Shown here: piece by piece, positions 1-47,257 of the stretch
How positions within the stretch are numbered: the first letter of the stretch is position 1
Layout: every line of letters begins with the position of its first letter
Assembly: GCA_964654995.1 (NCBI GenBank)
Contig: CAZZKF010000006.1
Span: 7,029 to 54,285 of the forward strand
Direction: 5' to 3'
Origin: an uncultured Alphaproteobacteria bacterium
Lineage (GTDB): Bacteria; Pseudomonadota; Alphaproteobacteria; CAZZKF01
Length of the DNA stretch: 47,257 bases
Program-made: the position numbers and the translations under genes
The notes under the pieces: generated by a model
Told to the model about the DNA's origin: nothing
The model's database searches: none
The model's input: the letters and a program-made list of their open reading frames with translations, nothing else

Positions 1-399
1 ATGAAACCCGATCCCGATGCCGCTGTCCTCGAAGCGCTGGCTCGAAAGGCCTTGCAGCGCCTGCCCGCACCCTTGCGCGAGATGCTGGCGGATGTCGCCG
101 TTCATGTCGAGGAACTGCCCGACCGGGAGACGCTGGCGCACTTCGGGATCAGGGACCCATACGGTCTTCTGGGCCTCTATCACGGGGTCAGCCTGCCCCA
201 TAAATCGAGCTTCATCAGCGGTGAAGGCCCTGACGTGATCGTCCTTTACCGGCGCCCGATCATCGCCTTCTGGCGGGCCGGCAGCGACAGCCTTGCCGAC
301 ATTGTTACTCACATCCTGATCCATGAGGCCGGGCATCACTTCGGCTTTTCAGATGCCGAAATGGCGGCGATCGAGCGCGGCGCCCGCGGTCTTCGCTGA
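1..399 (+). CDS. Zincin-like metallopeptidase family protein (Zincin_1/DUF1025 type); the true start may lie upstream of the window
   Basis: HExxH zinc motif in 'ILIHEAGHHFG'; family-typical 'LLGLYHG' and 'PDVIVLYRRPI' segments. Confidence 0.8.
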   Translation: MKPDPDAAVLEALARKALQRLPAPLREMLADVAVHVEELPDRETLAHFGIRDPYGLLGLYHGVSLPHKSSFISGEGPDVIVLYRRPIIAFWRAGSDSLADIVTHILIHEAGHHFGFSDAEMAAIERGARGLR

Positions 400-407
400 A
401 TCGCCGA

Positions 408-1121
408 TCAGCGCCTGCTCAACAGGCGGTCCACATAGTCGGGCACCACTTCCGTGGCCGGGCCGACGATGTGCTCGGCAAACAGCGAGGCGCCATCGGA
501 GGGTTCGAGATTGAGCTCGACCGTATGCGCCCGGCCGATATTGCGCACCCGGGCGATGAAGCCGGCGGCCGGATAGACCTGACCCGAGGTGCCGATCGAG
601 ATGAACAGGTCGCAGCCTTCCAGCAGCCGGTCGATTTCCTCCATGTGCAGCGGCATCTCGCCGAACCAGACGACATCCGGGCGCATGCGGCCCTTGGTGC
701 CGCAAGCCTCGCAGACCGTCTCCAGCGACAGATCCTGCTCCCACACCAGCCGGGTGCCGCAGGCGGCGCACCGCGCCTTGAGCATCTCGCCGTGCATGTG
801 AACGACGCGCGTGGAACCGGCGCGCTCATGCAGATTGTCGATGTTCTGGGTGACCACCGTCACCTCGCCGGCATGTTCGGCCTCGAGCCGCGCCAGCGCG
901 TGATGCGCGGCATTGGGCTCGGCGCTCGCCATGCGGGCGCGCCGCGCATTGTAGAATTCATGCACCAGCACCGGATTGCGGGCGAAGCCTTCGGGTGTCG
1001 CCACCTCGTTCAGGTCATAGCGGGTCCACAGCCCGTCCTTGCCGCGAAAGGTGCCGAGCCCGGATTCGGCCGAGACGCCGGCCCCCGTAAGAATGACGAT
1101 GCGCTGGTATCTGCTGGTCAT
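408..1121 (-). CDS. cobB: NAD-dependent protein deacylase (sirtuin, CobB type); alternative start at 1133
   Basis: Sirtuin motifs GAGVSAESG..TFR, TQNID, HG, two CxxC zinc pairs, RPDVVWFGE, GTSGQVYPAA. Confidence 0.93.
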   Translation of the reverse strand: MTSRYQRIVILTGAGVSAESGLGTFRGKDGLWTRYDLNEVATPEGFARNPVLVHEFYNARRARMASAEPNAAHHALARLEAEHAGEVTVVTQNIDNLHERAGSTRVVHMHGEMLKARCAACGTRLVWEQDLSLETVCEACGTKGRMRPDVVWFGEMPLHMEEIDRLLEGCDLFISIGTSGQVYPAAGFIARVRNIGRAHTVELNLEPSDGASLFAEHIVGPATEVVPDYVDRLLSRR

Positions 1122-1245
1122 GATCTGCCGCATGTCGAGCTGACTGGAATCCGGGTCCAATTAACGCCACAATGGCCGCGCGCTGCAAGTCCCGGTGCAC
1201 ATGTCGCGCCGGGGGCAGGCCGCTGGCGGGAATGGAGGCTGATTC

Positions 1246-1749
1246 TTGGTCAAGGTTCTGTTCGTCTGCATGGGCAACATCTGTCGCTCGCCCCTGGCCG
1301 AAGGAGCGTTTTGCCATCTGCTCGCACAGGCCGAAGCGGCCGGCGAAGACTTGCCCGCCATCGAGGTCGATTCGGCCGGCACCATCAGCTTTCACGCCGG
1401 CGAGCCCCCGGATGCGCGGGCCCAGGATGCAGCCCGCCAGCGCGGCATCGATCTGGGCGGTCAGTTGGCCCGGCGGATCCGCAAATCGGACTTTTATGCC
1501 TTCGACTACATTCTCGCCATGGACCACGCCAATCTCGCCGACCTGCAGGCCCTGCGCCCGGCCGACGCCACGGCCGATCTGCGCCTGTTTCTCGACTTCG
1601 CGCCCGATCTCGGCATCGACGAGGTGCCCGACCCGTACTATGGCGGGCGCGACGGCTTCGACTATGTGCTGGATCTGGTGGAGGCCGGCGCCCAGGGGCT
1701 GCTCAATGACATTCGCCGCCGCTTCGGTGCCCGCACGTCAGCGCCGTGA
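1246..1749 (+). CDS. Low molecular weight protein-tyrosine phosphatase
   Basis: P-loop 'VCMGNICRSP', 'VDSAG' and 'VPDPYYG'; TTG start after GGAGG. Confidence 0.93.
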   Translation: MVKVLFVCMGNICRSPLAEGAFCHLLAQAEAAGEDLPAIEVDSAGTISFHAGEPPDARAQDAARQRGIDLGGQLARRIRKSDFYAFDYILAMDHANLADLQALRPADATADLRLFLDFAPDLGIDEVPDPYYGGRDGFDYVLDLVEAGAQGLLNDIRRRFGARTSAP

Positions 1750-2603
1750 ACACGCCCGCCTGGTACGCACGGATCGAGGCCGCCCTGGGCCGGGCGCCGC
1801 GCACCCATCGGCCGCTTTCGGGCGGCTGCATCGCCGCCGTCCACAAACTCGAGATGCCAGACGGCGCACCGCTGGTCGCCAAGCTCGGGGCGGAGGCCGC
1901 ACAGATCGAATGCGAAGCCTGGATGCTGCGCTATCTGGCCGAGCACACCCGGCTGCCGGTACCCGGCGTTGTCCATGCCGCGGGCGATCTGCTGATCATG
2001 GAGTGGCTGCCCGGTGGCGATGGCTTGAGCGAGGCTGCGCAGGAACATGCCGCCGAGCTGCTCGCCGCCCTGCACGCCACCAAGGGGCCGGCCTTCGGAC
2101 TGGCGCGCGACACGCTGATCGGCGGGCTCCATCAGCCCAACCCGAACACCAACTCATGGATCGCCTTTTTCCGCGACCACCGGCTGCTCTACATGGCGCG
2201 CGTGGCGCACGAATCAGGACGTTTGCCGTCCGCCATGTACCGCCGGATCGTGGGATTGGCCGAACGTCTCGATGACCTGCTCGAAGAACCCGACCAGCCG
2301 GCGCTCATTCACGGCGACATGTGGACCGGGAATGTGCTGGTGCATGGCGGCCGCATCTCCGGCTTTGTCGATCCGGCGATCTATTATGCGGACCCCGAGA
2401 TCGAGCTGGCGTTCAGCACCCTGTTCGGCACCTTCGGCGAGCCGTTCTTTCGCCGCTATGGCGAGATTCGCCCCTTGCGGCCCGGCTTCTTCGAGGTTCG
2501 CCGCGATCTCTACAATCTCTGGCCCCTGCTCGTCCATGTCGAGCTGTTCGGTGCCGCCTATTTGAGCGGTATCGAGCGGGTGCTCAGCCGCCACGGCCTG
2601 TGA
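1746..2603 (+). CDS. Fructosamine kinase family protein
   Basis: 'LSGGCI' ATP loop, 'LIHGDMWTGN', 'FVDPAIYYADPEIELA'; GTGA overlap with the upstream stop. Confidence 0.9.
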   Translation: MNTPAWYARIEAALGRAPRTHRPLSGGCIAAVHKLEMPDGAPLVAKLGAEAAQIECEAWMLRYLAEHTRLPVPGVVHAAGDLLIMEWLPGGDGLSEAAQEHAAELLAALHATKGPAFGLARDTLIGGLHQPNPNTNSWIAFFRDHRLLYMARVAHESGRLPSAMYRRIVGLAERLDDLLEEPDQPALIHGDMWTGNVLVHGGRISGFVDPAIYYADPEIELAFSTLFGTFGEPFFRRYGEIRPLRPGFFEVRRDLYNLWPLLVHVELFGAAYLSGIERVLSRHGL

Positions 2604-3153
2604 GTTTCGCCCGCGCCTCGGACAGGGGGTAGCTCTCCTCGATCCGGTAGATCGCGCCCGAGGCCGAGAGAAAGCTGGAAAACAGCGCAAAGCGGGTCAC
2701 TTCGATTCCCGGAATGTAAAGCCCGTCATGGCTTTGCAGAAAGCTTTCGACCTTTGCCGCCTTGGCGTTCTTGAGCCGTGCCAGGGTGACATGCGGCTTG
2801 AATTTACGGCCCTCGGGCGCCAGCCCGCAATCGATCAGCCGATGCTCGATCTTGTCGTGCAGCGCAATGACCGGCTCGTCGGGCGTAATGCCGGCCCACA
2901 GCACCCGGGGCTGGCGCAGCTTGCCGAACAGACCGACGCCGGTGATCGCCAGAGAAAGGGGTGGAGCCGAAATCTCGCCGAGGCCGATGCGGATATCCTC
3001 GAAGCGGGCGCCATCGACCTCGCCGATGAAGCGCAGGGTGATGTGCATCTGCTCAGGCCGCAGCCAGCGGGCGCCGGGCACGCCGCCGCCCAGCGCAGCG
3101 AGGCGCCCGCGCACGTCTTCCGGCAATTCCAGTGCCACGAACAGCCGAATCAT
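2584..3153 (-). CDS. thpR: RNA 2',3'-cyclic phosphodiesterase (2H phosphoesterase, ThpR/LigT family)
   Basis: 'MIRLFVAL' N-terminus and two HxT motifs (HITL, PHVTLAR). Confidence 0.9.
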   Translation of the reverse strand: MIRLFVALELPEDVRGRLAALGGGVPGARWLRPEQMHITLRFIGEVDGARFEDIRIGLGEISAPPLSLAITGVGLFGKLRQPRVLWAGITPDEPVIALHDKIEHRLIDCGLAPEGRKFKPHVTLARLKNAKAAKVESFLQSHDGLYIPGIEVTRFALFSSFLSASGAIYRIEESYPLSEARAKLTGRGG

Positions 3154-3165
3154 GATTTTGGTCTC

Positions 3166-3930
3166 TCAACGCTCGCGCGCTTGTGCCGGGCGGTCCCAGT
3201 TGCCGCCCTGCACCGCCTTGCCGCCGATCGGCACCTTCGGCTGGACCGGGCCTTCGGGCTTGAGCGCGAAGGCGCGGTCGAAAAACAGCGAGGTCGTGGT
3301 GCGATGGTGGTGGCAGGCCCGGAAATCGTGAAAATCCACCTGAATCAGCCCGCTGCCGCGCAGGTAGGCGGCACTCTGCGGGTACCACTCGGAATTATCG
3401 AGGATCATCAGCCCGCCGTTTTTCAGCGCCGGGCGGGCAACCCGGCAGCATTCATAGCGGTTTTCGCGGCAGTCGATGACGATGATATCGAATTGGCGCG
3501 CCAGACCGCGGAACAGATCGGGCAGGCCACCGGGCTCGGCATGATGTACGGTGACATTGGCGAGCGCATCGCGCTCCAGCGCCCGGCACCAGTCGCGGTC
3601 GTTGTCCAGCATGGTGACCGAGGCGGCACGCCGGCTCCAGAAGCGGGTCGAATTGCCGCCACCGAATTCGCAGACATCGCAGGCCGAAACGTCGAGTCCC
3701 ATCAGATATTCGACGGCGCCGTAAGCCAGCATCGGAATCGGCGTACCATCGCCGAGTTCCGCCTTGCCACTCTCCACGGACCGCGCAAAGCCCAGGTCTT
3801 CGGAGAGAATCTTGAGCGCCGAGGCAAGAAACATCCAGGCGCCCGAGAGCTCGATGACGGAGAGGTTCCTGCGCAGCTCCTCCGCATCGCCGGCGGAAGA
3901 GGATTTGGGTGCAACCCGTCCCCAGAACAC
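3166..3930 (-). CDS. Putative class I SAM-dependent methyltransferase
   Basis: Motif I-like 'VCEFGGGNST', 'FDIIVID', 'LKNGGLMILDNS'; GGAGG upstream of a GTG start. Confidence 0.65.
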   Translation of the reverse strand: MFWGRVAPKSSSAGDAEELRRNLSVIELSGAWMFLASALKILSEDLGFARSVESGKAELGDGTPIPMLAYGAVEYLMGLDVSACDVCEFGGGNSTRFWSRRAASVTMLDNDRDWCRALERDALANVTVHHAEPGGLPDLFRGLARQFDIIVIDCRENRYECCRVARPALKNGGLMILDNSEWYPQSAAYLRGSGLIQVDFHDFRACHHHRTTTSLFFDRAFALKPEGPVQPKVPIGGKAVQGGNWDRPAQARER

Positions 3931-4040
3931 GGCTTGGGCCTCCTTCCTTGTCGCTCAACGCTCCGCCGGCAACCGCCTGTCAGGCCTGAGCCGCCGGCGT
4001 TTGGCTCACTTTAGAACATTTTTGACCCGGTTGGAGCCGG

Positions 4041-4754
4041 CTATTGCCGCGCTTTGCCTTTCAGCAGGTCGATGACCATCGGCGCGATGCGGGCGACGAT
4101 CTCGGCCACGCCGCCGGCCGTCGGATGCTTGCCGTCACGCTGCACCAGGTTGGGCCGGCCGGCAACGCCGTCGAGGAAAAACGGGTAAAGCGGCACGCCG
4201 TATCGGGCGGCCAGGTCCGGATAGATGGCGTTGAATGCGGCCTCGTATTCGCGCCCCATGTTGGGCGGCGCGCGCATGCCGGCCAGCAGCACACCAATCC
4301 CGCGGGCCTTGAGGCGGGCCAGAATCGCCGCCAGATTACGCCGGGTAAGCGCCGGGTCGAGCCCGCGCAGGGCATCATTGGCACCCAATTCGACAATCAC
4401 CAAATCGGGGTCGCCGATGATCGCCCAGTCGAGCCGGGCGCGGCCGCCGGCCGTGGTATCGCCCGAGATACTGGCGTTTTCCACCCGCACATTCACGCCC
4501 GCGGCCTGGAGCGCGCGCTCGAGTTGCGGCGCAAAGCCCTCGTCAGGCGGCAGATTGTAGCCCGCCCCGAGGCTGTCGCCGAAGACGACAACGATTTTCG
4601 CGCCGGTCCCGGCGGCGGCCCGGGCACCAGCGGCCGCCAGGGCGACAACAAGCAGCAGCACCGCTGCAAGCACCCACTCACCAAGAAGTTTGTTGCGCCG
4701 CCCCCCGGTTTTGCCATAAGCCTCGCCAATGGCGCGCAACAGTCTGTCCGGCAT
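4041..4754 (-). CDS. tesA: Arylesterase / acyl-CoA thioesterase I (SGNH/GDSL hydrolase, TesA-like) with signal peptide; start uncertain (4754 or 4673)
   Basis: GDSL, 'NASISGDTT', 'ELGANDALRG', 'DGKHP'; hydrophobic leader ending ARA; divergent from a YbbA-like ATPase. Confidence 0.85.
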   Translation of the reverse strand: MPDRLLRAIGEAYGKTGGRRNKLLGEWVLAAVLLLVVALAAAGARAAAGTGAKIVVVFGDSLGAGYNLPPDEGFAPQLERALQAAGVNVRVENASISGDTTAGGRARLDWAIIGDPDLVIVELGANDALRGLDPALTRRNLAAILARLKARGIGVLLAGMRAPPNMGREYEAAFNAIYPDLAARYGVPLYPFFLDGVAGRPNLVQRDGKHPTAGGVAEIVARIAPMVIDLLKGKARQ

Positions 4755-5451
4755 GATCGACCCCATGATCCGACTCGAGGATGTCCAGCTCACACTGAAG
4801 AGCGGCGCCGGCGCCGTCAACATCCTGCGTGGAATCGACCTCGAAATCGCCGCCGGTGAAGCGGTCGGCCTCACCGGCCCGTCGGGGTCGGGGAAGTCGA
4901 CGCTGCTGGCCGTCATTGCCGGGCTCGAGCAGGTGAGCCGCGGCCGCGTCCATGTTGCCGGCACCGACATCACCGGTCTGGACGAAGACGCGCTGGCCCT
5001 GTTCCGGCGCGATCACGTCGGCATCGTCTTTCAGTCGTTTCACCTGATCCCGACCATGACCGCCCTGGAGAACGTTGCCGTGCCGCTCGAGCTGGCGGGC
5101 CGGGAGGATGCCTTCGAGCAGGCCGCGGCCGAACTCGAGGCGGTCGGGCTGGACCACCGGCTGAGCCATTACCCGGGCCAGCTTTCGGGTGGCGAGCAAC
5201 AGCGGGTGGCGCTGGCCCGGGCGCTGGCGCCGGGGCCCGACCTGCTGCTCGCCGACGAGCCGACCGGCAATCTCGATGCCGGAACCGGGGCGGTCGTCAT
5301 CGATCTGATGTTTCGCCTGCATGCGCGCCGCGGCACGACGTTCCTGCTGATCACCCACGACGGCGATCTGGCGGCGCGCTGTGACCGGGTGATCCGACTG
5401 CATGACGGGCGCGTCGCCGGTGAGGACGCACGGCGCCGCGCGGTGCCATGA
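4753..5451 (+). CDS. ABC transporter ATP-binding protein (YbbA/LolD-like)
   Basis: Walker A GPSGSGKS, LSGGEQQR signature, Walker B LLLADEPTGNLD, H-loop ITHD. Confidence 0.93.
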   Translation: MIDPMIRLEDVQLTLKSGAGAVNILRGIDLEIAAGEAVGLTGPSGSGKSTLLAVIAGLEQVSRGRVHVAGTDITGLDEDALALFRRDHVGIVFQSFHLIPTMTALENVAVPLELAGREDAFEQAAAELEAVGLDHRLSHYPGQLSGGEQQRVALARALAPGPDLLLADEPTGNLDAGTGAVVIDLMFRLHARRGTTFLLITHDGDLAARCDRVIRLHDGRVAGEDARRRAVP

Positions 5452-7976
5452 AGGCGCGCCTGCCGCTCGCCCTGAGACTGGCACGGCGCGAGCTGCGCAG
5501 CGGCCTGTCCGGCTTTCGCATCTTCACCATCTGTCTGGTGCTCGGCGTCGGCACCATCGCCGGCGTCGGGTCCCTGCGTCAGGCGCTGGTCGACGGCCTG
5601 CGCGACCAGGGCCGGGTTCTGCTTGGCGGTGACGTTGAGCTGCAGCTTACCCACCGCCCGGCCAGCGCCGACGAGCTCGCCTTCCTGAAGGGTTCGGGTC
5701 AACTGTCGAGAACCATCGAGATGCGGGCGATGGTGCGCCCGGCCGACGGCGGCGAGGCGGCGCTCATCGAGCTCAAGGCGGTGGACGAAGCCTATCCCCT
5801 GTACGGGGCGATGGCCCTGGCCCCCGACATGCCGCTCAGCGAAGCTCTGGCCCTGGATGCATCAGGTACGCCCGGGGTGGTGGTCGAGACCACCCTTCTG
5901 GAGCGCCTCGGTGTTGGCGTCGGCGCCCGCCTGCGCCTCGGCGACGCGGAGGTGATCGTGCGCGCGGCAATCAAACGCGAGCCGGACCGGAGCGGCCACG
6001 GCATCGCCTTCGGGCCGCGCCTGATGATTGCTGCCTCCAGCCTGCCGGCCACCGGCCTGGTGCGCCCCGGCAGCCTGCTGCGCCACCACTACCGTCTCAA
6101 ACTCGCCGAGGGGATCGAGCTGACCGCCTGGACGGCGGAGCTGCAGAGGCGTTTCCCGAACGCCGGCTGGCGGCTTCTGGACCGCAATAATGCGGCGCCA
6201 GGAGTGCGCCGCTTCGTCGATCGCATGGGCCTGTTTCTCACCCTTGTCGGCCTCACCGCGCTGGTGGTCGGCGGTGTCGGCATCGCCAACGCAGTGACCA
6301 GCTATCTCAAGGGCCGCACCGCCACCATCGCGGTGCTGAAATGCGTCGGTGCCCGCGGCCGGCTGATCTTTCAGATCTATCTCGTGCAGGTCCTCATGCT
6401 GGCGATGCTGGGGATCGGCCTCGGGCTGGCTTTCGGTGCGCTGGTGCCGATGGCGCTGGCCGGCTATCTCGCCGAGCGTCTGCCGATCACCGCCGCGATC
6501 GGCGTCTACCCCAAGGTGCTGGCGCTGGCCGCCATCTATGGTGTGCTGATCGTTCTGGCGTTCACCATCTGGCCCCTGGCGCAGGCCCGCGAGGTGCCGG
6601 CGGCCCGCCTGTTCCGGGCCCTGGCGGCACCGCTGCGGCGCCGGCCCGGGCCTTTCTATATTGTTCTCGCCGGGAGCGCTCTGGCCGCTCTGGCGGCGCT
6701 GGCGATCCGGTATTCCGGCGACGCCATGCTGGCCGGCTGGTTCGTTGCCGGAACCGCAGCAAGCTTTGCCATCCTGCGCGGTGCCGCCGCCCTGGTCATG
6801 CGCGGCGCAGCGCGTCTGCCGCGATCGCGCCATCACCGGCTGCGCATGGCGATCGCCAATCTTCACCGGCCGGCAGCGCCGACCCCGATCGTCACCCTGT
6901 CGCTGGGCCTGGGCCTGACGCTGATGGTCACCGTGGCGCTGATCGAAGGCAATCTGTCGGCCCGGGTCCGCGATCAGCTTCCGCAAGCGGCGCCGTCGTT
7001 CTTTTTCATCGACATTCAGGCCGACGAGTCCGCAGCATTTGAGGCGCTGGCCCGCCGACTGCCCGGAGTGGACGAGGTCAAGCAGGTGCCGATGCTGCGC
7101 GGGCGCATCACCCGGATCAATGGCGTGCCGGTGGAACGCGCGCGCATCCAGCCGCATGCACAGTGGGCGGTGCGCGGCGACCGCGGGCTCACCTACGCCC
7201 GCGAGGTCCCCCCGGGCAATCGCATCACTGCCGGGCAGTGGTGGCCGCCCGACTATGCCGGCCCGCCGGCGATCTCCTTTGACGAGGAACTGGCCCGCGG
7301 CATGGGCCTGAGCGTCGGCGATACGCTGACGCTGAATATCATGGGCCGCGAGATCACCGCCCGCATCGCCAGTCTGCGCTACATCGACTGGGGCACGCTG
7401 GCGCTCAACTTCGCCATCGTCTTCGCGCCCGGCACCCTGGAGACCGCACCCCACAGCTTTCTCGCCACGGTCAAGGCCCGCCCGGAGCGCGAAAACGCCG
7501 TCCACCGGGCACTGACCAAGCGATTTCCGGGGGTGACCGCCATTCGCATGCGCGACGTGCTCGACGCCGTGAACAGCCTGCTCTCCGACATCGGTGCGGC
7601 GATTCGCACCACCAACATCGTCGCCTTGCTGTCCGGCGTCATCGTGCTGGCCGGCGCCATGGCCGCCGGGCGCTCCGAGCGCATCTATGACGCCGTCGTG
7701 CTCAAGGTGCTGGGTGCGCGGCGCCGCGACCTGCTGGCAACTTACGTGCTCGAATATGCGCTCCTCGGGCTGATCGCCGCCACCATCGCCGCCGGCATCG
7801 GGACGCTGGCCGCCTATCTGGTGCTGACCCGGATCATGGACATGGGCTGGACATTCCTGCCCATGACCCTGATTGTCACCACCCTGGGCGCGGTGGCGAT
7901 CACGGTGACGCTGGGGCTCTTCGGCACCTGGCGGGTTCTCGGCGGCAAGCCGACGCGGGTGTTGCGCAGCGAATAG
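5448..7976 (+). CDS. ABC transporter permease (YbbP-like, duplicated FtsX/MacB-type domains)
   Basis: 842 aa with two TM clusters and periplasmic domains, 'LLGGD', 'PSFFFIDIQ', 'LKVLGA'; ATGA overlap with the ATPase. Confidence 0.88.
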   Translation: MKARLPLALRLARRELRSGLSGFRIFTICLVLGVGTIAGVGSLRQALVDGLRDQGRVLLGGDVELQLTHRPASADELAFLKGSGQLSRTIEMRAMVRPADGGEAALIELKAVDEAYPLYGAMALAPDMPLSEALALDASGTPGVVVETTLLERLGVGVGARLRLGDAEVIVRAAIKREPDRSGHGIAFGPRLMIAASSLPATGLVRPGSLLRHHYRLKLAEGIELTAWTAELQRRFPNAGWRLLDRNNAAPGVRRFVDRMGLFLTLVGLTALVVGGVGIANAVTSYLKGRTATIAVLKCVGARGRLIFQIYLVQVLMLAMLGIGLGLAFGALVPMALAGYLAERLPITAAIGVYPKVLALAAIYGVLIVLAFTIWPLAQAREVPAARLFRALAAPLRRRPGPFYIVLAGSALAALAALAIRYSGDAMLAGWFVAGTAASFAILRGAAALVMRGAARLPRSRHHRLRMAIANLHRPAAPTPIVTLSLGLGLTLMVTVALIEGNLSARVRDQLPQAAPSFFFIDIQADESAAFEALARRLPGVDEVKQVPMLRGRITRINGVPVERARIQPHAQWAVRGDRGLTYAREVPPGNRITAGQWWPPDYAGPPAISFDEELARGMGLSVGDTLTLNIMGREITARIASLRYIDWGTLALNFAIVFAPGTLETAPHSFLATVKARPERENAVHRALTKRFPGVTAIRMRDVLDAVNSLLSDIGAAIRTTNIVALLSGVIVLAGAMAAGRSERIYDAVVLKVLGARRRDLLATYVLEYALLGLIAATIAAGIGTLAAYLVLTRIMDMGWTFLPMTLIVTTLGAVAITVTLGLFGTWRVLGGKPTRVLRSE

Positions 7977-8088
7977 GTGGCGGTATCGGTCGCGCCCACC
8001 TTGAAATCGCCGCATTTTCGCCCGATATTTGATCGGGAGCCGTTGGCCACGAGATCTTACGCACGAGACAGCGAGAAAAGGACGAACC

Positions 8089-8805
8089 ATGCCAGACAGA
8101 TATCAAAGCCGATATGCGACTGCCGCGCCGCAGGCGCGCGCCGCGATCGACGAGGGCCTGCGCGCCTACATGCTCAAGGTTTACAACTACATGGCCTCGG
8201 GCGTGCTGCTCACCGGCATCGTCGCCTATGCGACTGCCAACACGCCGGCGCTGTTCCAGGCGATTTTCGGTACGCCCCTGTTCTGGCTGGTGGCGCTGGC
8301 ACCGCTCGGCATCGTGTTCTTCATGGGCGCCCGGATCAACAAGATGAGCGCATCCGCCGTCCAGACCACCTTCTGGATTTTCTCCGGGCTCATGGGCCTG
8401 TCTCTGGCCTCCATTTTTGTGGTGTACACGGGCCTGAGCATCTCGCGGGTGTTTTTCATCACCGCCGGCGCCTTTTCGGCGCTCAGCCTCTATGGCTACA
8501 CGACGCGCCGCGACCTCACCGGGTTCGGCTCGTTCCTGATGATGGGCCTGTTCGGCATCATCATCGCCATGATCGTCAACATCTTTCTGGCATCCAGCAT
8601 GCTGGACTTCATGATCTCGACGATCGGCGTGCTGATCTTTGCCGGGCTGACCGCCTATGACACCCAGGCCATTCGCCGGATGTATCTGGCCAGCGACGGC
8701 CATGAGGTCGGCACCAAGAAGGCGGTGATGGGCGCGCTGCGGCTTTATCTCGACTTCATCAACCTGTTCCTGATGCTGCTGCGTCTGTTCGGCAGCCGCA
8801 ATTGA
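8089..8805 (+). CDS. Bax inhibitor-1/YccA family membrane protein
   Basis: 'IDEGLRAYMLKVYNYMA', 'YGYTTRRDL', 'LTAYDTQ', 'ALRLYLDFINLF'; multiple TM helices; AAGGA RBS. Confidence 0.92.
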   Translation: MPDRYQSRYATAAPQARAAIDEGLRAYMLKVYNYMASGVLLTGIVAYATANTPALFQAIFGTPLFWLVALAPLGIVFFMGARINKMSASAVQTTFWIFSGLMGLSLASIFVVYTGLSISRVFFITAGAFSALSLYGYTTRRDLTGFGSFLMMGLFGIIIAMIVNIFLASSMLDFMISTIGVLIFAGLTAYDTQAIRRMYLASDGHEVGTKKAVMGALRLYLDFINLFLMLLRLFGSRN

Positions 8806-8830
8806 ACAGCGGCAAACGATCGATAAGAAT

Positions 8831-8864
8831 GCGGGCGGTTCCCAGGGACCGCCCGTTGTTTTTT
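8831..8864 (+). terminator. Rho-independent terminator between the convergent BI-1 gene and flgL
   Basis: GCGGGCGGTTCC-CAG-GGACCGCCCGT stem-loop followed by TGTTTTTT. Confidence 0.8.
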
Positions 8865-8878
8865 GCCCGTGAGAAGTC

Positions 8879-9802
8879 CTAGATGAAGTCCAGCAGGGTG
8901 AGATCGAAGAGCGTGCCGAGCGCTCTGTAGGACGCCTGGAGCGCCTGCTGGTCGGCATTCAGGTTGAGGATCGCCTCGGCCATGTCGACGTCCTCGATGT
9001 CCGAGATGAACTTCGAGAGAAAGGTGATGTCGGCCTCGGTCCGGTCGCGAACCATGTCGAGGCGCTTGAGGCGCTCGCCATTGATCGTCGAGGCCTGAAG
9101 CAAACCGTCGATCGCCGCCTCGATCACCGGCAGCTCGGATTCCAGAAAGCTGCGCTGGGTCGCCGTCAACGGGCCGTCCAGAGGCCCGTCCGGCCCGGAA
9201 TTGAAATCGGCAAGATCGCGGATGATCTGCAGCAGCGGCTGGCCGATCTGGTCGGCCAGCAGGCCGAATTCCATGGTCACCGAATCGTCGACCCGGGCGG
9301 CCGGTTTGGTCTGGCTGTTCTGGAAGGCATCCGAAACCGATGCCAGGCCCTGGAGGTCGCTCACACTCGACACGGTGACCGGGGCGGCATCGCTGCGCAG
9401 GCCGCCGAACAGAAAGACGCCGCCCATATCCGCGTTCAGCGAGCCGGTGATCGCCTTGAAGGCGCCGCTCAAGGTGTCGTCGAAGGCGATGATCTGCTCG
9501 TTGGCGACCGAGGTAAGGATGAACTTGCGCAGGTCCTCGACCGTCGTCCGCAGGCTTTCGAGATGAACGTCGTTGAACTCCAGGCGCCCGCGGACCTCGG
9601 TGATCGTATCGAGCTGGGCGACGCTCCGGGTCTTCAGGGCCTTGGCGCCGAGCAGGGTTTCCAGCTCCCGCGACAATCCCTTGTACTGTTGCACCTTCTT
9701 GCCGCTGTTGATCTGCTGCTGGCTGCGTGCAATGCGCTCCTGATTGCGCAACAGATCAGCCAGAAGCGACTGATTGAGACCAAAGCTCGATACGCGTGGC
9801 AT
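8879..9802 (-). CDS. flgL: Flagellar hook-associated protein 3
   Basis: Flagellin-like termini ('QQQINSGKK', 'SDIEDVDMAEAI..LQASY..LTLLDFI'), 'FLFGG'; directly downstream of flgK. Confidence 0.85.
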   Translation of the reverse strand: MPRVSSFGLNQSLLADLLRNQERIARSQQQINSGKKVQQYKGLSRELETLLGAKALKTRSVAQLDTITEVRGRLEFNDVHLESLRTTVEDLRKFILTSVANEQIIAFDDTLSGAFKAITGSLNADMGGVFLFGGLRSDAAPVTVSSVSDLQGLASVSDAFQNSQTKPAARVDDSVTMEFGLLADQIGQPLLQIIRDLADFNSGPDGPLDGPLTATQRSFLESELPVIEAAIDGLLQASTINGERLKRLDMVRDRTEADITFLSKFISDIEDVDMAEAILNLNADQQALQASYRALGTLFDLTLLDFI

Positions 9803-9832
9803 ATCACCAATTCCCTCGTGTTGACGCTGTCG

Positions 9833-11944
9833 TCAAACCATCTGGAGCAGCGTGTCGATCAGTTCCTGCGCGGTGGCGATCAGGCGCGCCGTAGCGTTGT
9901 ACGAATTCTGGAACAGCACCATGTTGGCGAGCTCCTCGTCCATGTTGACGCCAGAGACGCTGGATACCCGCTCATCGAGCTGGGTCCGCAGAGCCCGGCT
10001 GTTGGCACCCAGATCATCGACCCGCTTGGCCATAGACGCGGTGTTGGACAGCACATTGGCGGCATAACGGCCGAGCGTCGTTGACAGGGCGGTCAGCCCG
10101 CCGGCGGCCCGGAAGGACACGTCGGTGTTGATCAGGTTCTGAAAATCCTCGACCCCGCGGGCGTCGCCGGCCACGATCGCCGGATCGCCGGGCGGCACCG
10201 TGGCGTCGAACTTGGCGACGGCGAAGCGCATCGTATCATTGGCCACGGCATCGGCGAGCGCCACGTTCTTGGCCGCGTCGATGCGGAAACTGTCGCCGAT
10301 TCCGAACAGGCCGGAAAGCGAGACGCCGGTGGCGCCGCGCAACGTGCTGTCCGATGTCACCTGCACCTTGGCACCTTCGAACCCCGGCTTCGGCGTGATC
10401 ACAAGCGCCCCCTGAGCGTCCATGGAAAAGGTGACGAAACCGCCGAGGTTGGTGTTCAGATCGGTCAACAGATCATCGAAGGTGGTGCCCGAAATCGTCA
10501 GCGCGTAGGTCGTGAGCACCGCCCCGCTGGCATCGCGAATCTCGAAATTGGCGGTGCCGCCGGCGCTAAAGCCGTGGGCGTCGGTGGTCGCAAAGCCGGT
10601 CTCGTAAATGCCCGTCGTCTGCGCCTTCAGCAGATCATTCATCCCGAAGAACTGGGAGAATCCGCGCCCCGCCCGGGAGCTGGGATCGGCTGTGCCCTGG
10701 GCAATGACGACGCCATTCGCGGCATTGGCAGCGGTAAACGACATCACGCCGTTGTTCAGCGCCAGGGTGGCGTCACCGCCCAGGGCGGCATTGACGTTGG
10801 CGATCACCGTGTTCAGCGTGTCGGTCGGCGCCAGGGCGTCGAAATCGATGGTCACCGAATTGACCGTGACCCCGTTCGAATCAACGACCGCGAAAGTGGC
10901 ATTGCCGGTAAAGCCGTGAACATCGGTGCCCAGAAGGCCGACGTTGCGTCCCGTAAGGCTGTTGGGCGCCGGCACCGCCGTATTCGCATTATGAACGGCG
11001 TTGAGCTGATCGATCGCCTTGGCGGAAAGCTCGCCAACGGCGAGCGCGATATCGGGAAGCACCTTGTCGCGGGCATCCAGAAGGCCGCGCAGACTTCCCG
11101 ACTGAATGAAGGAGTCGAGATTGGTGCCGGCGGGGTCGACGACCCCGGTCACCGGGTTCACCTTGTGGACGGTGATCGGATCGAATCGGGTGCCCGAGAG
11201 CACCGTGCCCGGCGGCGTGTACTGAAGCTCGAAGCGGGTGGAATCGAGCAGCGAGACGCCGTTCGCCGTGGTCACCCGGATCGAGCCGTCACCATTCTGG
11301 CTGACCCGGATGTCGATCAGCTCGGCAAGCTGAGCCAGCGCCTGCGCCCGCTGTTCCTCCAGCCCGCCGATGTTGCGGCCGAGAGACAGCTCGCGCACGA
11401 TCAGCGGGTTGAGCTCGGCAAGCGAGGTGAGCAGGCCGTTGACCTTGGCAACGTCGGCGGCGATCCGGTCGCTGGCATCGGCGCGCAGCAACTGAAGCTG
11501 ATCGGCAAGGCGCGACAACTCGTCGGCAAAATCCTGAATCGCGCCCAGCGCCGACTGGCGCCGGGCCGGCGCCTTGGGATCGAGCGCCAGATTGCCGATC
11601 GCCGAAAACAGCTCGTCGAGACGCCCGGACAGCGAGGTGTTCTCGTCAGGGCGCCCAAGCAGCGACTGCAGGCGATCATGGACCTTGCCCTCGGCATCAT
11701 AGCGCTCGGCGTCAGACGCCGCGCGCCGTGCCGCATCGATCAGGAACTTGTCGACGACCCGCTGAATCTCGCTGACCTTGACACCGGAGACCTGGCCATC
11801 CGAGATCGTCGCCTCCAGCGACACGACCTCGCGCACATAACCATCGGTGTTGGCATTGGCGATGTTGTTCGAAGTCGTGCGCAGCGCCTGCTGGGCCGCA
11901 TTCAGGCCGCTCAGTGCACTGTCTAGAATCGGACTTAGCGACAT
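9833..11944 (-). CDS. flgK: Flagellar hook-associated protein 1
   Basis: 'ALSGLNAAQQALRTTSNNIANANTDGYVR' N-terminus; 'SGVNMDEELANMVLFQNSYNA' C-terminus. Confidence 0.95.
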   Translation of the reverse strand: MSLSPILDSALSGLNAAQQALRTTSNNIANANTDGYVREVVSLEATISDGQVSGVKVSEIQRVVDKFLIDAARRAASDAERYDAEGKVHDRLQSLLGRPDENTSLSGRLDELFSAIGNLALDPKAPARRQSALGAIQDFADELSRLADQLQLLRADASDRIAADVAKVNGLLTSLAELNPLIVRELSLGRNIGGLEEQRAQALAQLAELIDIRVSQNGDGSIRVTTANGVSLLDSTRFELQYTPPGTVLSGTRFDPITVHKVNPVTGVVDPAGTNLDSFIQSGSLRGLLDARDKVLPDIALAVGELSAKAIDQLNAVHNANTAVPAPNSLTGRNVGLLGTDVHGFTGNATFAVVDSNGVTVNSVTIDFDALAPTDTLNTVIANVNAALGGDATLALNNGVMSFTAANAANGVVIAQGTADPSSRAGRGFSQFFGMNDLLKAQTTGIYETGFATTDAHGFSAGGTANFEIRDASGAVLTTYALTISGTTFDDLLTDLNTNLGGFVTFSMDAQGALVITPKPGFEGAKVQVTSDSTLRGATGVSLSGLFGIGDSFRIDAAKNVALADAVANDTMRFAVAKFDATVPPGDPAIVAGDARGVEDFQNLINTDVSFRAAGGLTALSTTLGRYAANVLSNTASMAKRVDDLGANSRALRTQLDERVSSVSGVNMDEELANMVLFQNSYNATARLIATAQELIDTLLQMV

Positions 11945-12003
11945 GTCAGCCGATCTCCTCTGTTCGGTTTGCTCTGCCACCGGCAGGCCTGGCCCCGCGC
12001 AGG

Positions 12004-12018
12004 CGGCAAGAGCTGCCG
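12004..12018. promoter_or_regulatory. FlbD-binding (ftr-like) dyad in the flgK leader
   Basis: Perfect CGGC-N7-GCCG dyad (CGGCAAGAGCTGCCG) about 145 bp downstream of the flgK sigma54 promoter. Confidence 0.55.
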
Positions 12019-12160
12019 GGTGTCACACCACCCGCGGATCTCCGGGCCAAAATCATCGAACAAAACGCAACGTCTTGTTTTCACAGGCAGTATTCTCCGG
12101 TCATCCATCAATCCGGGGACCCTTGTCAGGGCCATCGTCCCGGCGTGCCGCATTAGAACA

Positions 12161-12176
12161 TGCAAAGTCGGGGCCA
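12161..12176 (-). promoter_or_regulatory. Sigma54 (-24/-12) promoter of flgK-flgL
   Basis: Minus strand TGGCCC-CGACT-TTGCA with GG-N10-GC spacing. Confidence 0.8.
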
Positions 12177-12344
12177 ATCCCGGGCACTGCTCACGTTTAA
12201 TCGAACCTCCGGTCGCCAGCCGGGCTGCCGGGCCCGGTGCAGCTCTGCCCCAGCCCTCGCGATTCCGCCTGTTTGCCCCCATTCTCGTGACAGCCGGGGA
12301 TCGGAACAGCCGCGGCGTGGCGCGCCCGGCGACACGCGGCCGAC

Positions 12345-12380
12345 CGGCAGAATCCACCCCAAAGGCGGAAGTTTTTGCCC
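12345..12380. promoter_or_regulatory. Pair of ftr-like FlbD enhancer sites
   Basis: CGGC-AGAATCC-ACCC (12345-12359) and CGGA-AGTTTTT-GCCC (12366-12380), about 90-120 bp upstream of the fliK sigma54 promoter. Confidence 0.45.
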
Positions 12381-12436
12381 AATCTCCCTCCGAACCGCAC
12401 CTGCCCTCTTGTCCTTCGGATAATTTTCGTGTGGTT

Positions 12437-12449
12437 TTTCAATGTGTTA
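12437..12449 (+). promoter_or_regulatory. IHF-like binding site
   Basis: TTTCAA-TGTG-TTA (one mismatch to WATCAANNNNTTR), preceded by a T-rich tract, between the ftr-like sites and the promoter. Confidence 0.5.
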
Positions 12450-12465
12450 GCAGATTGCCTCGATT

Positions 12466-12480
12466 TGGCCCGATGTTTGC
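12466..12480 (+). promoter_or_regulatory. Sigma54 (-24/-12) promoter of fliK-flgD-flgE
   Basis: TGGCCC-GATGT-TTGC with GG-N10-GC spacing, 47 bp before the fliK ATG. Confidence 0.8.
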
Positions 12481-12527
12481 TTCCCTTGAATGCGCGCCGT
12501 GTTGTGCGCCAACGGATGTGATGTGAA

Positions 12528-14339
12528 ATGACGCAAGTTCTGCCCATAGATGCTTTTGCACCGCGAGCGGCGAGCGAGCCGGCATCGAGCCGGGACGGAA
12601 CCGGCGACGCCTTTGATCGTTTGCTGGGCGCGTCCTTTGACAACGACCGCCTGGCCCTGCGCGCGCCACAGGATCGGGACGCCGCCGACGCGCAGGCCGC
12701 AACGAAGGCGCGGGACAGGACGGTACAATCCGAGCGGGCCGATCGCGCCAGGGACGATCGCGCCGCAACTGAAACTGGCTCGCGGGTGCGTGAGACCCGC
12801 TCACCAATCAATGACCGTGTCGGTAGCGAGCCGGTGTCATCCGGGCCGACACAAGAAACCCGGCCGATCAATGACAAGGCGGCGGCCAAAAACTCCGACG
12901 GGCCAACCGATACACCGCCTGGCGAGACATCGAAAGCGGCAGCCGCCGATTCCTCGGGAAATGCCCCAGGCGCCAATATCAGCGATGCGGGCGAGCCCGC
13001 CTCTCAGCAGACCGCAAGCGACACCGCCGCCCCCGGATCCGAGGCCGCCGCCCAGGACAAGACCGACACCGAGACGCCGGCTGCCGGCACTGCGGTGCCG
13101 TCGGGGGTCGAGCAGACGCTGCCGGTCTTCGTCGCGGCCAACGCCGCGACGATCCAGCCGGGTGCGGCCGCGGGCGAGCCCGCAGCGGACTCGCTGGCCA
13201 GCACCAGTTCGCCACCGGCATCATCGGCCCGCCCCGCGTCGGCCGGGACTATCCGCGAAGGTCAGGTGCCAGGGGCCGGGTTCGCGCCCGAGCTGCGTGA
13301 TTCCGATCTGCCGGCCGTAGCGGCCAGGGCCGCCTCCGAGGCCGCCGGCAAGGCGGTTGCGGCGGCGCTGCGGGCCCAGCCAGCGACAACCGAGGCCGCC
13401 GCCCTCAAGGCTGTCAGCAGTCTTTTCAATGTCGAACTGACCGGTCGCCGGCAAAACCCGGATGGCTCGTTTTCGACCCGGGACGGCGCGCCGGCGATTC
13501 CGGGCATGGTCCCGGCCGGCAGCATCCTCGGCCAGACGGCGGCACGCTTCGGCCTGGCGCTCAACATCATGGCCTTGCCGGGCAGCACCGGGACGACGCT
13601 GAACGGTCTGATCTCGCCTGAGCTGTTGTCGGCCCTCAACGGCTCGACCAATGGCGGTCAGGCCGGTGAGGGCGGGTCTTCAGGCCAGCAACCGGGCGGC
13701 GATGCCCAGACCGCCGCCCGCCCGGCGGCTCCGCTGCCGGCACCGGCGCCAGCGCCGAGCGCAGGTGGAACCCCGTTCCCGGCCACGACTTTCGCAAATC
13801 TGCAGATCCAGGGTGATGCTGCCGGCGTCGCAACACCGGCGACAGGCACCACCAACGGCGCCCCGGCCCAAGGGTCTGGACTGACGGCCGCCGCGGCGCG
13901 CTTCACCGTGCCGACGACACTGCCGCTCGACCAGCTTGCGGTCTTCATCGCCCGCGCCGCCCAGCCCGGCAATGACCGGTTCACCATCCGTCTGCACCCG
14001 GCCGAACTGGGGCGCGTCGAAGTGTCCATGGATGTCGCCCGCGATGGCCGGGTCACCGCCGTGCTGACCGCCGAAAAGCAGTACACGCTCGACCTGTTGC
14101 AGCGTGACGCCCGGATGCTCGAGCGCGCCCTTGTCGACAGCGGCCTGCAGGCCGACGCCGGCAGTCTGAGCTTTTCCCTGTTCGATCAGGGGAACGGCGC
14201 CGACCAGGCCCTGGACGAATCGGCCGCGGCCCCGGTTCTGATCGCCGCGGAGGATGACGACAGCCCGCCCGACGCCACCCTGGCAATGGCAAAAGTGCGT
14301 CTGGTCGGCGACGGCCCGGGCGTTGATATTCGGATTTGA
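12528..14339 (+). CDS. fliK: Flagellar hook-length control protein
   Basis: Low-complexity Ala/Pro/Thr-rich body; C-terminal 'IRLHPAELGRVEV...TLDLLQRDARMLERAL..GL' domain; upstream of flgD and flgE. Confidence 0.9.
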   Translation: MTQVLPIDAFAPRAASEPASSRDGTGDAFDRLLGASFDNDRLALRAPQDRDAADAQAATKARDRTVQSERADRARDDRAATETGSRVRETRSPINDRVGSEPVSSGPTQETRPINDKAAAKNSDGPTDTPPGETSKAAAADSSGNAPGANISDAGEPASQQTASDTAAPGSEAAAQDKTDTETPAAGTAVPSGVEQTLPVFVAANAATIQPGAAAGEPAADSLASTSSPPASSARPASAGTIREGQVPGAGFAPELRDSDLPAVAARAASEAAGKAVAAALRAQPATTEAAALKAVSSLFNVELTGRRQNPDGSFSTRDGAPAIPGMVPAGSILGQTAARFGLALNIMALPGSTGTTLNGLISPELLSALNGSTNGGQAGEGGSSGQQPGGDAQTAARPAAPLPAPAPAPSAGGTPFPATTFANLQIQGDAAGVATPATGTTNGAPAQGSGLTAAAARFTVPTTLPLDQLAVFIARAAQPGNDRFTIRLHPAELGRVEVSMDVARDGRVTAVLTAEKQYTLDLLQRDARMLERALVDSGLQADAGSLSFSLFDQGNGADQALDESAAAPVLIAAEDDDSPPDATLAMAKVRLVGDGPGVDIRI

Positions 14340-14382
14340 CCGGTCGCCGGCCGAGACCGGCAGCCCATAGGAGCAAGGCAGT

Positions 14383-15066
14383 ATGGAAATCAGTTCCCTG
14401 GCGTCCCTGACCGGCCCAGCGCCGAGCGCCGCAACCCAGGCCAGCGCCAAGCTGGGCAAGGACTTCGGCTCGTTTCTGACCCTGCTGACCACCCAGTTGC
14501 GGCAGCAGGACCCGCTGGATCCGCTGAAGTCGAACGAATTTACCCAGCAACTCGTCCAGTTCACCGAGGTCGAACAGGCGATCGCCTCCAACAAGAATCT
14601 GGAGAAGATCATCGCCAGCATCGCCGCCCAGTCAGCCACCAGCCTGGTCGGCTATCTGGGCAAGGTGATCACCGCGTCCGGTGACCGTGCGGCGCTGTCG
14701 GGCGGCCAGGCGGTCTGGGGCTACGAGCTTGGCGCCGAAGCCGAAAAGACCGAGATACTGATCAGCGACGAGACCGGCAAGGTCGTATACAAGACGACCG
14801 GTGCGACCTCCGCCGGCAAACATGTCTTCAACTGGGACGGCCGCGACAATCTCGGCAACGCGCTGCCCGACGGCATCTACAAATTCGAGATCTCGGCGGT
14901 GTCCGCCGGCGGCGCCCAGATCGAGGCCTCGACCTCGATCCGGGGACGGGTCAGCAGCGTCGAGACCGGCGATGACTCGTTCACGCTGGTGGTCGACGGC
15001 CTGAAGGTCCCGCTTGAAAATGTCACCAAGGTTTCCGAACCGGCCCCGCAGAACAGTGACGGGTGA
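14383..15066 (+). CDS. flgD: Flagellar hook assembly (capping) protein
   Basis: 'FLTLLTTQLRQQDPLDP..EFTQQLVQF..VEQ', 'WDGRD..G..LPDG.Y'. Confidence 0.95.
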   Translation: MEISSLASLTGPAPSAATQASAKLGKDFGSFLTLLTTQLRQQDPLDPLKSNEFTQQLVQFTEVEQAIASNKNLEKIIASIAAQSATSLVGYLGKVITASGDRAALSGGQAVWGYELGAEAEKTEILISDETGKVVYKTTGATSAGKHVFNWDGRDNLGNALPDGIYKFEISAVSAGGAQIEASTSIRGRVSSVETGDDSFTLVVDGLKVPLENVTKVSEPAPQNSDG

Positions 15067-15147
15067 TGTCTTGCGCAAAAGCGTCCCTGCCGTCGCCTTT
15101 GGCGTACGGATAACGCAACAAGCAAACCATGAACAGGAGCAGATGAA

Positions 15148-16494
15148 ATGGGTGTGCTAGGTGCTCTCTTCTCCGGTGTGACGGGGCTCAATGCGAACAG
15201 CAATGCGCTCGGCATGATCGGCGACAACATCGTCAATCTCAACACCGTCGGCTACAAGGCAACAGAGGCGCGGTTTTCCACTCTGGTGACCGAGGCCGCA
15301 ACGTCCGGTCTGTTCTCGTCGGGAGGGGTCCAGTCCAGTGCCCAGACCCTGGTCGAGAAACAGGGGCTCTTGCTGGCCTCGAATTCGCCAACCGACCTGG
15401 CGATCGTCGGATCCGGCTTTTTCGTTGTCGGCAACTCGTCGGCGAGTGGCACCGGCCAGGACATTCAGTTCACCCGCGCCGGCTCATTCACGCCCGATGC
15501 CGACGGCTTCCTGCAGAATACGGCCGGGCTCTATCTCAAGGGCTGGCCGATCGATGACAACGGCAATATTCCCAACAATCTGGGCGACCTGTCGATCCTC
15601 GAGACAATCAATGTCTCGGGCCTCACCGGCACGGCGGAAGCGACGACGTCGATCCGGCTCCGCGCCAATCTGCTGGCAACCCAGACGCCGAATCCCAACA
15701 TCAGCACGTACGATCCGACCAATTCGGCCACCAACATGTCGTCCGGCTCCGGCCTGACGCCGGATTTCACGCGGACACTGCCGATCATCGATGCCCAGGG
15801 CGGAACCCGCTCGTTGCAGTTCTCGTTCCTCAAGAGCTCGACGCCGAACCGCTGGTTCGTCGAAATCTCGGTACCGCCGCCGGCCAATTTCAATCTGACC
15901 GGCACACATGTTGACGGTCAGGTGGCGGTCGGCACCCTGGCGTTCAACGAGGACGGGTCGATCGATCTTACGAACACGTCGGCCGAATTGAAGAACCCGC
16001 TGGTTATCGACTGGACCGACGGACCGGCCGACAGCAACATCTCCATCAATTGGGGGACTGACGGCAAGGCCGACGGCTTCACCCAGTTCAACAGCGTGTC
16101 CACACTGCTGTCGTCAACGATCAACGGCGCCGTGTTCGGCAATGTCTCGGGCGTCTCGATCAGCCCCGAGGGCAAGGTGACGGCATTGTTCGACAACGGC
16201 CTGATCAAGGACGTTTTCCAGTTGCCGGTTGCCACCTTCCAGAACCCCAACGGCCTGATCCGGCGTAACGGCAACGCCTTCGTGCCGTCGCCTGAGAGCG
16301 GCACGTTCAACGTCCAGATCCCCGGCACCGGCGGCGCCGGCAAGATCAGCCCGTCGAATCTCGAGGGCTCGACCGTCGACCTGGCGACTGAGTTTACCCG
16401 CCTGATCACCACCCAGCGGGCGTTCACCGCCAGCACCCGGATCATCACCACGGCCGACGAGATGCTGGACGAACTGAACCGCGTGAAACGGTAA
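15148..16494 (+). CDS. flgE: Flagellar hook protein
   Basis: 'GDNIVNLNTVGYK', 'DLAIVGSGFF', 'FTRAGSF', 'LEGSTVDLATEFTRLITTQRAF'. Confidence 0.95.
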   Translation: MGVLGALFSGVTGLNANSNALGMIGDNIVNLNTVGYKATEARFSTLVTEAATSGLFSSGGVQSSAQTLVEKQGLLLASNSPTDLAIVGSGFFVVGNSSASGTGQDIQFTRAGSFTPDADGFLQNTAGLYLKGWPIDDNGNIPNNLGDLSILETINVSGLTGTAEATTSIRLRANLLATQTPNPNISTYDPTNSATNMSSGSGLTPDFTRTLPIIDAQGGTRSLQFSFLKSSTPNRWFVEISVPPPANFNLTGTHVDGQVAVGTLAFNEDGSIDLTNTSAELKNPLVIDWTDGPADSNISINWGTDGKADGFTQFNSVSTLLSSTINGAVFGNVSGVSISPEGKVTALFDNGLIKDVFQLPVATFQNPNGLIRRNGNAFVPSPESGTFNVQIPGTGGAGKISPSNLEGSTVDLATEFTRLITTQRAFTASTRIITTADEMLDELNRVKR

Positions 16495-16521
16495 CTGAAT
16501 TGTCTGTTCCTGCCGACATGA

Positions 16522-16555
16522 CCGGCTCCGGACCTGATCCCGGGTCCGGAGCCGG
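16522..16555 (+). terminator. GC-rich hairpin after flgE, probable terminator
   Basis: 13-bp inverted repeat CCGGCTCCGGACC / GGTCCGGAGCCGG; the T-run lies about 18 nt further downstream, so the structure is not canonical. Confidence 0.55.
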
Positions 16556-16597
16556 GGCCGTGCCGGTCAACTGTTTTTAGTAAAATCGTAGGGACCC

Positions 16598-16636
16598 TTT
16601 ATCGCCGATTAACCCATTTCCTTAGCGGTTTTTTAA
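16598..16636. promoter_or_regulatory. Two CtrA-like boxes upstream of sciP
   Basis: TTTA-TCGCCGA-TTAAC (16598-16613) and TTAG-CGGTTTT-TTAA (16622-16636), each one mismatch from TTAA-N7-TTAA. Confidence 0.65.
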
Positions 16637-16690
16637 AGCCCCTCGGCTAAGGTCCGCACATCCATGCGTTTGGGGAAGAGTCGTTCGTAA

Positions 16691-16975
16691 ATGAGTGATT
16701 ACAACTATAATCGCAGACCCGCGGTCATTGGCCCCAATGGCGACATGTTGACGCTCGACGACCTGCCGCCGCCGGACACCAAACGCTGGGTCATCCGGCG
16801 CAAGGCGGAGGTCGTGGCAGCCGTCCGTGGTGGGTTGCTGACGCTGGACGAAGCCTGCCGGCGTTACCGGCTGTCGGTCGAGGAGTTCCTGTCCTGGCAG
16901 CGCTCGATCGACCGTGACGGACTGCCCGGACTGCGCGCCACCCGTATTCAGCATTACCGTCAGGTGGATGCCTGA
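16691..16975 (+). CDS. sciP: CtrA inhibitor SciP (DUF1153)
   Basis: 'VIGPNG..LTLDDLPPPDTKRWVIRRKAEVVAAVRGGLLTLDEACRRY.LSVEEF..WQ....G..GLRATRIQ.YR'. Confidence 0.93.
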   Translation: MSDYNYNRRPAVIGPNGDMLTLDDLPPPDTKRWVIRRKAEVVAAVRGGLLTLDEACRRYRLSVEEFLSWQRSIDRDGLPGLRATRIQHYRQVDA

Positions 16976-17125
16976 ACCCAGGCCCACGGGCATCCGGATC
17001 GATCCCCGACAATGCCCATAGCAAGGAGTTGACATTATCACGCCGTAACCTGTTTTCGCCGCCCGCCGGCAGGCCAGCCGCATCCCGCGCCGCATTGGCC
17101 GCATCAGGTCCTCGCGCCCGTCGCT

Positions 17126-17159
17126 AGGCAGAAATTGCCCACCATTAACCAGTTGTTCA
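17126..17159 (+). promoter_or_regulatory. fliF operon control region: ftr-like dyad next to a CtrA-like box
   Basis: AGGC-AGAAATT-GCCC (17126-17140) followed by TTAA-CCAGTTG-TTCA (17145-17159). Confidence 0.6.
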
Positions 17160-17253
17160 GAAGCCTCCTGTTAGAACAGGCGGAACGGCGGGCGTGTGTG
17201 TGGCCCGCCTTGCGCAAGCATGGCCCGGGTGAACAGGTGCGGGGTAATTCGGA

Positions 17254-18945
17254 GTGAACAGTTTTGTCAACACGCTGCGCTCGCTGGGAGCGGCGAGACT
17301 GCTGGCCATCGGCATCGTCATCATCGGTCTCCTTGGCTTTTTCGCCTTCATCACGTCGCGCATCGCGACGCCGCCCATGGGCCTCCTTTACAGCGGCCTT
17401 GATCCCCAGGACGCCGGCGAGATCGTCGCCAAGCTCGACGGCCTGAACATCAAATACGAGCTGACCGCGGACGGCACCAGCATCATGGTCCCCGAATCCG
17501 AGGTCGCCCGGCTGCGCATGACCATGGCCGAACAGGGCCTGCCGTCGGGCGGATCGATGGGATACGAGATCTTCGACCAGACCGACGCGTTCGGGACTAC
17601 CAGTTTCGTTCAGAACATCAACCGGGTGCGCGCCCTCGAAGGCGAGCTGGCACGTACCATCCGGACCATCAATCGCATCTCGGCCGCCCGGGTTCACCTG
17701 GTGCTCCCTGAACGCCGCCCGTTCAATCGCGAGGCCCTGGGCCCCAGCGCCTCGATCGTGCTCAAGACCCGCGGCGGTGAATTGACGGCGAGCCAGGTGC
17801 AGGCGATCCAGCATCTGGTGGCAGCCGCCGTGCCCAATCTGACGCCGGCCCGCGTCTCGGTGGTCGATGAACGCGGCAAGCTGCTGGCGCCGGGGCTGAA
17901 CGAAAGCGACGAGGACGCCATGGCTGCCTCCCTGCGCGACCGTCAGGTGGCCTATGAAAAGCGGCTCAAGCGTCAGCTCGAGACGCTGCTGGAAAAATCG
18001 ATCGGCCGCGGCAAGGTTCAGGTCGAGGTCAGCGCCGACATCGATTTCAGCCGCGTCACCACCAGCTCCGAGCTTTACGATCCCGATCGCCAGGTGGTGC
18101 TGTCGACGCAGACGGTCGAGGAATCGAGCCGCTCGCAGGAGCCCACCCAGGTCGGTGGCGACGTCTCGGTGGCCAACAACCTTCCCGACGCCAATGCTGC
18201 CGCCGGTCCGGCGGCCGCCGCCAGTTCGACCAGGACGCGCACCGAGGAAACCACCAATTTCGAGAATTCCAAGACCGTCACGACCGAGACCAAGGAAGCC
18301 GGCCAGGTCAAGCGTCTGTCGGTCGCGGTGCTGGTCGACGGCATCTATTCGAAGGCCGAGGACGGCACGCTCAGCTACAAGCCGCGCAGCCAGGAAGAGC
18401 TCGACCGGCTGGCGGCGCTGGTGCGTTCGGCGATCGGCTATGACGCCGACCGCGGCGACACGGTCGAGGTCGTCAACCTGCCGTTTGCGGTCGAGGAGGC
18501 GCCGGAGATCGTGGAGGAATCGGGCGGATTTCTCGGCCTCGAGCTGACCAAGGCCGACATCTTCCGGATCATCGAGCTGATCGTCTATTCGCTGGTCGGC
18601 CTTGTGACCATGCTGTTCGTCGTCCGGCCGCTGATCAACCGCCTGTTTTCGCCCGCCCCGGCGACGGCCATGGCCGGCGGCGGCCAGATCACCGATGCCA
18701 GCGGCGAGCATCCGGCCCTGGCCGCGCCCGAAGGCGCCAGCCCCGAGCAGGTCGCCGCCTTGAGCGCGGACAACGCCGGCAGCCCGATCGCCCTGCCGCA
18801 CCAGGCGAGCCGCGTCGAGAGCATGATCGACGTCGCCACCATCGACGGACAGATCCAGCAATCGGCGGTCAAGAAAGTTGGCGAGATCGTCGAGAAACAC
18901 CCTGACGAGGCGGTCTCCATCCTGCGCAACTGGTTACACGAATAG
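17254..18945 (+). CDS. fliF: Flagellar MS-ring protein
   Basis: 'GYEIFD', '[10 protein letters not shown]', 'ARVHLVLP', '[10 protein letters not shown]'; two TM segments. Confidence 0.96.
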
Positions 18946-18953
18946 GACTGGCC

Positions 18954-19973
18954 ATGGCAGGCACAGCAGCAGATGCCCGAAAAATCCCGGGGCCCGAAAA
19001 GGCCGCCGCGCTGATGCTGGCGCTGGGCACCGACTACGGCAAAACGATTTGGGAACGGCTTGACGAGGAAGAGATCAAGGAGATCTCGCAGGCGATGTCG
19101 GCCCTGGGGACCATCGATTCCAAGCTGGTCGAGCACCTGCTGGTCGATTTCGCCTCCCAGATCTCGACGGTGGGCGCGCTGACCGGGACTTACGAGAACA
19201 CCGAACGCCTGCTCGCCAACATCCTGCCCGAGGACCAGGTCGGGGCGATCATGGAAGAGATCCGCGGCCCCGCCGGCCGCACCATGTGGGACAAGCTCGG
19301 TAACGTCAACGAGCAGGTCCTCGCCTCCTACCTCAAGAACGAGTACCCGCAGACGGTCGCCGTGGTGCTCTCCAAGATCAGGCCCGAGCACGCGGCCCGG
19401 GTGCTCAGCGCCCTGCCCGAGGATTTCGCCATGGAAGTGGTGATGCGGCTGCTGCGCATGGAGGCGGTGCAGAAGGAAATCCTGGATAATGTCGAGCAGA
19501 CCCTGCGGGTCGAGTTCATGAGCAATCTGGCGCGCACCAACCGCCGCGACAGCCACGAGCTGATTGCCGAGATCTTCAACTACCTCGACCGCAGCGCCGA
19601 ATCCCAGTTCCTCTCCGCCCTTGAAGAGCGCAACCGCGAATCCGCCGAGCGCATCCGCGCCCTGATGTTCACCTTCGAGGATCTGCAAAAACTCGATCCG
19701 GCCGGCATTCAGACGCTGCTGCGCAATTTCGACAAGGACAAGCTGGCGATCGCCATGAAGGGCGCCTCGGACACGCTGCGCGACCTGTTCTTCTCCAACA
19801 TGTCGGAGCGCGCTGCCAAGATCCTGCGCGAGGACATGGAGGCGATGGGCCCGGTGCGCCTGCGCGACGTCGACGAGGCGCAGATGGCGATGGTCAATCT
19901 GGCCAAGGATCTGGCCGATGCCGGCGAAATCATCCTTCTCGACAACAAGGGCGAGGACGAACTCGTCTACTGA
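18954..19973 (+). CDS. fliG: Flagellar motor switch protein
   Basis: 'KAAALM', '[11 protein letters not shown]', 'MFTFEDL', 'NMSERAA'. Confidence 0.96.
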
Positions 19974-19980
19974 GCGTGCA

Positions 19981-20736
19981 ATGACCGACTCCGTGGAAGA
20001 CGAACAGGACCGCCGCATGGCAAAGGCCGCCACCAATATCATTTTCGAGACCGCGTTTGATGCCGGCGTGTCGGGGCCGCGCGACCCGCGCGACCGCTAT
20101 CTGCAGAACGAGCCGAAGTTCGGCGACAAGGATCTCGAGCGCGCCCGCAAACAGGCCTTCGAGCAGGGTGTCGAGGCCGGCATCGAACAGGCGCGGGCCA
20201 GTTACGAGGCGGAAATGGCGGCGCTGTTCGCCGAGCTCGCCGGTCAGGTTCGCACCATGATCGGCGAACGCGAGGCGCTGGCCGAGGAGCTGCGCTGCGA
20301 AGCCGCGCGCCTGGCCCATGCCATCGCCACCCGGCTGGCGCCGCGCCTCATGCGCGCTCACCCGCTGACCGAGATCGAGGCGATGGTCGGCGACTGCCTG
20401 GCCGAGCGTCATGGCGAGCCGCGGATCGTCATCCGGGTGAGCGAGGATCAGCTCGACGGCCTGCGGGCGCGCCTCGAGCAGATGGCCGAGCAGCATGGCC
20501 TCGCGGATGCCCTGATGCTGCGCGCCGACCCGGACATCGGCGCCGGCAACTGCCGCGTCGAGTGGCAGGACGGCGGCGCCGAGCGCGACGTGGAAAAAAT
20601 TCTCGAGGCGGCGGCGGCAGCGGTCAATCGCTATCTCGAACTGCACGGCAGCGATGTCCCGGTGCACACGGATGTGAACCCCGAGCCCGAGCCGGAAACG
20701 GCTGCGCCGGCTTCGGGCGAAGACGCCACGCGTTGA
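19981..20736 (+). CDS. fliH: Flagellar assembly protein FliH; alternative start at 20017
   Basis: AxxxGxxxG segment ('AFEQGVEAG'), 'EPRIVIRV', 'GNCRVEWQDGGAERD'; lies between fliG and fliN. Confidence 0.85.
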   Translation: MTDSVEDEQDRRMAKAATNIIFETAFDAGVSGPRDPRDRYLQNEPKFGDKDLERARKQAFEQGVEAGIEQARASYEAEMAALFAELAGQVRTMIGEREALAEELRCEAARLAHAIATRLAPRLMRAHPLTEIEAMVGDCLAERHGEPRIVIRVSEDQLDGLRARLEQMAEQHGLADALMLRADPDIGAGNCRVEWQDGGAERDVEKILEAAAAAVNRYLELHGSDVPVHTDVNPEPEPETAAPASGEDATR

Positions 20737-20754
20737 GTTCAAGGAGATCGGACG

Positions 20755-21183
20755 ATGGCAGACGACGACAACAATGTGGAATGGGAGGACCTCGATTCCG
20801 GTGACGGATCGTCCGGCGGCGACGGCGATGGCGAAGCCGCCGGCGAGGGCGCCCCGGAAGACGCCGAAACGACGCCGGAGGTCGCGGCCGGGGACGGCCC
20901 GGACGGTGGCGAGGACGATGACGGCGCCACCCGCACGGCCGCCGATCTCGAAGCGGTGTTCGACATCCCGGTCAAGGTCTCGGCGGTGCTCGGCAAATGC
21001 AACCTCCAGGTCGCTGAGCTGATGAAGCTGGGCCGCGGGGCGGTGATCGAGCTCGACCGCAAGGTTGGCGAGGCCATCGACGTCTACGTGAACAACCGGC
21101 TGGTTGCCCGCGGTGAGGTGGTTCTGGTCGAGGACCGCCTGGGCGTGACCATGACCGAGATTATCAAGGTCGATCACAAGTAG
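20755..21183 (+). CDS. fliN: Flagellar motor switch protein
   Basis: SpoA domain 'DIPVKVSAVLG...ELDRKVGEAIDVYVNNRLVARGEVV'; acidic N-terminal extension. Confidence 0.95.
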   Translation: MADDDNNVEWEDLDSGDGSSGGDGDGEAAGEGAPEDAETTPEVAAGDGPDGGEDDDGATRTAADLEAVFDIPVKVSAVLGKCNLQVAELMKLGRGAVIELDRKVGEAIDVYVNNRLVARGEVVLVEDRLGVTMTEIIKVDHK

Positions 21184-21213
21184 CCCGGCCCGGATGTTGC
21201 GAGGACAACCGTC

Positions 21214-21996
21214 ATGAACCGTGCACGCGTCGATCTGGTCACCGTCCTGGGGCTGGCTGCCGGCTTCGGCCTGGTCATCAGCGCCATGGTCATGGGCGGC
21301 TCGCCGGGCGCGTTTTTCGATGTACCTTCGCTGCTGATCGTTCTCGGCGGCACCACGGCGGTGACCGTCGCCAGTTTCTCGATGGACGAGATCCGGGCCG
21401 CCGGCAAGGCGATGGCGCGGGCCGTGACCCACAACCGCAAGGATCCGCGCCGGGCCGCCCGGACGATCATTCGCCTCTCCGAGAAAGCCCGCAAGGACGG
21501 CATTCTGGCGCTCCAGGAGCTGTCGCCGACATTCCGCCAGGACCCCTTTCTGGAGCGTGCCATGAGCCTGGTGATCGACGGCGCGCCGACTGCGGAGGTC
21601 GAGAAGATCCTTCACAGCGAGGTCCGCGCGATGACCGCGCGCCACGCCAAGGGCGCGCAGATTCTGCGCCGCGCCGCCGAGGTCGCGCCGGCCATGGGCC
21701 TGATCGGAACGCTGGTCGGCCTGGTGCAGATGCTCGGCAACCTCGACGATCCCTCGCGCATCGGCCCGGCCATGGCGGTGGCCCTGCTGACCACTTTCTA
21801 TGGCGCCGTACTCGCCAACATGGTGTTCACGCCGCTGGCCAACAAGCTGGAGCGCAACTCCGACGAGGAAACCCTGATGAACACGGTTTACGCGGTCGGA
21901 GCGACCTCGATCGGACGGCGGGAGAACCCCCGCCGCCTCGAAATGCTGCTCAACGCCCTGCTGCCCCCGTCGCAGCGGGTCCGGCACTTCAGATAG
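21214..21996 (+). CDS. motA: Flagellar stator A subunit (MotA/PomA family)
   Basis: 'PSLLIVLGGT', 'APAMGLIGTLVGLVQML', 'GPAMAVALLTTFYG'. Confidence 0.9.
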   Translation: MNRARVDLVTVLGLAAGFGLVISAMVMGGSPGAFFDVPSLLIVLGGTTAVTVASFSMDEIRAAGKAMARAVTHNRKDPRRAARTIIRLSEKARKDGILALQELSPTFRQDPFLERAMSLVIDGAPTAEVEKILHSEVRAMTARHAKGAQILRRAAEVAPAMGLIGTLVGLVQMLGNLDDPSRIGPAMAVALLTTFYGAVLANMVFTPLANKLERNSDEETLMNTVYAVGATSIGRRENPRRLEMLLNALLPPSQRVRHFR

Positions 21997-22017
21997 CTCA
22001 ACCGGGAGAGACCGAAA

Positions 22018-23385
22018 ATGCGTCTTTTGATGATTGGAACCTTGAGCGGCCAGCTCGGAGAAGCGACCAAGATCGCCATGAGCCGCGGTGCCAAGGTCTC
22101 GCATGCGCCGGACATCGAAGCGGCGCTTTCGGCGCTGCGATCCGGACACGGCGCCGATCTGGCGATGATCGACGTGCACGCCGATATCCGCGGCTTCATC
22201 GATGGCGCCGCGGCCGAGCACATCTTCATCCCCGTGGTCGCCTGCGGCATCGGCGCCGACACCAAGGCGGCGGTGGCGGCAATCAAGGCCGGCGCCAAGG
22301 AATATCTGCCGCTTCCCCCCGAAGCCGAGCTCATCGCCGCGGTGCTCGAAGCGGTGGCCGATGACGATCATCCGCTGCTGTTCCGGGATCCGGCAATGGC
22401 CAAGGTGGTTGAATTGGCCGATCAGGTGGCGAAAAGCGAGGCCAGCATCCTGATCACCGGCGAATCCGGTACCGGCAAGGAGGTTCTGGCCCGCTACGTC
22501 CACCGCAAGAGCCGGCGCGAGGACAAGCCGTTTGTTTCGGTCAACTGCGCGGCAATCCCCGAGAACCTGCTGGAATCCGAGCTGTTCGGCCATGAAAAGG
22601 GCGCCTTTACCGGCGCCGTGGCGCGCCGCATCGGCAAGTTCGAGGAGGCCAACACGGGCACCCTTCTGCTCGATGAAATCAGCGAGATGGACCCGCGTCT
22701 GCAGGCCAAGCTGCTGCGTGCCATCCAGGAGCGCGAGATCGACCGGGTCGGCGGCGGCAAACCGGTGCCGGTGGATATCCGGGTGCTGGCGACCTCCAAC
22801 CGCGACCTTGTCGAAGAGGTGAAGAAAGGGCGTTTTCGCGAGGACCTTCTGTTCCGCCTCAATGTCGTCAATCTCAAGATCCCGGCGCTGCGCGAGCGCC
22901 CCGAGGACATCCGCCTGCTGGCCAAGCATTTTGCCAAGAAGTATGCCGAAGCCAACGGCGTGGCGATCCGGCCGCTGGCCAAGGAAACCCTCGATCAACT
23001 GGTGGCGCACAGCTGGCCGGGCAACGTCCGGGAGCTCGAGAACACCATTCACCGCGCCGTGCTGCTGGCCACCGGCGACTATATCGGCCCCGATGCCATC
23101 CTGCTGCCCGACGGCAGCCCGCATGGCGCGCTGGGCGCCGGCCAGAGCGCAAACGGCCGCGCCCAGTCGGTGGCCGCCAATTCCGGCGCCCTGATCGGCC
23201 GCACGGTGGCCGAGGTCGAACGCGATCTGATTCTCGAAACCCTGCGCCACTATCTCGGCAACCGGACGCATGCCGCCAACATCCTCGGCATCTCGATCCG
23301 CACGCTGCGCAACAAGCTCAAGCAGTACAGCGAGGAGGGCATTCCCGTGCCGATGCCGGGCGAGCCGCCGCGGGTGTCGTTCTGA
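22018..23385 (+). CDS. flbD: Sigma54-dependent flagellar transcriptional activator
   Basis: Atypical receiver lacking the N-terminal acidic pair; AAA+ domain with GESGTGKE and GAFTGA; Fis-type HTH 'NRTHAANILGISIRTLRNKL'. Confidence 0.92.
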   Translation: MRLLMIGTLSGQLGEATKIAMSRGAKVSHAPDIEAALSALRSGHGADLAMIDVHADIRGFIDGAAAEHIFIPVVACGIGADTKAAVAAIKAGAKEYLPLPPEAELIAAVLEAVADDDHPLLFRDPAMAKVVELADQVAKSEASILITGESGTGKEVLARYVHRKSRREDKPFVSVNCAAIPENLLESELFGHEKGAFTGAVARRIGKFEEANTGTLLLDEISEMDPRLQAKLLRAIQEREIDRVGGGKPVPVDIRVLATSNRDLVEEVKKGRFREDLLFRLNVVNLKIPALRERPEDIRLLAKHFAKKYAEANGVAIRPLAKETLDQLVAHSWPGNVRELENTIHRAVLLATGDYIGPDAILLPDGSPHGALGAGQSANGRAQSVAANSGALIGRTVAEVERDLILETLRHYLGNRTHAANILGISIRTLRNKLKQYSEEGIPVPMPGEPPRVSF

Positions 23386-23465
23386 ATGAGCACACAAGGG
23401 ATCAACCGACGACCGCGCTGCAACGGCAAACGAGCGCGGGTAGTCGCGCCGAAATGTAGGCTTTC

Positions 23466-25577
23466 ATGACTGACGTCGCCACACAACCGACGGAACCAGG
23501 CGCCGGCGCCGATTTCATGAGCCGGCTGAGCGCCACGCTGCGCCAGGGCGACATCGCGCTGGCCCTCGGCGTGGTGTGCATTCTGGTGGTCCTGGTGCTG
23601 CCGATGCCGAGCTGGCTGCTCGATTTTTCGCTGGCGATTTCGTTTACCTTCGCGGTGCTGATTCTGATGACCTGCCTGTTCATCCGAACGCCGCTGGAAT
23701 TCAGTTCGTTCCCGACGGTGCTGCTGATCGCGACGATGCTGCGCCTGGCGCTGAACATGGCCTCGACCCGGCTGATTTTGTCCAAGGGACATGAAGGGAC
23801 CAGCGCTGCGGGCCATGTGATTCAGGCCTTCGGCGACTTCGTGATGAGCGGCAATTTCGTCATCGGCCTGATCGTGTTCGCGATTCTGGTGATCGTGAAT
23901 TTCGTCGTCATCACCAAGGGCTCGGGCCGCATCGCCGAGGTTGCCGCCCGCTTCAGCCTGGACGCCATGCCGGGCAAGCAGATGGCGATCGACGCCGACC
24001 TCTCGGCCGGCCTGATCGACGAGCAGGAAGCCCGCCTGCGCCGCACCAAACTGGAGGATGAAAGCAATTTCTTCGGGGCCATGGACGGCGCCGCCAAATT
24101 CGTGCGCGGCGACGCCATTGCCGGCCTGCTGATCACCTTCATCAACATCCTCGGCGGCATCGTCATCGGTGTCGCCCAGAAGGATCTGAGCTTTACCCAG
24201 GCCAGCGAGACCTACACCGTGCTCACCGTCGGCGACGGGCTGGTCACCCAGATCCCGGCGCTGATCGTCTCGATCGCCGCCGGTCTTCTGGTCTCCAAGG
24301 CGGGCGTCGTCGGCTCGGCCGACAAGGCCCTGTTCGATCAGCTCGGCGGCTATCCGCGGGCGATGGGCCTGAGCTCGTTCCTGACGCTGTCGCTGTCGCT
24401 GCTGCCGGGCATTCCGGTGATCCCCTTCCTGGCGCTTTCGGGGTTGACCGGCTGGGTCGCCTGGGCCACCGCGCGGCGACAGCGCGAGGCGCTGGCCGAG
24501 GCCGAACAGGCGGACACCGAGGCCCAGGCGGCCACGCCGCTCGAAGAGCCGATCACCAGTGCGCTGGTCATCGACCAGCTTCGCCTCGAGCTCGGCTACG
24601 GCCTGCTGCCGCTGATCAACGACACCGGCGAGTACCGCCTGACCGACCAGATCAAGGCGCTGCGCCGGCAACTGGCGGCCGAGTTCGGCTTCGTCATGCC
24701 CTCGGTGCGCATCCTCGACAACATGCAACTGCCGTCGACCACCTATGTCATCCGGGTCAAGGAGCAGGAGGCCGGGCGCGGGGATTTGCGCCCCAACATG
24801 CTGCTGGTCATGGACCCGCGCGGCGAACCGGTGGCGCTGGCCGGCGAGGAGACCCGCGAGCCGACCTTCGGCCTGCCGGCGACCTGGGTCGACCAGTCGC
24901 TGCGCGAGGAAGCCTCGTTCCGCGGCTATACGGTGGTCGATCCGTCGACCGTGATCACCACGCATTTGACCGAAATCATGAAGGACAACATGTCGGAACT
25001 GTTGTCCTACGCCGAGACCCAGAAGCTGCTCGACGACCTGCCCAAGGAGCACCAGAAGCTGATCGCCGATCTGATCCCGCAGCAGATTTCATTGCACAGT
25101 GTCCAGCGGGTCCTCCAGCACCTGCTGGCCGAGCGCATTTCGATCCGCGATCTGCCGACCATCCTCGAGGGCATCGCCGAGGCCACCGGCTTTACCCAGA
25201 ACATCATCATGATCACCGAGCACGTGCGCGCCCGCCTGGCCCGCCAGATCAGTGCCCAGCACACGACGAGCGAGGGCTATATCCCGCTGGTGACGCTGTC
25301 GCCCGAATGGGAGCAGGCGTTCGCCGAGGCATTGATCGGCCAGGGCGAGGACAAGCAGCTCAGCATGCCGCCGACCCGGCTTCAGGAATTCATCGACCGG
25401 GTGCGGGTCACCTTCGAGCAGCAGGCGCTCACCGGCCAGTTGCCGTGCCTGCTCACCAGCCCCGGCATCCGTCCCTATGTGCGCTCGATCATCGAGCGGT
25501 TCCGGCCGGCAACGGTGGTGCTCTCCCAGAATGAGATCCACGCCAAGGCGCGGATCCGCACGCTGGCGCAGATCTAG
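23466..25577 (+). CDS. flhA: Flagellar export gate protein
   Basis: FHIPEP motif 'RIAEVAARFSLDAMPGKQMAIDADL', 'FFGAMDGAAKFVRGDA'. Confidence 0.97.
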   Translation: MTDVATQPTEPGAGADFMSRLSATLRQGDIALALGVVCILVVLVLPMPSWLLDFSLAISFTFAVLILMTCLFIRTPLEFSSFPTVLLIATMLRLALNMASTRLILSKGHEGTSAAGHVIQAFGDFVMSGNFVIGLIVFAILVIVNFVVITKGSGRIAEVAARFSLDAMPGKQMAIDADLSAGLIDEQEARLRRTKLEDESNFFGAMDGAAKFVRGDAIAGLLITFINILGGIVIGVAQKDLSFTQASETYTVLTVGDGLVTQIPALIVSIAAGLLVSKAGVVGSADKALFDQLGGYPRAMGLSSFLTLSLSLLPGIPVIPFLALSGLTGWVAWATARRQREALAEAEQADTEAQAATPLEEPITSALVIDQLRLELGYGLLPLINDTGEYRLTDQIKALRRQLAAEFGFVMPSVRILDNMQLPSTTYVIRVKEQEAGRGDLRPNMLLVMDPRGEPVALAGEETREPTFGLPATWVDQSLREEASFRGYTVVDPSTVITTHLTEIMKDNMSELLSYAETQKLLDDLPKEHQKLIADLIPQQISLHSVQRVLQHLLAERISIRDLPTILEGIAEATGFTQNIIMITEHVRARLARQISAQHTTSEGYIPLVTLSPEWEQAFAEALIGQGEDKQLSMPPTRLQEFIDRVRVTFEQQALTGQLPCLLTSPGIRPYVRSIIERFRPATVVLSQNEIHAKARIRTLAQI

Positions 25578-25594
25578 AGCGGAGGCCCGGAGAG

Positions 25595-26611
25595 ATGCGT
25601 CTCAAGACGTTTACGGCAGCGAGCATGGCCGAAGCGATGGCCAGGATCCGCGAGACCATGGGACCGGATGCGATCATCGTCTCGCAGACCCGCAACCGGC
25701 TGGGCAACCGGGTGACAGTCACCGCCGCCATCGAGCCCGACCGCGTACCGCCGCCCCAACCGGCGGCAAGACCCACCAACGCACGCCCGGCCCCGGCCGA
25801 AGGACAGTCCCGCGAACCGGTCAGCGCCAGGGCAATCGAAGAGGTGCTGACCTTTCATCGCGTGCCGGCCAGGCTGGCCGGGCATCTCGCCCGTCTGGCC
25901 GGCAATCGCGATTCCGAGAACAATGTCACGGCGCTGGCCGCAGCATTCGATGCCATGTTCCGTTTCGCTCCGTTGCCAAGTCCGCCGCCACGACCGGTCA
26001 TGCTGATCGGGCCGACCGGGGTGGGCAAGACCGCGACGGCGGCCAAGCTGGCGGTGCGCGCGGTGATCGATCAGCAGGCGGTTTCGGTGGCCACCACCGA
26101 TGTCGTTCGTGCCGCCGCCGTCGATCAGCTGGCGGCACTGCTGGGCGTCCTGCAGATCCCGCTCGCCACCGCCAAGACACCTGATGAGCTGGCCGCACTG
26201 CTGGCCGGTGCGAACGAGACGCCGCCGGTCCAGGTGATCGACAGCCCCGGCGCCAACCCCTTCGATGCCAGCGAAATCCGCGATCTCGAAGACATGATCG
26301 GAGCGGCCGAGGTCGATCCGGTGCTGGTGCTGGCCGCCGGCATGGATCCGATCGAGACCAGCGAAATCGTCGAGATCTTCGCCGCCATCGGGGCGCGGCG
26401 CATGATCTTCACCCGCCTTGATGCGGCCCGCCGTCTCGGCTCCCTGCTGGCCGCCGCCGACGCCGGGCGACTGGCCTTTGCCGATGTCAGCCAATCCCCC
26501 TATGTCGCCGAGACCCTGGAGCCGCTCAACCCGCTCTCCCTGGCCAGGCTGTTCTGGACCCAGGGCCGGCGCGCGCGCACGCAACCCAAGCAGACGGTGG
26601 CGAACGGATGA
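25595..26611 (+). CDS. flhF: SRP-type GTPase FlhF (short, divergent)
   Basis: 'MRLKTFTAASMAEAM..IRE.MGPDAIIVS' N-terminus; GPTGVGKT, DSPG, TRLD; between flhA and flhG. Confidence 0.85.
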   Translation: MRLKTFTAASMAEAMARIRETMGPDAIIVSQTRNRLGNRVTVTAAIEPDRVPPPQPAARPTNARPAPAEGQSREPVSARAIEEVLTFHRVPARLAGHLARLAGNRDSENNVTALAAAFDAMFRFAPLPSPPPRPVMLIGPTGVGKTATAAKLAVRAVIDQQAVSVATTDVVRAAAVDQLAALLGVLQIPLATAKTPDELAALLAGANETPPVQVIDSPGANPFDASEIRDLEDMIGAAEVDPVLVLAAGMDPIETSEIVEIFAAIGARRMIFTRLDAARRLGSLLAAADAGRLAFADVSQSPYVAETLEPLNPLSLARLFWTQGRRARTQPKQTVANG

Positions 26612-27399
26612 AAATGCATGTGAATACCGAAGTTCAGGCGCCCCGGACGGCGCTTGGCGACAACATCATCGCAATTGCGTCCGGCAAGGGCGGCGTCGGC
26701 AAGACCTGGATTGCCGTCACCCTGTGCCACGTGCTGGCGCGCGCCGGCAGAAAGGTGCTGCTGTTCGACGGTGACCTCGGGCTCGCCAATGTCGATATCC
26801 AGCTGGGGCTGATGCCCGAGCGCGACCTTGGCAATGTCGTCTCGCAGGGGCTCGATCTGCGCTCGGCGGTGACCCCCTTCGTCGACGACAACGGCAAGGG
26901 CTTCGACATCATCGCCGGCAAGTCGGGGTCCGGCGCCCTGGCGGCGCTCGGCCGGCCCCAGCTCAAGGCGCTGCGCAACGAGCTGATGATGCTCTCGCGC
27001 GCCTATGACCGGGTGATCCTCGACCTCGGCGCCGGCGTCGAAAGCGCGGTGACCACACTGGCCACCAACCGCGGGCGCTCGCTGGTGGTGATTACCGACG
27101 AGCCGACCTCGCTGACCGATGCCTATGCGTTTATCAAGCTGCATGCCATGCGCGAGCGCCACGCCGACATCCGCATCGTCGTCAACATGGCGCGCTCGCG
27201 CAAGGACGGCGAGCGAACCTATGCAACGCTGAAGCGCGCCTGCGAAACCTTTCTCAAGCTTTCGCCACCGCTTGCCGGCATTGTGCGCCGCGACGACAAG
27301 GTGGCGGACGCCATCCGCCGGCAGGTGCCGATCCTCGCCCGCCATCCCCTGAGCGACGCCGCCGTCGACCTCGAGCGTCTGGCCCGGTCCCTGGAGTAG
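26608..27399 (+). CDS. flhG: MinD/ParA-family ATPase FlhG/FleN
   Basis: 'IAIASGKGGVGKT', 'DGDLGLANVD', 'EPTSLTDAYAFIK'. Confidence 0.9.
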   Translation: MKMHVNTEVQAPRTALGDNIIAIASGKGGVGKTWIAVTLCHVLARAGRKVLLFDGDLGLANVDIQLGLMPERDLGNVVSQGLDLRSAVTPFVDDNGKGFDIIAGKSGSGALAALGRPQLKALRNELMMLSRAYDRVILDLGAGVESAVTTLATNRGRSLVVITDEPTSLTDAYAFIKLHAMRERHADIRIVVNMARSRKDGERTYATLKRACETFLKLSPPLAGIVRRDDKVADAIRRQVPILARHPLSDAAVDLERLARSLE

Positions 27400-27403
27400 A
27401 GCG

Positions 27404-29251
27404 GTGAACGAACTCACCACACCGCCGCCGTCGGCTGCACCCGGCACCCGTCCGCAGGTGCAGGCGCCGGCGTCGACTTCCGACAACCCGTCGCCGCAGC
27501 AGCAGTCGATGGAAGGCGGCGAACGGGCGCCGCCTGAGCAGACCGAGGCGCAAGCCCCGCGCGGTCACGATCCGGCGGTGGTGGTCTCGGCCAAGCTGAC
27601 GCAACTCGCTCCGGGGGCGGAGCTCACCGTCCAGGTGTCCGGCACCAATGCCGAGGGCCTGTTGCGCCTCACTTCCGAGCTCGGCACCCTGGTGACGGCA
27701 CCCGAGCCCGAGCTTGCCGCCGCCACCCGCCTGGTGTTGCGCATCGTCGCGGTCGACGCCACGGTCAAGGCGCTGGTTCTGGCGATCGACGGCGAGGCCC
27801 GGCAGCAGCCGCCAACAATCGAGCTGACGCTGACCCGCCTCGCCCGCGTATCGGTCCCTGCCGAGCCGGCATCACCACCCGCCCCGGCCCTGCCGGCCAA
27901 CCCGACGCCAACTGCGTCGACCTATGCGCCGGCGCCCGAGGCCGTTGCCCAGCTCCTCTCGCAATCCGCCCCGCTCCCGGCCATCGCCGGCCGCACGGCA
28001 CAGCCGGACGCACCGGCGCCGCCAGCCGTGGTCGCGCCAGGCACCCGGGTAACGGCGACCATCGTCGGTGAGCGATCAACCGCACCCGAGGCCGAACCGA
28101 CGACAGCCGCGTCAGCCCGCGCGTCCGCACCGCCGGCGCCGTTGCACGCCGGTACCGAGCTGGTGCTGTCCCTGCTCTCGCATCGCCCGGGGGGAGGCGA
28201 GGTATCGGCGGAGAGCGCCGGGCCGCGGTCCGCCATCGCCGCTCCGGCCGCCCCGGCCCAACTCGAAGGCCTGAAGATCGAAGCCGTGGTGACAGCGGAG
28301 GTCGGCCAACGGGCCGCCGAGGTGGCGCAGTCCCTGACCCGGGTCCGCGGCCGGATCGGTGATACGGCGGAGGCTACCAAGCCGGTGCTGCTGCAAACCG
28401 GCATCGGCGTCATCGAGGCGCAGATGCCGGCCTCGGTCGCGGTCGGCGACGTGCTGACCACGCAGGTGATCACGGCGATCCCGGCGGCGACTGGCGTCGC
28501 CGATGGCGCCCGGCCGCTGCCACCCGAGGATTTTCAGTTCCTGGCTGCGGCGAGCCAGGGCTGGCCGGCGCTTGACGAGGCGCTGGAGACCATCAACCAG
28601 ACCGCCCCCGGCATCGCCCGGACGCTTGGCCAGACGGTGATTCCCGGCGTGCGGGCGCCGCTGGGTCCGAGTCTGCTGTTCTTCCTTGTCGCCCTGCGGC
28701 TGGCGGCACCCCGGGAGTGGCTGGGACCGGAGGCAGCCGCGGCGCTCAACCGGGCCGGGCGGTCCGATCTTCTGCGCCGCCTCGGCGATGACATGGCCCG
28801 CCTGCTGAACCTCGCCAGCAATGGGCCCGCCAACCAGTGGCGCCCGATCGTGCTCCCCTTCCACGACGGTCAGGGGCTGGTGCCGCTGACCCTCTATGTC
28901 CACCGCCCCGACGATGACGAGGCGAGGAACCGGGACGATCCGGATACCGGCGGCGATGACGACCGCAAGCGGGGCAGCCTGCGATTCGTCCTCGATCTCG
29001 ATCTCTCGCGACTCGGCGCCCTGCAGCTCGACGGCCTGGTGGCGAACGAACGCTTCGATCTGATTCTGCGCAGCCGGCAGGGCCTTGACGAATCGCTGCG
29101 CCAGACGCTGACTCGAATCTTTCATGACAGCAACGCCAGCACCGGCCTTGCAGGCGACATCGTGTTCGAGACCGGCGCACCGTTTCCGGTGGCGCCGATT
29201 CACGATCTCGCCCCGGCCGCCGGCGCCCCGGGCCGTGACACCCGCATTTGA
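27404..29251 (+). CDS. Hypothetical Ala/Pro-rich protein with a FliK-like C-terminal domain
   Basis: 615 aa ORF starting 4 nt after flhG; C-terminal 'RFVLDLDLSRLGALQLDGLV...FDLILRS' resembles FliK C-terminal domains. Confidence 0.6.
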   Translation: MNELTTPPPSAAPGTRPQVQAPASTSDNPSPQQQSMEGGERAPPEQTEAQAPRGHDPAVVVSAKLTQLAPGAELTVQVSGTNAEGLLRLTSELGTLVTAPEPELAAATRLVLRIVAVDATVKALVLAIDGEARQQPPTIELTLTRLARVSVPAEPASPPAPALPANPTPTASTYAPAPEAVAQLLSQSAPLPAIAGRTAQPDAPAPPAVVAPGTRVTATIVGERSTAPEAEPTTAASARASAPPAPLHAGTELVLSLLSHRPGGGEVSAESAGPRSAIAAPAAPAQLEGLKIEAVVTAEVGQRAAEVAQSLTRVRGRIGDTAEATKPVLLQTGIGVIEAQMPASVAVGDVLTTQVITAIPAATGVADGARPLPPEDFQFLAAASQGWPALDEALETINQTAPGIARTLGQTVIPGVRAPLGPSLLFFLVALRLAAPREWLGPEAAAALNRAGRSDLLRRLGDDMARLLNLASNGPANQWRPIVLPFHDGQGLVPLTLYVHRPDDDEARNRDDPDTGGDDDRKRGSLRFVLDLDLSRLGALQLDGLVANERFDLILRSRQGLDESLRQTLTRIFHDSNASTGLAGDIVFETGAPFPVAPIHDLAPAAGAPGRDTRI

Positions 29252-29283
29252 ATTTGAAGGCCCGCACCTGAAGGAATGACGCC

Positions 29284-29709
29284 ATGGCACTGACAACCGA
29301 CGCCGACATCCTCGACCGGCGCAATGCGCTCGCGGTTCTCGACAACCCGAGCCCGGAGCTCGACTACGTGGTGACCTTGAACGCGGTGGCGATGCTGCAG
29401 GGTCTGCCCGATTCGGTGCGTCTGCGGATCCGTTACGTGCCCGACCAGCTGATTCTCGATCCCGGCTCGCTCGACCGCTACATCGAGGCGCTGCGAAACC
29501 AGAGCTGGTCATCGCTCGAGGAGACCGGAGCGGCGATTCTCACCGACCTCGGCAACGAGCTGGTGGCGCGGTGGACGGAAGTGATGCTGGAGACCCGGCG
29601 AACCGGCACCAATCAGGGGACGCTGGCCGAAAACCACCATGTCCTGCTGCTGACCGACCATCAGCCGGACTGGAACAATCCGACGCTGCTCGAGCGGCTG
29701 CCGCTGTGA
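29284..29709 (+). CDS. Hypothetical protein with a QueF-like (T-fold) sequence pattern and no cysteine
   Basis: 'NPSPELDYVV', 'GLPD', 'IRYVPDQLILDPGSLDRY', 'LEE..AILTDL..L.ARW.EV' follow the QueF motif order; AAGGA upstream. Confidence 0.6.
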   Translation: MALTTDADILDRRNALAVLDNPSPELDYVVTLNAVAMLQGLPDSVRLRIRYVPDQLILDPGSLDRYIEALRNQSWSSLEETGAAILTDLGNELVARWTEVMLETRRTGTNQGTLAENHHVLLLTDHQPDWNNPTLLERLPL

Positions 29710-29715
29710 CCGGCT

Positions 29716-30159
29716 TCAGCCTGCCGATCCGTCCAGCGCACCGCTGCGCCGGCGGCGATAGAGGTCGAGTCCCATCTCGTCGAGCACAGCCCGCTCCTGG
29801 CGGGCTTCCGCCCGGGCACGGCGCTGGCGCTCCCGGTCCTCGGCGATCTCGTATTTCTTGAGCTCGCGAAAAGCCTCGGCAACGTCGCGTTTGGCGGCAT
29901 CCAGCTCACTGTCGATCTCGGCAATCGAGCGCTGGATGGTCTCGCGCCGCTGGATGACGCCGGCGGCATAGGCCCCGTAGGTCATCGCCACGACCGTATC
30001 CTGGGCGGCCTCGCGCTGCTCGCGCCGCACTTCCTCTTCGAGTGCCTGGGCGCGGCTTTCGAATTCGGCCCGCAGGCCTTCGAGCTCCATGACCTTCTTG
30101 CGCCGCTCATCGAGCCGCCAGCGGTGAACGCGGATCAGGGTCTCGAGATCCTTTCTCAT
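29716..30159 (-). CDS. fliJ: Flagellar export protein FliJ
   Basis: Coiled-coil 147 aa protein, '[14 protein letters not shown]', 'AFRELKKYE', 'LDEM'; overlaps the fliI stop. Confidence 0.88.
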
Positions 30160-31523
30160 TCTTGGGCCGGCTCAGTCTGCCCGAGCGCACGGCCCTGGAC
30201 GCCGCCGCGCGGGCCTTCCTCGAGAATGCGCGCCAGCTCGGCATAGCCGCTGGCGAGATCGCAGCGGTCGTCGTGGCGCTGGGCGAGAAACCGTTCGAAG
30301 GCCGGATGATAGGCGATTGCCTCGTCGACTTCAGGATTGGAGCCCTGGCGATAGGCGCCGAGGCGGATCATTTCCTCCATGTCGGCATATGTGGTCATGA
30401 TCCGCCGCGCCGTCAGGACCAGATCGTTTTCCTCGTCCGTATTGCAGCGCGGCATCGTCCGCGAGATCGACCGCAAGACGTTGATCGCCGGATAGCGCCC
30501 GCGCTCGGCGATCGAGCGGTCGAGGACGATATGGCCGTCGAGAATGCCGCGTACCGCGTCGGCAATCGGCTCGTTGTGATCGTCGCCTTCGACCAGCACC
30601 GTGAACAGGCCGGTGATGCTCCCCGAACCGGTGCCGGGTCCGGCCCGCTCGAGGAGCTTCGGCAGCTCGGCGAACACCGTCGGCGTATAGCCCTTGGAGG
30701 CCGGCGGCTCGCCGCCCGAAAGACCGATTTCGCGCTGGGCCATGGCAAAGCGCGTCACGCTGTCCATCAGACACAGGACCTGCTGGTCGCGGTCGCGGAA
30801 ATATTCGGACACCGTCAATGTCAGATAGGCGGCCTGGCGGCGCATCAGGGCCGGCTCGTCGGAGGTGGCGACGATGACGACGCTGCGCGCCAGCCCGTCC
30901 TCGCCAAGATCGTCCTCGAGGAATTCCTGAACCTCGCGGCCGCGCTCGCCGACCAGGCCGATCACGGTCACATCCGAGGCCGTATAGCGGGCCAGCATCG
31001 AGAGCAGGATCGACTTGCCGACGCCGGAGCCGGAAAAAATGCCCATCCGCTGGCCCTTGCAGCAGGTGAGAAAGGTGTTGATCGCGCGCACGCCGAGATC
31101 GATCTTGCCGGCCACCCGCTGGCGCCGGTGCGAGACCGGCGGCTGGGCGCGCAAGGGATAGGGCGCATCGCCCTGCGCCAGGGGCCCCTTGCCGTCGATC
31201 GGCTCGCCCATGGCATTGATCACCCGACCGAGCCAGGCCGGCGACGGATAGACGACGGATTCCTCTTCGGCCAGAACCGCCCGACAGCCCATGCCGACGC
31301 CTTCGAGCGGGGAAAACGGCATGGCCAGCGCCCGGCCGCCACGAAAACCGACGATTTCACAGGGTACCGATTTGTCGCGGTGGGCCTCGATGCGGATTCG
31401 CGAGCCGATGGCCAGCCGGTTGCGCACCCCGGCAACCTCGACCAGAAGGCCCTGAACGCCGACAACCCGGCCGTAGTGCTGGACCTCGGGAATACGGGCA
31501 ATCATGTTGGTCAGACTGTGCAC
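30156..31523 (-). CDS. fliI: Flagellum-specific export ATPase
   Basis: Walker A 'GSGVGKS', 'GERGREV', '[16 protein letters not shown]', 'GILDGHIVL'; GTG start chosen from the AGGGG RBS. Confidence 0.95.
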
Positions 31524-31596
31524 CGGCACCGCCCCTGATGGCTGAGCGGGTGGGTCCCGCCGATCTTCGGTTTTGAACGATCTTGACGCCAACAGC

Positions 31597-31695
31597 TTAA
31601 GCTTCCGTAAAGCATGACGGCATCGCGACAAAGGCGACTGGCGGCGAGAAACCGCTCTGTGTTAAGACTTCGTTCATCATTAACCTTTATTAACC
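31597..31695. promoter_or_regulatory. Cluster of CtrA-like sites in the divergent fliI/ctrA promoter region
   Basis: TTAA-GCTTCCG-TAAA (31597-31611), TTAA-GACTTCG-TTCA (31662-31676), and tandem TTAACC half-sites with N6 spacing (31680-31695). Confidence 0.65.
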
Positions 31696-31743
31696 AGAGA
31701 TGGGTACAGTGTTCGCAGACCGACGCCGGGAGGAGTGAAAGCG

Positions 31744-32457
31744 ATGCGGGTTTTGTTGATTGAAGACGACGCCTCGACCGCCAGAAGCATCGAGCTGATG
31801 CTGTCGGCGGAAGGGTTCAACATTTACACCACGGACCTTGGTGAAGAAGGGTTGGACCTCGGCAAGCTGTATGATTACGACATCATCATTCTGGATCTCA
31901 ACCTGCCCGACATGCACGGCTATGACGTGCTCAAGAAACTGCGCCTGTCCAAGGTCGAGACGCCGATCCTCATCCTGTCCGGTCTGTCCGAGCCGGACGA
32001 CAAGGTCCGCGGGCTCGGTTTCGGGGCCGACGACTATCTGACCAAACCGTTCCACAAGGACGAGCTGGTCGCCCGCATCCACGCCATCGTGCGGCGCTCC
32101 AAGGGCCACGCCCAGTCGATCATCAAGACCGGGCGCCTTCAGGTCAATCTGGATACCAAGACGGTCGAGGTCGACGGTCAACGGGTGCATCTTACCGGCA
32201 AGGAATACGCCATGCTCGAGCTGCTGTCCTTGCGCAAGGGCACGACGCTGACCAAGGAGATGTTCCTCAACCACCTCTATGGCGGCATGGACGAGCCGGA
32301 ACAGAAGATCATCGACGTGTTCATCTGCAAGCTGCGCAAGAAGCTGCAGAACGCCACCGGCAACGAAAACTACATCGAAACAGTGTGGGGCCGCGGCTAC
32401 GTGCTGCGCGATCCGGTCGGCGAAGACGACGAGGTCGCCACCGCCGCCACCGGCTGA
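31744..32457 (+). CDS. ctrA: Cell cycle/motility response regulator CtrA
   Basis: 'MRVLLIEDD...SIELML', '[26 protein letters not shown]', '[33 protein letters not shown]', 'IETVWGRGY'; GGAGGAG RBS. Confidence 0.97.
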
Positions 32458-32585
32458 ATCACTTTCTCAAAGTGGATTGCAGTTTTCCCGCGGTGCCGCG
32501 CACCAGGGGGCCGTGAGATCAGCCGTTTTTCCAAGAATAGCGCAAGTCCGGGACTGCCCGCGATCGCCAGAATGCGGGGCAGGGC

Positions 32586-33395
32586 TCAGGCCGGCACATA
32601 CATGCCACGCTGACCGGAAACCGGCTTGAACTTGTCGGAGATCCCGAGCACGGTTTCGGCGGCACCGAGGAACAGCACGCCGTCTTCGGTCAAGACCTCG
32701 CGGATCCGGTCGAGCACGTTGGCCTTGGTCTTCTGGTCGAAGTAGATCAGCACGTTGCGGCAGTAGATGACGTCGAACATGCCCAGCGACTTGAAGTCAT
32801 AGAGAAGGTTGTGTTCCTTGAACCGCACCATCGCCCGGATGGCGCTGTCGATCTGCCACATCTCGCCGACCTGCGAGAAATATTTGACCAGCAAATGCAC
32901 CGGCAGGCCGCGCTGGACCTCGAACTGGGAATAAAGGCCGGCCTTGGCCTTTTCCAGAACTTCCCGGGACAGATCGGTGCCGAGAATATCGAACTTCCAG
33001 CCGGCGACCTTGGCCTCCTGCTCACGCAGGATCATCGCCAGACTGTAGGGTTCCTGGCCGGTGGACGCGGCGGCGCACCAGATGCGAATGCGCTGTGTGC
33101 TTGCGCGCGCTTCGAGGAGACGCGGCAAGACCTGCTCGCGAAACAGATCGAACGGCGTGTTGTCGCGAAAGAAGAAGGATTCGTTCGTGGTCATCGCTTC
33201 CGTCACGTCTTCCAGAAGCTGCTGATCACGACCGATCTTGATTTCCTTCACCAGTTCGTCGAGATCGCCGAATCCGCGCTTGCGCGCCAGCGGCGTCAGC
33301 CGGCTTTCGAGCAGGTAAAGCTTGTCGGCATTGAGCGCCAGGCCGGAGCGTTCCTTGAGAACCCCGCTGATGATTTCGAAATCCTCGGGCTTCAT
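32586..33395 (-). CDS. cheR: Chemotaxis methyltransferase
   Basis: 'TTNESFFFRD', 'IWCAAASTGQEPYS', 'FDVIYCRNVLIYF'. Confidence 0.96.
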   Translation of the reverse strand: MKPEDFEIISGVLKERSGLALNADKLYLLESRLTPLARKRGFGDLDELVKEIKIGRDQQLLEDVTEAMTTNESFFFRDNTPFDLFREQVLPRLLEARASTQRIRIWCAAASTGQEPYSLAMILREQEAKVAGWKFDILGTDLSREVLEKAKAGLYSQFEVQRGLPVHLLVKYFSQVGEMWQIDSAIRAMVRFKEHNLLYDFKSLGMFDVIYCRNVLIYFDQKTKANVLDRIREVLTEDGVLFLGAAETVLGISDKFKPVSGQRGMYVPA

Positions 33396-34567
33396 GCGGC
33401 TGCTCCTGTTGCCATACGGACGAGTTCGTCGCCCAGTTTGCCGATCGGCAGAACGGCACTGCACAGGCCGGCGGTGGCGACCGCACCCGGCATGCCCCAG
33501 ACGACGCTGCTGGCCTCGTCCTGGGCAATCAGGGTGCCGCCGGCCTTGACCAGAACCTCGCCGCCCTTGAGCCCGTCATGGCCCATGCCGGTCAGAACCG
33601 CCGCCAGCACGCGGGCGCCAAACACCTTGGCGACGCCGCGAAACAGCTGATCGACCGCCGGCCGGCAGAAGTTCTCGGGCGGGTCCTGATTGAGGCGGAT
33701 GACCGGCGTGGCGCCCTCAGACGCCACCGTCATGTGGTAATCGCCCGGCGCCACATAGACGCGGGCCGCCTGCAGCGGTTCGCCGTCCTTTGCCTCGGAA
33801 CAGGGAAGGCCGCTCAGCCGGGCGATATGCTCGGCAAGAATGGCGGTAAACGTCGCCGGCATGTGCTGGGTAACCAGGATCGGCACCGACACCTTGCCGC
33901 TCAATGCCGAGATGACCTTGAACAGGGCCTGAGGCCCGCCGGTGGATGAACCGATGGCAATCACCGACGGCTTCTGGCGTGATGGTGCCCGCAAGGTAAT
34001 CGGCGCATCGCCATAGAGTCCCGGCGACAGGGCTTCGGCCGGGCCGGCGGCGGGTCTGCCGCCCCGGGACGGCGTTTCCGCCCGTCCTCTCGCCTGCGGC
34101 GCCTGGCGGCGCCCGGCCGCACCCAGGACCAGAACCTTTTCGATCAGCGTCTTGCGGAAGATGTCGGCGGCGTCGGCCTCGCGGGTGCTTTCCGGCTTCG
34201 GCACATAATCGGCTGCGCCGGCGGCCAGCGCGCGGATGCTGATATCGGCGCCGCGCTTGGTCAGCGTCGAGGCCATGATGACCCGGACACCCGGCGCCTT
34301 TTCCAGCAGTTTCGGCAGGGCGGTCAGCCCGTCCATCTTCGGCATCTCGATGTCGAGGATGATGATTTCCGGCTTCGCCACGCTCACCAGATTGAGCGCC
34401 ATTTCCCCGTTATTCGCCGTGGCAACGATGTCGATCTGGGAGTCCGCCTCCAGCCAGCGGGTCAGAAGTCCGCGAATGACGGCCGAATCATCGACCACCA
34501 TCACGCGGTAGGGAGATGCCGCGTCCGGAGTGGAAGAAGGCGCTTTTTTTGACGATAAATCAGACAC
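33392..34567 (-). CDS. cheB: Chemotaxis response regulator methylesterase
   Basis: N-terminal REC (VVDDS, LDIEMPKMDG); catalytic 'GSSTGG', 'QHMP', 'LTGMGHDG'. Confidence 0.96.
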   Translation of the reverse strand: MSDLSSKKAPSSTPDAASPYRVMVVDDSAVIRGLLTRWLEADSQIDIVATANNGEMALNLVSVAKPEIIILDIEMPKMDGLTALPKLLEKAPGVRVIMASTLTKRGADISIRALAAGAADYVPKPESTREADAADIFRKTLIEKVLVLGAAGRRQAPQARGRAETPSRGGRPAAGPAEALSPGLYGDAPITLRAPSRQKPSVIAIGSSTGGPQALFKVISALSGKVSVPILVTQHMPATFTAILAEHIARLSGLPCSEAKDGEPLQAARVYVAPGDYHMTVASEGATPVIRLNQDPPENFCRPAVDQLFRGVAKVFGARVLAAVLTGMGHDGLKGGEVLVKAGGTLIAQDEASSVVWGMPGAVATAGLCSAVLPIGKLGDELVRMATGAAA

Positions 34568-34933
34568 CTACATTAATCCAACTTGGGCAAATTTGGCCTC
34601 GATGATGTCCCGGTCGAAGGGCTTCATGATGTATTCGTTGGCGCCGGCCTCGATCGCGATCCGGATGTGTTCGAGATCGTTTTCAGTGGTGCAGAACACC
34701 ACCACCGGCTTGTCCCCGTCCTTCATCCGGCGCAGGGCCTTCAAGAAATCGAGCCCGTCCATGACCGGCATGTTCCAGTCGAGAAGAATGGCATCAGGCA
34801 GATTCTCCTGGCAGCTTTCCAGCGCCTGCTGACCGTCCACGGCCTCGGCAATGTCGAAATTGAGTTCTTCGAGAATCCGGCGCGCCACCTTGCGGATGAC
34901 CCGTGAATCGTCGACGATAAGGCAGGACTTCAT
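34568..34933 (-). CDS. cheY: Chemotaxis response regulator
   Basis: Single REC domain 'LIVDDS', 'LLDWNMPVMDG', 'YIMKPF' within the che operon. Confidence 0.93.
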   Translation of the reverse strand: MKSCLIVDDSRVIRKVARRILEELNFDIAEAVDGQQALESCQENLPDAILLDWNMPVMDGLDFLKALRRMKDGDKPVVVFCTTENDLEHIRIAIEAGANEYIMKPFDRDIIEAKFAQVGLM

Positions 34934-34981
34934 GAAAAAACTCCCCCGATTCTGATCGCTCCGGAGCCGACCCCTGTGGGC

Positions 34982-35473
34982 TCAGGCTGTTGCACAGCCG
35001 CCAAAATCGAGCAGTTTGGTGACGTCGAGCGCCACCAGAAGCTCGTCGTCAAGACGATAGATTCCGGCGGAAACATCGCGCCAGCGGGGCTCGAGCGTCG
35101 TCGGATTCTGCTCGAAGGCATTGGCCGGAACACTCAGGACCTCGCCGACATTGTCGATCAGCAGGCTGTAGGGTTCGTCGTCATGCTCGACGACGACGCT
35201 CATGCCGGGCTCGTCGTCCGGCCGCGGCTCGAGACCGAGGCGCACCCGCAGGTCGATGGCGGTCACGATGCGGCCGCGCAGATTGAGCACGCCGGCCACC
35301 GCCGGCGGCGCCAGCGGAATCCGGGTCATCCGCTGGGGCCCGAGAATATCGTGGACGGCAAGCACCGGGATGCCCAGCATCTGGTCGGCGATCGACACCG
35401 TCACCAGTTCGGTGGCATCCTCCATCATCAGACGATCGACGTCGTGTTCTGAGTTCACCTGCATCTCGTTCAT
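34982..35473 (-). CDS. cheW: Chemotaxis scaffold protein
   Basis: 'GIPV..V', 'TRIPLAP..VAGVLNLRGRIVTAIDLR', 'LLIDNVGEV'. Confidence 0.95.
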   Translation of the reverse strand: MNEMQVNSEHDVDRLMMEDATELVTVSIADQMLGIPVLAVHDILGPQRMTRIPLAPPAVAGVLNLRGRIVTAIDLRVRLGLEPRPDDEPGMSVVVEHDDEPYSLLIDNVGEVLSVPANAFEQNPTTLEPRWRDVSAGIYRLDDELLVALDVTKLLDFGGCATA

Positions 35474-38400
35474 GCCGCTTCTCCCTTGACCGAGAGGGTT
35501 TGTGACAGGGCGTCGAGCAGGGTGTCCCGATCGAATTTGGCAACGTAATCGGTAAAGCCGGCCTCGCGGCCCTTTTCATAGGCGCTCTCGGTCGTCTGCG
35601 ACGACAGCGCAATGATCGGCGTCTCCTGCCATGGGCCGTCGCTCTTGACCGTTTCGGCGAACTGGAAGCCGTCCATGCCGGGCATTTCGACGTCGGAGAT
35701 GATGATGTCGTATTCCATCCCCATGTCGCGCAGCTCCAGCGCCTTGTCCGCGGCCTCGACGACGGTGACGTCATAGCCGGCAGCAACCAGGAGCGGCTTG
35801 ATCATGTTGCGGAAGAAGGGGCTGTCATCGACCAGCAGCACCCGCGGCTGGCGGTGCGTGCGCACGCTCGCGGTGTCGGCGCTCGGCGCCTTGAACCAGT
35901 CGGCGAACGCCTGCGAGAGATAGTGGCCGACGTCGACGATTTCGGTCGCTTCGCCGGCGATCACCGCGGTTCCCAGAACGCCCGGACTGTTGGAGACCAG
36001 TTCGACGTTGAACCTGTCTTCAACGATGTCGACAATCTGGTCGACCGCCAGTCCCATCGACCTCTGGCCGTCGGCAAACACCAGAATCGGCTGCCGGCCC
36101 TCGCTCTTGAAGGCGTAATCCTGGCGCAGCTTGACCAGCGGCATCAGGCTGCCGCGGTATTGCACCACCGGTCGGCCGTCGCTGGTTTCGATCTTGGCGA
36201 CATCGATCTCCTCGAGCCGCGCCACCAGCGACAGCGGCACCGCCTTCGGCGCATTATCGCCGGCCTTGAAGGTGAGCAGGGTTTCGCGGTCGTCGTGGAC
36301 GCTCGCCCCCATGTCCATGCTCTCCTCGACCTCGCCGCTGTGGTGCATGTTCTCGTCGGTCACCGCGGCGATACCGTTGGCGTCGAGGATCATGATGACG
36401 CTGCCATCGCCGAGAATGGTGTTGCCGGAATAGATCGGGATGTCGCGCAGGATCGGGGCGATCGGCTTGACGACGATCTCCTCGGTATCGAACACCCGGT
36501 CGACGACGATGCCGAAAATGAAGTTGCCGACCTGGCTGACAACGACGAAGGTTTCCGCCGACCGCCCGTCCTCGCCGTCGCCGTCCTGGCTCTCGAAGCC
36601 GAGAACATCGCGCAGAAAGATCAGCGGCAGCAGCCGGTTGCGCAGGCGCAGAACCGGCGTGTTGTTGATATGCTCGATTTTGTGCTCGCTCGACGCCGAG
36701 GCGCGCACCAGTTCGAGGACGTTGAGCTGGGGAATGGCGAACCGCTCGCCCGAGACCTCGACGATCAGCGCCGAGATGATCGCCAGGGTGAGTGGAATCT
36801 TGATGGTGAAGGTGGACCCCGCCCCCTCTTTCGACTTGACGTCGATGGTGCCGCCGATTTTCTCGATATTGCTGCGGACCACGTCCATGCCGACGCCGCG
36901 GCCCGAGACCGCCGTCACCTTTTCCGCCGTCGACAGGCCGGCGTGGAAGATGAACCGGTGGATCTGCTGATCGGTCATCGAGTCCAGCTCGGCCTGGGTG
37001 ACGAGCCCGTTGGCCAGCGCCTTTTCCTTGATCTTTTCGATGTTGAGACCGCGCCCGTCGTCGCTGATCTCGATCATGATGTGACCACCCTCCTGATAGG
37101 AATTGAGGATGATCTTGCCGGTCGCGGGCTTGCCGGCGGCAAGCCGTTCTTCGGGCGTCTCGATGCCGTGATCGCCGGAATTGCGGACCATGTGGGTGAG
37201 CGGGTCCTTGATCAGCTCGAGAACCTGGCGGTCGAGCTCGGTCTCGGCGCCGCGCATGTCGAGCTCGATCTTCTTGCCCAGTTCATGACACAGGTCGCGG
37301 ACGATGCGCGGCAGCTTGGCCCAGGCATTGCCGATCGGCTGCATGCGGGTCTTCATCACCGCTTCCTGGAGCTCGCTGGTGCAGTTGGAGAGCCGCTGCA
37401 GGGGCACGGTGAATTCGCTGTCCTCGAGATTGCGGACCATCTGGTCGAGCTGATTGCGGGTCAGCACCAGTTCGCTGACCATGGTCATCAGGTCCTCGAG
37501 CACGTCGACGCTAACCCGGATGGTCTGGTTCTTGAGGGTCGATTCGCCGGCCGCCTTCCTGGAGGGCTCGGGCGGCGCAGCTTTCTCGGCCTTGGCGGCC
37601 GGCTTCGACTCTGCCTGGGCGCAGGCTTCAACCAGCTTCCGGCCTTCCTCGGTCCGGCACAGCACGTCGTCCCTGACCGAGCCGGCGATGGCCATGATCT
37701 CGTCGATCAGATCGTCGGCGACCTCGAGTTCCTTGAGCGAATCATGCAGGTGGCCGGCGACCGCATCGAAATGGGCTTCGCCGAGACCGCGGGCGACCAG
37801 CGGCGCGTGCGCCGCCGCCAGCGAACGGCCGGAGTAATTGGCCGGGCCGCCGAACGCCATGGTCAGAAAGGCGCCCAGCATCTGGCGCTGGCCATCCATG
37901 TTGATGCCGTCGAAGAACGGCTTCAGGTCGGCATCCGCCAGCACCTTGTCGTAGAAGATCCTGATCGTCGCCTCGACCGCCGCATCGCCGCCAAGCCGCG
38001 CAAACAGGCTGCTGTCGCCGCCGTCACCGGCGGGCGCTGCATCGTCATCATCATCGGGGCCGGGCGCCGCCTGAAATGCCGCTTCCAGCTCGTCGAGGGT
38101 TGCTTCCTGAAGCGGCGAGACCGATGATTCCCCGGCCGCGGCCTCAGGTTCGGCTTCCGGTTCCGGGTCCGGCTCGGGCTCCGGGTCGGGCTCTGCGGCC
38201 GCCGCCTGGGCGCCGGTGATCACCGCGTTCAGCCGCCCGATGAGATCGCCGTCGTCGCCTTCGGGCTCGGCCTCATTGGCCTCCAACTCGGCCAGGATGG
38301 CCTTGATCTGATCGAGCGCCTCGAGGATCACGGTCACCGCTTCCGGCGTGACCTCGACCTCGCCGTCGCGGAATTTTCCGAGCACGTTCTCGGCGGCATG

Positions 38401-38586
38401 CGCCACCGCTTCGAGGCGCGGCAGGCCGAGGAAGCCGCAGGTGCCCTTGATCGTGTGAACCAGGCGGAAGATGTTGTCGAGCACCGGCTTGTCGGACGGG
38501 TCCTGTTCCAGCTTGACAACTTCGCTGTCCACAACCTCGATGCTTTCCGCGGTCTCGGTGAGAAATTCGTTCAGGAGATCGTCCAT
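35470..38586 (-). CDS. cheA: Hybrid chemotaxis histidine kinase CheA (1038 aa): Hpt - truncated haemoglobin - dimerisation - HATPase - CheW - CheW - REC
   Basis: Hpt 'IFRLVHTIKG' (His44); 'TIRVSVD.LE.LM..VSELV'; 'HMVRNSGDHGIE', 'DDGRG', 'SGRGVGMDVV'; two CheW-like domains; C-terminal REC 'LLVDDS..ISDVEMPGMDG..K'. Confidence 0.96.
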   Translation of the reverse strand: MDDLLNEFLTETAESIEVVDSEVVKLEQDPSDKPVLDNIFRLVHTIKGTCGFLGLPRLEAVAHAAENVLGKFRDGEVEVTPEAVTVILEALDQIKAILAELEANEAEPEGDDGDLIGRLNAVITGAQAAAAEPDPEPEPDPEPEAEPEAAAGESSVSPLQEATLDELEAAFQAAPGPDDDDDAAPAGDGGDSSLFARLGGDAAVEATIRIFYDKVLADADLKPFFDGINMDGQRQMLGAFLTMAFGGPANYSGRSLAAAHAPLVARGLGEAHFDAVAGHLHDSLKELEVADDLIDEIMAIAGSVRDDVLCRTEEGRKLVEACAQAESKPAAKAEKAAPPEPSRKAAGESTLKNQTIRVSVDVLEDLMTMVSELVLTRNQLDQMVRNLEDSEFTVPLQRLSNCTSELQEAVMKTRMQPIGNAWAKLPRIVRDLCHELGKKIELDMRGAETELDRQVLELIKDPLTHMVRNSGDHGIETPEERLAAGKPATGKIILNSYQEGGHIMIEISDDGRGLNIEKIKEKALANGLVTQAELDSMTDQQIHRFIFHAGLSTAEKVTAVSGRGVGMDVVRSNIEKIGGTIDVKSKEGAGSTFTIKIPLTLAIISALIVEVSGERFAIPQLNVLELVRASASSEHKIEHINNTPVLRLRNRLLPLIFLRDVLGFESQDGDGEDGRSAETFVVVSQVGNFIFGIVVDRVFDTEEIVVKPIAPILRDIPIYSGNTILGDGSVIMILDANGIAAVTDENMHHSGEVEESMDMGASVHDDRETLLTFKAGDNAPKAVPLSLVARLEEIDVAKIETSDGRPVVQYRGSLMPLVKLRQDYAFKSEGRQPILVFADGQRSMGLAVDQIVDIVEDRFNVELVSNSPGVLGTAVIAGEATEIVDVGHYLSQAFADWFKAPSADTASVRTHRQPRVLLVDDSPFFRNMIKPLLVAAGYDVTVVEAADKALELRDMGMEYDIIISDVEMPGMDGFQFAETVKSDGPWQETPIIALSSQTTESAYEKGREAGFTDYVAKFDRDTLLDALSQTLSVKGEAA
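37654..38010 (-). other. Group I truncated (2/2) haemoglobin domain inside CheA (about aa 193-311)
   Basis: SLFARLGG, FY (B9-B10), PFF (CD1), Q (E7), AFL..AFGGP..YSGRSL..AH (proximal His260), HFDAVAGHL..SL.EL.V, DDVL. Confidence 0.92.
38150..38194 (-). repeat. Degenerate 6-bp tandem repeat encoding an (E/D)P linker in CheA
   Basis: Encodes EPDPEPEPDPEPEAE between the Hpt and globin domains. Confidence 0.6.
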
Positions 38587-38686
38587 TGACCAGCCCTTTG
38601 AAATCGCTGCCGGGCCGAAAGTCCGCACGCACTCGTTGCACACGCACGGCTTGCCCCTTCCGTTGCAAGCACGATCACCGAAACAG

Positions 38687-38702
38687 GTTAAAAAGCTGTA
38701 AA
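38687..38702 (-). promoter_or_regulatory. CtrA-like box upstream of cheA
   Basis: Minus strand TTTA-CAGCTTT-TTAAC about 100 bp before the cheA ATG. Confidence 0.65.
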
Positions 38703-38735
38703 GGGTAGCCGGCGCCAGGCGCAGTATTCTGCGGC

Positions 38736-39374
38736 TCAGGCGGTCAGATCGGCCACGATGGTCACCCGGTCGTCGGCGGTCTGGGCAATCCCCAGGGTTG
38801 CGCCAAGGTCCTCGGCCAGATCGGCGGCCAGAATCGCCGGGCCGTGGCGCGGTGCCAGCTCCACCTCGCCGGCCCGCTTGGCGAGAATGCGGGCGACATC
38901 ATCATGCACCATGGCGCCGGTTCCCCGAGCCCCGATTTCAAGGCGCAGCCCCGCTCCGCGGGGCGCCAGATCGACCTCCAGCCGGCCGCCCCGGATCAAT
39001 GCCTCCTGGGCGAGAAGGATCAGATTGAGCAGCAGCTTGACCGCTTTCTTGTCAAGCTCGATGCGGCTCACCCGCCAGTCCAGCTCGATCTTGCCGTCGG
39101 CAAAATAATCTGCAACCACCGCGTGTGCCTCATCGAGCGTGATCGGCCGTGCCGCACCGCCCGAGGCGCCGAAGGCGAGGCGGTAAAAGCTGAGCCGCCG
39201 GCCGGCCTGGGCGGCGCTCATTTCCAGAAGCTTGAGCGCCTCGCGGCGCATCTCTTCATCGTCCTCGTCGGCGAGAAGCTCGACGCCGTTGGCCAGCGCC
39301 CCGATCGGGCTGACCAGATCGTGACACAGTTTCGAGCACAGGATCGCCGCCAGATCGGTTTCTGCCGCAACCAT
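38736..39374 (-). CDS. chpT: Histidine phosphotransferase of the CckA-ChpT-CtrA relay
   Basis: 'LAAILCSKLCHDLVSPIGALANGVELL', 'L.FYRLAFGASG', 'KLLLNL....EAL.RGG'; degenerate CA domain. Confidence 0.93.
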   Translation of the reverse strand: MVAAETDLAAILCSKLCHDLVSPIGALANGVELLADEDDEEMRREALKLLEMSAAQAGRRLSFYRLAFGASGGAARPITLDEAHAVVADYFADGKIELDWRVSRIELDKKAVKLLLNLILLAQEALIRGGRLEVDLAPRGAGLRLEIGARGTGAMVHDDVARILAKRAGEVELAPRHGPAILAADLAEDLGATLGIAQTADDRVTIVADLTA

Positions 39375-39495
39375 TCCTCTCACCCCTTTGTGGTGGCTCC
39401 AGGGCCGGTCTTCTTATAAATCATTTGTGAAAATCCCTCACTGCAAATTACGTTATAAGAACGACGGGAAGACAAACCGAAAAAGGCTTCGCGCG

Positions 39496-39672
39496 ATGTC
39501 CATGGAGTTTCTGCCCGGCGGTTTCGTCCGCCATCCCAAACGCCCCGATTGGGGGCTGGGCCAGATCCAGTCGGCGATCGGGGCGCGTGTTACCGTCAAT
39601 TTCGAGCATGCCGGCAAGCAGTTGATCAACATCGACGTCATCGAGCTCGAGCCGGCCGACCCCGGCAAGTAA
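39496..39672 (+). CDS. DUF3553 family small protein
   Basis: 'PG.FVRHP.RPDWGLGQIQS.IG.RVTVNFEHAGK..IN' pattern; divergent from chpT. Confidence 0.85.
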   Translation: MSMEFLPGGFVRHPKRPDWGLGQIQSAIGARVTVNFEHAGKQLINIDVIELEPADPGK

Positions 39673-39706
39673 ATGTCGCAGCACAGCGGACAGGGAGCCG
39701 CAGGCG

Positions 39707-41440
39707 ATGTCTGAGATCAATGACGCCGATGCGCTAGACAGCAAGAAACGTCGTCCCGGCCGCGGCCGGCGGCGTGCCCGTCCCTTCGGCCGCGGCCGTC
39801 AGGTGGCACCGGACGCAGTGGCCGAAATCCGCGCCCTGATCGGGCCGGAGCCCCTGGCACGCGACATGCTGATCGAATATCTGCACCGCATTCAAGATAC
39901 ATACGGACACTTGTCGGCGGCCCATCTGGCGGCCCTGGCCGACGAGATGCGCCTTGCCCAGGCGGAGGTCTACGAGGTGGCGACCTTTTACGCCCATTTC
40001 GATGTCGTCAAGGAAGGCGAGGCCGCGCCGCCGCCGATCACCGTGCGGGTCTGCGACAGCCTCACCTGCGCGATGATGGGGGCGGAGGATTTGCTGGCCG
40101 AACTGGCGGCCAGAGCCGGCCGCGAATTCCGCGTCGTGCGCGCGCCGTGCATGGGCCGCTGCGACGCAGCCCCGGCGGTCGCCGTCGGACACCGCCATGT
40201 CGAGCACGCCGCGGCCGATCAGGTCCTTGCCGCCGTGCGCGAGCGCCAGGCAAGCCCGGAAATCCCCGATTACCTCGCCCTCGATGGCTATCGTGCGCAA
40301 GGCGGCTACGATCTGCTCGACGCCTGCCGCGCCGGTGCGCAGCCAATCGACGACATCATCGCCGCACTCGATCAGGCGGGCTTGCGCGGGCTCGGCGGCG
40401 CCGGCTTTCCGGCGGCGCGCAAATGGGCCTTCGTGCGGGCCGAGCCGGCGCCCCGCTATCTGGTCGTCAATGCCGACGAGGGCGAGCCCGGCACCTTCAA
40501 GGACCGCTTCTATCTCGAATCCGATCCCCACCGGGTGCTCGAAGGCGCGCTGATCGCCGCCTGGGCGATCGAGGCAGACGCCGTCTACATCTACCTGCGC
40601 GATGAATATCCGGCGATACGGCAAATTCTCGCTGACGAGATTGCCGGGCTCGAGGCCGCCGGCCTGACAGAGGCCGGCTATATCCGCCTGCGGCGCGGCG
40701 CCGGCGCCTATATCTGCGGCGAGGAGTCGGCGATGCTGGAAAGCATCGAGGGCAAGCGCGGCCTGCCGCGGCACAAGCCGCCGTTCCCGGCGCAGGTCGG
40801 CCTGTTCGGGCGCCCGACCCTGATCCACAATGTCGAGACGCTCTACTGGATCCGCGATATCGTCAGCCGCGGCGCCGACTGGTTCGCCGGCCAGGGACGC
40901 CACGGGCGCACCGGCCTGCGCAGCTTTTCGGTCTCGGGCCGGGTGCGCGCGCCCGGCGTCAAGCTGGCCCCGGCCGGCATCACCCTGCGCGAACTGATCG
41001 ACGAGTACTGCGGCGGCATGGCCGAGGGGCATGCGCTCAGGGCCTATCTGCCGGGCGGCGCCTCGGGCGGTATTCTGCCGGCCACGATGGCCGACCTGCC
41101 GCTCGATTTCGGCACCCTCGAGGAGCACGGCTGCTTCATCGGCTCGGCGGCGGTGATCGTGCTCTCGGACCAGGACAATCTGGCCGATGCCGTGCGCAAC
41201 CTGCTGCGCTTCTTCGAGGACGAAAGCTGTGGCCAGTGCACGCCGTGCCGGGTCGGAACCGAAAAAGCCGTCATGCTGATGATGAATGATTCCTGGGACC
41301 GCGAAGTACTTGAAGATCTGGTGACCGTGATGAGCGAAGCCTCGATCTGCGGCCTTGGTCAGGCCGCCGGCAATCCGATCCGCTCCCTGCTGACCTACTT
41401 TCCCGACGATCTGCCGGGAAAGAAACAGGTGACGTCATGA
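39707..41440 (+). CDS. NAD-dependent formate dehydrogenase diaphorase (beta) subunit, NuoE-NuoF fusion
   Basis: NuoE-like 'VATFY..F', 'VCDSLTC', 'CMGRC..AP'; NuoF-like 'GLRGLGGAGFP', 'NADEGEPGTFKD', 'GAYICGEE', 'ESCGQCTPCR'. Confidence 0.92.
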   Translation: MSEINDADALDSKKRRPGRGRRRARPFGRGRQVAPDAVAEIRALIGPEPLARDMLIEYLHRIQDTYGHLSAAHLAALADEMRLAQAEVYEVATFYAHFDVVKEGEAAPPPITVRVCDSLTCAMMGAEDLLAELAARAGREFRVVRAPCMGRCDAAPAVAVGHRHVEHAAADQVLAAVRERQASPEIPDYLALDGYRAQGGYDLLDACRAGAQPIDDIIAALDQAGLRGLGGAGFPAARKWAFVRAEPAPRYLVVNADEGEPGTFKDRFYLESDPHRVLEGALIAAWAIEADAVYIYLRDEYPAIRQILADEIAGLEAAGLTEAGYIRLRRGAGAYICGEESAMLESIEGKRGLPRHKPPFPAQVGLFGRPTLIHNVETLYWIRDIVSRGADWFAGQGRHGRTGLRSFSVSGRVRAPGVKLAPAGITLRELIDEYCGGMAEGHALRAYLPGGASGGILPATMADLPLDFGTLEEHGCFIGSAAVIVLSDQDNLADAVRNLLRFFEDESCGQCTPCRVGTEKAVMLMMNDSWDREVLEDLVTVMSEASICGLGQAAGNPIRSLLTYFPDDLPGKKQVTS

Positions 41441-44217
41441 GCGAAACCCTCACCTTCACGCTTGACGGCCAGGACGTCGAGGCGCGCGCCGACGAGACCA
41501 TCTGGCAGGTCGCCCGCCGGTTTGGCACCGAGATTCCGCACCTGTGCTATGCGCCGAAGCCCGGTTATCGGGCCGACGGGAATTGTCGCGCCTGCATGGT
41601 CGAGATCGAGGGCGAGCGGGTGCTCGCCGCATCCTGCATCCGCAGGCCGGCGCCCGGCATGGTCGTGCAAACCCAAAGCCCCCGGGCGCGAGACGCGCGG
41701 CGGCTGGTGATGGAGCTGCTGGTCGCCGACCAGCCGGCGGGGGCTGCCGCACATGATCCGGAGTCCCACCTGTGGCAATGGGCCCGGCGCATCGGTGTGA
41801 CCGCGAGCCGCCTTCCGGCCCGTGGGCGCCCGCCCGAGGACCGCAGCCATCCGGCCATGCGGGTCAATCTGGACGCCTGCATCCACTGCACCTTGTGTGT
41901 GCGCGCCTGCCGCGAGGTGCAGGTCAACGATGTCATCGGCATGGCCGGGCGCGGCGCCCATGCCCGCATCGTCTTCGATTTCGACGATCCGATGGGCGAG
42001 AGCACCTGCGTGGCCTGTGGCGAATGCGTGCAGGCGTGTCCCACCGGCGCGCTCTTGCCGGCCACGGTGGTCGAGCAGGCGGCCGCTGACGCAACCGTTG
42101 ACGGCGCGCGTTCGGTGGACAGCGTCTGTCCCTATTGCGGGGTCGGCTGCCAGATCACCTATCACGTGCAAGGCGACCGGCTGATCGAGGTCGAAGGGCG
42201 GCCCGGCCCGGCCAACGACGGCCGCTTGTGCGTCAAGGGCCGCTTCGGTTTCGACTATGTCAGCCATCCCGACCGCCTGCTCACGCCCCTGATCCGGCGC
42301 GAAGACGCACCCAAGACGGTGGATCCGGACATCGATCCGGCCAATCCGCTCAGCCATTTCCGGGAAGCGAGCTGGGAGGAGGCGCTCGATGCGGCCGCCG
42401 CCGGCCTGCGCCGCATTCTCGAGCGCCATGGCAGCCGCAGCCTCGCCGGCTTCGGCTCGGCCAAATGCTCGAACGAAGAGGCCTATCTGTTCCAGAAGCT
42501 GGTGCGCACCGGGTTCGGCAACAACAATGTCGATCACTGCACCCGGCTGTGCCATGCCTCGTCGGTGGCCGCGCTGCTCGAAGGCATCGGCTCGGGCGCC
42601 GTGACCGCGCCGTTCACCGATGCGCTTCACGCCGACGTTATCATCACCATCGGCTGCAACCCGGTCGAGAACCACCCGGTTGCCGCCACCTTCTTCAAGA
42701 ACGCCGCCAGGGCCGGCAAGACTCTGATCGTCATGGACCCGCGCGGGGTGGCGCTCAAGCGCCATGCCACCCACATGCTGCAGTTCAGACCGGGAGCGGA
42801 CGTGGCGCTCCTGAACGCCATGATGAACGTAATCGTCGAGGAAGGCCTCTATGACCGTCAGTACATCGAGAAGTATACGGAGGGTTTCGAGGCCTATGCC
42901 GAGCACCTGCGCCGCTTCCCGCCCGAGAAAATGGCGCAAGTTTGCGGCATCGAGCCCGAGACCATCCGCACCGTGGCCCGCACCTTCGCCACCGCCGACC
43001 GGGCGATCATCTTCTGGGGCATGGGGGTCTCGCAGCATGTTCACGGCACCGACAACGCCCGCTGTCTGATCGCGCTGGCGCTGATGTGCGGCCATGTCGG
43101 GCGCCCGGGCACCGGCCTGCATCCCCTGCGCGGCCAGAACAATGTGCAAGGGGCATCGGACGCCGGGCTCATCCCGATGGTCTATCCCGATTATCAGCCG
43201 GTGACCGATGACGATGTACGCCGGCGCTTCGAGGACGCCTGGGGCACGTCGCTGGACCCCGAGGCCGGGCTCACGGTGGTCGAAATCATGGATGCGGTGC
43301 ATGCCGGGGAGATCAGGGGCATGTACATCATGGGCGAGAACCCGGCGATGTCGGACCCCGATGCCCATCACGCCCGCGAGGCGCTCGCCCGGCTCGAGCA
43401 CCTGGTGGTTCAGGACCTGTTCCTGACCGAGACCGCGGTCTATGCCGACGTCGTGCTGCCGGCCTCGGCCTGGCCGGAAAAGGACGGCACGGTGACCAAT
43501 TCCAACCGCCAGGTGCAGATGGGCCGGCGCGCCCTTCCCTTGCCCGGGCAGGCGCGGCCCGACTGGTGGATCGTCCAGGAAATCGCCAGACGCCTGGGGC
43601 TCGACTGGAACTACGCCCATCCGCGCGATATCTACGCCGAAATGGCCGCCGTCATGCCCTCGCTCGACAACATCACCTGGGAGCGGCTTGAGCGCGAAAA
43701 CGCGGTCACCTACCCCTGTCCGGCCCCCGATCAGCCGGGCCAGGCGGTGGTCTTCGGCGATGGCTTCCCGACGCCCACCGGCAAGGCCCGGTTTGTCCCC
43801 GCCGACATCATCCCGCCCGACGAGCAGCCGGATGACGACTATCCGATGATCCTGACCACCGGGCGTCAGCTCGAACACTGGCACACCGGCGCCATGACCC
43901 GGCGGGCGGAAGTGCTCGATGCCCTCGAGCCGGCGGCGATCGCCACCCTGTGCCCGGCGGATCTGCGCGCCATCGGCGCCAAGCCCGGCGACGCGATCCG
44001 GGTGAGCACCCGGCGCGGCAGCATCGAGCTCACCGCGCGCATGGACAGCGGCGTGCCCCGGGGTGCCATTTTCATCCCCTTCTGTTACGCGGAAGCGGCG
44101 GCCAATATGCTGACCAATCCGGCGCTCGATCCGTTCGGGAAGATCCCCGAGTTCAAGTTCTGCGCCGCCCGCATCGAGAAGATCGAGGAGAGCCCGGCGC
44201 AGCGCCCCCAGGCTTAA
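41437..44217 (+). CDS. Formate dehydrogenase alpha subunit (Mo/W-bisPGD, Cys-ligated)
   Basis: 2Fe-2S 'IPHLC..GNCRACMV', two CxxCxxC ferredoxin motifs, 'CPYCGVGC', active site 'DHCTRLCHASS', 'LRGQNNVQGA', 'IPEFKFCA'. Confidence 0.95.
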   Translation: MSETLTFTLDGQDVEARADETIWQVARRFGTEIPHLCYAPKPGYRADGNCRACMVEIEGERVLAASCIRRPAPGMVVQTQSPRARDARRLVMELLVADQPAGAAAHDPESHLWQWARRIGVTASRLPARGRPPEDRSHPAMRVNLDACIHCTLCVRACREVQVNDVIGMAGRGAHARIVFDFDDPMGESTCVACGECVQACPTGALLPATVVEQAAADATVDGARSVDSVCPYCGVGCQITYHVQGDRLIEVEGRPGPANDGRLCVKGRFGFDYVSHPDRLLTPLIRREDAPKTVDPDIDPANPLSHFREASWEEALDAAAAGLRRILERHGSRSLAGFGSAKCSNEEAYLFQKLVRTGFGNNNVDHCTRLCHASSVAALLEGIGSGAVTAPFTDALHADVIITIGCNPVENHPVAATFFKNAARAGKTLIVMDPRGVALKRHATHMLQFRPGADVALLNAMMNVIVEEGLYDRQYIEKYTEGFEAYAEHLRRFPPEKMAQVCGIEPETIRTVARTFATADRAIIFWGMGVSQHVHGTDNARCLIALALMCGHVGRPGTGLHPLRGQNNVQGASDAGLIPMVYPDYQPVTDDDVRRRFEDAWGTSLDPEAGLTVVEIMDAVHAGEIRGMYIMGENPAMSDPDAHHAREALARLEHLVVQDLFLTETAVYADVVLPASAWPEKDGTVTNSNRQVQMGRRALPLPGQARPDWWIVQEIARRLGLDWNYAHPRDIYAEMAAVMPSLDNITWERLERENAVTYPCPAPDQPGQAVVFGDGFPTPTGKARFVPADIIPPDEQPDDDYPMILTTGRQLEHWHTGAMTRRAEVLDALEPAAIATLCPADLRAIGAKPGDAIRVSTRRGSIELTARMDSGVPRGAIFIPFCYAEAAANMLTNPALDPFGKIPEFKFCAARIEKIEESPAQRPQA

Positions 44218-44861
44218 GGCGCACGACCGCCCTGCGCCTGCAGCAGCCGCTCGGCGGCGGCCAGATCGCCGGCCCGGTTGGCGTTGAAGAAGGGGTCAAT
44301 GGGCTGATCCGGCCATTCGACGACATGCAGGCGATGGCGCGCCGTCCACACATCGATCCGGCGCAAGCCCTCGTCGACCAGGGCGCGGCGCAGATCATCG
44401 GCGAGCGCGACGGGCCACAGGGCGACCACCGGATGGGTGCGCCCGCCCGAGGCGGCGCAGGCGATGGCGGTCTCGTCCCCGGCCACCGCTTGCGCCAGCC
44501 GGACGACCAGATCGGCAGGCAGAAACGGCGCATCGGTCGGCACCGTGAGAATGCGGCAGGCATCCGGCACCTGCGCGCCCGCCCACATCATGCCGGTGAG
44601 CACGCCGGCGAGTGGCCCGGCAAAGCCTTCGATCACGTCCGATGCCACCGGCAAACCATAGCTGGCGAAGCGGTGCGGATCGCCGTTGGCGTTGAGCACC
44701 AGCCGATCGACCTGCGGTGCCACACGCGCGATCACGTGATCGAGGAGCGGCCGGCCGGCGAGTTCGCGCAGGCATTTGTCACCGCCGCCCATGCGCCGGG
44801 CCAGCCCGCCGGCCAGCAGCACGCCGACGATCGGGCCGCGCGCTGCCGGATCACTCGCCAA
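44214..44861 (-). CDS. mobA: Molybdenum cofactor guanylyltransferase; start approximate (TTG overlapping the fdhD stop)
   Basis: 'LLAGGLARRMGGGDK', 'GPLAG', 'VPTDAPF', 'HPVVALW', 'FFNAN'. Confidence 0.92.
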   Translation of the reverse strand: MASDPAARGPIVGVLLAGGLARRMGGGDKCLRELAGRPLLDHVIARVAPQVDRLVLNANGDPHRFASYGLPVASDVIEGFAGPLAGVLTGMMWAGAQVPDACRILTVPTDAPFLPADLVVRLAQAVAGDETAIACAASGGRTHPVVALWPVALADDLRRALVDEGLRRIDVWTARHRLHVVEWPDQPIDPFFNANRAGDLAAAERLLQAQGGRAP

Positions 44862-45723
44862 GGCTCGCCTTTCGCTGGATGCGCGGGCTTTCGGCCGGCA
44901 CCTGCGCCGGATCGGCGTCATAAACCAGGCGGTCCTCACCCGAGACGCAGATGAACCGCTTGCCCCGGGCGCGGCCGATCAGGGTCAGGCCGGCGCGGCG
45001 CGCCAGCTCGACGCCGGAGGCGGTAAAGCCCGAGCGCGACATCAGGACGGGCACGCGCATCTGCACGCATTTGATGACCATTTCGCTGGTCAACCGGCCG
45101 GTGGTATAGAGCAGCTTGTCCTCAGGGCTCATGCCATGAAGGAACATGTAGCCGGCGATCTTGTCGATGGCGTTGTGGCGCCCGACGTCTTCCATGTAGA
45201 TGAGCGGCCGGTCCCCCTGGCACAGCACGCAGCCGTGCACCGCCCCGGCGGTCAGGTAAAGGCTCTCGGTGGTGTTGATGCGCCGGGCCAGGGCATACAG
45301 CCAGGAGGTGCGCACCGTCACGTCGTCGGCCAGCCGCGACTGCTCGAATTTTTCCATGATGTCGCCGAACACCGTGCCCTGGGCGCAGCCCGAGGTCAGC
45401 GTCTTTTTCTTCAGCCTCGCCTCGTAATCGGTCTCGCGTTCGGTGCGCACGACGATGACGTCGATCTCGTCATCGACGTCGACATGCGTAATCACGTCGT
45501 CGGCGCGGATCATGTTCTGATTGAGCAGAAAGCCGACACCGAGATAACGCGGATGATCGCCGACCGTCATCAGGGTGACGATTTCCTGGGAATTCAGGAA
45601 CAGGGTGAAGGCGCGCTCCATCGGCACCGCGATCTCGCAGGCCGTCTGTTCGTGATCGATGCCGGCGATGCGGCGCGTGAGCTGCGGGTTGCCGGGCTGC
45701 GGCTTAACGATAAATTCATCCAT
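44851..45723 (-). CDS. fdhD: Formate dehydrogenase accessory sulfurtransferase
   Basis: 'LTSGCAQG', 'GAVHGC', 'EDVGRHNAIDK', 'TGRLTSEMV.K', 'AGLTLIG'; the true start is the internal ATG at 45723. Confidence 0.93.
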   Translation of the reverse strand: MDEFIVKPQPGNPQLTRRIAGIDHEQTACEIAVPMERAFTLFLNSQEIVTLMTVGDHPRYLGVGFLLNQNMIRADDVITHVDVDDEIDVIVVRTERETDYEARLKKKTLTSGCAQGTVFGDIMEKFEQSRLADDVTVRTSWLYALARRINTTESLYLTAGAVHGCVLCQGDRPLIYMEDVGRHNAIDKIAGYMFLHGMSPEDKLLYTTGRLTSEMVIKCVQMRVPVLMSRSGFTASGVELARRAGLTLIGRARGKRFICVSGEDRLVYDADPAQVPAESPRIQRKASLGE

Positions 45724-45828
45724 GCCCTCAATATGTGGCAAAGGCTTGGCGCTGCCAACCGGGACGGTGGACAGACCCGATCGCCGGCGCCATGATGCGG
45801 CGCGCAACCACAACAGAAGGCCCCCCCA

Positions 45829-46611
45829 ATGACCCTTGACCGGCAGCGGATCGTCGACGCCCTGCGCGAGATTGCCCTTGAGGCCGGGCGCGCCATCCTC
45901 GAGATTTACCAGCATGACATCGCGGTGCGCGAGAAGGACGACCGCAGCCCCGTAACCGACGCCGATACCGCGGCGGAAGCGATCATTCTCGCCCGGCTGG
46001 CCGAGCTGACACCGGGGATTCCGATCATCGCCGAAGAGCAGGTGGCGGCCGGCAAGGTGCCTCAGATCGCCGAACGCTTCTGGCTGGTCGATCCCCTGGA
46101 CGGCACCAAGGAATTCATCAGCCGCAACGGCGAATTCACCGTCAATATTGCACTGATCGAGGGCGACCGGCCGACATTGGGCGTCGTCTATGCGCCGGCC
46201 CGGGGGCGGCTGTTCCTGGCCGGGCCCGATGGCGCCACTGTCGAGGAACAGGGGGCGCCCGGCGTCTGGTCGGAACCGCGCGCGATTGCCGTGCGCGCCG
46301 CGCCACCGGACGGCCTCACCGTCGTCGCCAGCCGCTCGCACCGCGACGAGAAGACCGACAAGTACCTCGAGCAGTTCAACGTCAAGACCCTGATCTCGGC
46401 CGGCAGTTCGCTCAAGTTCTGCCTGGTGGCAGCCGGCGAGGCCGATCTTTATCCGCGTCTCGGGCGCACCATGGAATGGGACACGGCGGCCGGCCACGCG
46501 GTCCTGGCGGCCGCCGGCGGCCGGGTGGAGACGCTCGACGGTGCGCCGCTCACCTACGGCAAGGGACCGATCTTCGAGAACCCGTTCTTCGTCGCCCGCG
46601 GCGGCGACTGA
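45829..46611 (+). CDS. cysQ: 3'(2'),5'-bisphosphate nucleotidase
   Basis: 'KDDRSPVTDAD', 'WLVDPLDGTKEFI', 'SRSH', 'GSSLKFC.VA.GEAD.YPR', 'EWDTAAG'. Confidence 0.94.
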   Translation: MTLDRQRIVDALREIALEAGRAILEIYQHDIAVREKDDRSPVTDADTAAEAIILARLAELTPGIPIIAEEQVAAGKVPQIAERFWLVDPLDGTKEFISRNGEFTVNIALIEGDRPTLGVVYAPARGRLFLAGPDGATVEEQGAPGVWSEPRAIAVRAAPPDGLTVVASRSHRDEKTDKYLEQFNVKTLISAGSSLKFCLVAAGEADLYPRLGRTMEWDTAAGHAVLAAAGGRVETLDGAPLTYGKGPIFENPFFVARGGD

Positions 46612-47021
46612 CGCCGCCGCCAGAGCCGTGCCCGGGCACCTGCCGCACAACAGGGGCTTGGCGCCGCGCCGCCGTTGTTCTAACATTTGACGGCAGGGCC
46701 GGGCGCCGGCTTGAAAGCGGGCGCGCGGCGACCTTAATTGAAAGTACCGGTAACGGGCACCCTGTGACGGGTGAGTGTGTTTGACGATTGATGTTGTGGT
46801 CCAAGACGCGGTGAGCCCTGCCGGGCGGCGGGGCGTGCGCTTGGGGTTATCCGCTTCGGCGCGGGCCTTTCGTGAGGACAGCCCGCCCGCCCAAAACCAG
46901 ACCAGCAAGAACAGGCAAGCGGCCGGATTAGCATTCGGTCAACCATTTGGGCTGACAATAACAGCATGGACAAGACCCCGAGGGAGGCGCCGAAGGAGAG
47001 TGAAGTACGGAGTGATCAGTC

Positions 47022-47257
47022 ATGAAACCTGACGACATGTTGCGTGGCAACTACCATCTTACGACGGCCGAGATCCTGTATTACATGCCGGATCACCCGA
47101 GCCTGATCCAGAGCTTCGTCTGGCAGCAGTACGATCTGGCGCCGCATTATCCGGCCTTGCGCAAATTCCTCGATTACTGGACCAAGCACATCGAAGCCAA
47201 GCTGCATTCGGTGTGCGTCGGCTCGCGCGAGATCTTCGCGCCGACCGAAATCGTCTA
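47022..47257 (+). CDS. usg: Usg-family protein, cut off by the window end (absent from the ORF track)
   Basis: Manual translation MKPDDMLRGNYHLTTAEILYYMPDHPSLIQSFVWQQYDLAPHYPALRKFLDYWTKHIEAKLHSVCV matches the Usg pattern LTTAEILY.PDHP..Q.F.WQ.YDLAP.P.L..FL..W...LHSV; GGAG RBS. Confidence 0.88.
   Translation, partial: MKPDDMLRGNYHLTTAEILYYMPDHPSLIQSFVWQQYDLAPHYPALRKFLDYWTKHIEAKLHSVCVGSREIFAPTEIV

What the first reader, a model, noticed from the sequence alone, without database searches (positions are those of the whole stretch)
37654..38010. CheA kinase with a built-in truncated haemoglobin: candidate receptor-independent O2/NO sensing in chemotaxis
Seen: within the uninterrupted cheA frame, a roughly 119-aa segment (aa 193-311) reads SLFARLGGDAAVEATIRIFYDKVLADADLKPFFDGINMDGQRQMLGAFLTMAFGGPANYSGRSLAAAHAPLVARGLGEAHFDAVAGHLHDSLKELEVADDLIDEIMAIAGSVRDDVL. 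It is flanked by acidic or Pro/Ala-rich linkers and sits between the Hpt (P1, His44) and dimerisation (P3) domains, where the CheY-binding P2 domain lies in enteric CheA. Established: this has the hallmarks of group I 2/2 haemoglobins (trHbN/GlbN): both GG motifs, Phe-Tyr at B9-B10, Phe CD1, Gln E7 and proximal His F8 (His260). The globin aerotaxis sensors I know (HemAT type) are 3/3 globins fused to chemoreceptors, not 2/2 globins inside the kinase. No chemoreceptor gene lies in this che cluster. Inference: haem ligand state could control access of P1 to the catalytic domain, letting O2, NO or CO tune kinase output downstream of all receptors. Alternatively the domain may scavenge NO at the array. 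I do not know of a characterised CheA with this architecture but cannot confirm novelty without a search.
Basis: partly seen in the sequence, partly recalled or inferred. Interest (0 to 1): 0.93.

Follow-up and report, generated by a model that had tools for sequence, protein, structure and literature searches.

The report
Truncated haemoglobin built into chemotaxis kinase
The only chemotaxis kinase (CheA) of this uncultured alphaproteobacterium carries an intact oxygen-binding-type truncated haemoglobin domain in the flexible tether of its phosphorylation site, a natural, recurring and apparently undescribed design that may feed gas sensing straight into the kinase.

Summary
Observation confirmed. 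On the minus strand, residues 193-311 of a 1038-aa CheA (35470-38586) are a group I truncated haemoglobin. Evidence: Pfam Bac_globin E 8e-17; Chlamydomonas THB1 E 7e-29; AlphaFold2 pLDDT 93; TM 0.84-0.94 to solved group I trHbs. Tyr B10, Phe CD1, Gln E7 and His F8 are present.

The domain sits in the disordered P1-P3 linker of a P2-less CheA-REC hybrid with two P5 domains. This is the only CheA found in the genome, and it lies in a che operon next to flagellar genes.

It is not an assembly artefact. At least 20 alphaproteobacterial CheAs carry the insert, including one from a named Constrictibacter strain. Of 23 examined, 19 keep the haem-pocket residues; 3 have lost the proximal His.

The same globin subfamily is fused to either end of Aer2-like haem-PAS soluble chemoreceptors. 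This genome has such a receptor without a globin.

Best reading (about 0.45): a haem gas or redox module tethered to the signalling array that modulates P1 delivery. It works alongside receptors, not instead of them. Rivals are NO/O2 conditioning at the array and a structural role.

Nine literature searches found no description of this CheA architecture. One relevant paper could not be read.

The parts
35470..38586 (-). cheA: a 1038-aa hybrid kinase with the order P1 - linker - trHb - linker - P3 - P4 - P5a - P5b - REC. It is the only CheA found in the genome.
   Evidence: ORF and translation. Pfam domains. The start at ATG 38586 follows from the conserved MDDLL N-termini. There is a single H-kinase_dim match in the 93%-complete genome.
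38299..38580 (-). P1 / Hpt domain with the phospho-accepting His44 (codon 38455-38457).
   Evidence: Pfam Hpt, E 1.6e-17. His44 lies in the invariant HT.KGTCGFLG block. Position.
38050..38103 (-). Short conserved linker motif ATLDELEAAFQAAPGPDD (residues 162-179). It resembles a FliM N-terminal peptide and may be a CheY or REC docking site.
   Evidence: The motif is 60-80% identical in 7 of 15 aligned globin-CheAs, while the rest of the linker is 13-44% identical. It is also present, in one to three copies, in orthologues without a globin. The genome's own FliM N-terminus reads LNQDEIDSLLGF. The docking function is inference.
37654..38010 (-). Group I (N-type) truncated haemoglobin domain, residues 193-311. 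Key residues: Phe211-Tyr212 (B9-B10), Phe225 (CD1), Gln233 (E7), Met236 (E10), Leu237 (E11), His260 (F8).
   Evidence: Pfam Bac_globin E 8.4e-17. PDB sequence matches. AF2 pLDDT 93.2. Foldseek TM 0.80-0.94 to group I trHbs. Residue positions.
37525..37653 (-). Ala/Lys/Pro/Glu-rich linker between the globin and P3 (residues 312-354).
   Evidence: Only 7-38% identical among globin-CheAs, against 50-63% for the intact globins.
37348..37530 (-). P3 dimerisation domain (H-kinase_dim).
   Evidence: Pfam E 4.6e-15.
36787..37206 (-). P4 catalytic ATP-binding domain (HATPase_c).
   Evidence: Pfam E 2.6e-16.
36367..36771 (-). P5a, the first CheW-like domain.
   Evidence: Pfam CheW, best stretch.
35902..36294 (-). 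P5b, the second CheW-like domain (approximate limits).
   Evidence: Pfam reports two CheW stretches but gives coordinates only for the best. The limits here are estimated from alignment A1.
35506..35841 (-). C-terminal receiver (REC) domain.
   Evidence: Pfam Response_reg E 4.7e-20.
38736..39383 (-). Upstream gene for a ChpT-like histidine phosphotransferase (HPTransfase, PF10090).
   Evidence: Pfam E 1.3e-28. A homologue lies beside cheA in 20 of 32 relatives' loci, although those loci have short flanks.
34982..35473 (-). cheW
   Evidence: Pfam CheW E 1.9e-32.
34568..34933 (-). cheY (121 aa, single REC domain).
   Evidence: ORF. Pfam Response_reg E 6.3e-30.
33392..34567 (-). cheB (REC plus methylesterase).
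   Evidence: Pfam.
32586..33464 (-). cheR methyltransferase.
   Evidence: Pfam.

Best explanation
The segment is an intact group I truncated haemoglobin, inserted as a 'bead on a string' into the disordered P1-P3 linker of the organism's only CheA. That CheA is a P2-less CheA-REC hybrid with two P5 domains, encoded in a flagellar che operon.

Most likely the domain binds haem b through His260 and a diatomic ligand (O2, possibly NO or CO), stabilised by Tyr212 and Gln233. It would then act as a gas or redox input tethered to the chemosensory array. In this model the ligand or oxidation state changes how the globin sits on, or docks from, the P1 tether. That alters delivery of His44 to the P4 active site, and so alters phosphotransfer to CheY, CheB and the C-terminal REC. 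Tumbling bias would then depend on oxygen or NO at the level of the kinase.

The module works inside receptor arrays and alongside an Aer2-like haem-PAS receptor, not in place of receptors.

Shown: domain identity, fold, intact pocket residues, position, recurrence and conservation. Inferred: haem binding, ligand binding, and any effect on kinase output.
For: Identity and intactness:
- Pfam, PDB sequence matches, the AF2 model and Foldseek agree.
- Pocket residues are mapped.

Selection:
- In the 13 aligned globin-CheAs with intact pocket residues the globin is 50-63% identical to the window's. That is like P5b and REC (52-69%) and far above the flanking linkers (7-44%).
- 19 of 23 CheA-embedded globins keep Phe-Tyr, Phe CD1 and His F8.

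Recurrence:
- 15 of 27 long proteins found with the globin region are Hpt-globin-CheA-REC.
- 5 of the 33 genomes with an orthologous CheA, in a set of 61 genomes (the window's own, one of the same family, and one each from 59 other families of the class), carry the insert.
- One carrier is named Constrictibacter sp. MBR-5.

Link to chemotactic gas sensing:
- 11 of the same 27 hits are Bac_globin+PAS+MCPsignal receptors.
- Their PAS-MCP part is 52-54% identical over its full length to this genome's soluble MCP.
- That MCP's PAS domains match the Aer2 haem-PAS structures (E 1e-11).

Context:
- This is the sole CheA.
- The operon holds cheW, cheY, cheB and cheR.
- FliF, FlhA, FlhF, an FlhG-like gene and FliI lie in the same window.
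Against: - The globin is flanked by low-complexity linkers on both sides, so no rigid helix couples it to the kinase as in HemAT-type sensors.
- The same globin is found at the N-terminus, at the C-terminus and inside different array proteins. That fits a role needing only proximity, such as NO or O2 chemistry, as well as it fits sensing.
- Three of 23 CheA globins lost His F8 yet keep the domain. Two of them (P0028, P0029) form the sister clade of the window's clade.
- No residue distinguishes fused globins from free-standing ones under my threshold.
- Group I trHbs with a Tyr B10/Gln E7 pocket are recalled to have very slow O2 release, which is poorly suited to a fast sensor.
- The genome already has an Aer2-like receptor and a free trHbN.
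- No experiment exists.
Confidence: 0.45

Rival explanations
1. Array-tethered conditioning enzyme or buffer. The haem domain acts chemically, for example as an NO dioxygenase or a local O2 store or scavenger. It is merely anchored at the chemosensory array to protect or tune the Aer2-like haem-PAS receptor and the kinase, without itself switching CheA.
For: - The tether position is interchangeable: MCP N-terminus, MCP C-terminus or the CheA linker, always through flexible linkers.
- The fused globins are not distinguishable from ordinary free trHbN at any column under my threshold.
- NO dioxygenase activity of M. tuberculosis HbN is documented (PMC3493545, abstract seen in the search listing).
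- The partner receptors are haem-PAS gas sensors.
Against: - A free trHbN is already encoded in the genome, so tethering needs a specific reason.
- No reductase partner was looked for or found.
- Stoichiometric amounts at an array would give little catalytic capacity (inference).
- The association is specifically with signalling proteins.
Confidence: 0.3
2. Structural or docking module. The globin fold serves as a spacer or as a binding platform in the P1-P3 tether (a P2 surrogate for CheY, CheB or REC), and the haem is irrelevant.
For: - It occupies the position of P2.
- No P2 or CheY-binding Pfam family was reported for the protein.
- Three of 23 CheA globins have lost His F8 and one more has lost Tyr B10, yet all keep a folded-length domain. 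These include the version found in Luteithermobacter gelatinilyticus.
Against: - 19 of 23 keep all pocket residues, and 14 of 14 MCP-fused copies do.
- Where the ligands are lost, identity in the globin falls to 22-27% while other domains stay at 56-84%. That looks like decay or re-purposing rather than the ancestral state.
- Orthologues function with a bare linker plus a short motif, and the window protein keeps that motif.
Confidence: 0.12
3. Artefact: a chimeric assembly or a gene-call error joins a free globin gene to cheA.
For: The window comes from a fragmented genome of 164 contigs. The exact protein is not in the 15-billion-protein collection.
Against: - A single uninterrupted frame.
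- The same architecture occurs in 15 independent protein clusters and in four other GTDB genomes, including near-complete ones.
- A contig in run X1 spans both junctions with 0 differences, though X1 may be the source sample. A second sample's contig spans the globin/linker-2 junction at 37532-37764.
- There is no sharp composition break.
Confidence: 0.01

Closest known systems
Bac_globin-PAS-MCPsignal soluble chemoreceptors (e.g. Corallococcus coralloides Cc_4972; Sharma et al. 2018, PMC6194562; in silico only)
   Same: They share the Pfam globin family. In Alphaproteobacteria they share the same globin subfamily, at about 57-60% identity and intermixed with the CheA copies in the globin tree. 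They have the same presumed haem chemistry and belong to the same signalling pathway.
   Different: There the globin sits at an end of a receptor, next to Aer2-like PAS domains. Here it is inside the kinase, between P1 and P3. The passages I read of that paper describe no globin in CheA.
HemAT and other globin-coupled sensors (S family, 3/3 fold)
   Same: A haem globin feeding the chemotaxis pathway, as the expected function.
   Different: In HemAT the globin is a 3/3 sensor globin (Protoglobin family), N-terminal, and joined to the MCP signalling domain (review passages; that the link is helical is recalled). Here the fold is 2/2 group I, Pfam reported no Protoglobin match, and the domain is embedded in CheA between disordered linkers.
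Aer2 (Pseudomonas aeruginosa, Vibrio cholerae): haem-PAS gas-sensing chemoreceptor
   Same: A haem-based O2/NO/CO input to a Che pathway. This genome encodes a homologous tandem-PAS soluble MCP.
   Different: PAS fold rather than globin, and located on the receptor rather than the kinase.
Azospirillum brasilense CheA1 (Che1 pathway)
   Same: A CheA with two P5 domains (PMC6759762, passages read). That paper says cheA1 and cheW1 are both in the che1 operon; the fuller match to cheA-cheW-cheY-cheB-cheR is recalled. It is a precedent for an accessory domain fused to this CheA lineage.
   Different: The accessory domain there is an N-terminal transmembrane TMX module, not a haem domain in the P1-P3 linker.
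Free group I truncated haemoglobins (Chlamydomonas THB1, cyanobacterial GlbN, M. tuberculosis HbN)
   Same: 44-46% identity to THB1 and GlbN. Same fold, Gly-Gly motifs, Tyr B10, Gln E7 and His F8.
   Different: Those are single-domain proteins. The window's clade has Met at E10 and Leu at E11. GlbN has His and THB1 has Lys at the E10 position aligned with Met236 (their role as distal iron ligands is recalled), so the resting haem here is probably five-coordinate (inference).
Haem-regulated histidine kinases (FixL, DosS/DosT)
   Same: The concept of a haem domain in the same polypeptide as a histidine kinase.
   Different: Those have PAS or GAF haem domains N-terminal to a DHp/CA core (recalled), not a globin inside a CheA-class kinase.

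Membership tests
Group I (N) truncated haemoglobin / Pfam Bac_globin PF01152 | Profile match above the curated cut-off | tested here: met
   61.9 bits against a cut-off of 21, E 8.4e-17, covering profile positions 1-117 of 121.
Group I (N) truncated haemoglobin / Pfam Bac_globin PF01152 | 2-on-2 helical fold, closest to group I rather than group II or III | tested here: met
   AF2 pLDDT 93.2. Foldseek ranks group I structures at ranks 1-31 (rmsd 1.0-1.2 A for the ten best), with the first group II entry at rank 34, E about 5e-4. Sequence E-values are 7e-29 for group I against about 1e-3 for HbO.
Group I (N) truncated haemoglobin / Pfam Bac_globin PF01152 | Proximal His F8, two Gly-Gly motifs, Phe-Tyr at B9-B10, Phe CD1 | tested here: met
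   His260, Gly199-200, Gly246-247, Phe211-Tyr212 and Phe225, by alignment to THB1 and GlbN. The helix labels are recalled.
Group I (N) truncated haemoglobin / Pfam Bac_globin PF01152 | Binds haem b and diatomic ligands | not testable with these tools
   Needs expression and spectroscopy.
CheA chemotaxis histidine kinase | Hpt (P1) with the phospho-His, P3 dimerisation, P4 HATPase_c and P5 CheW-like domains | tested here: met
   All found above cut-off. NCBIfam CheA models match 338-756 of the 1057-aa ORF, but below their equivalog cut-offs (447 bits against 950).
CheA chemotaxis histidine kinase | P2 CheY-binding domain (enteric type) | tested here: not met
   No P2 or CheY-binding family appears among the six Pfam families at E <= 0.01. 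Orthologues have a disordered linker there. P2 is not universal among CheAs (recalled).
Globin-coupled sensor (HemAT type, S family) | N-terminal 3/3 sensor globin (Protoglobin family) joined to the output domain | tested here: not met
   No Protoglobin hit for the window protein. The fold is 2/2. The position is internal, with low-complexity linkers on both sides.
Bac_globin-PAS-MCP chemoreceptors | Globin, PAS and MCPsignal domains in one polypeptide | tested here: not met
   The window protein has no PAS or MCPsignal domain. The genome's Aer2-like PAS-MCP has no globin.

The most novel reading that the evidence does not exclude
Group I truncated haemoglobin is a portable, array-tethered gas module of alphaproteobacterial chemotaxis. 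Fused either to an Aer2-like haem-PAS receptor or to the P1 tether of CheA, it delivers O2/NO (or haem redox) information directly at the kinase. That would be a sensory input downstream of the receptors, one that by-passes methylation-based adaptation and sets the gain or bias of the whole array.
Probability: 0.35. Interest if true: 0.85.

Novelty: new variant of a known kind. Interest (0 to 1): 0.7.

Why it matters
In the textbook scheme, chemotaxis kinases receive all sensory information through receptors. A haem gas-binding domain built into CheA's own substrate tether would be a direct, kinase-level input. It would also be a natural experiment on how the P1 tether controls CheA.

The architecture is rare but recurrent, at least 20 CheAs. 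In most of them its haem-pocket residues are conserved.

It occurs in at least one named strain (Constrictibacter sp. MBR-5), so the idea can be tested at the bench.

The parallel fusion of the same globin to Aer2-like receptors suggests a wider, unstudied class of 2/2-globin aerotaxis components. Public annotation currently calls these proteins 'CheW' or 'CheA' and does not flag the globin.

Tried and rejected
- Complex prediction: P1 + P3-P4 + globin as partner + haem gave 'no answer' (score 0.00, mark 0.32). This is no evidence either way.
- Expression: no RNA holder was listed, so nothing can be said about expression.
- Origin of the insert, globin tree (101 rows, 123 columns, quick method): unresolved. 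The CheA label needs 9 changes on the best tree, but well-supported branches force only 1.
- Origin of the insert, kinase-backbone tree (42 rows, 902 columns, globin columns dropped; partial proteins L027, L029 and L030 left out): 5 changes, at least 2 forced. One gain with losses cannot be separated from several gains.
- Fusion-specific surface residues: no column passed the threshold of at least 0.8 in the 29 fused globins and at most 0.35 in the 53 free ones. The free set was chosen by similarity, which biases against finding differences. The position numbers printed in that call are one too low; one search gives the correct ones.
- Co-occurrence with the Aer2-like PAS-MCP: found in 3 of 5 globin-CheA genomes (G000, G010, G026; not in G001 or G037), against 8 of the 28 other genomes with an orthologous CheA. 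The numbers are too small and the genomes are related, so no conclusion.
- Hade et al. 2017 (IUBMB Life, multidomain truncated haemoglobins) is not held. It may list this fusion.
- A five-sequence alignment was too diverse for the genome scan. A three-sequence alignment was used instead.
- Composition profile: GC is 0.67-0.71 over the globin and linkers against 0.60-0.66 elsewhere in the gene, with no sharp break.
Full report
**1. What is there**

The finding's coordinates translate to nonsense on the plus strand. On the minus strand they lie inside one uninterrupted ORF, 35470-38643.

All 15 aligned homologues and the orthologues in related genomes start at MDDLL. The real start is therefore ATG 38586, giving a 1038-aa protein.

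Pfam returns exactly the predicted set:
- Hpt
- Bac_globin (E 8.4e-17, 61.9 bits against a cut-off of 21)
- H-kinase_dim
- HATPase_c
- CheW (two stretches)
- Response_reg

**2. The globin is real, group I, and looks competent**

A sequence search of the PDB puts group I truncated haemoglobins first:
- Chlamydomonas THB1, 7e-29
- Synechococcus GlbN, 1e-26
- THB4, C. eugametos, Paramecium and Tetrahymena
- M. tuberculosis HbN, 5e-17
- Group II (HbO type) reaches only about 1e-3.

An AlphaFold2 model built on 51 sequences has pLDDT 93.2 and pTM 0.85. It superposes on these structures at rmsd 1.0-1.2 A, with TM 0.80-0.84 by query length and 0.87-0.94 by target length.

Aligned to GlbN and THB1, the domain has both Gly-Gly pairs, Phe211-Tyr212, Phe225, Gln233 and His260. 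The helix labels B9/B10, CD1, E7 and F8 are recalled from the trHb literature.

At the position aligned with His in GlbN and Lys in THB1, which I recall as their distal iron ligands at E10, the window's clade has Met236, followed by Leu237. The resting haem is therefore probably five-coordinate and open to ligands. That is inference.

**3. Where it sits**

The domain lies between P1 and P3, flanked by low-complexity sequence on both sides.

Orthologous CheA-REC kinases are common in a sample of the class. That sample was 61 genomes: the window's own, one of the same family, and one each from 59 other families. Of these, 33 had a match at E <= 1e-30.

Only 5 of those 33 carry a globin: G000, G001, G010, G026 and G037. 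The others have an Ala/Pro/Glu-rich linker of roughly 100-210 residues. It often bears one to three copies of a short motif such as SLDELEAAFxAAxGP.

The window protein keeps this motif (residues 162-179) upstream of the globin. So the globin is an insertion into a P2-less tether, not a replacement of P2.

**4. It is not an artefact, and it is under selection**

Searching long proteins with the globin region found 27 hits:
- 15 Hpt-globin-CheA-REC proteins of about 1000 aa
- 11 globin-PAS-MCP receptors
- 1 eukaryotic multi-globin

A scan of 185,579 species genomes with a globin alignment confirmed 452 relatives. Of the best 80 kept, 4 lie in a CheA, 1 in an MCP, and 75 are free-standing or other.

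Exact look-ups name two carriers. The sources call these proteins 'CheW' or 'CheA':
- Constrictibacter sp. MBR-5, with pocket residues intact
- Luteithermobacter gelatinilyticus, a degenerate version

Contigs of run X1 span both junctions with no differences, though X1 may be the source sample. A contig from a second sample spans the globin/linker-2 junction.

Conservation by region:

| Region | Identity to the window protein |
|---|---|
| Globin, 13 globin-CheAs with intact pocket | 50-63% |
| P5b and REC | 52-69% |
| Flanking linkers | 7-44% |
| Globin in P0028 and P0029 | 22-27% |
| Other domains in P0028 and P0029 | 56-84% |

Of 23 CheA-embedded globins, 19 keep Phe-Tyr, Phe CD1 and His F8. 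One has lost Tyr B10 and three have lost His F8.

Two of those three, P0028 and P0029, are the sister clade of the window's clade on the kinase tree, with SH-aLRT support of 99. Their globin has diverged sharply while the rest of the protein has not (table above).

**5. The wider pattern**

The globin-PAS-MCP receptors carry the globin at the N-terminus, or in P0017 at the C-terminus. All 14 examined keep every pocket residue.

Their PAS-MCP body is 52-54% identical over its full length to this genome's own soluble 538-aa MCP, which has no globin. That MCP's two PAS domains match the haem-PAS domains of Aer2 from Vibrio and Pseudomonas at E about 1e-11. The match includes the DIFHK(D/N)P segment; that this segment holds the haem-binding His is recalled.

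So the same globin subfamily is found tethered at three different places on array proteins. In the globin tree the CheA and MCP copies are intermixed, but the tree is poorly resolved.

On the kinase tree the insert needs 5 changes, with at least 2 forced by well-supported branches.

**6. Genomic context**

- The genome is 2.88 Mb in 164 contigs and 93% complete.
- It has one CheA.
- It has three MCP genes: the Aer2-like soluble one, a 4HB-HAMP one and a HAMP one.
- It has two globins: the one in CheA and a free trHbN of about 124 aa beside a PAS histidine kinase.
- The operon reads HPTransfase - cheA - cheW - cheY - cheB - cheR.
- The operon lies next to fliI, and fliF, flhA, flhF and an flhG-like gene are in the same window.

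This is the kinase that drives flagellar chemotaxis in this organism.

**7. How it most likely works**

Shown: an intact, conserved haem-globin fold in the P1 tether of the sole CheA, and a recurrent association of this globin with chemotaxis signalling proteins.

Inferred: it binds haem and O2, NO or CO. Its ligand or redox state alters tether behaviour or docking, and with it the delivery of His44 to P4. I give this about 0.45.

The disordered linkers and the interchangeable tether position argue against rigid allostery. They leave real room for a chemical role at the array (NO dioxygenase or O2 buffering, about 0.3) and for a structural or docking role (about 0.12). Artefact is about 0.01.

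'Receptor-independent' overstates the case. The kinase keeps two P5 domains and a full adaptation system, and the cell has an Aer2-like gas receptor.

**8. Comparison with what is known, and novelty**

- HemAT-type sensors use a 3/3 globin on a receptor.
- Aer2 uses haem-PAS on a receptor.
- Bac_globin-PAS-MCP receptors were described only in silico (PMC6194562, passages read).
- A. brasilense CheA1 shares the two-P5 architecture and carries a different accessory domain, TMX (PMC6759762, passages read).

Nine full-text searches found no paper describing a globin in CheA.
- A 2026 aerotaxis review contains neither 'truncated' nor 'trHb' (PMC13401364, term search).
- The photoglobin survey does not mention CheA (PMC8717448, term search).
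- A 2020 globin review places chimeric T1 globins in eukaryotes and chimeric bacterial ones in T2 and T3 (PMC7475203, passages).

Hade et al. 2017 on multidomain trHbs could not be read, and supplements were closed. A prior listing in a table cannot be excluded.

I rate the finding a new variant of a known kind, with interest 0.7.

Noticed in passing
window 38050-38103 (-); also L008-L011, L015, L024, L025, L029: P2-less alphaproteobacterial CheA-REC kinases carry a short conserved motif in the P1-P3 linker, such as (GEV)SLDELEAAFxAAxGP or FPVAxELLxEVxAA, in one to three copies. It resembles this genome's own FliM N-terminal peptide LNQDEIDSLLGF. It may be a linear CheY or REC docking motif standing in for P2.
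   Followed up: partly
G000 contig C26, locus L117:1380-2996 (-): A soluble 538-aa MCP with two PAS domains that match the Aer2 haem-PAS structures (E about 1e-11). It is 52-54% identical over its full length to MCPs that carry the same truncated globin at one end.
   Followed up: yes
window 38736-39383 (-): A ChpT-like histidine phosphotransferase gene (PF10090) lies directly upstream of cheA. A homologue lies beside cheA in 20 of 32 relatives' loci. Together with the CheA-REC hybrid this suggests a phosphorelay branch off the chemotaxis kinase.
   Followed up: partly
P0028, P0029 (sister clade of the window's CheA), L007:3649-3996, L028:1996-2364: Degenerate CheA-embedded globins. The proximal His is replaced (Phe in P0028 and P0029) or Tyr B10 is lost, yet the domain is retained. 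P0028's cluster includes a protein from Luteithermobacter gelatinilyticus.
   Followed up: partly
G000 contig C12, locus L002 about 1492-1870 (-): A free-standing group I truncated haemoglobin of about 124 aa (Lys at E10), convergent with, and next to, a PAS-containing histidine kinase gene.
   Followed up: no
window 17254-31631: A flagellar gene block: fliF (17254-18945 +), flhA (23466-25577 +), flhF (25595-26611 +), a MinD/FlhG-like ATPase (26608-27399 +) and fliI (30156-31631 -). The flhF and flhG-like genes suggest a polar flagellum (recalled association).
   Followed up: partly
window 39707-46908: Divergent from the che operon is a NuoF-like/2Fe-2S subunit, a molybdopterin formate-dehydrogenase-type subunit and an FdhD-family gene. 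Together they look like a soluble NAD-linked formate dehydrogenase cluster.
   Followed up: no
window 31690-32274 (-): A 194-aa ORF between cheR and fliI with no Pfam match at E <= 0.01. It may not be a real gene.
   Followed up: no
P0030-P0036 and others: The strongest library hits to the globin are giant multi-unit proteins with up to 13 tandem group I globin domains, for example P0030 at 1882 aa.
   Followed up: no
window 37627-37659 (-), residues 310-320: In the window's clade the globin is followed by a conserved Cys and a short predicted helix (VLCRTEEGRKLV). The Cys is conserved in the window protein, P0004, P0005 and L005.
   Followed up: no
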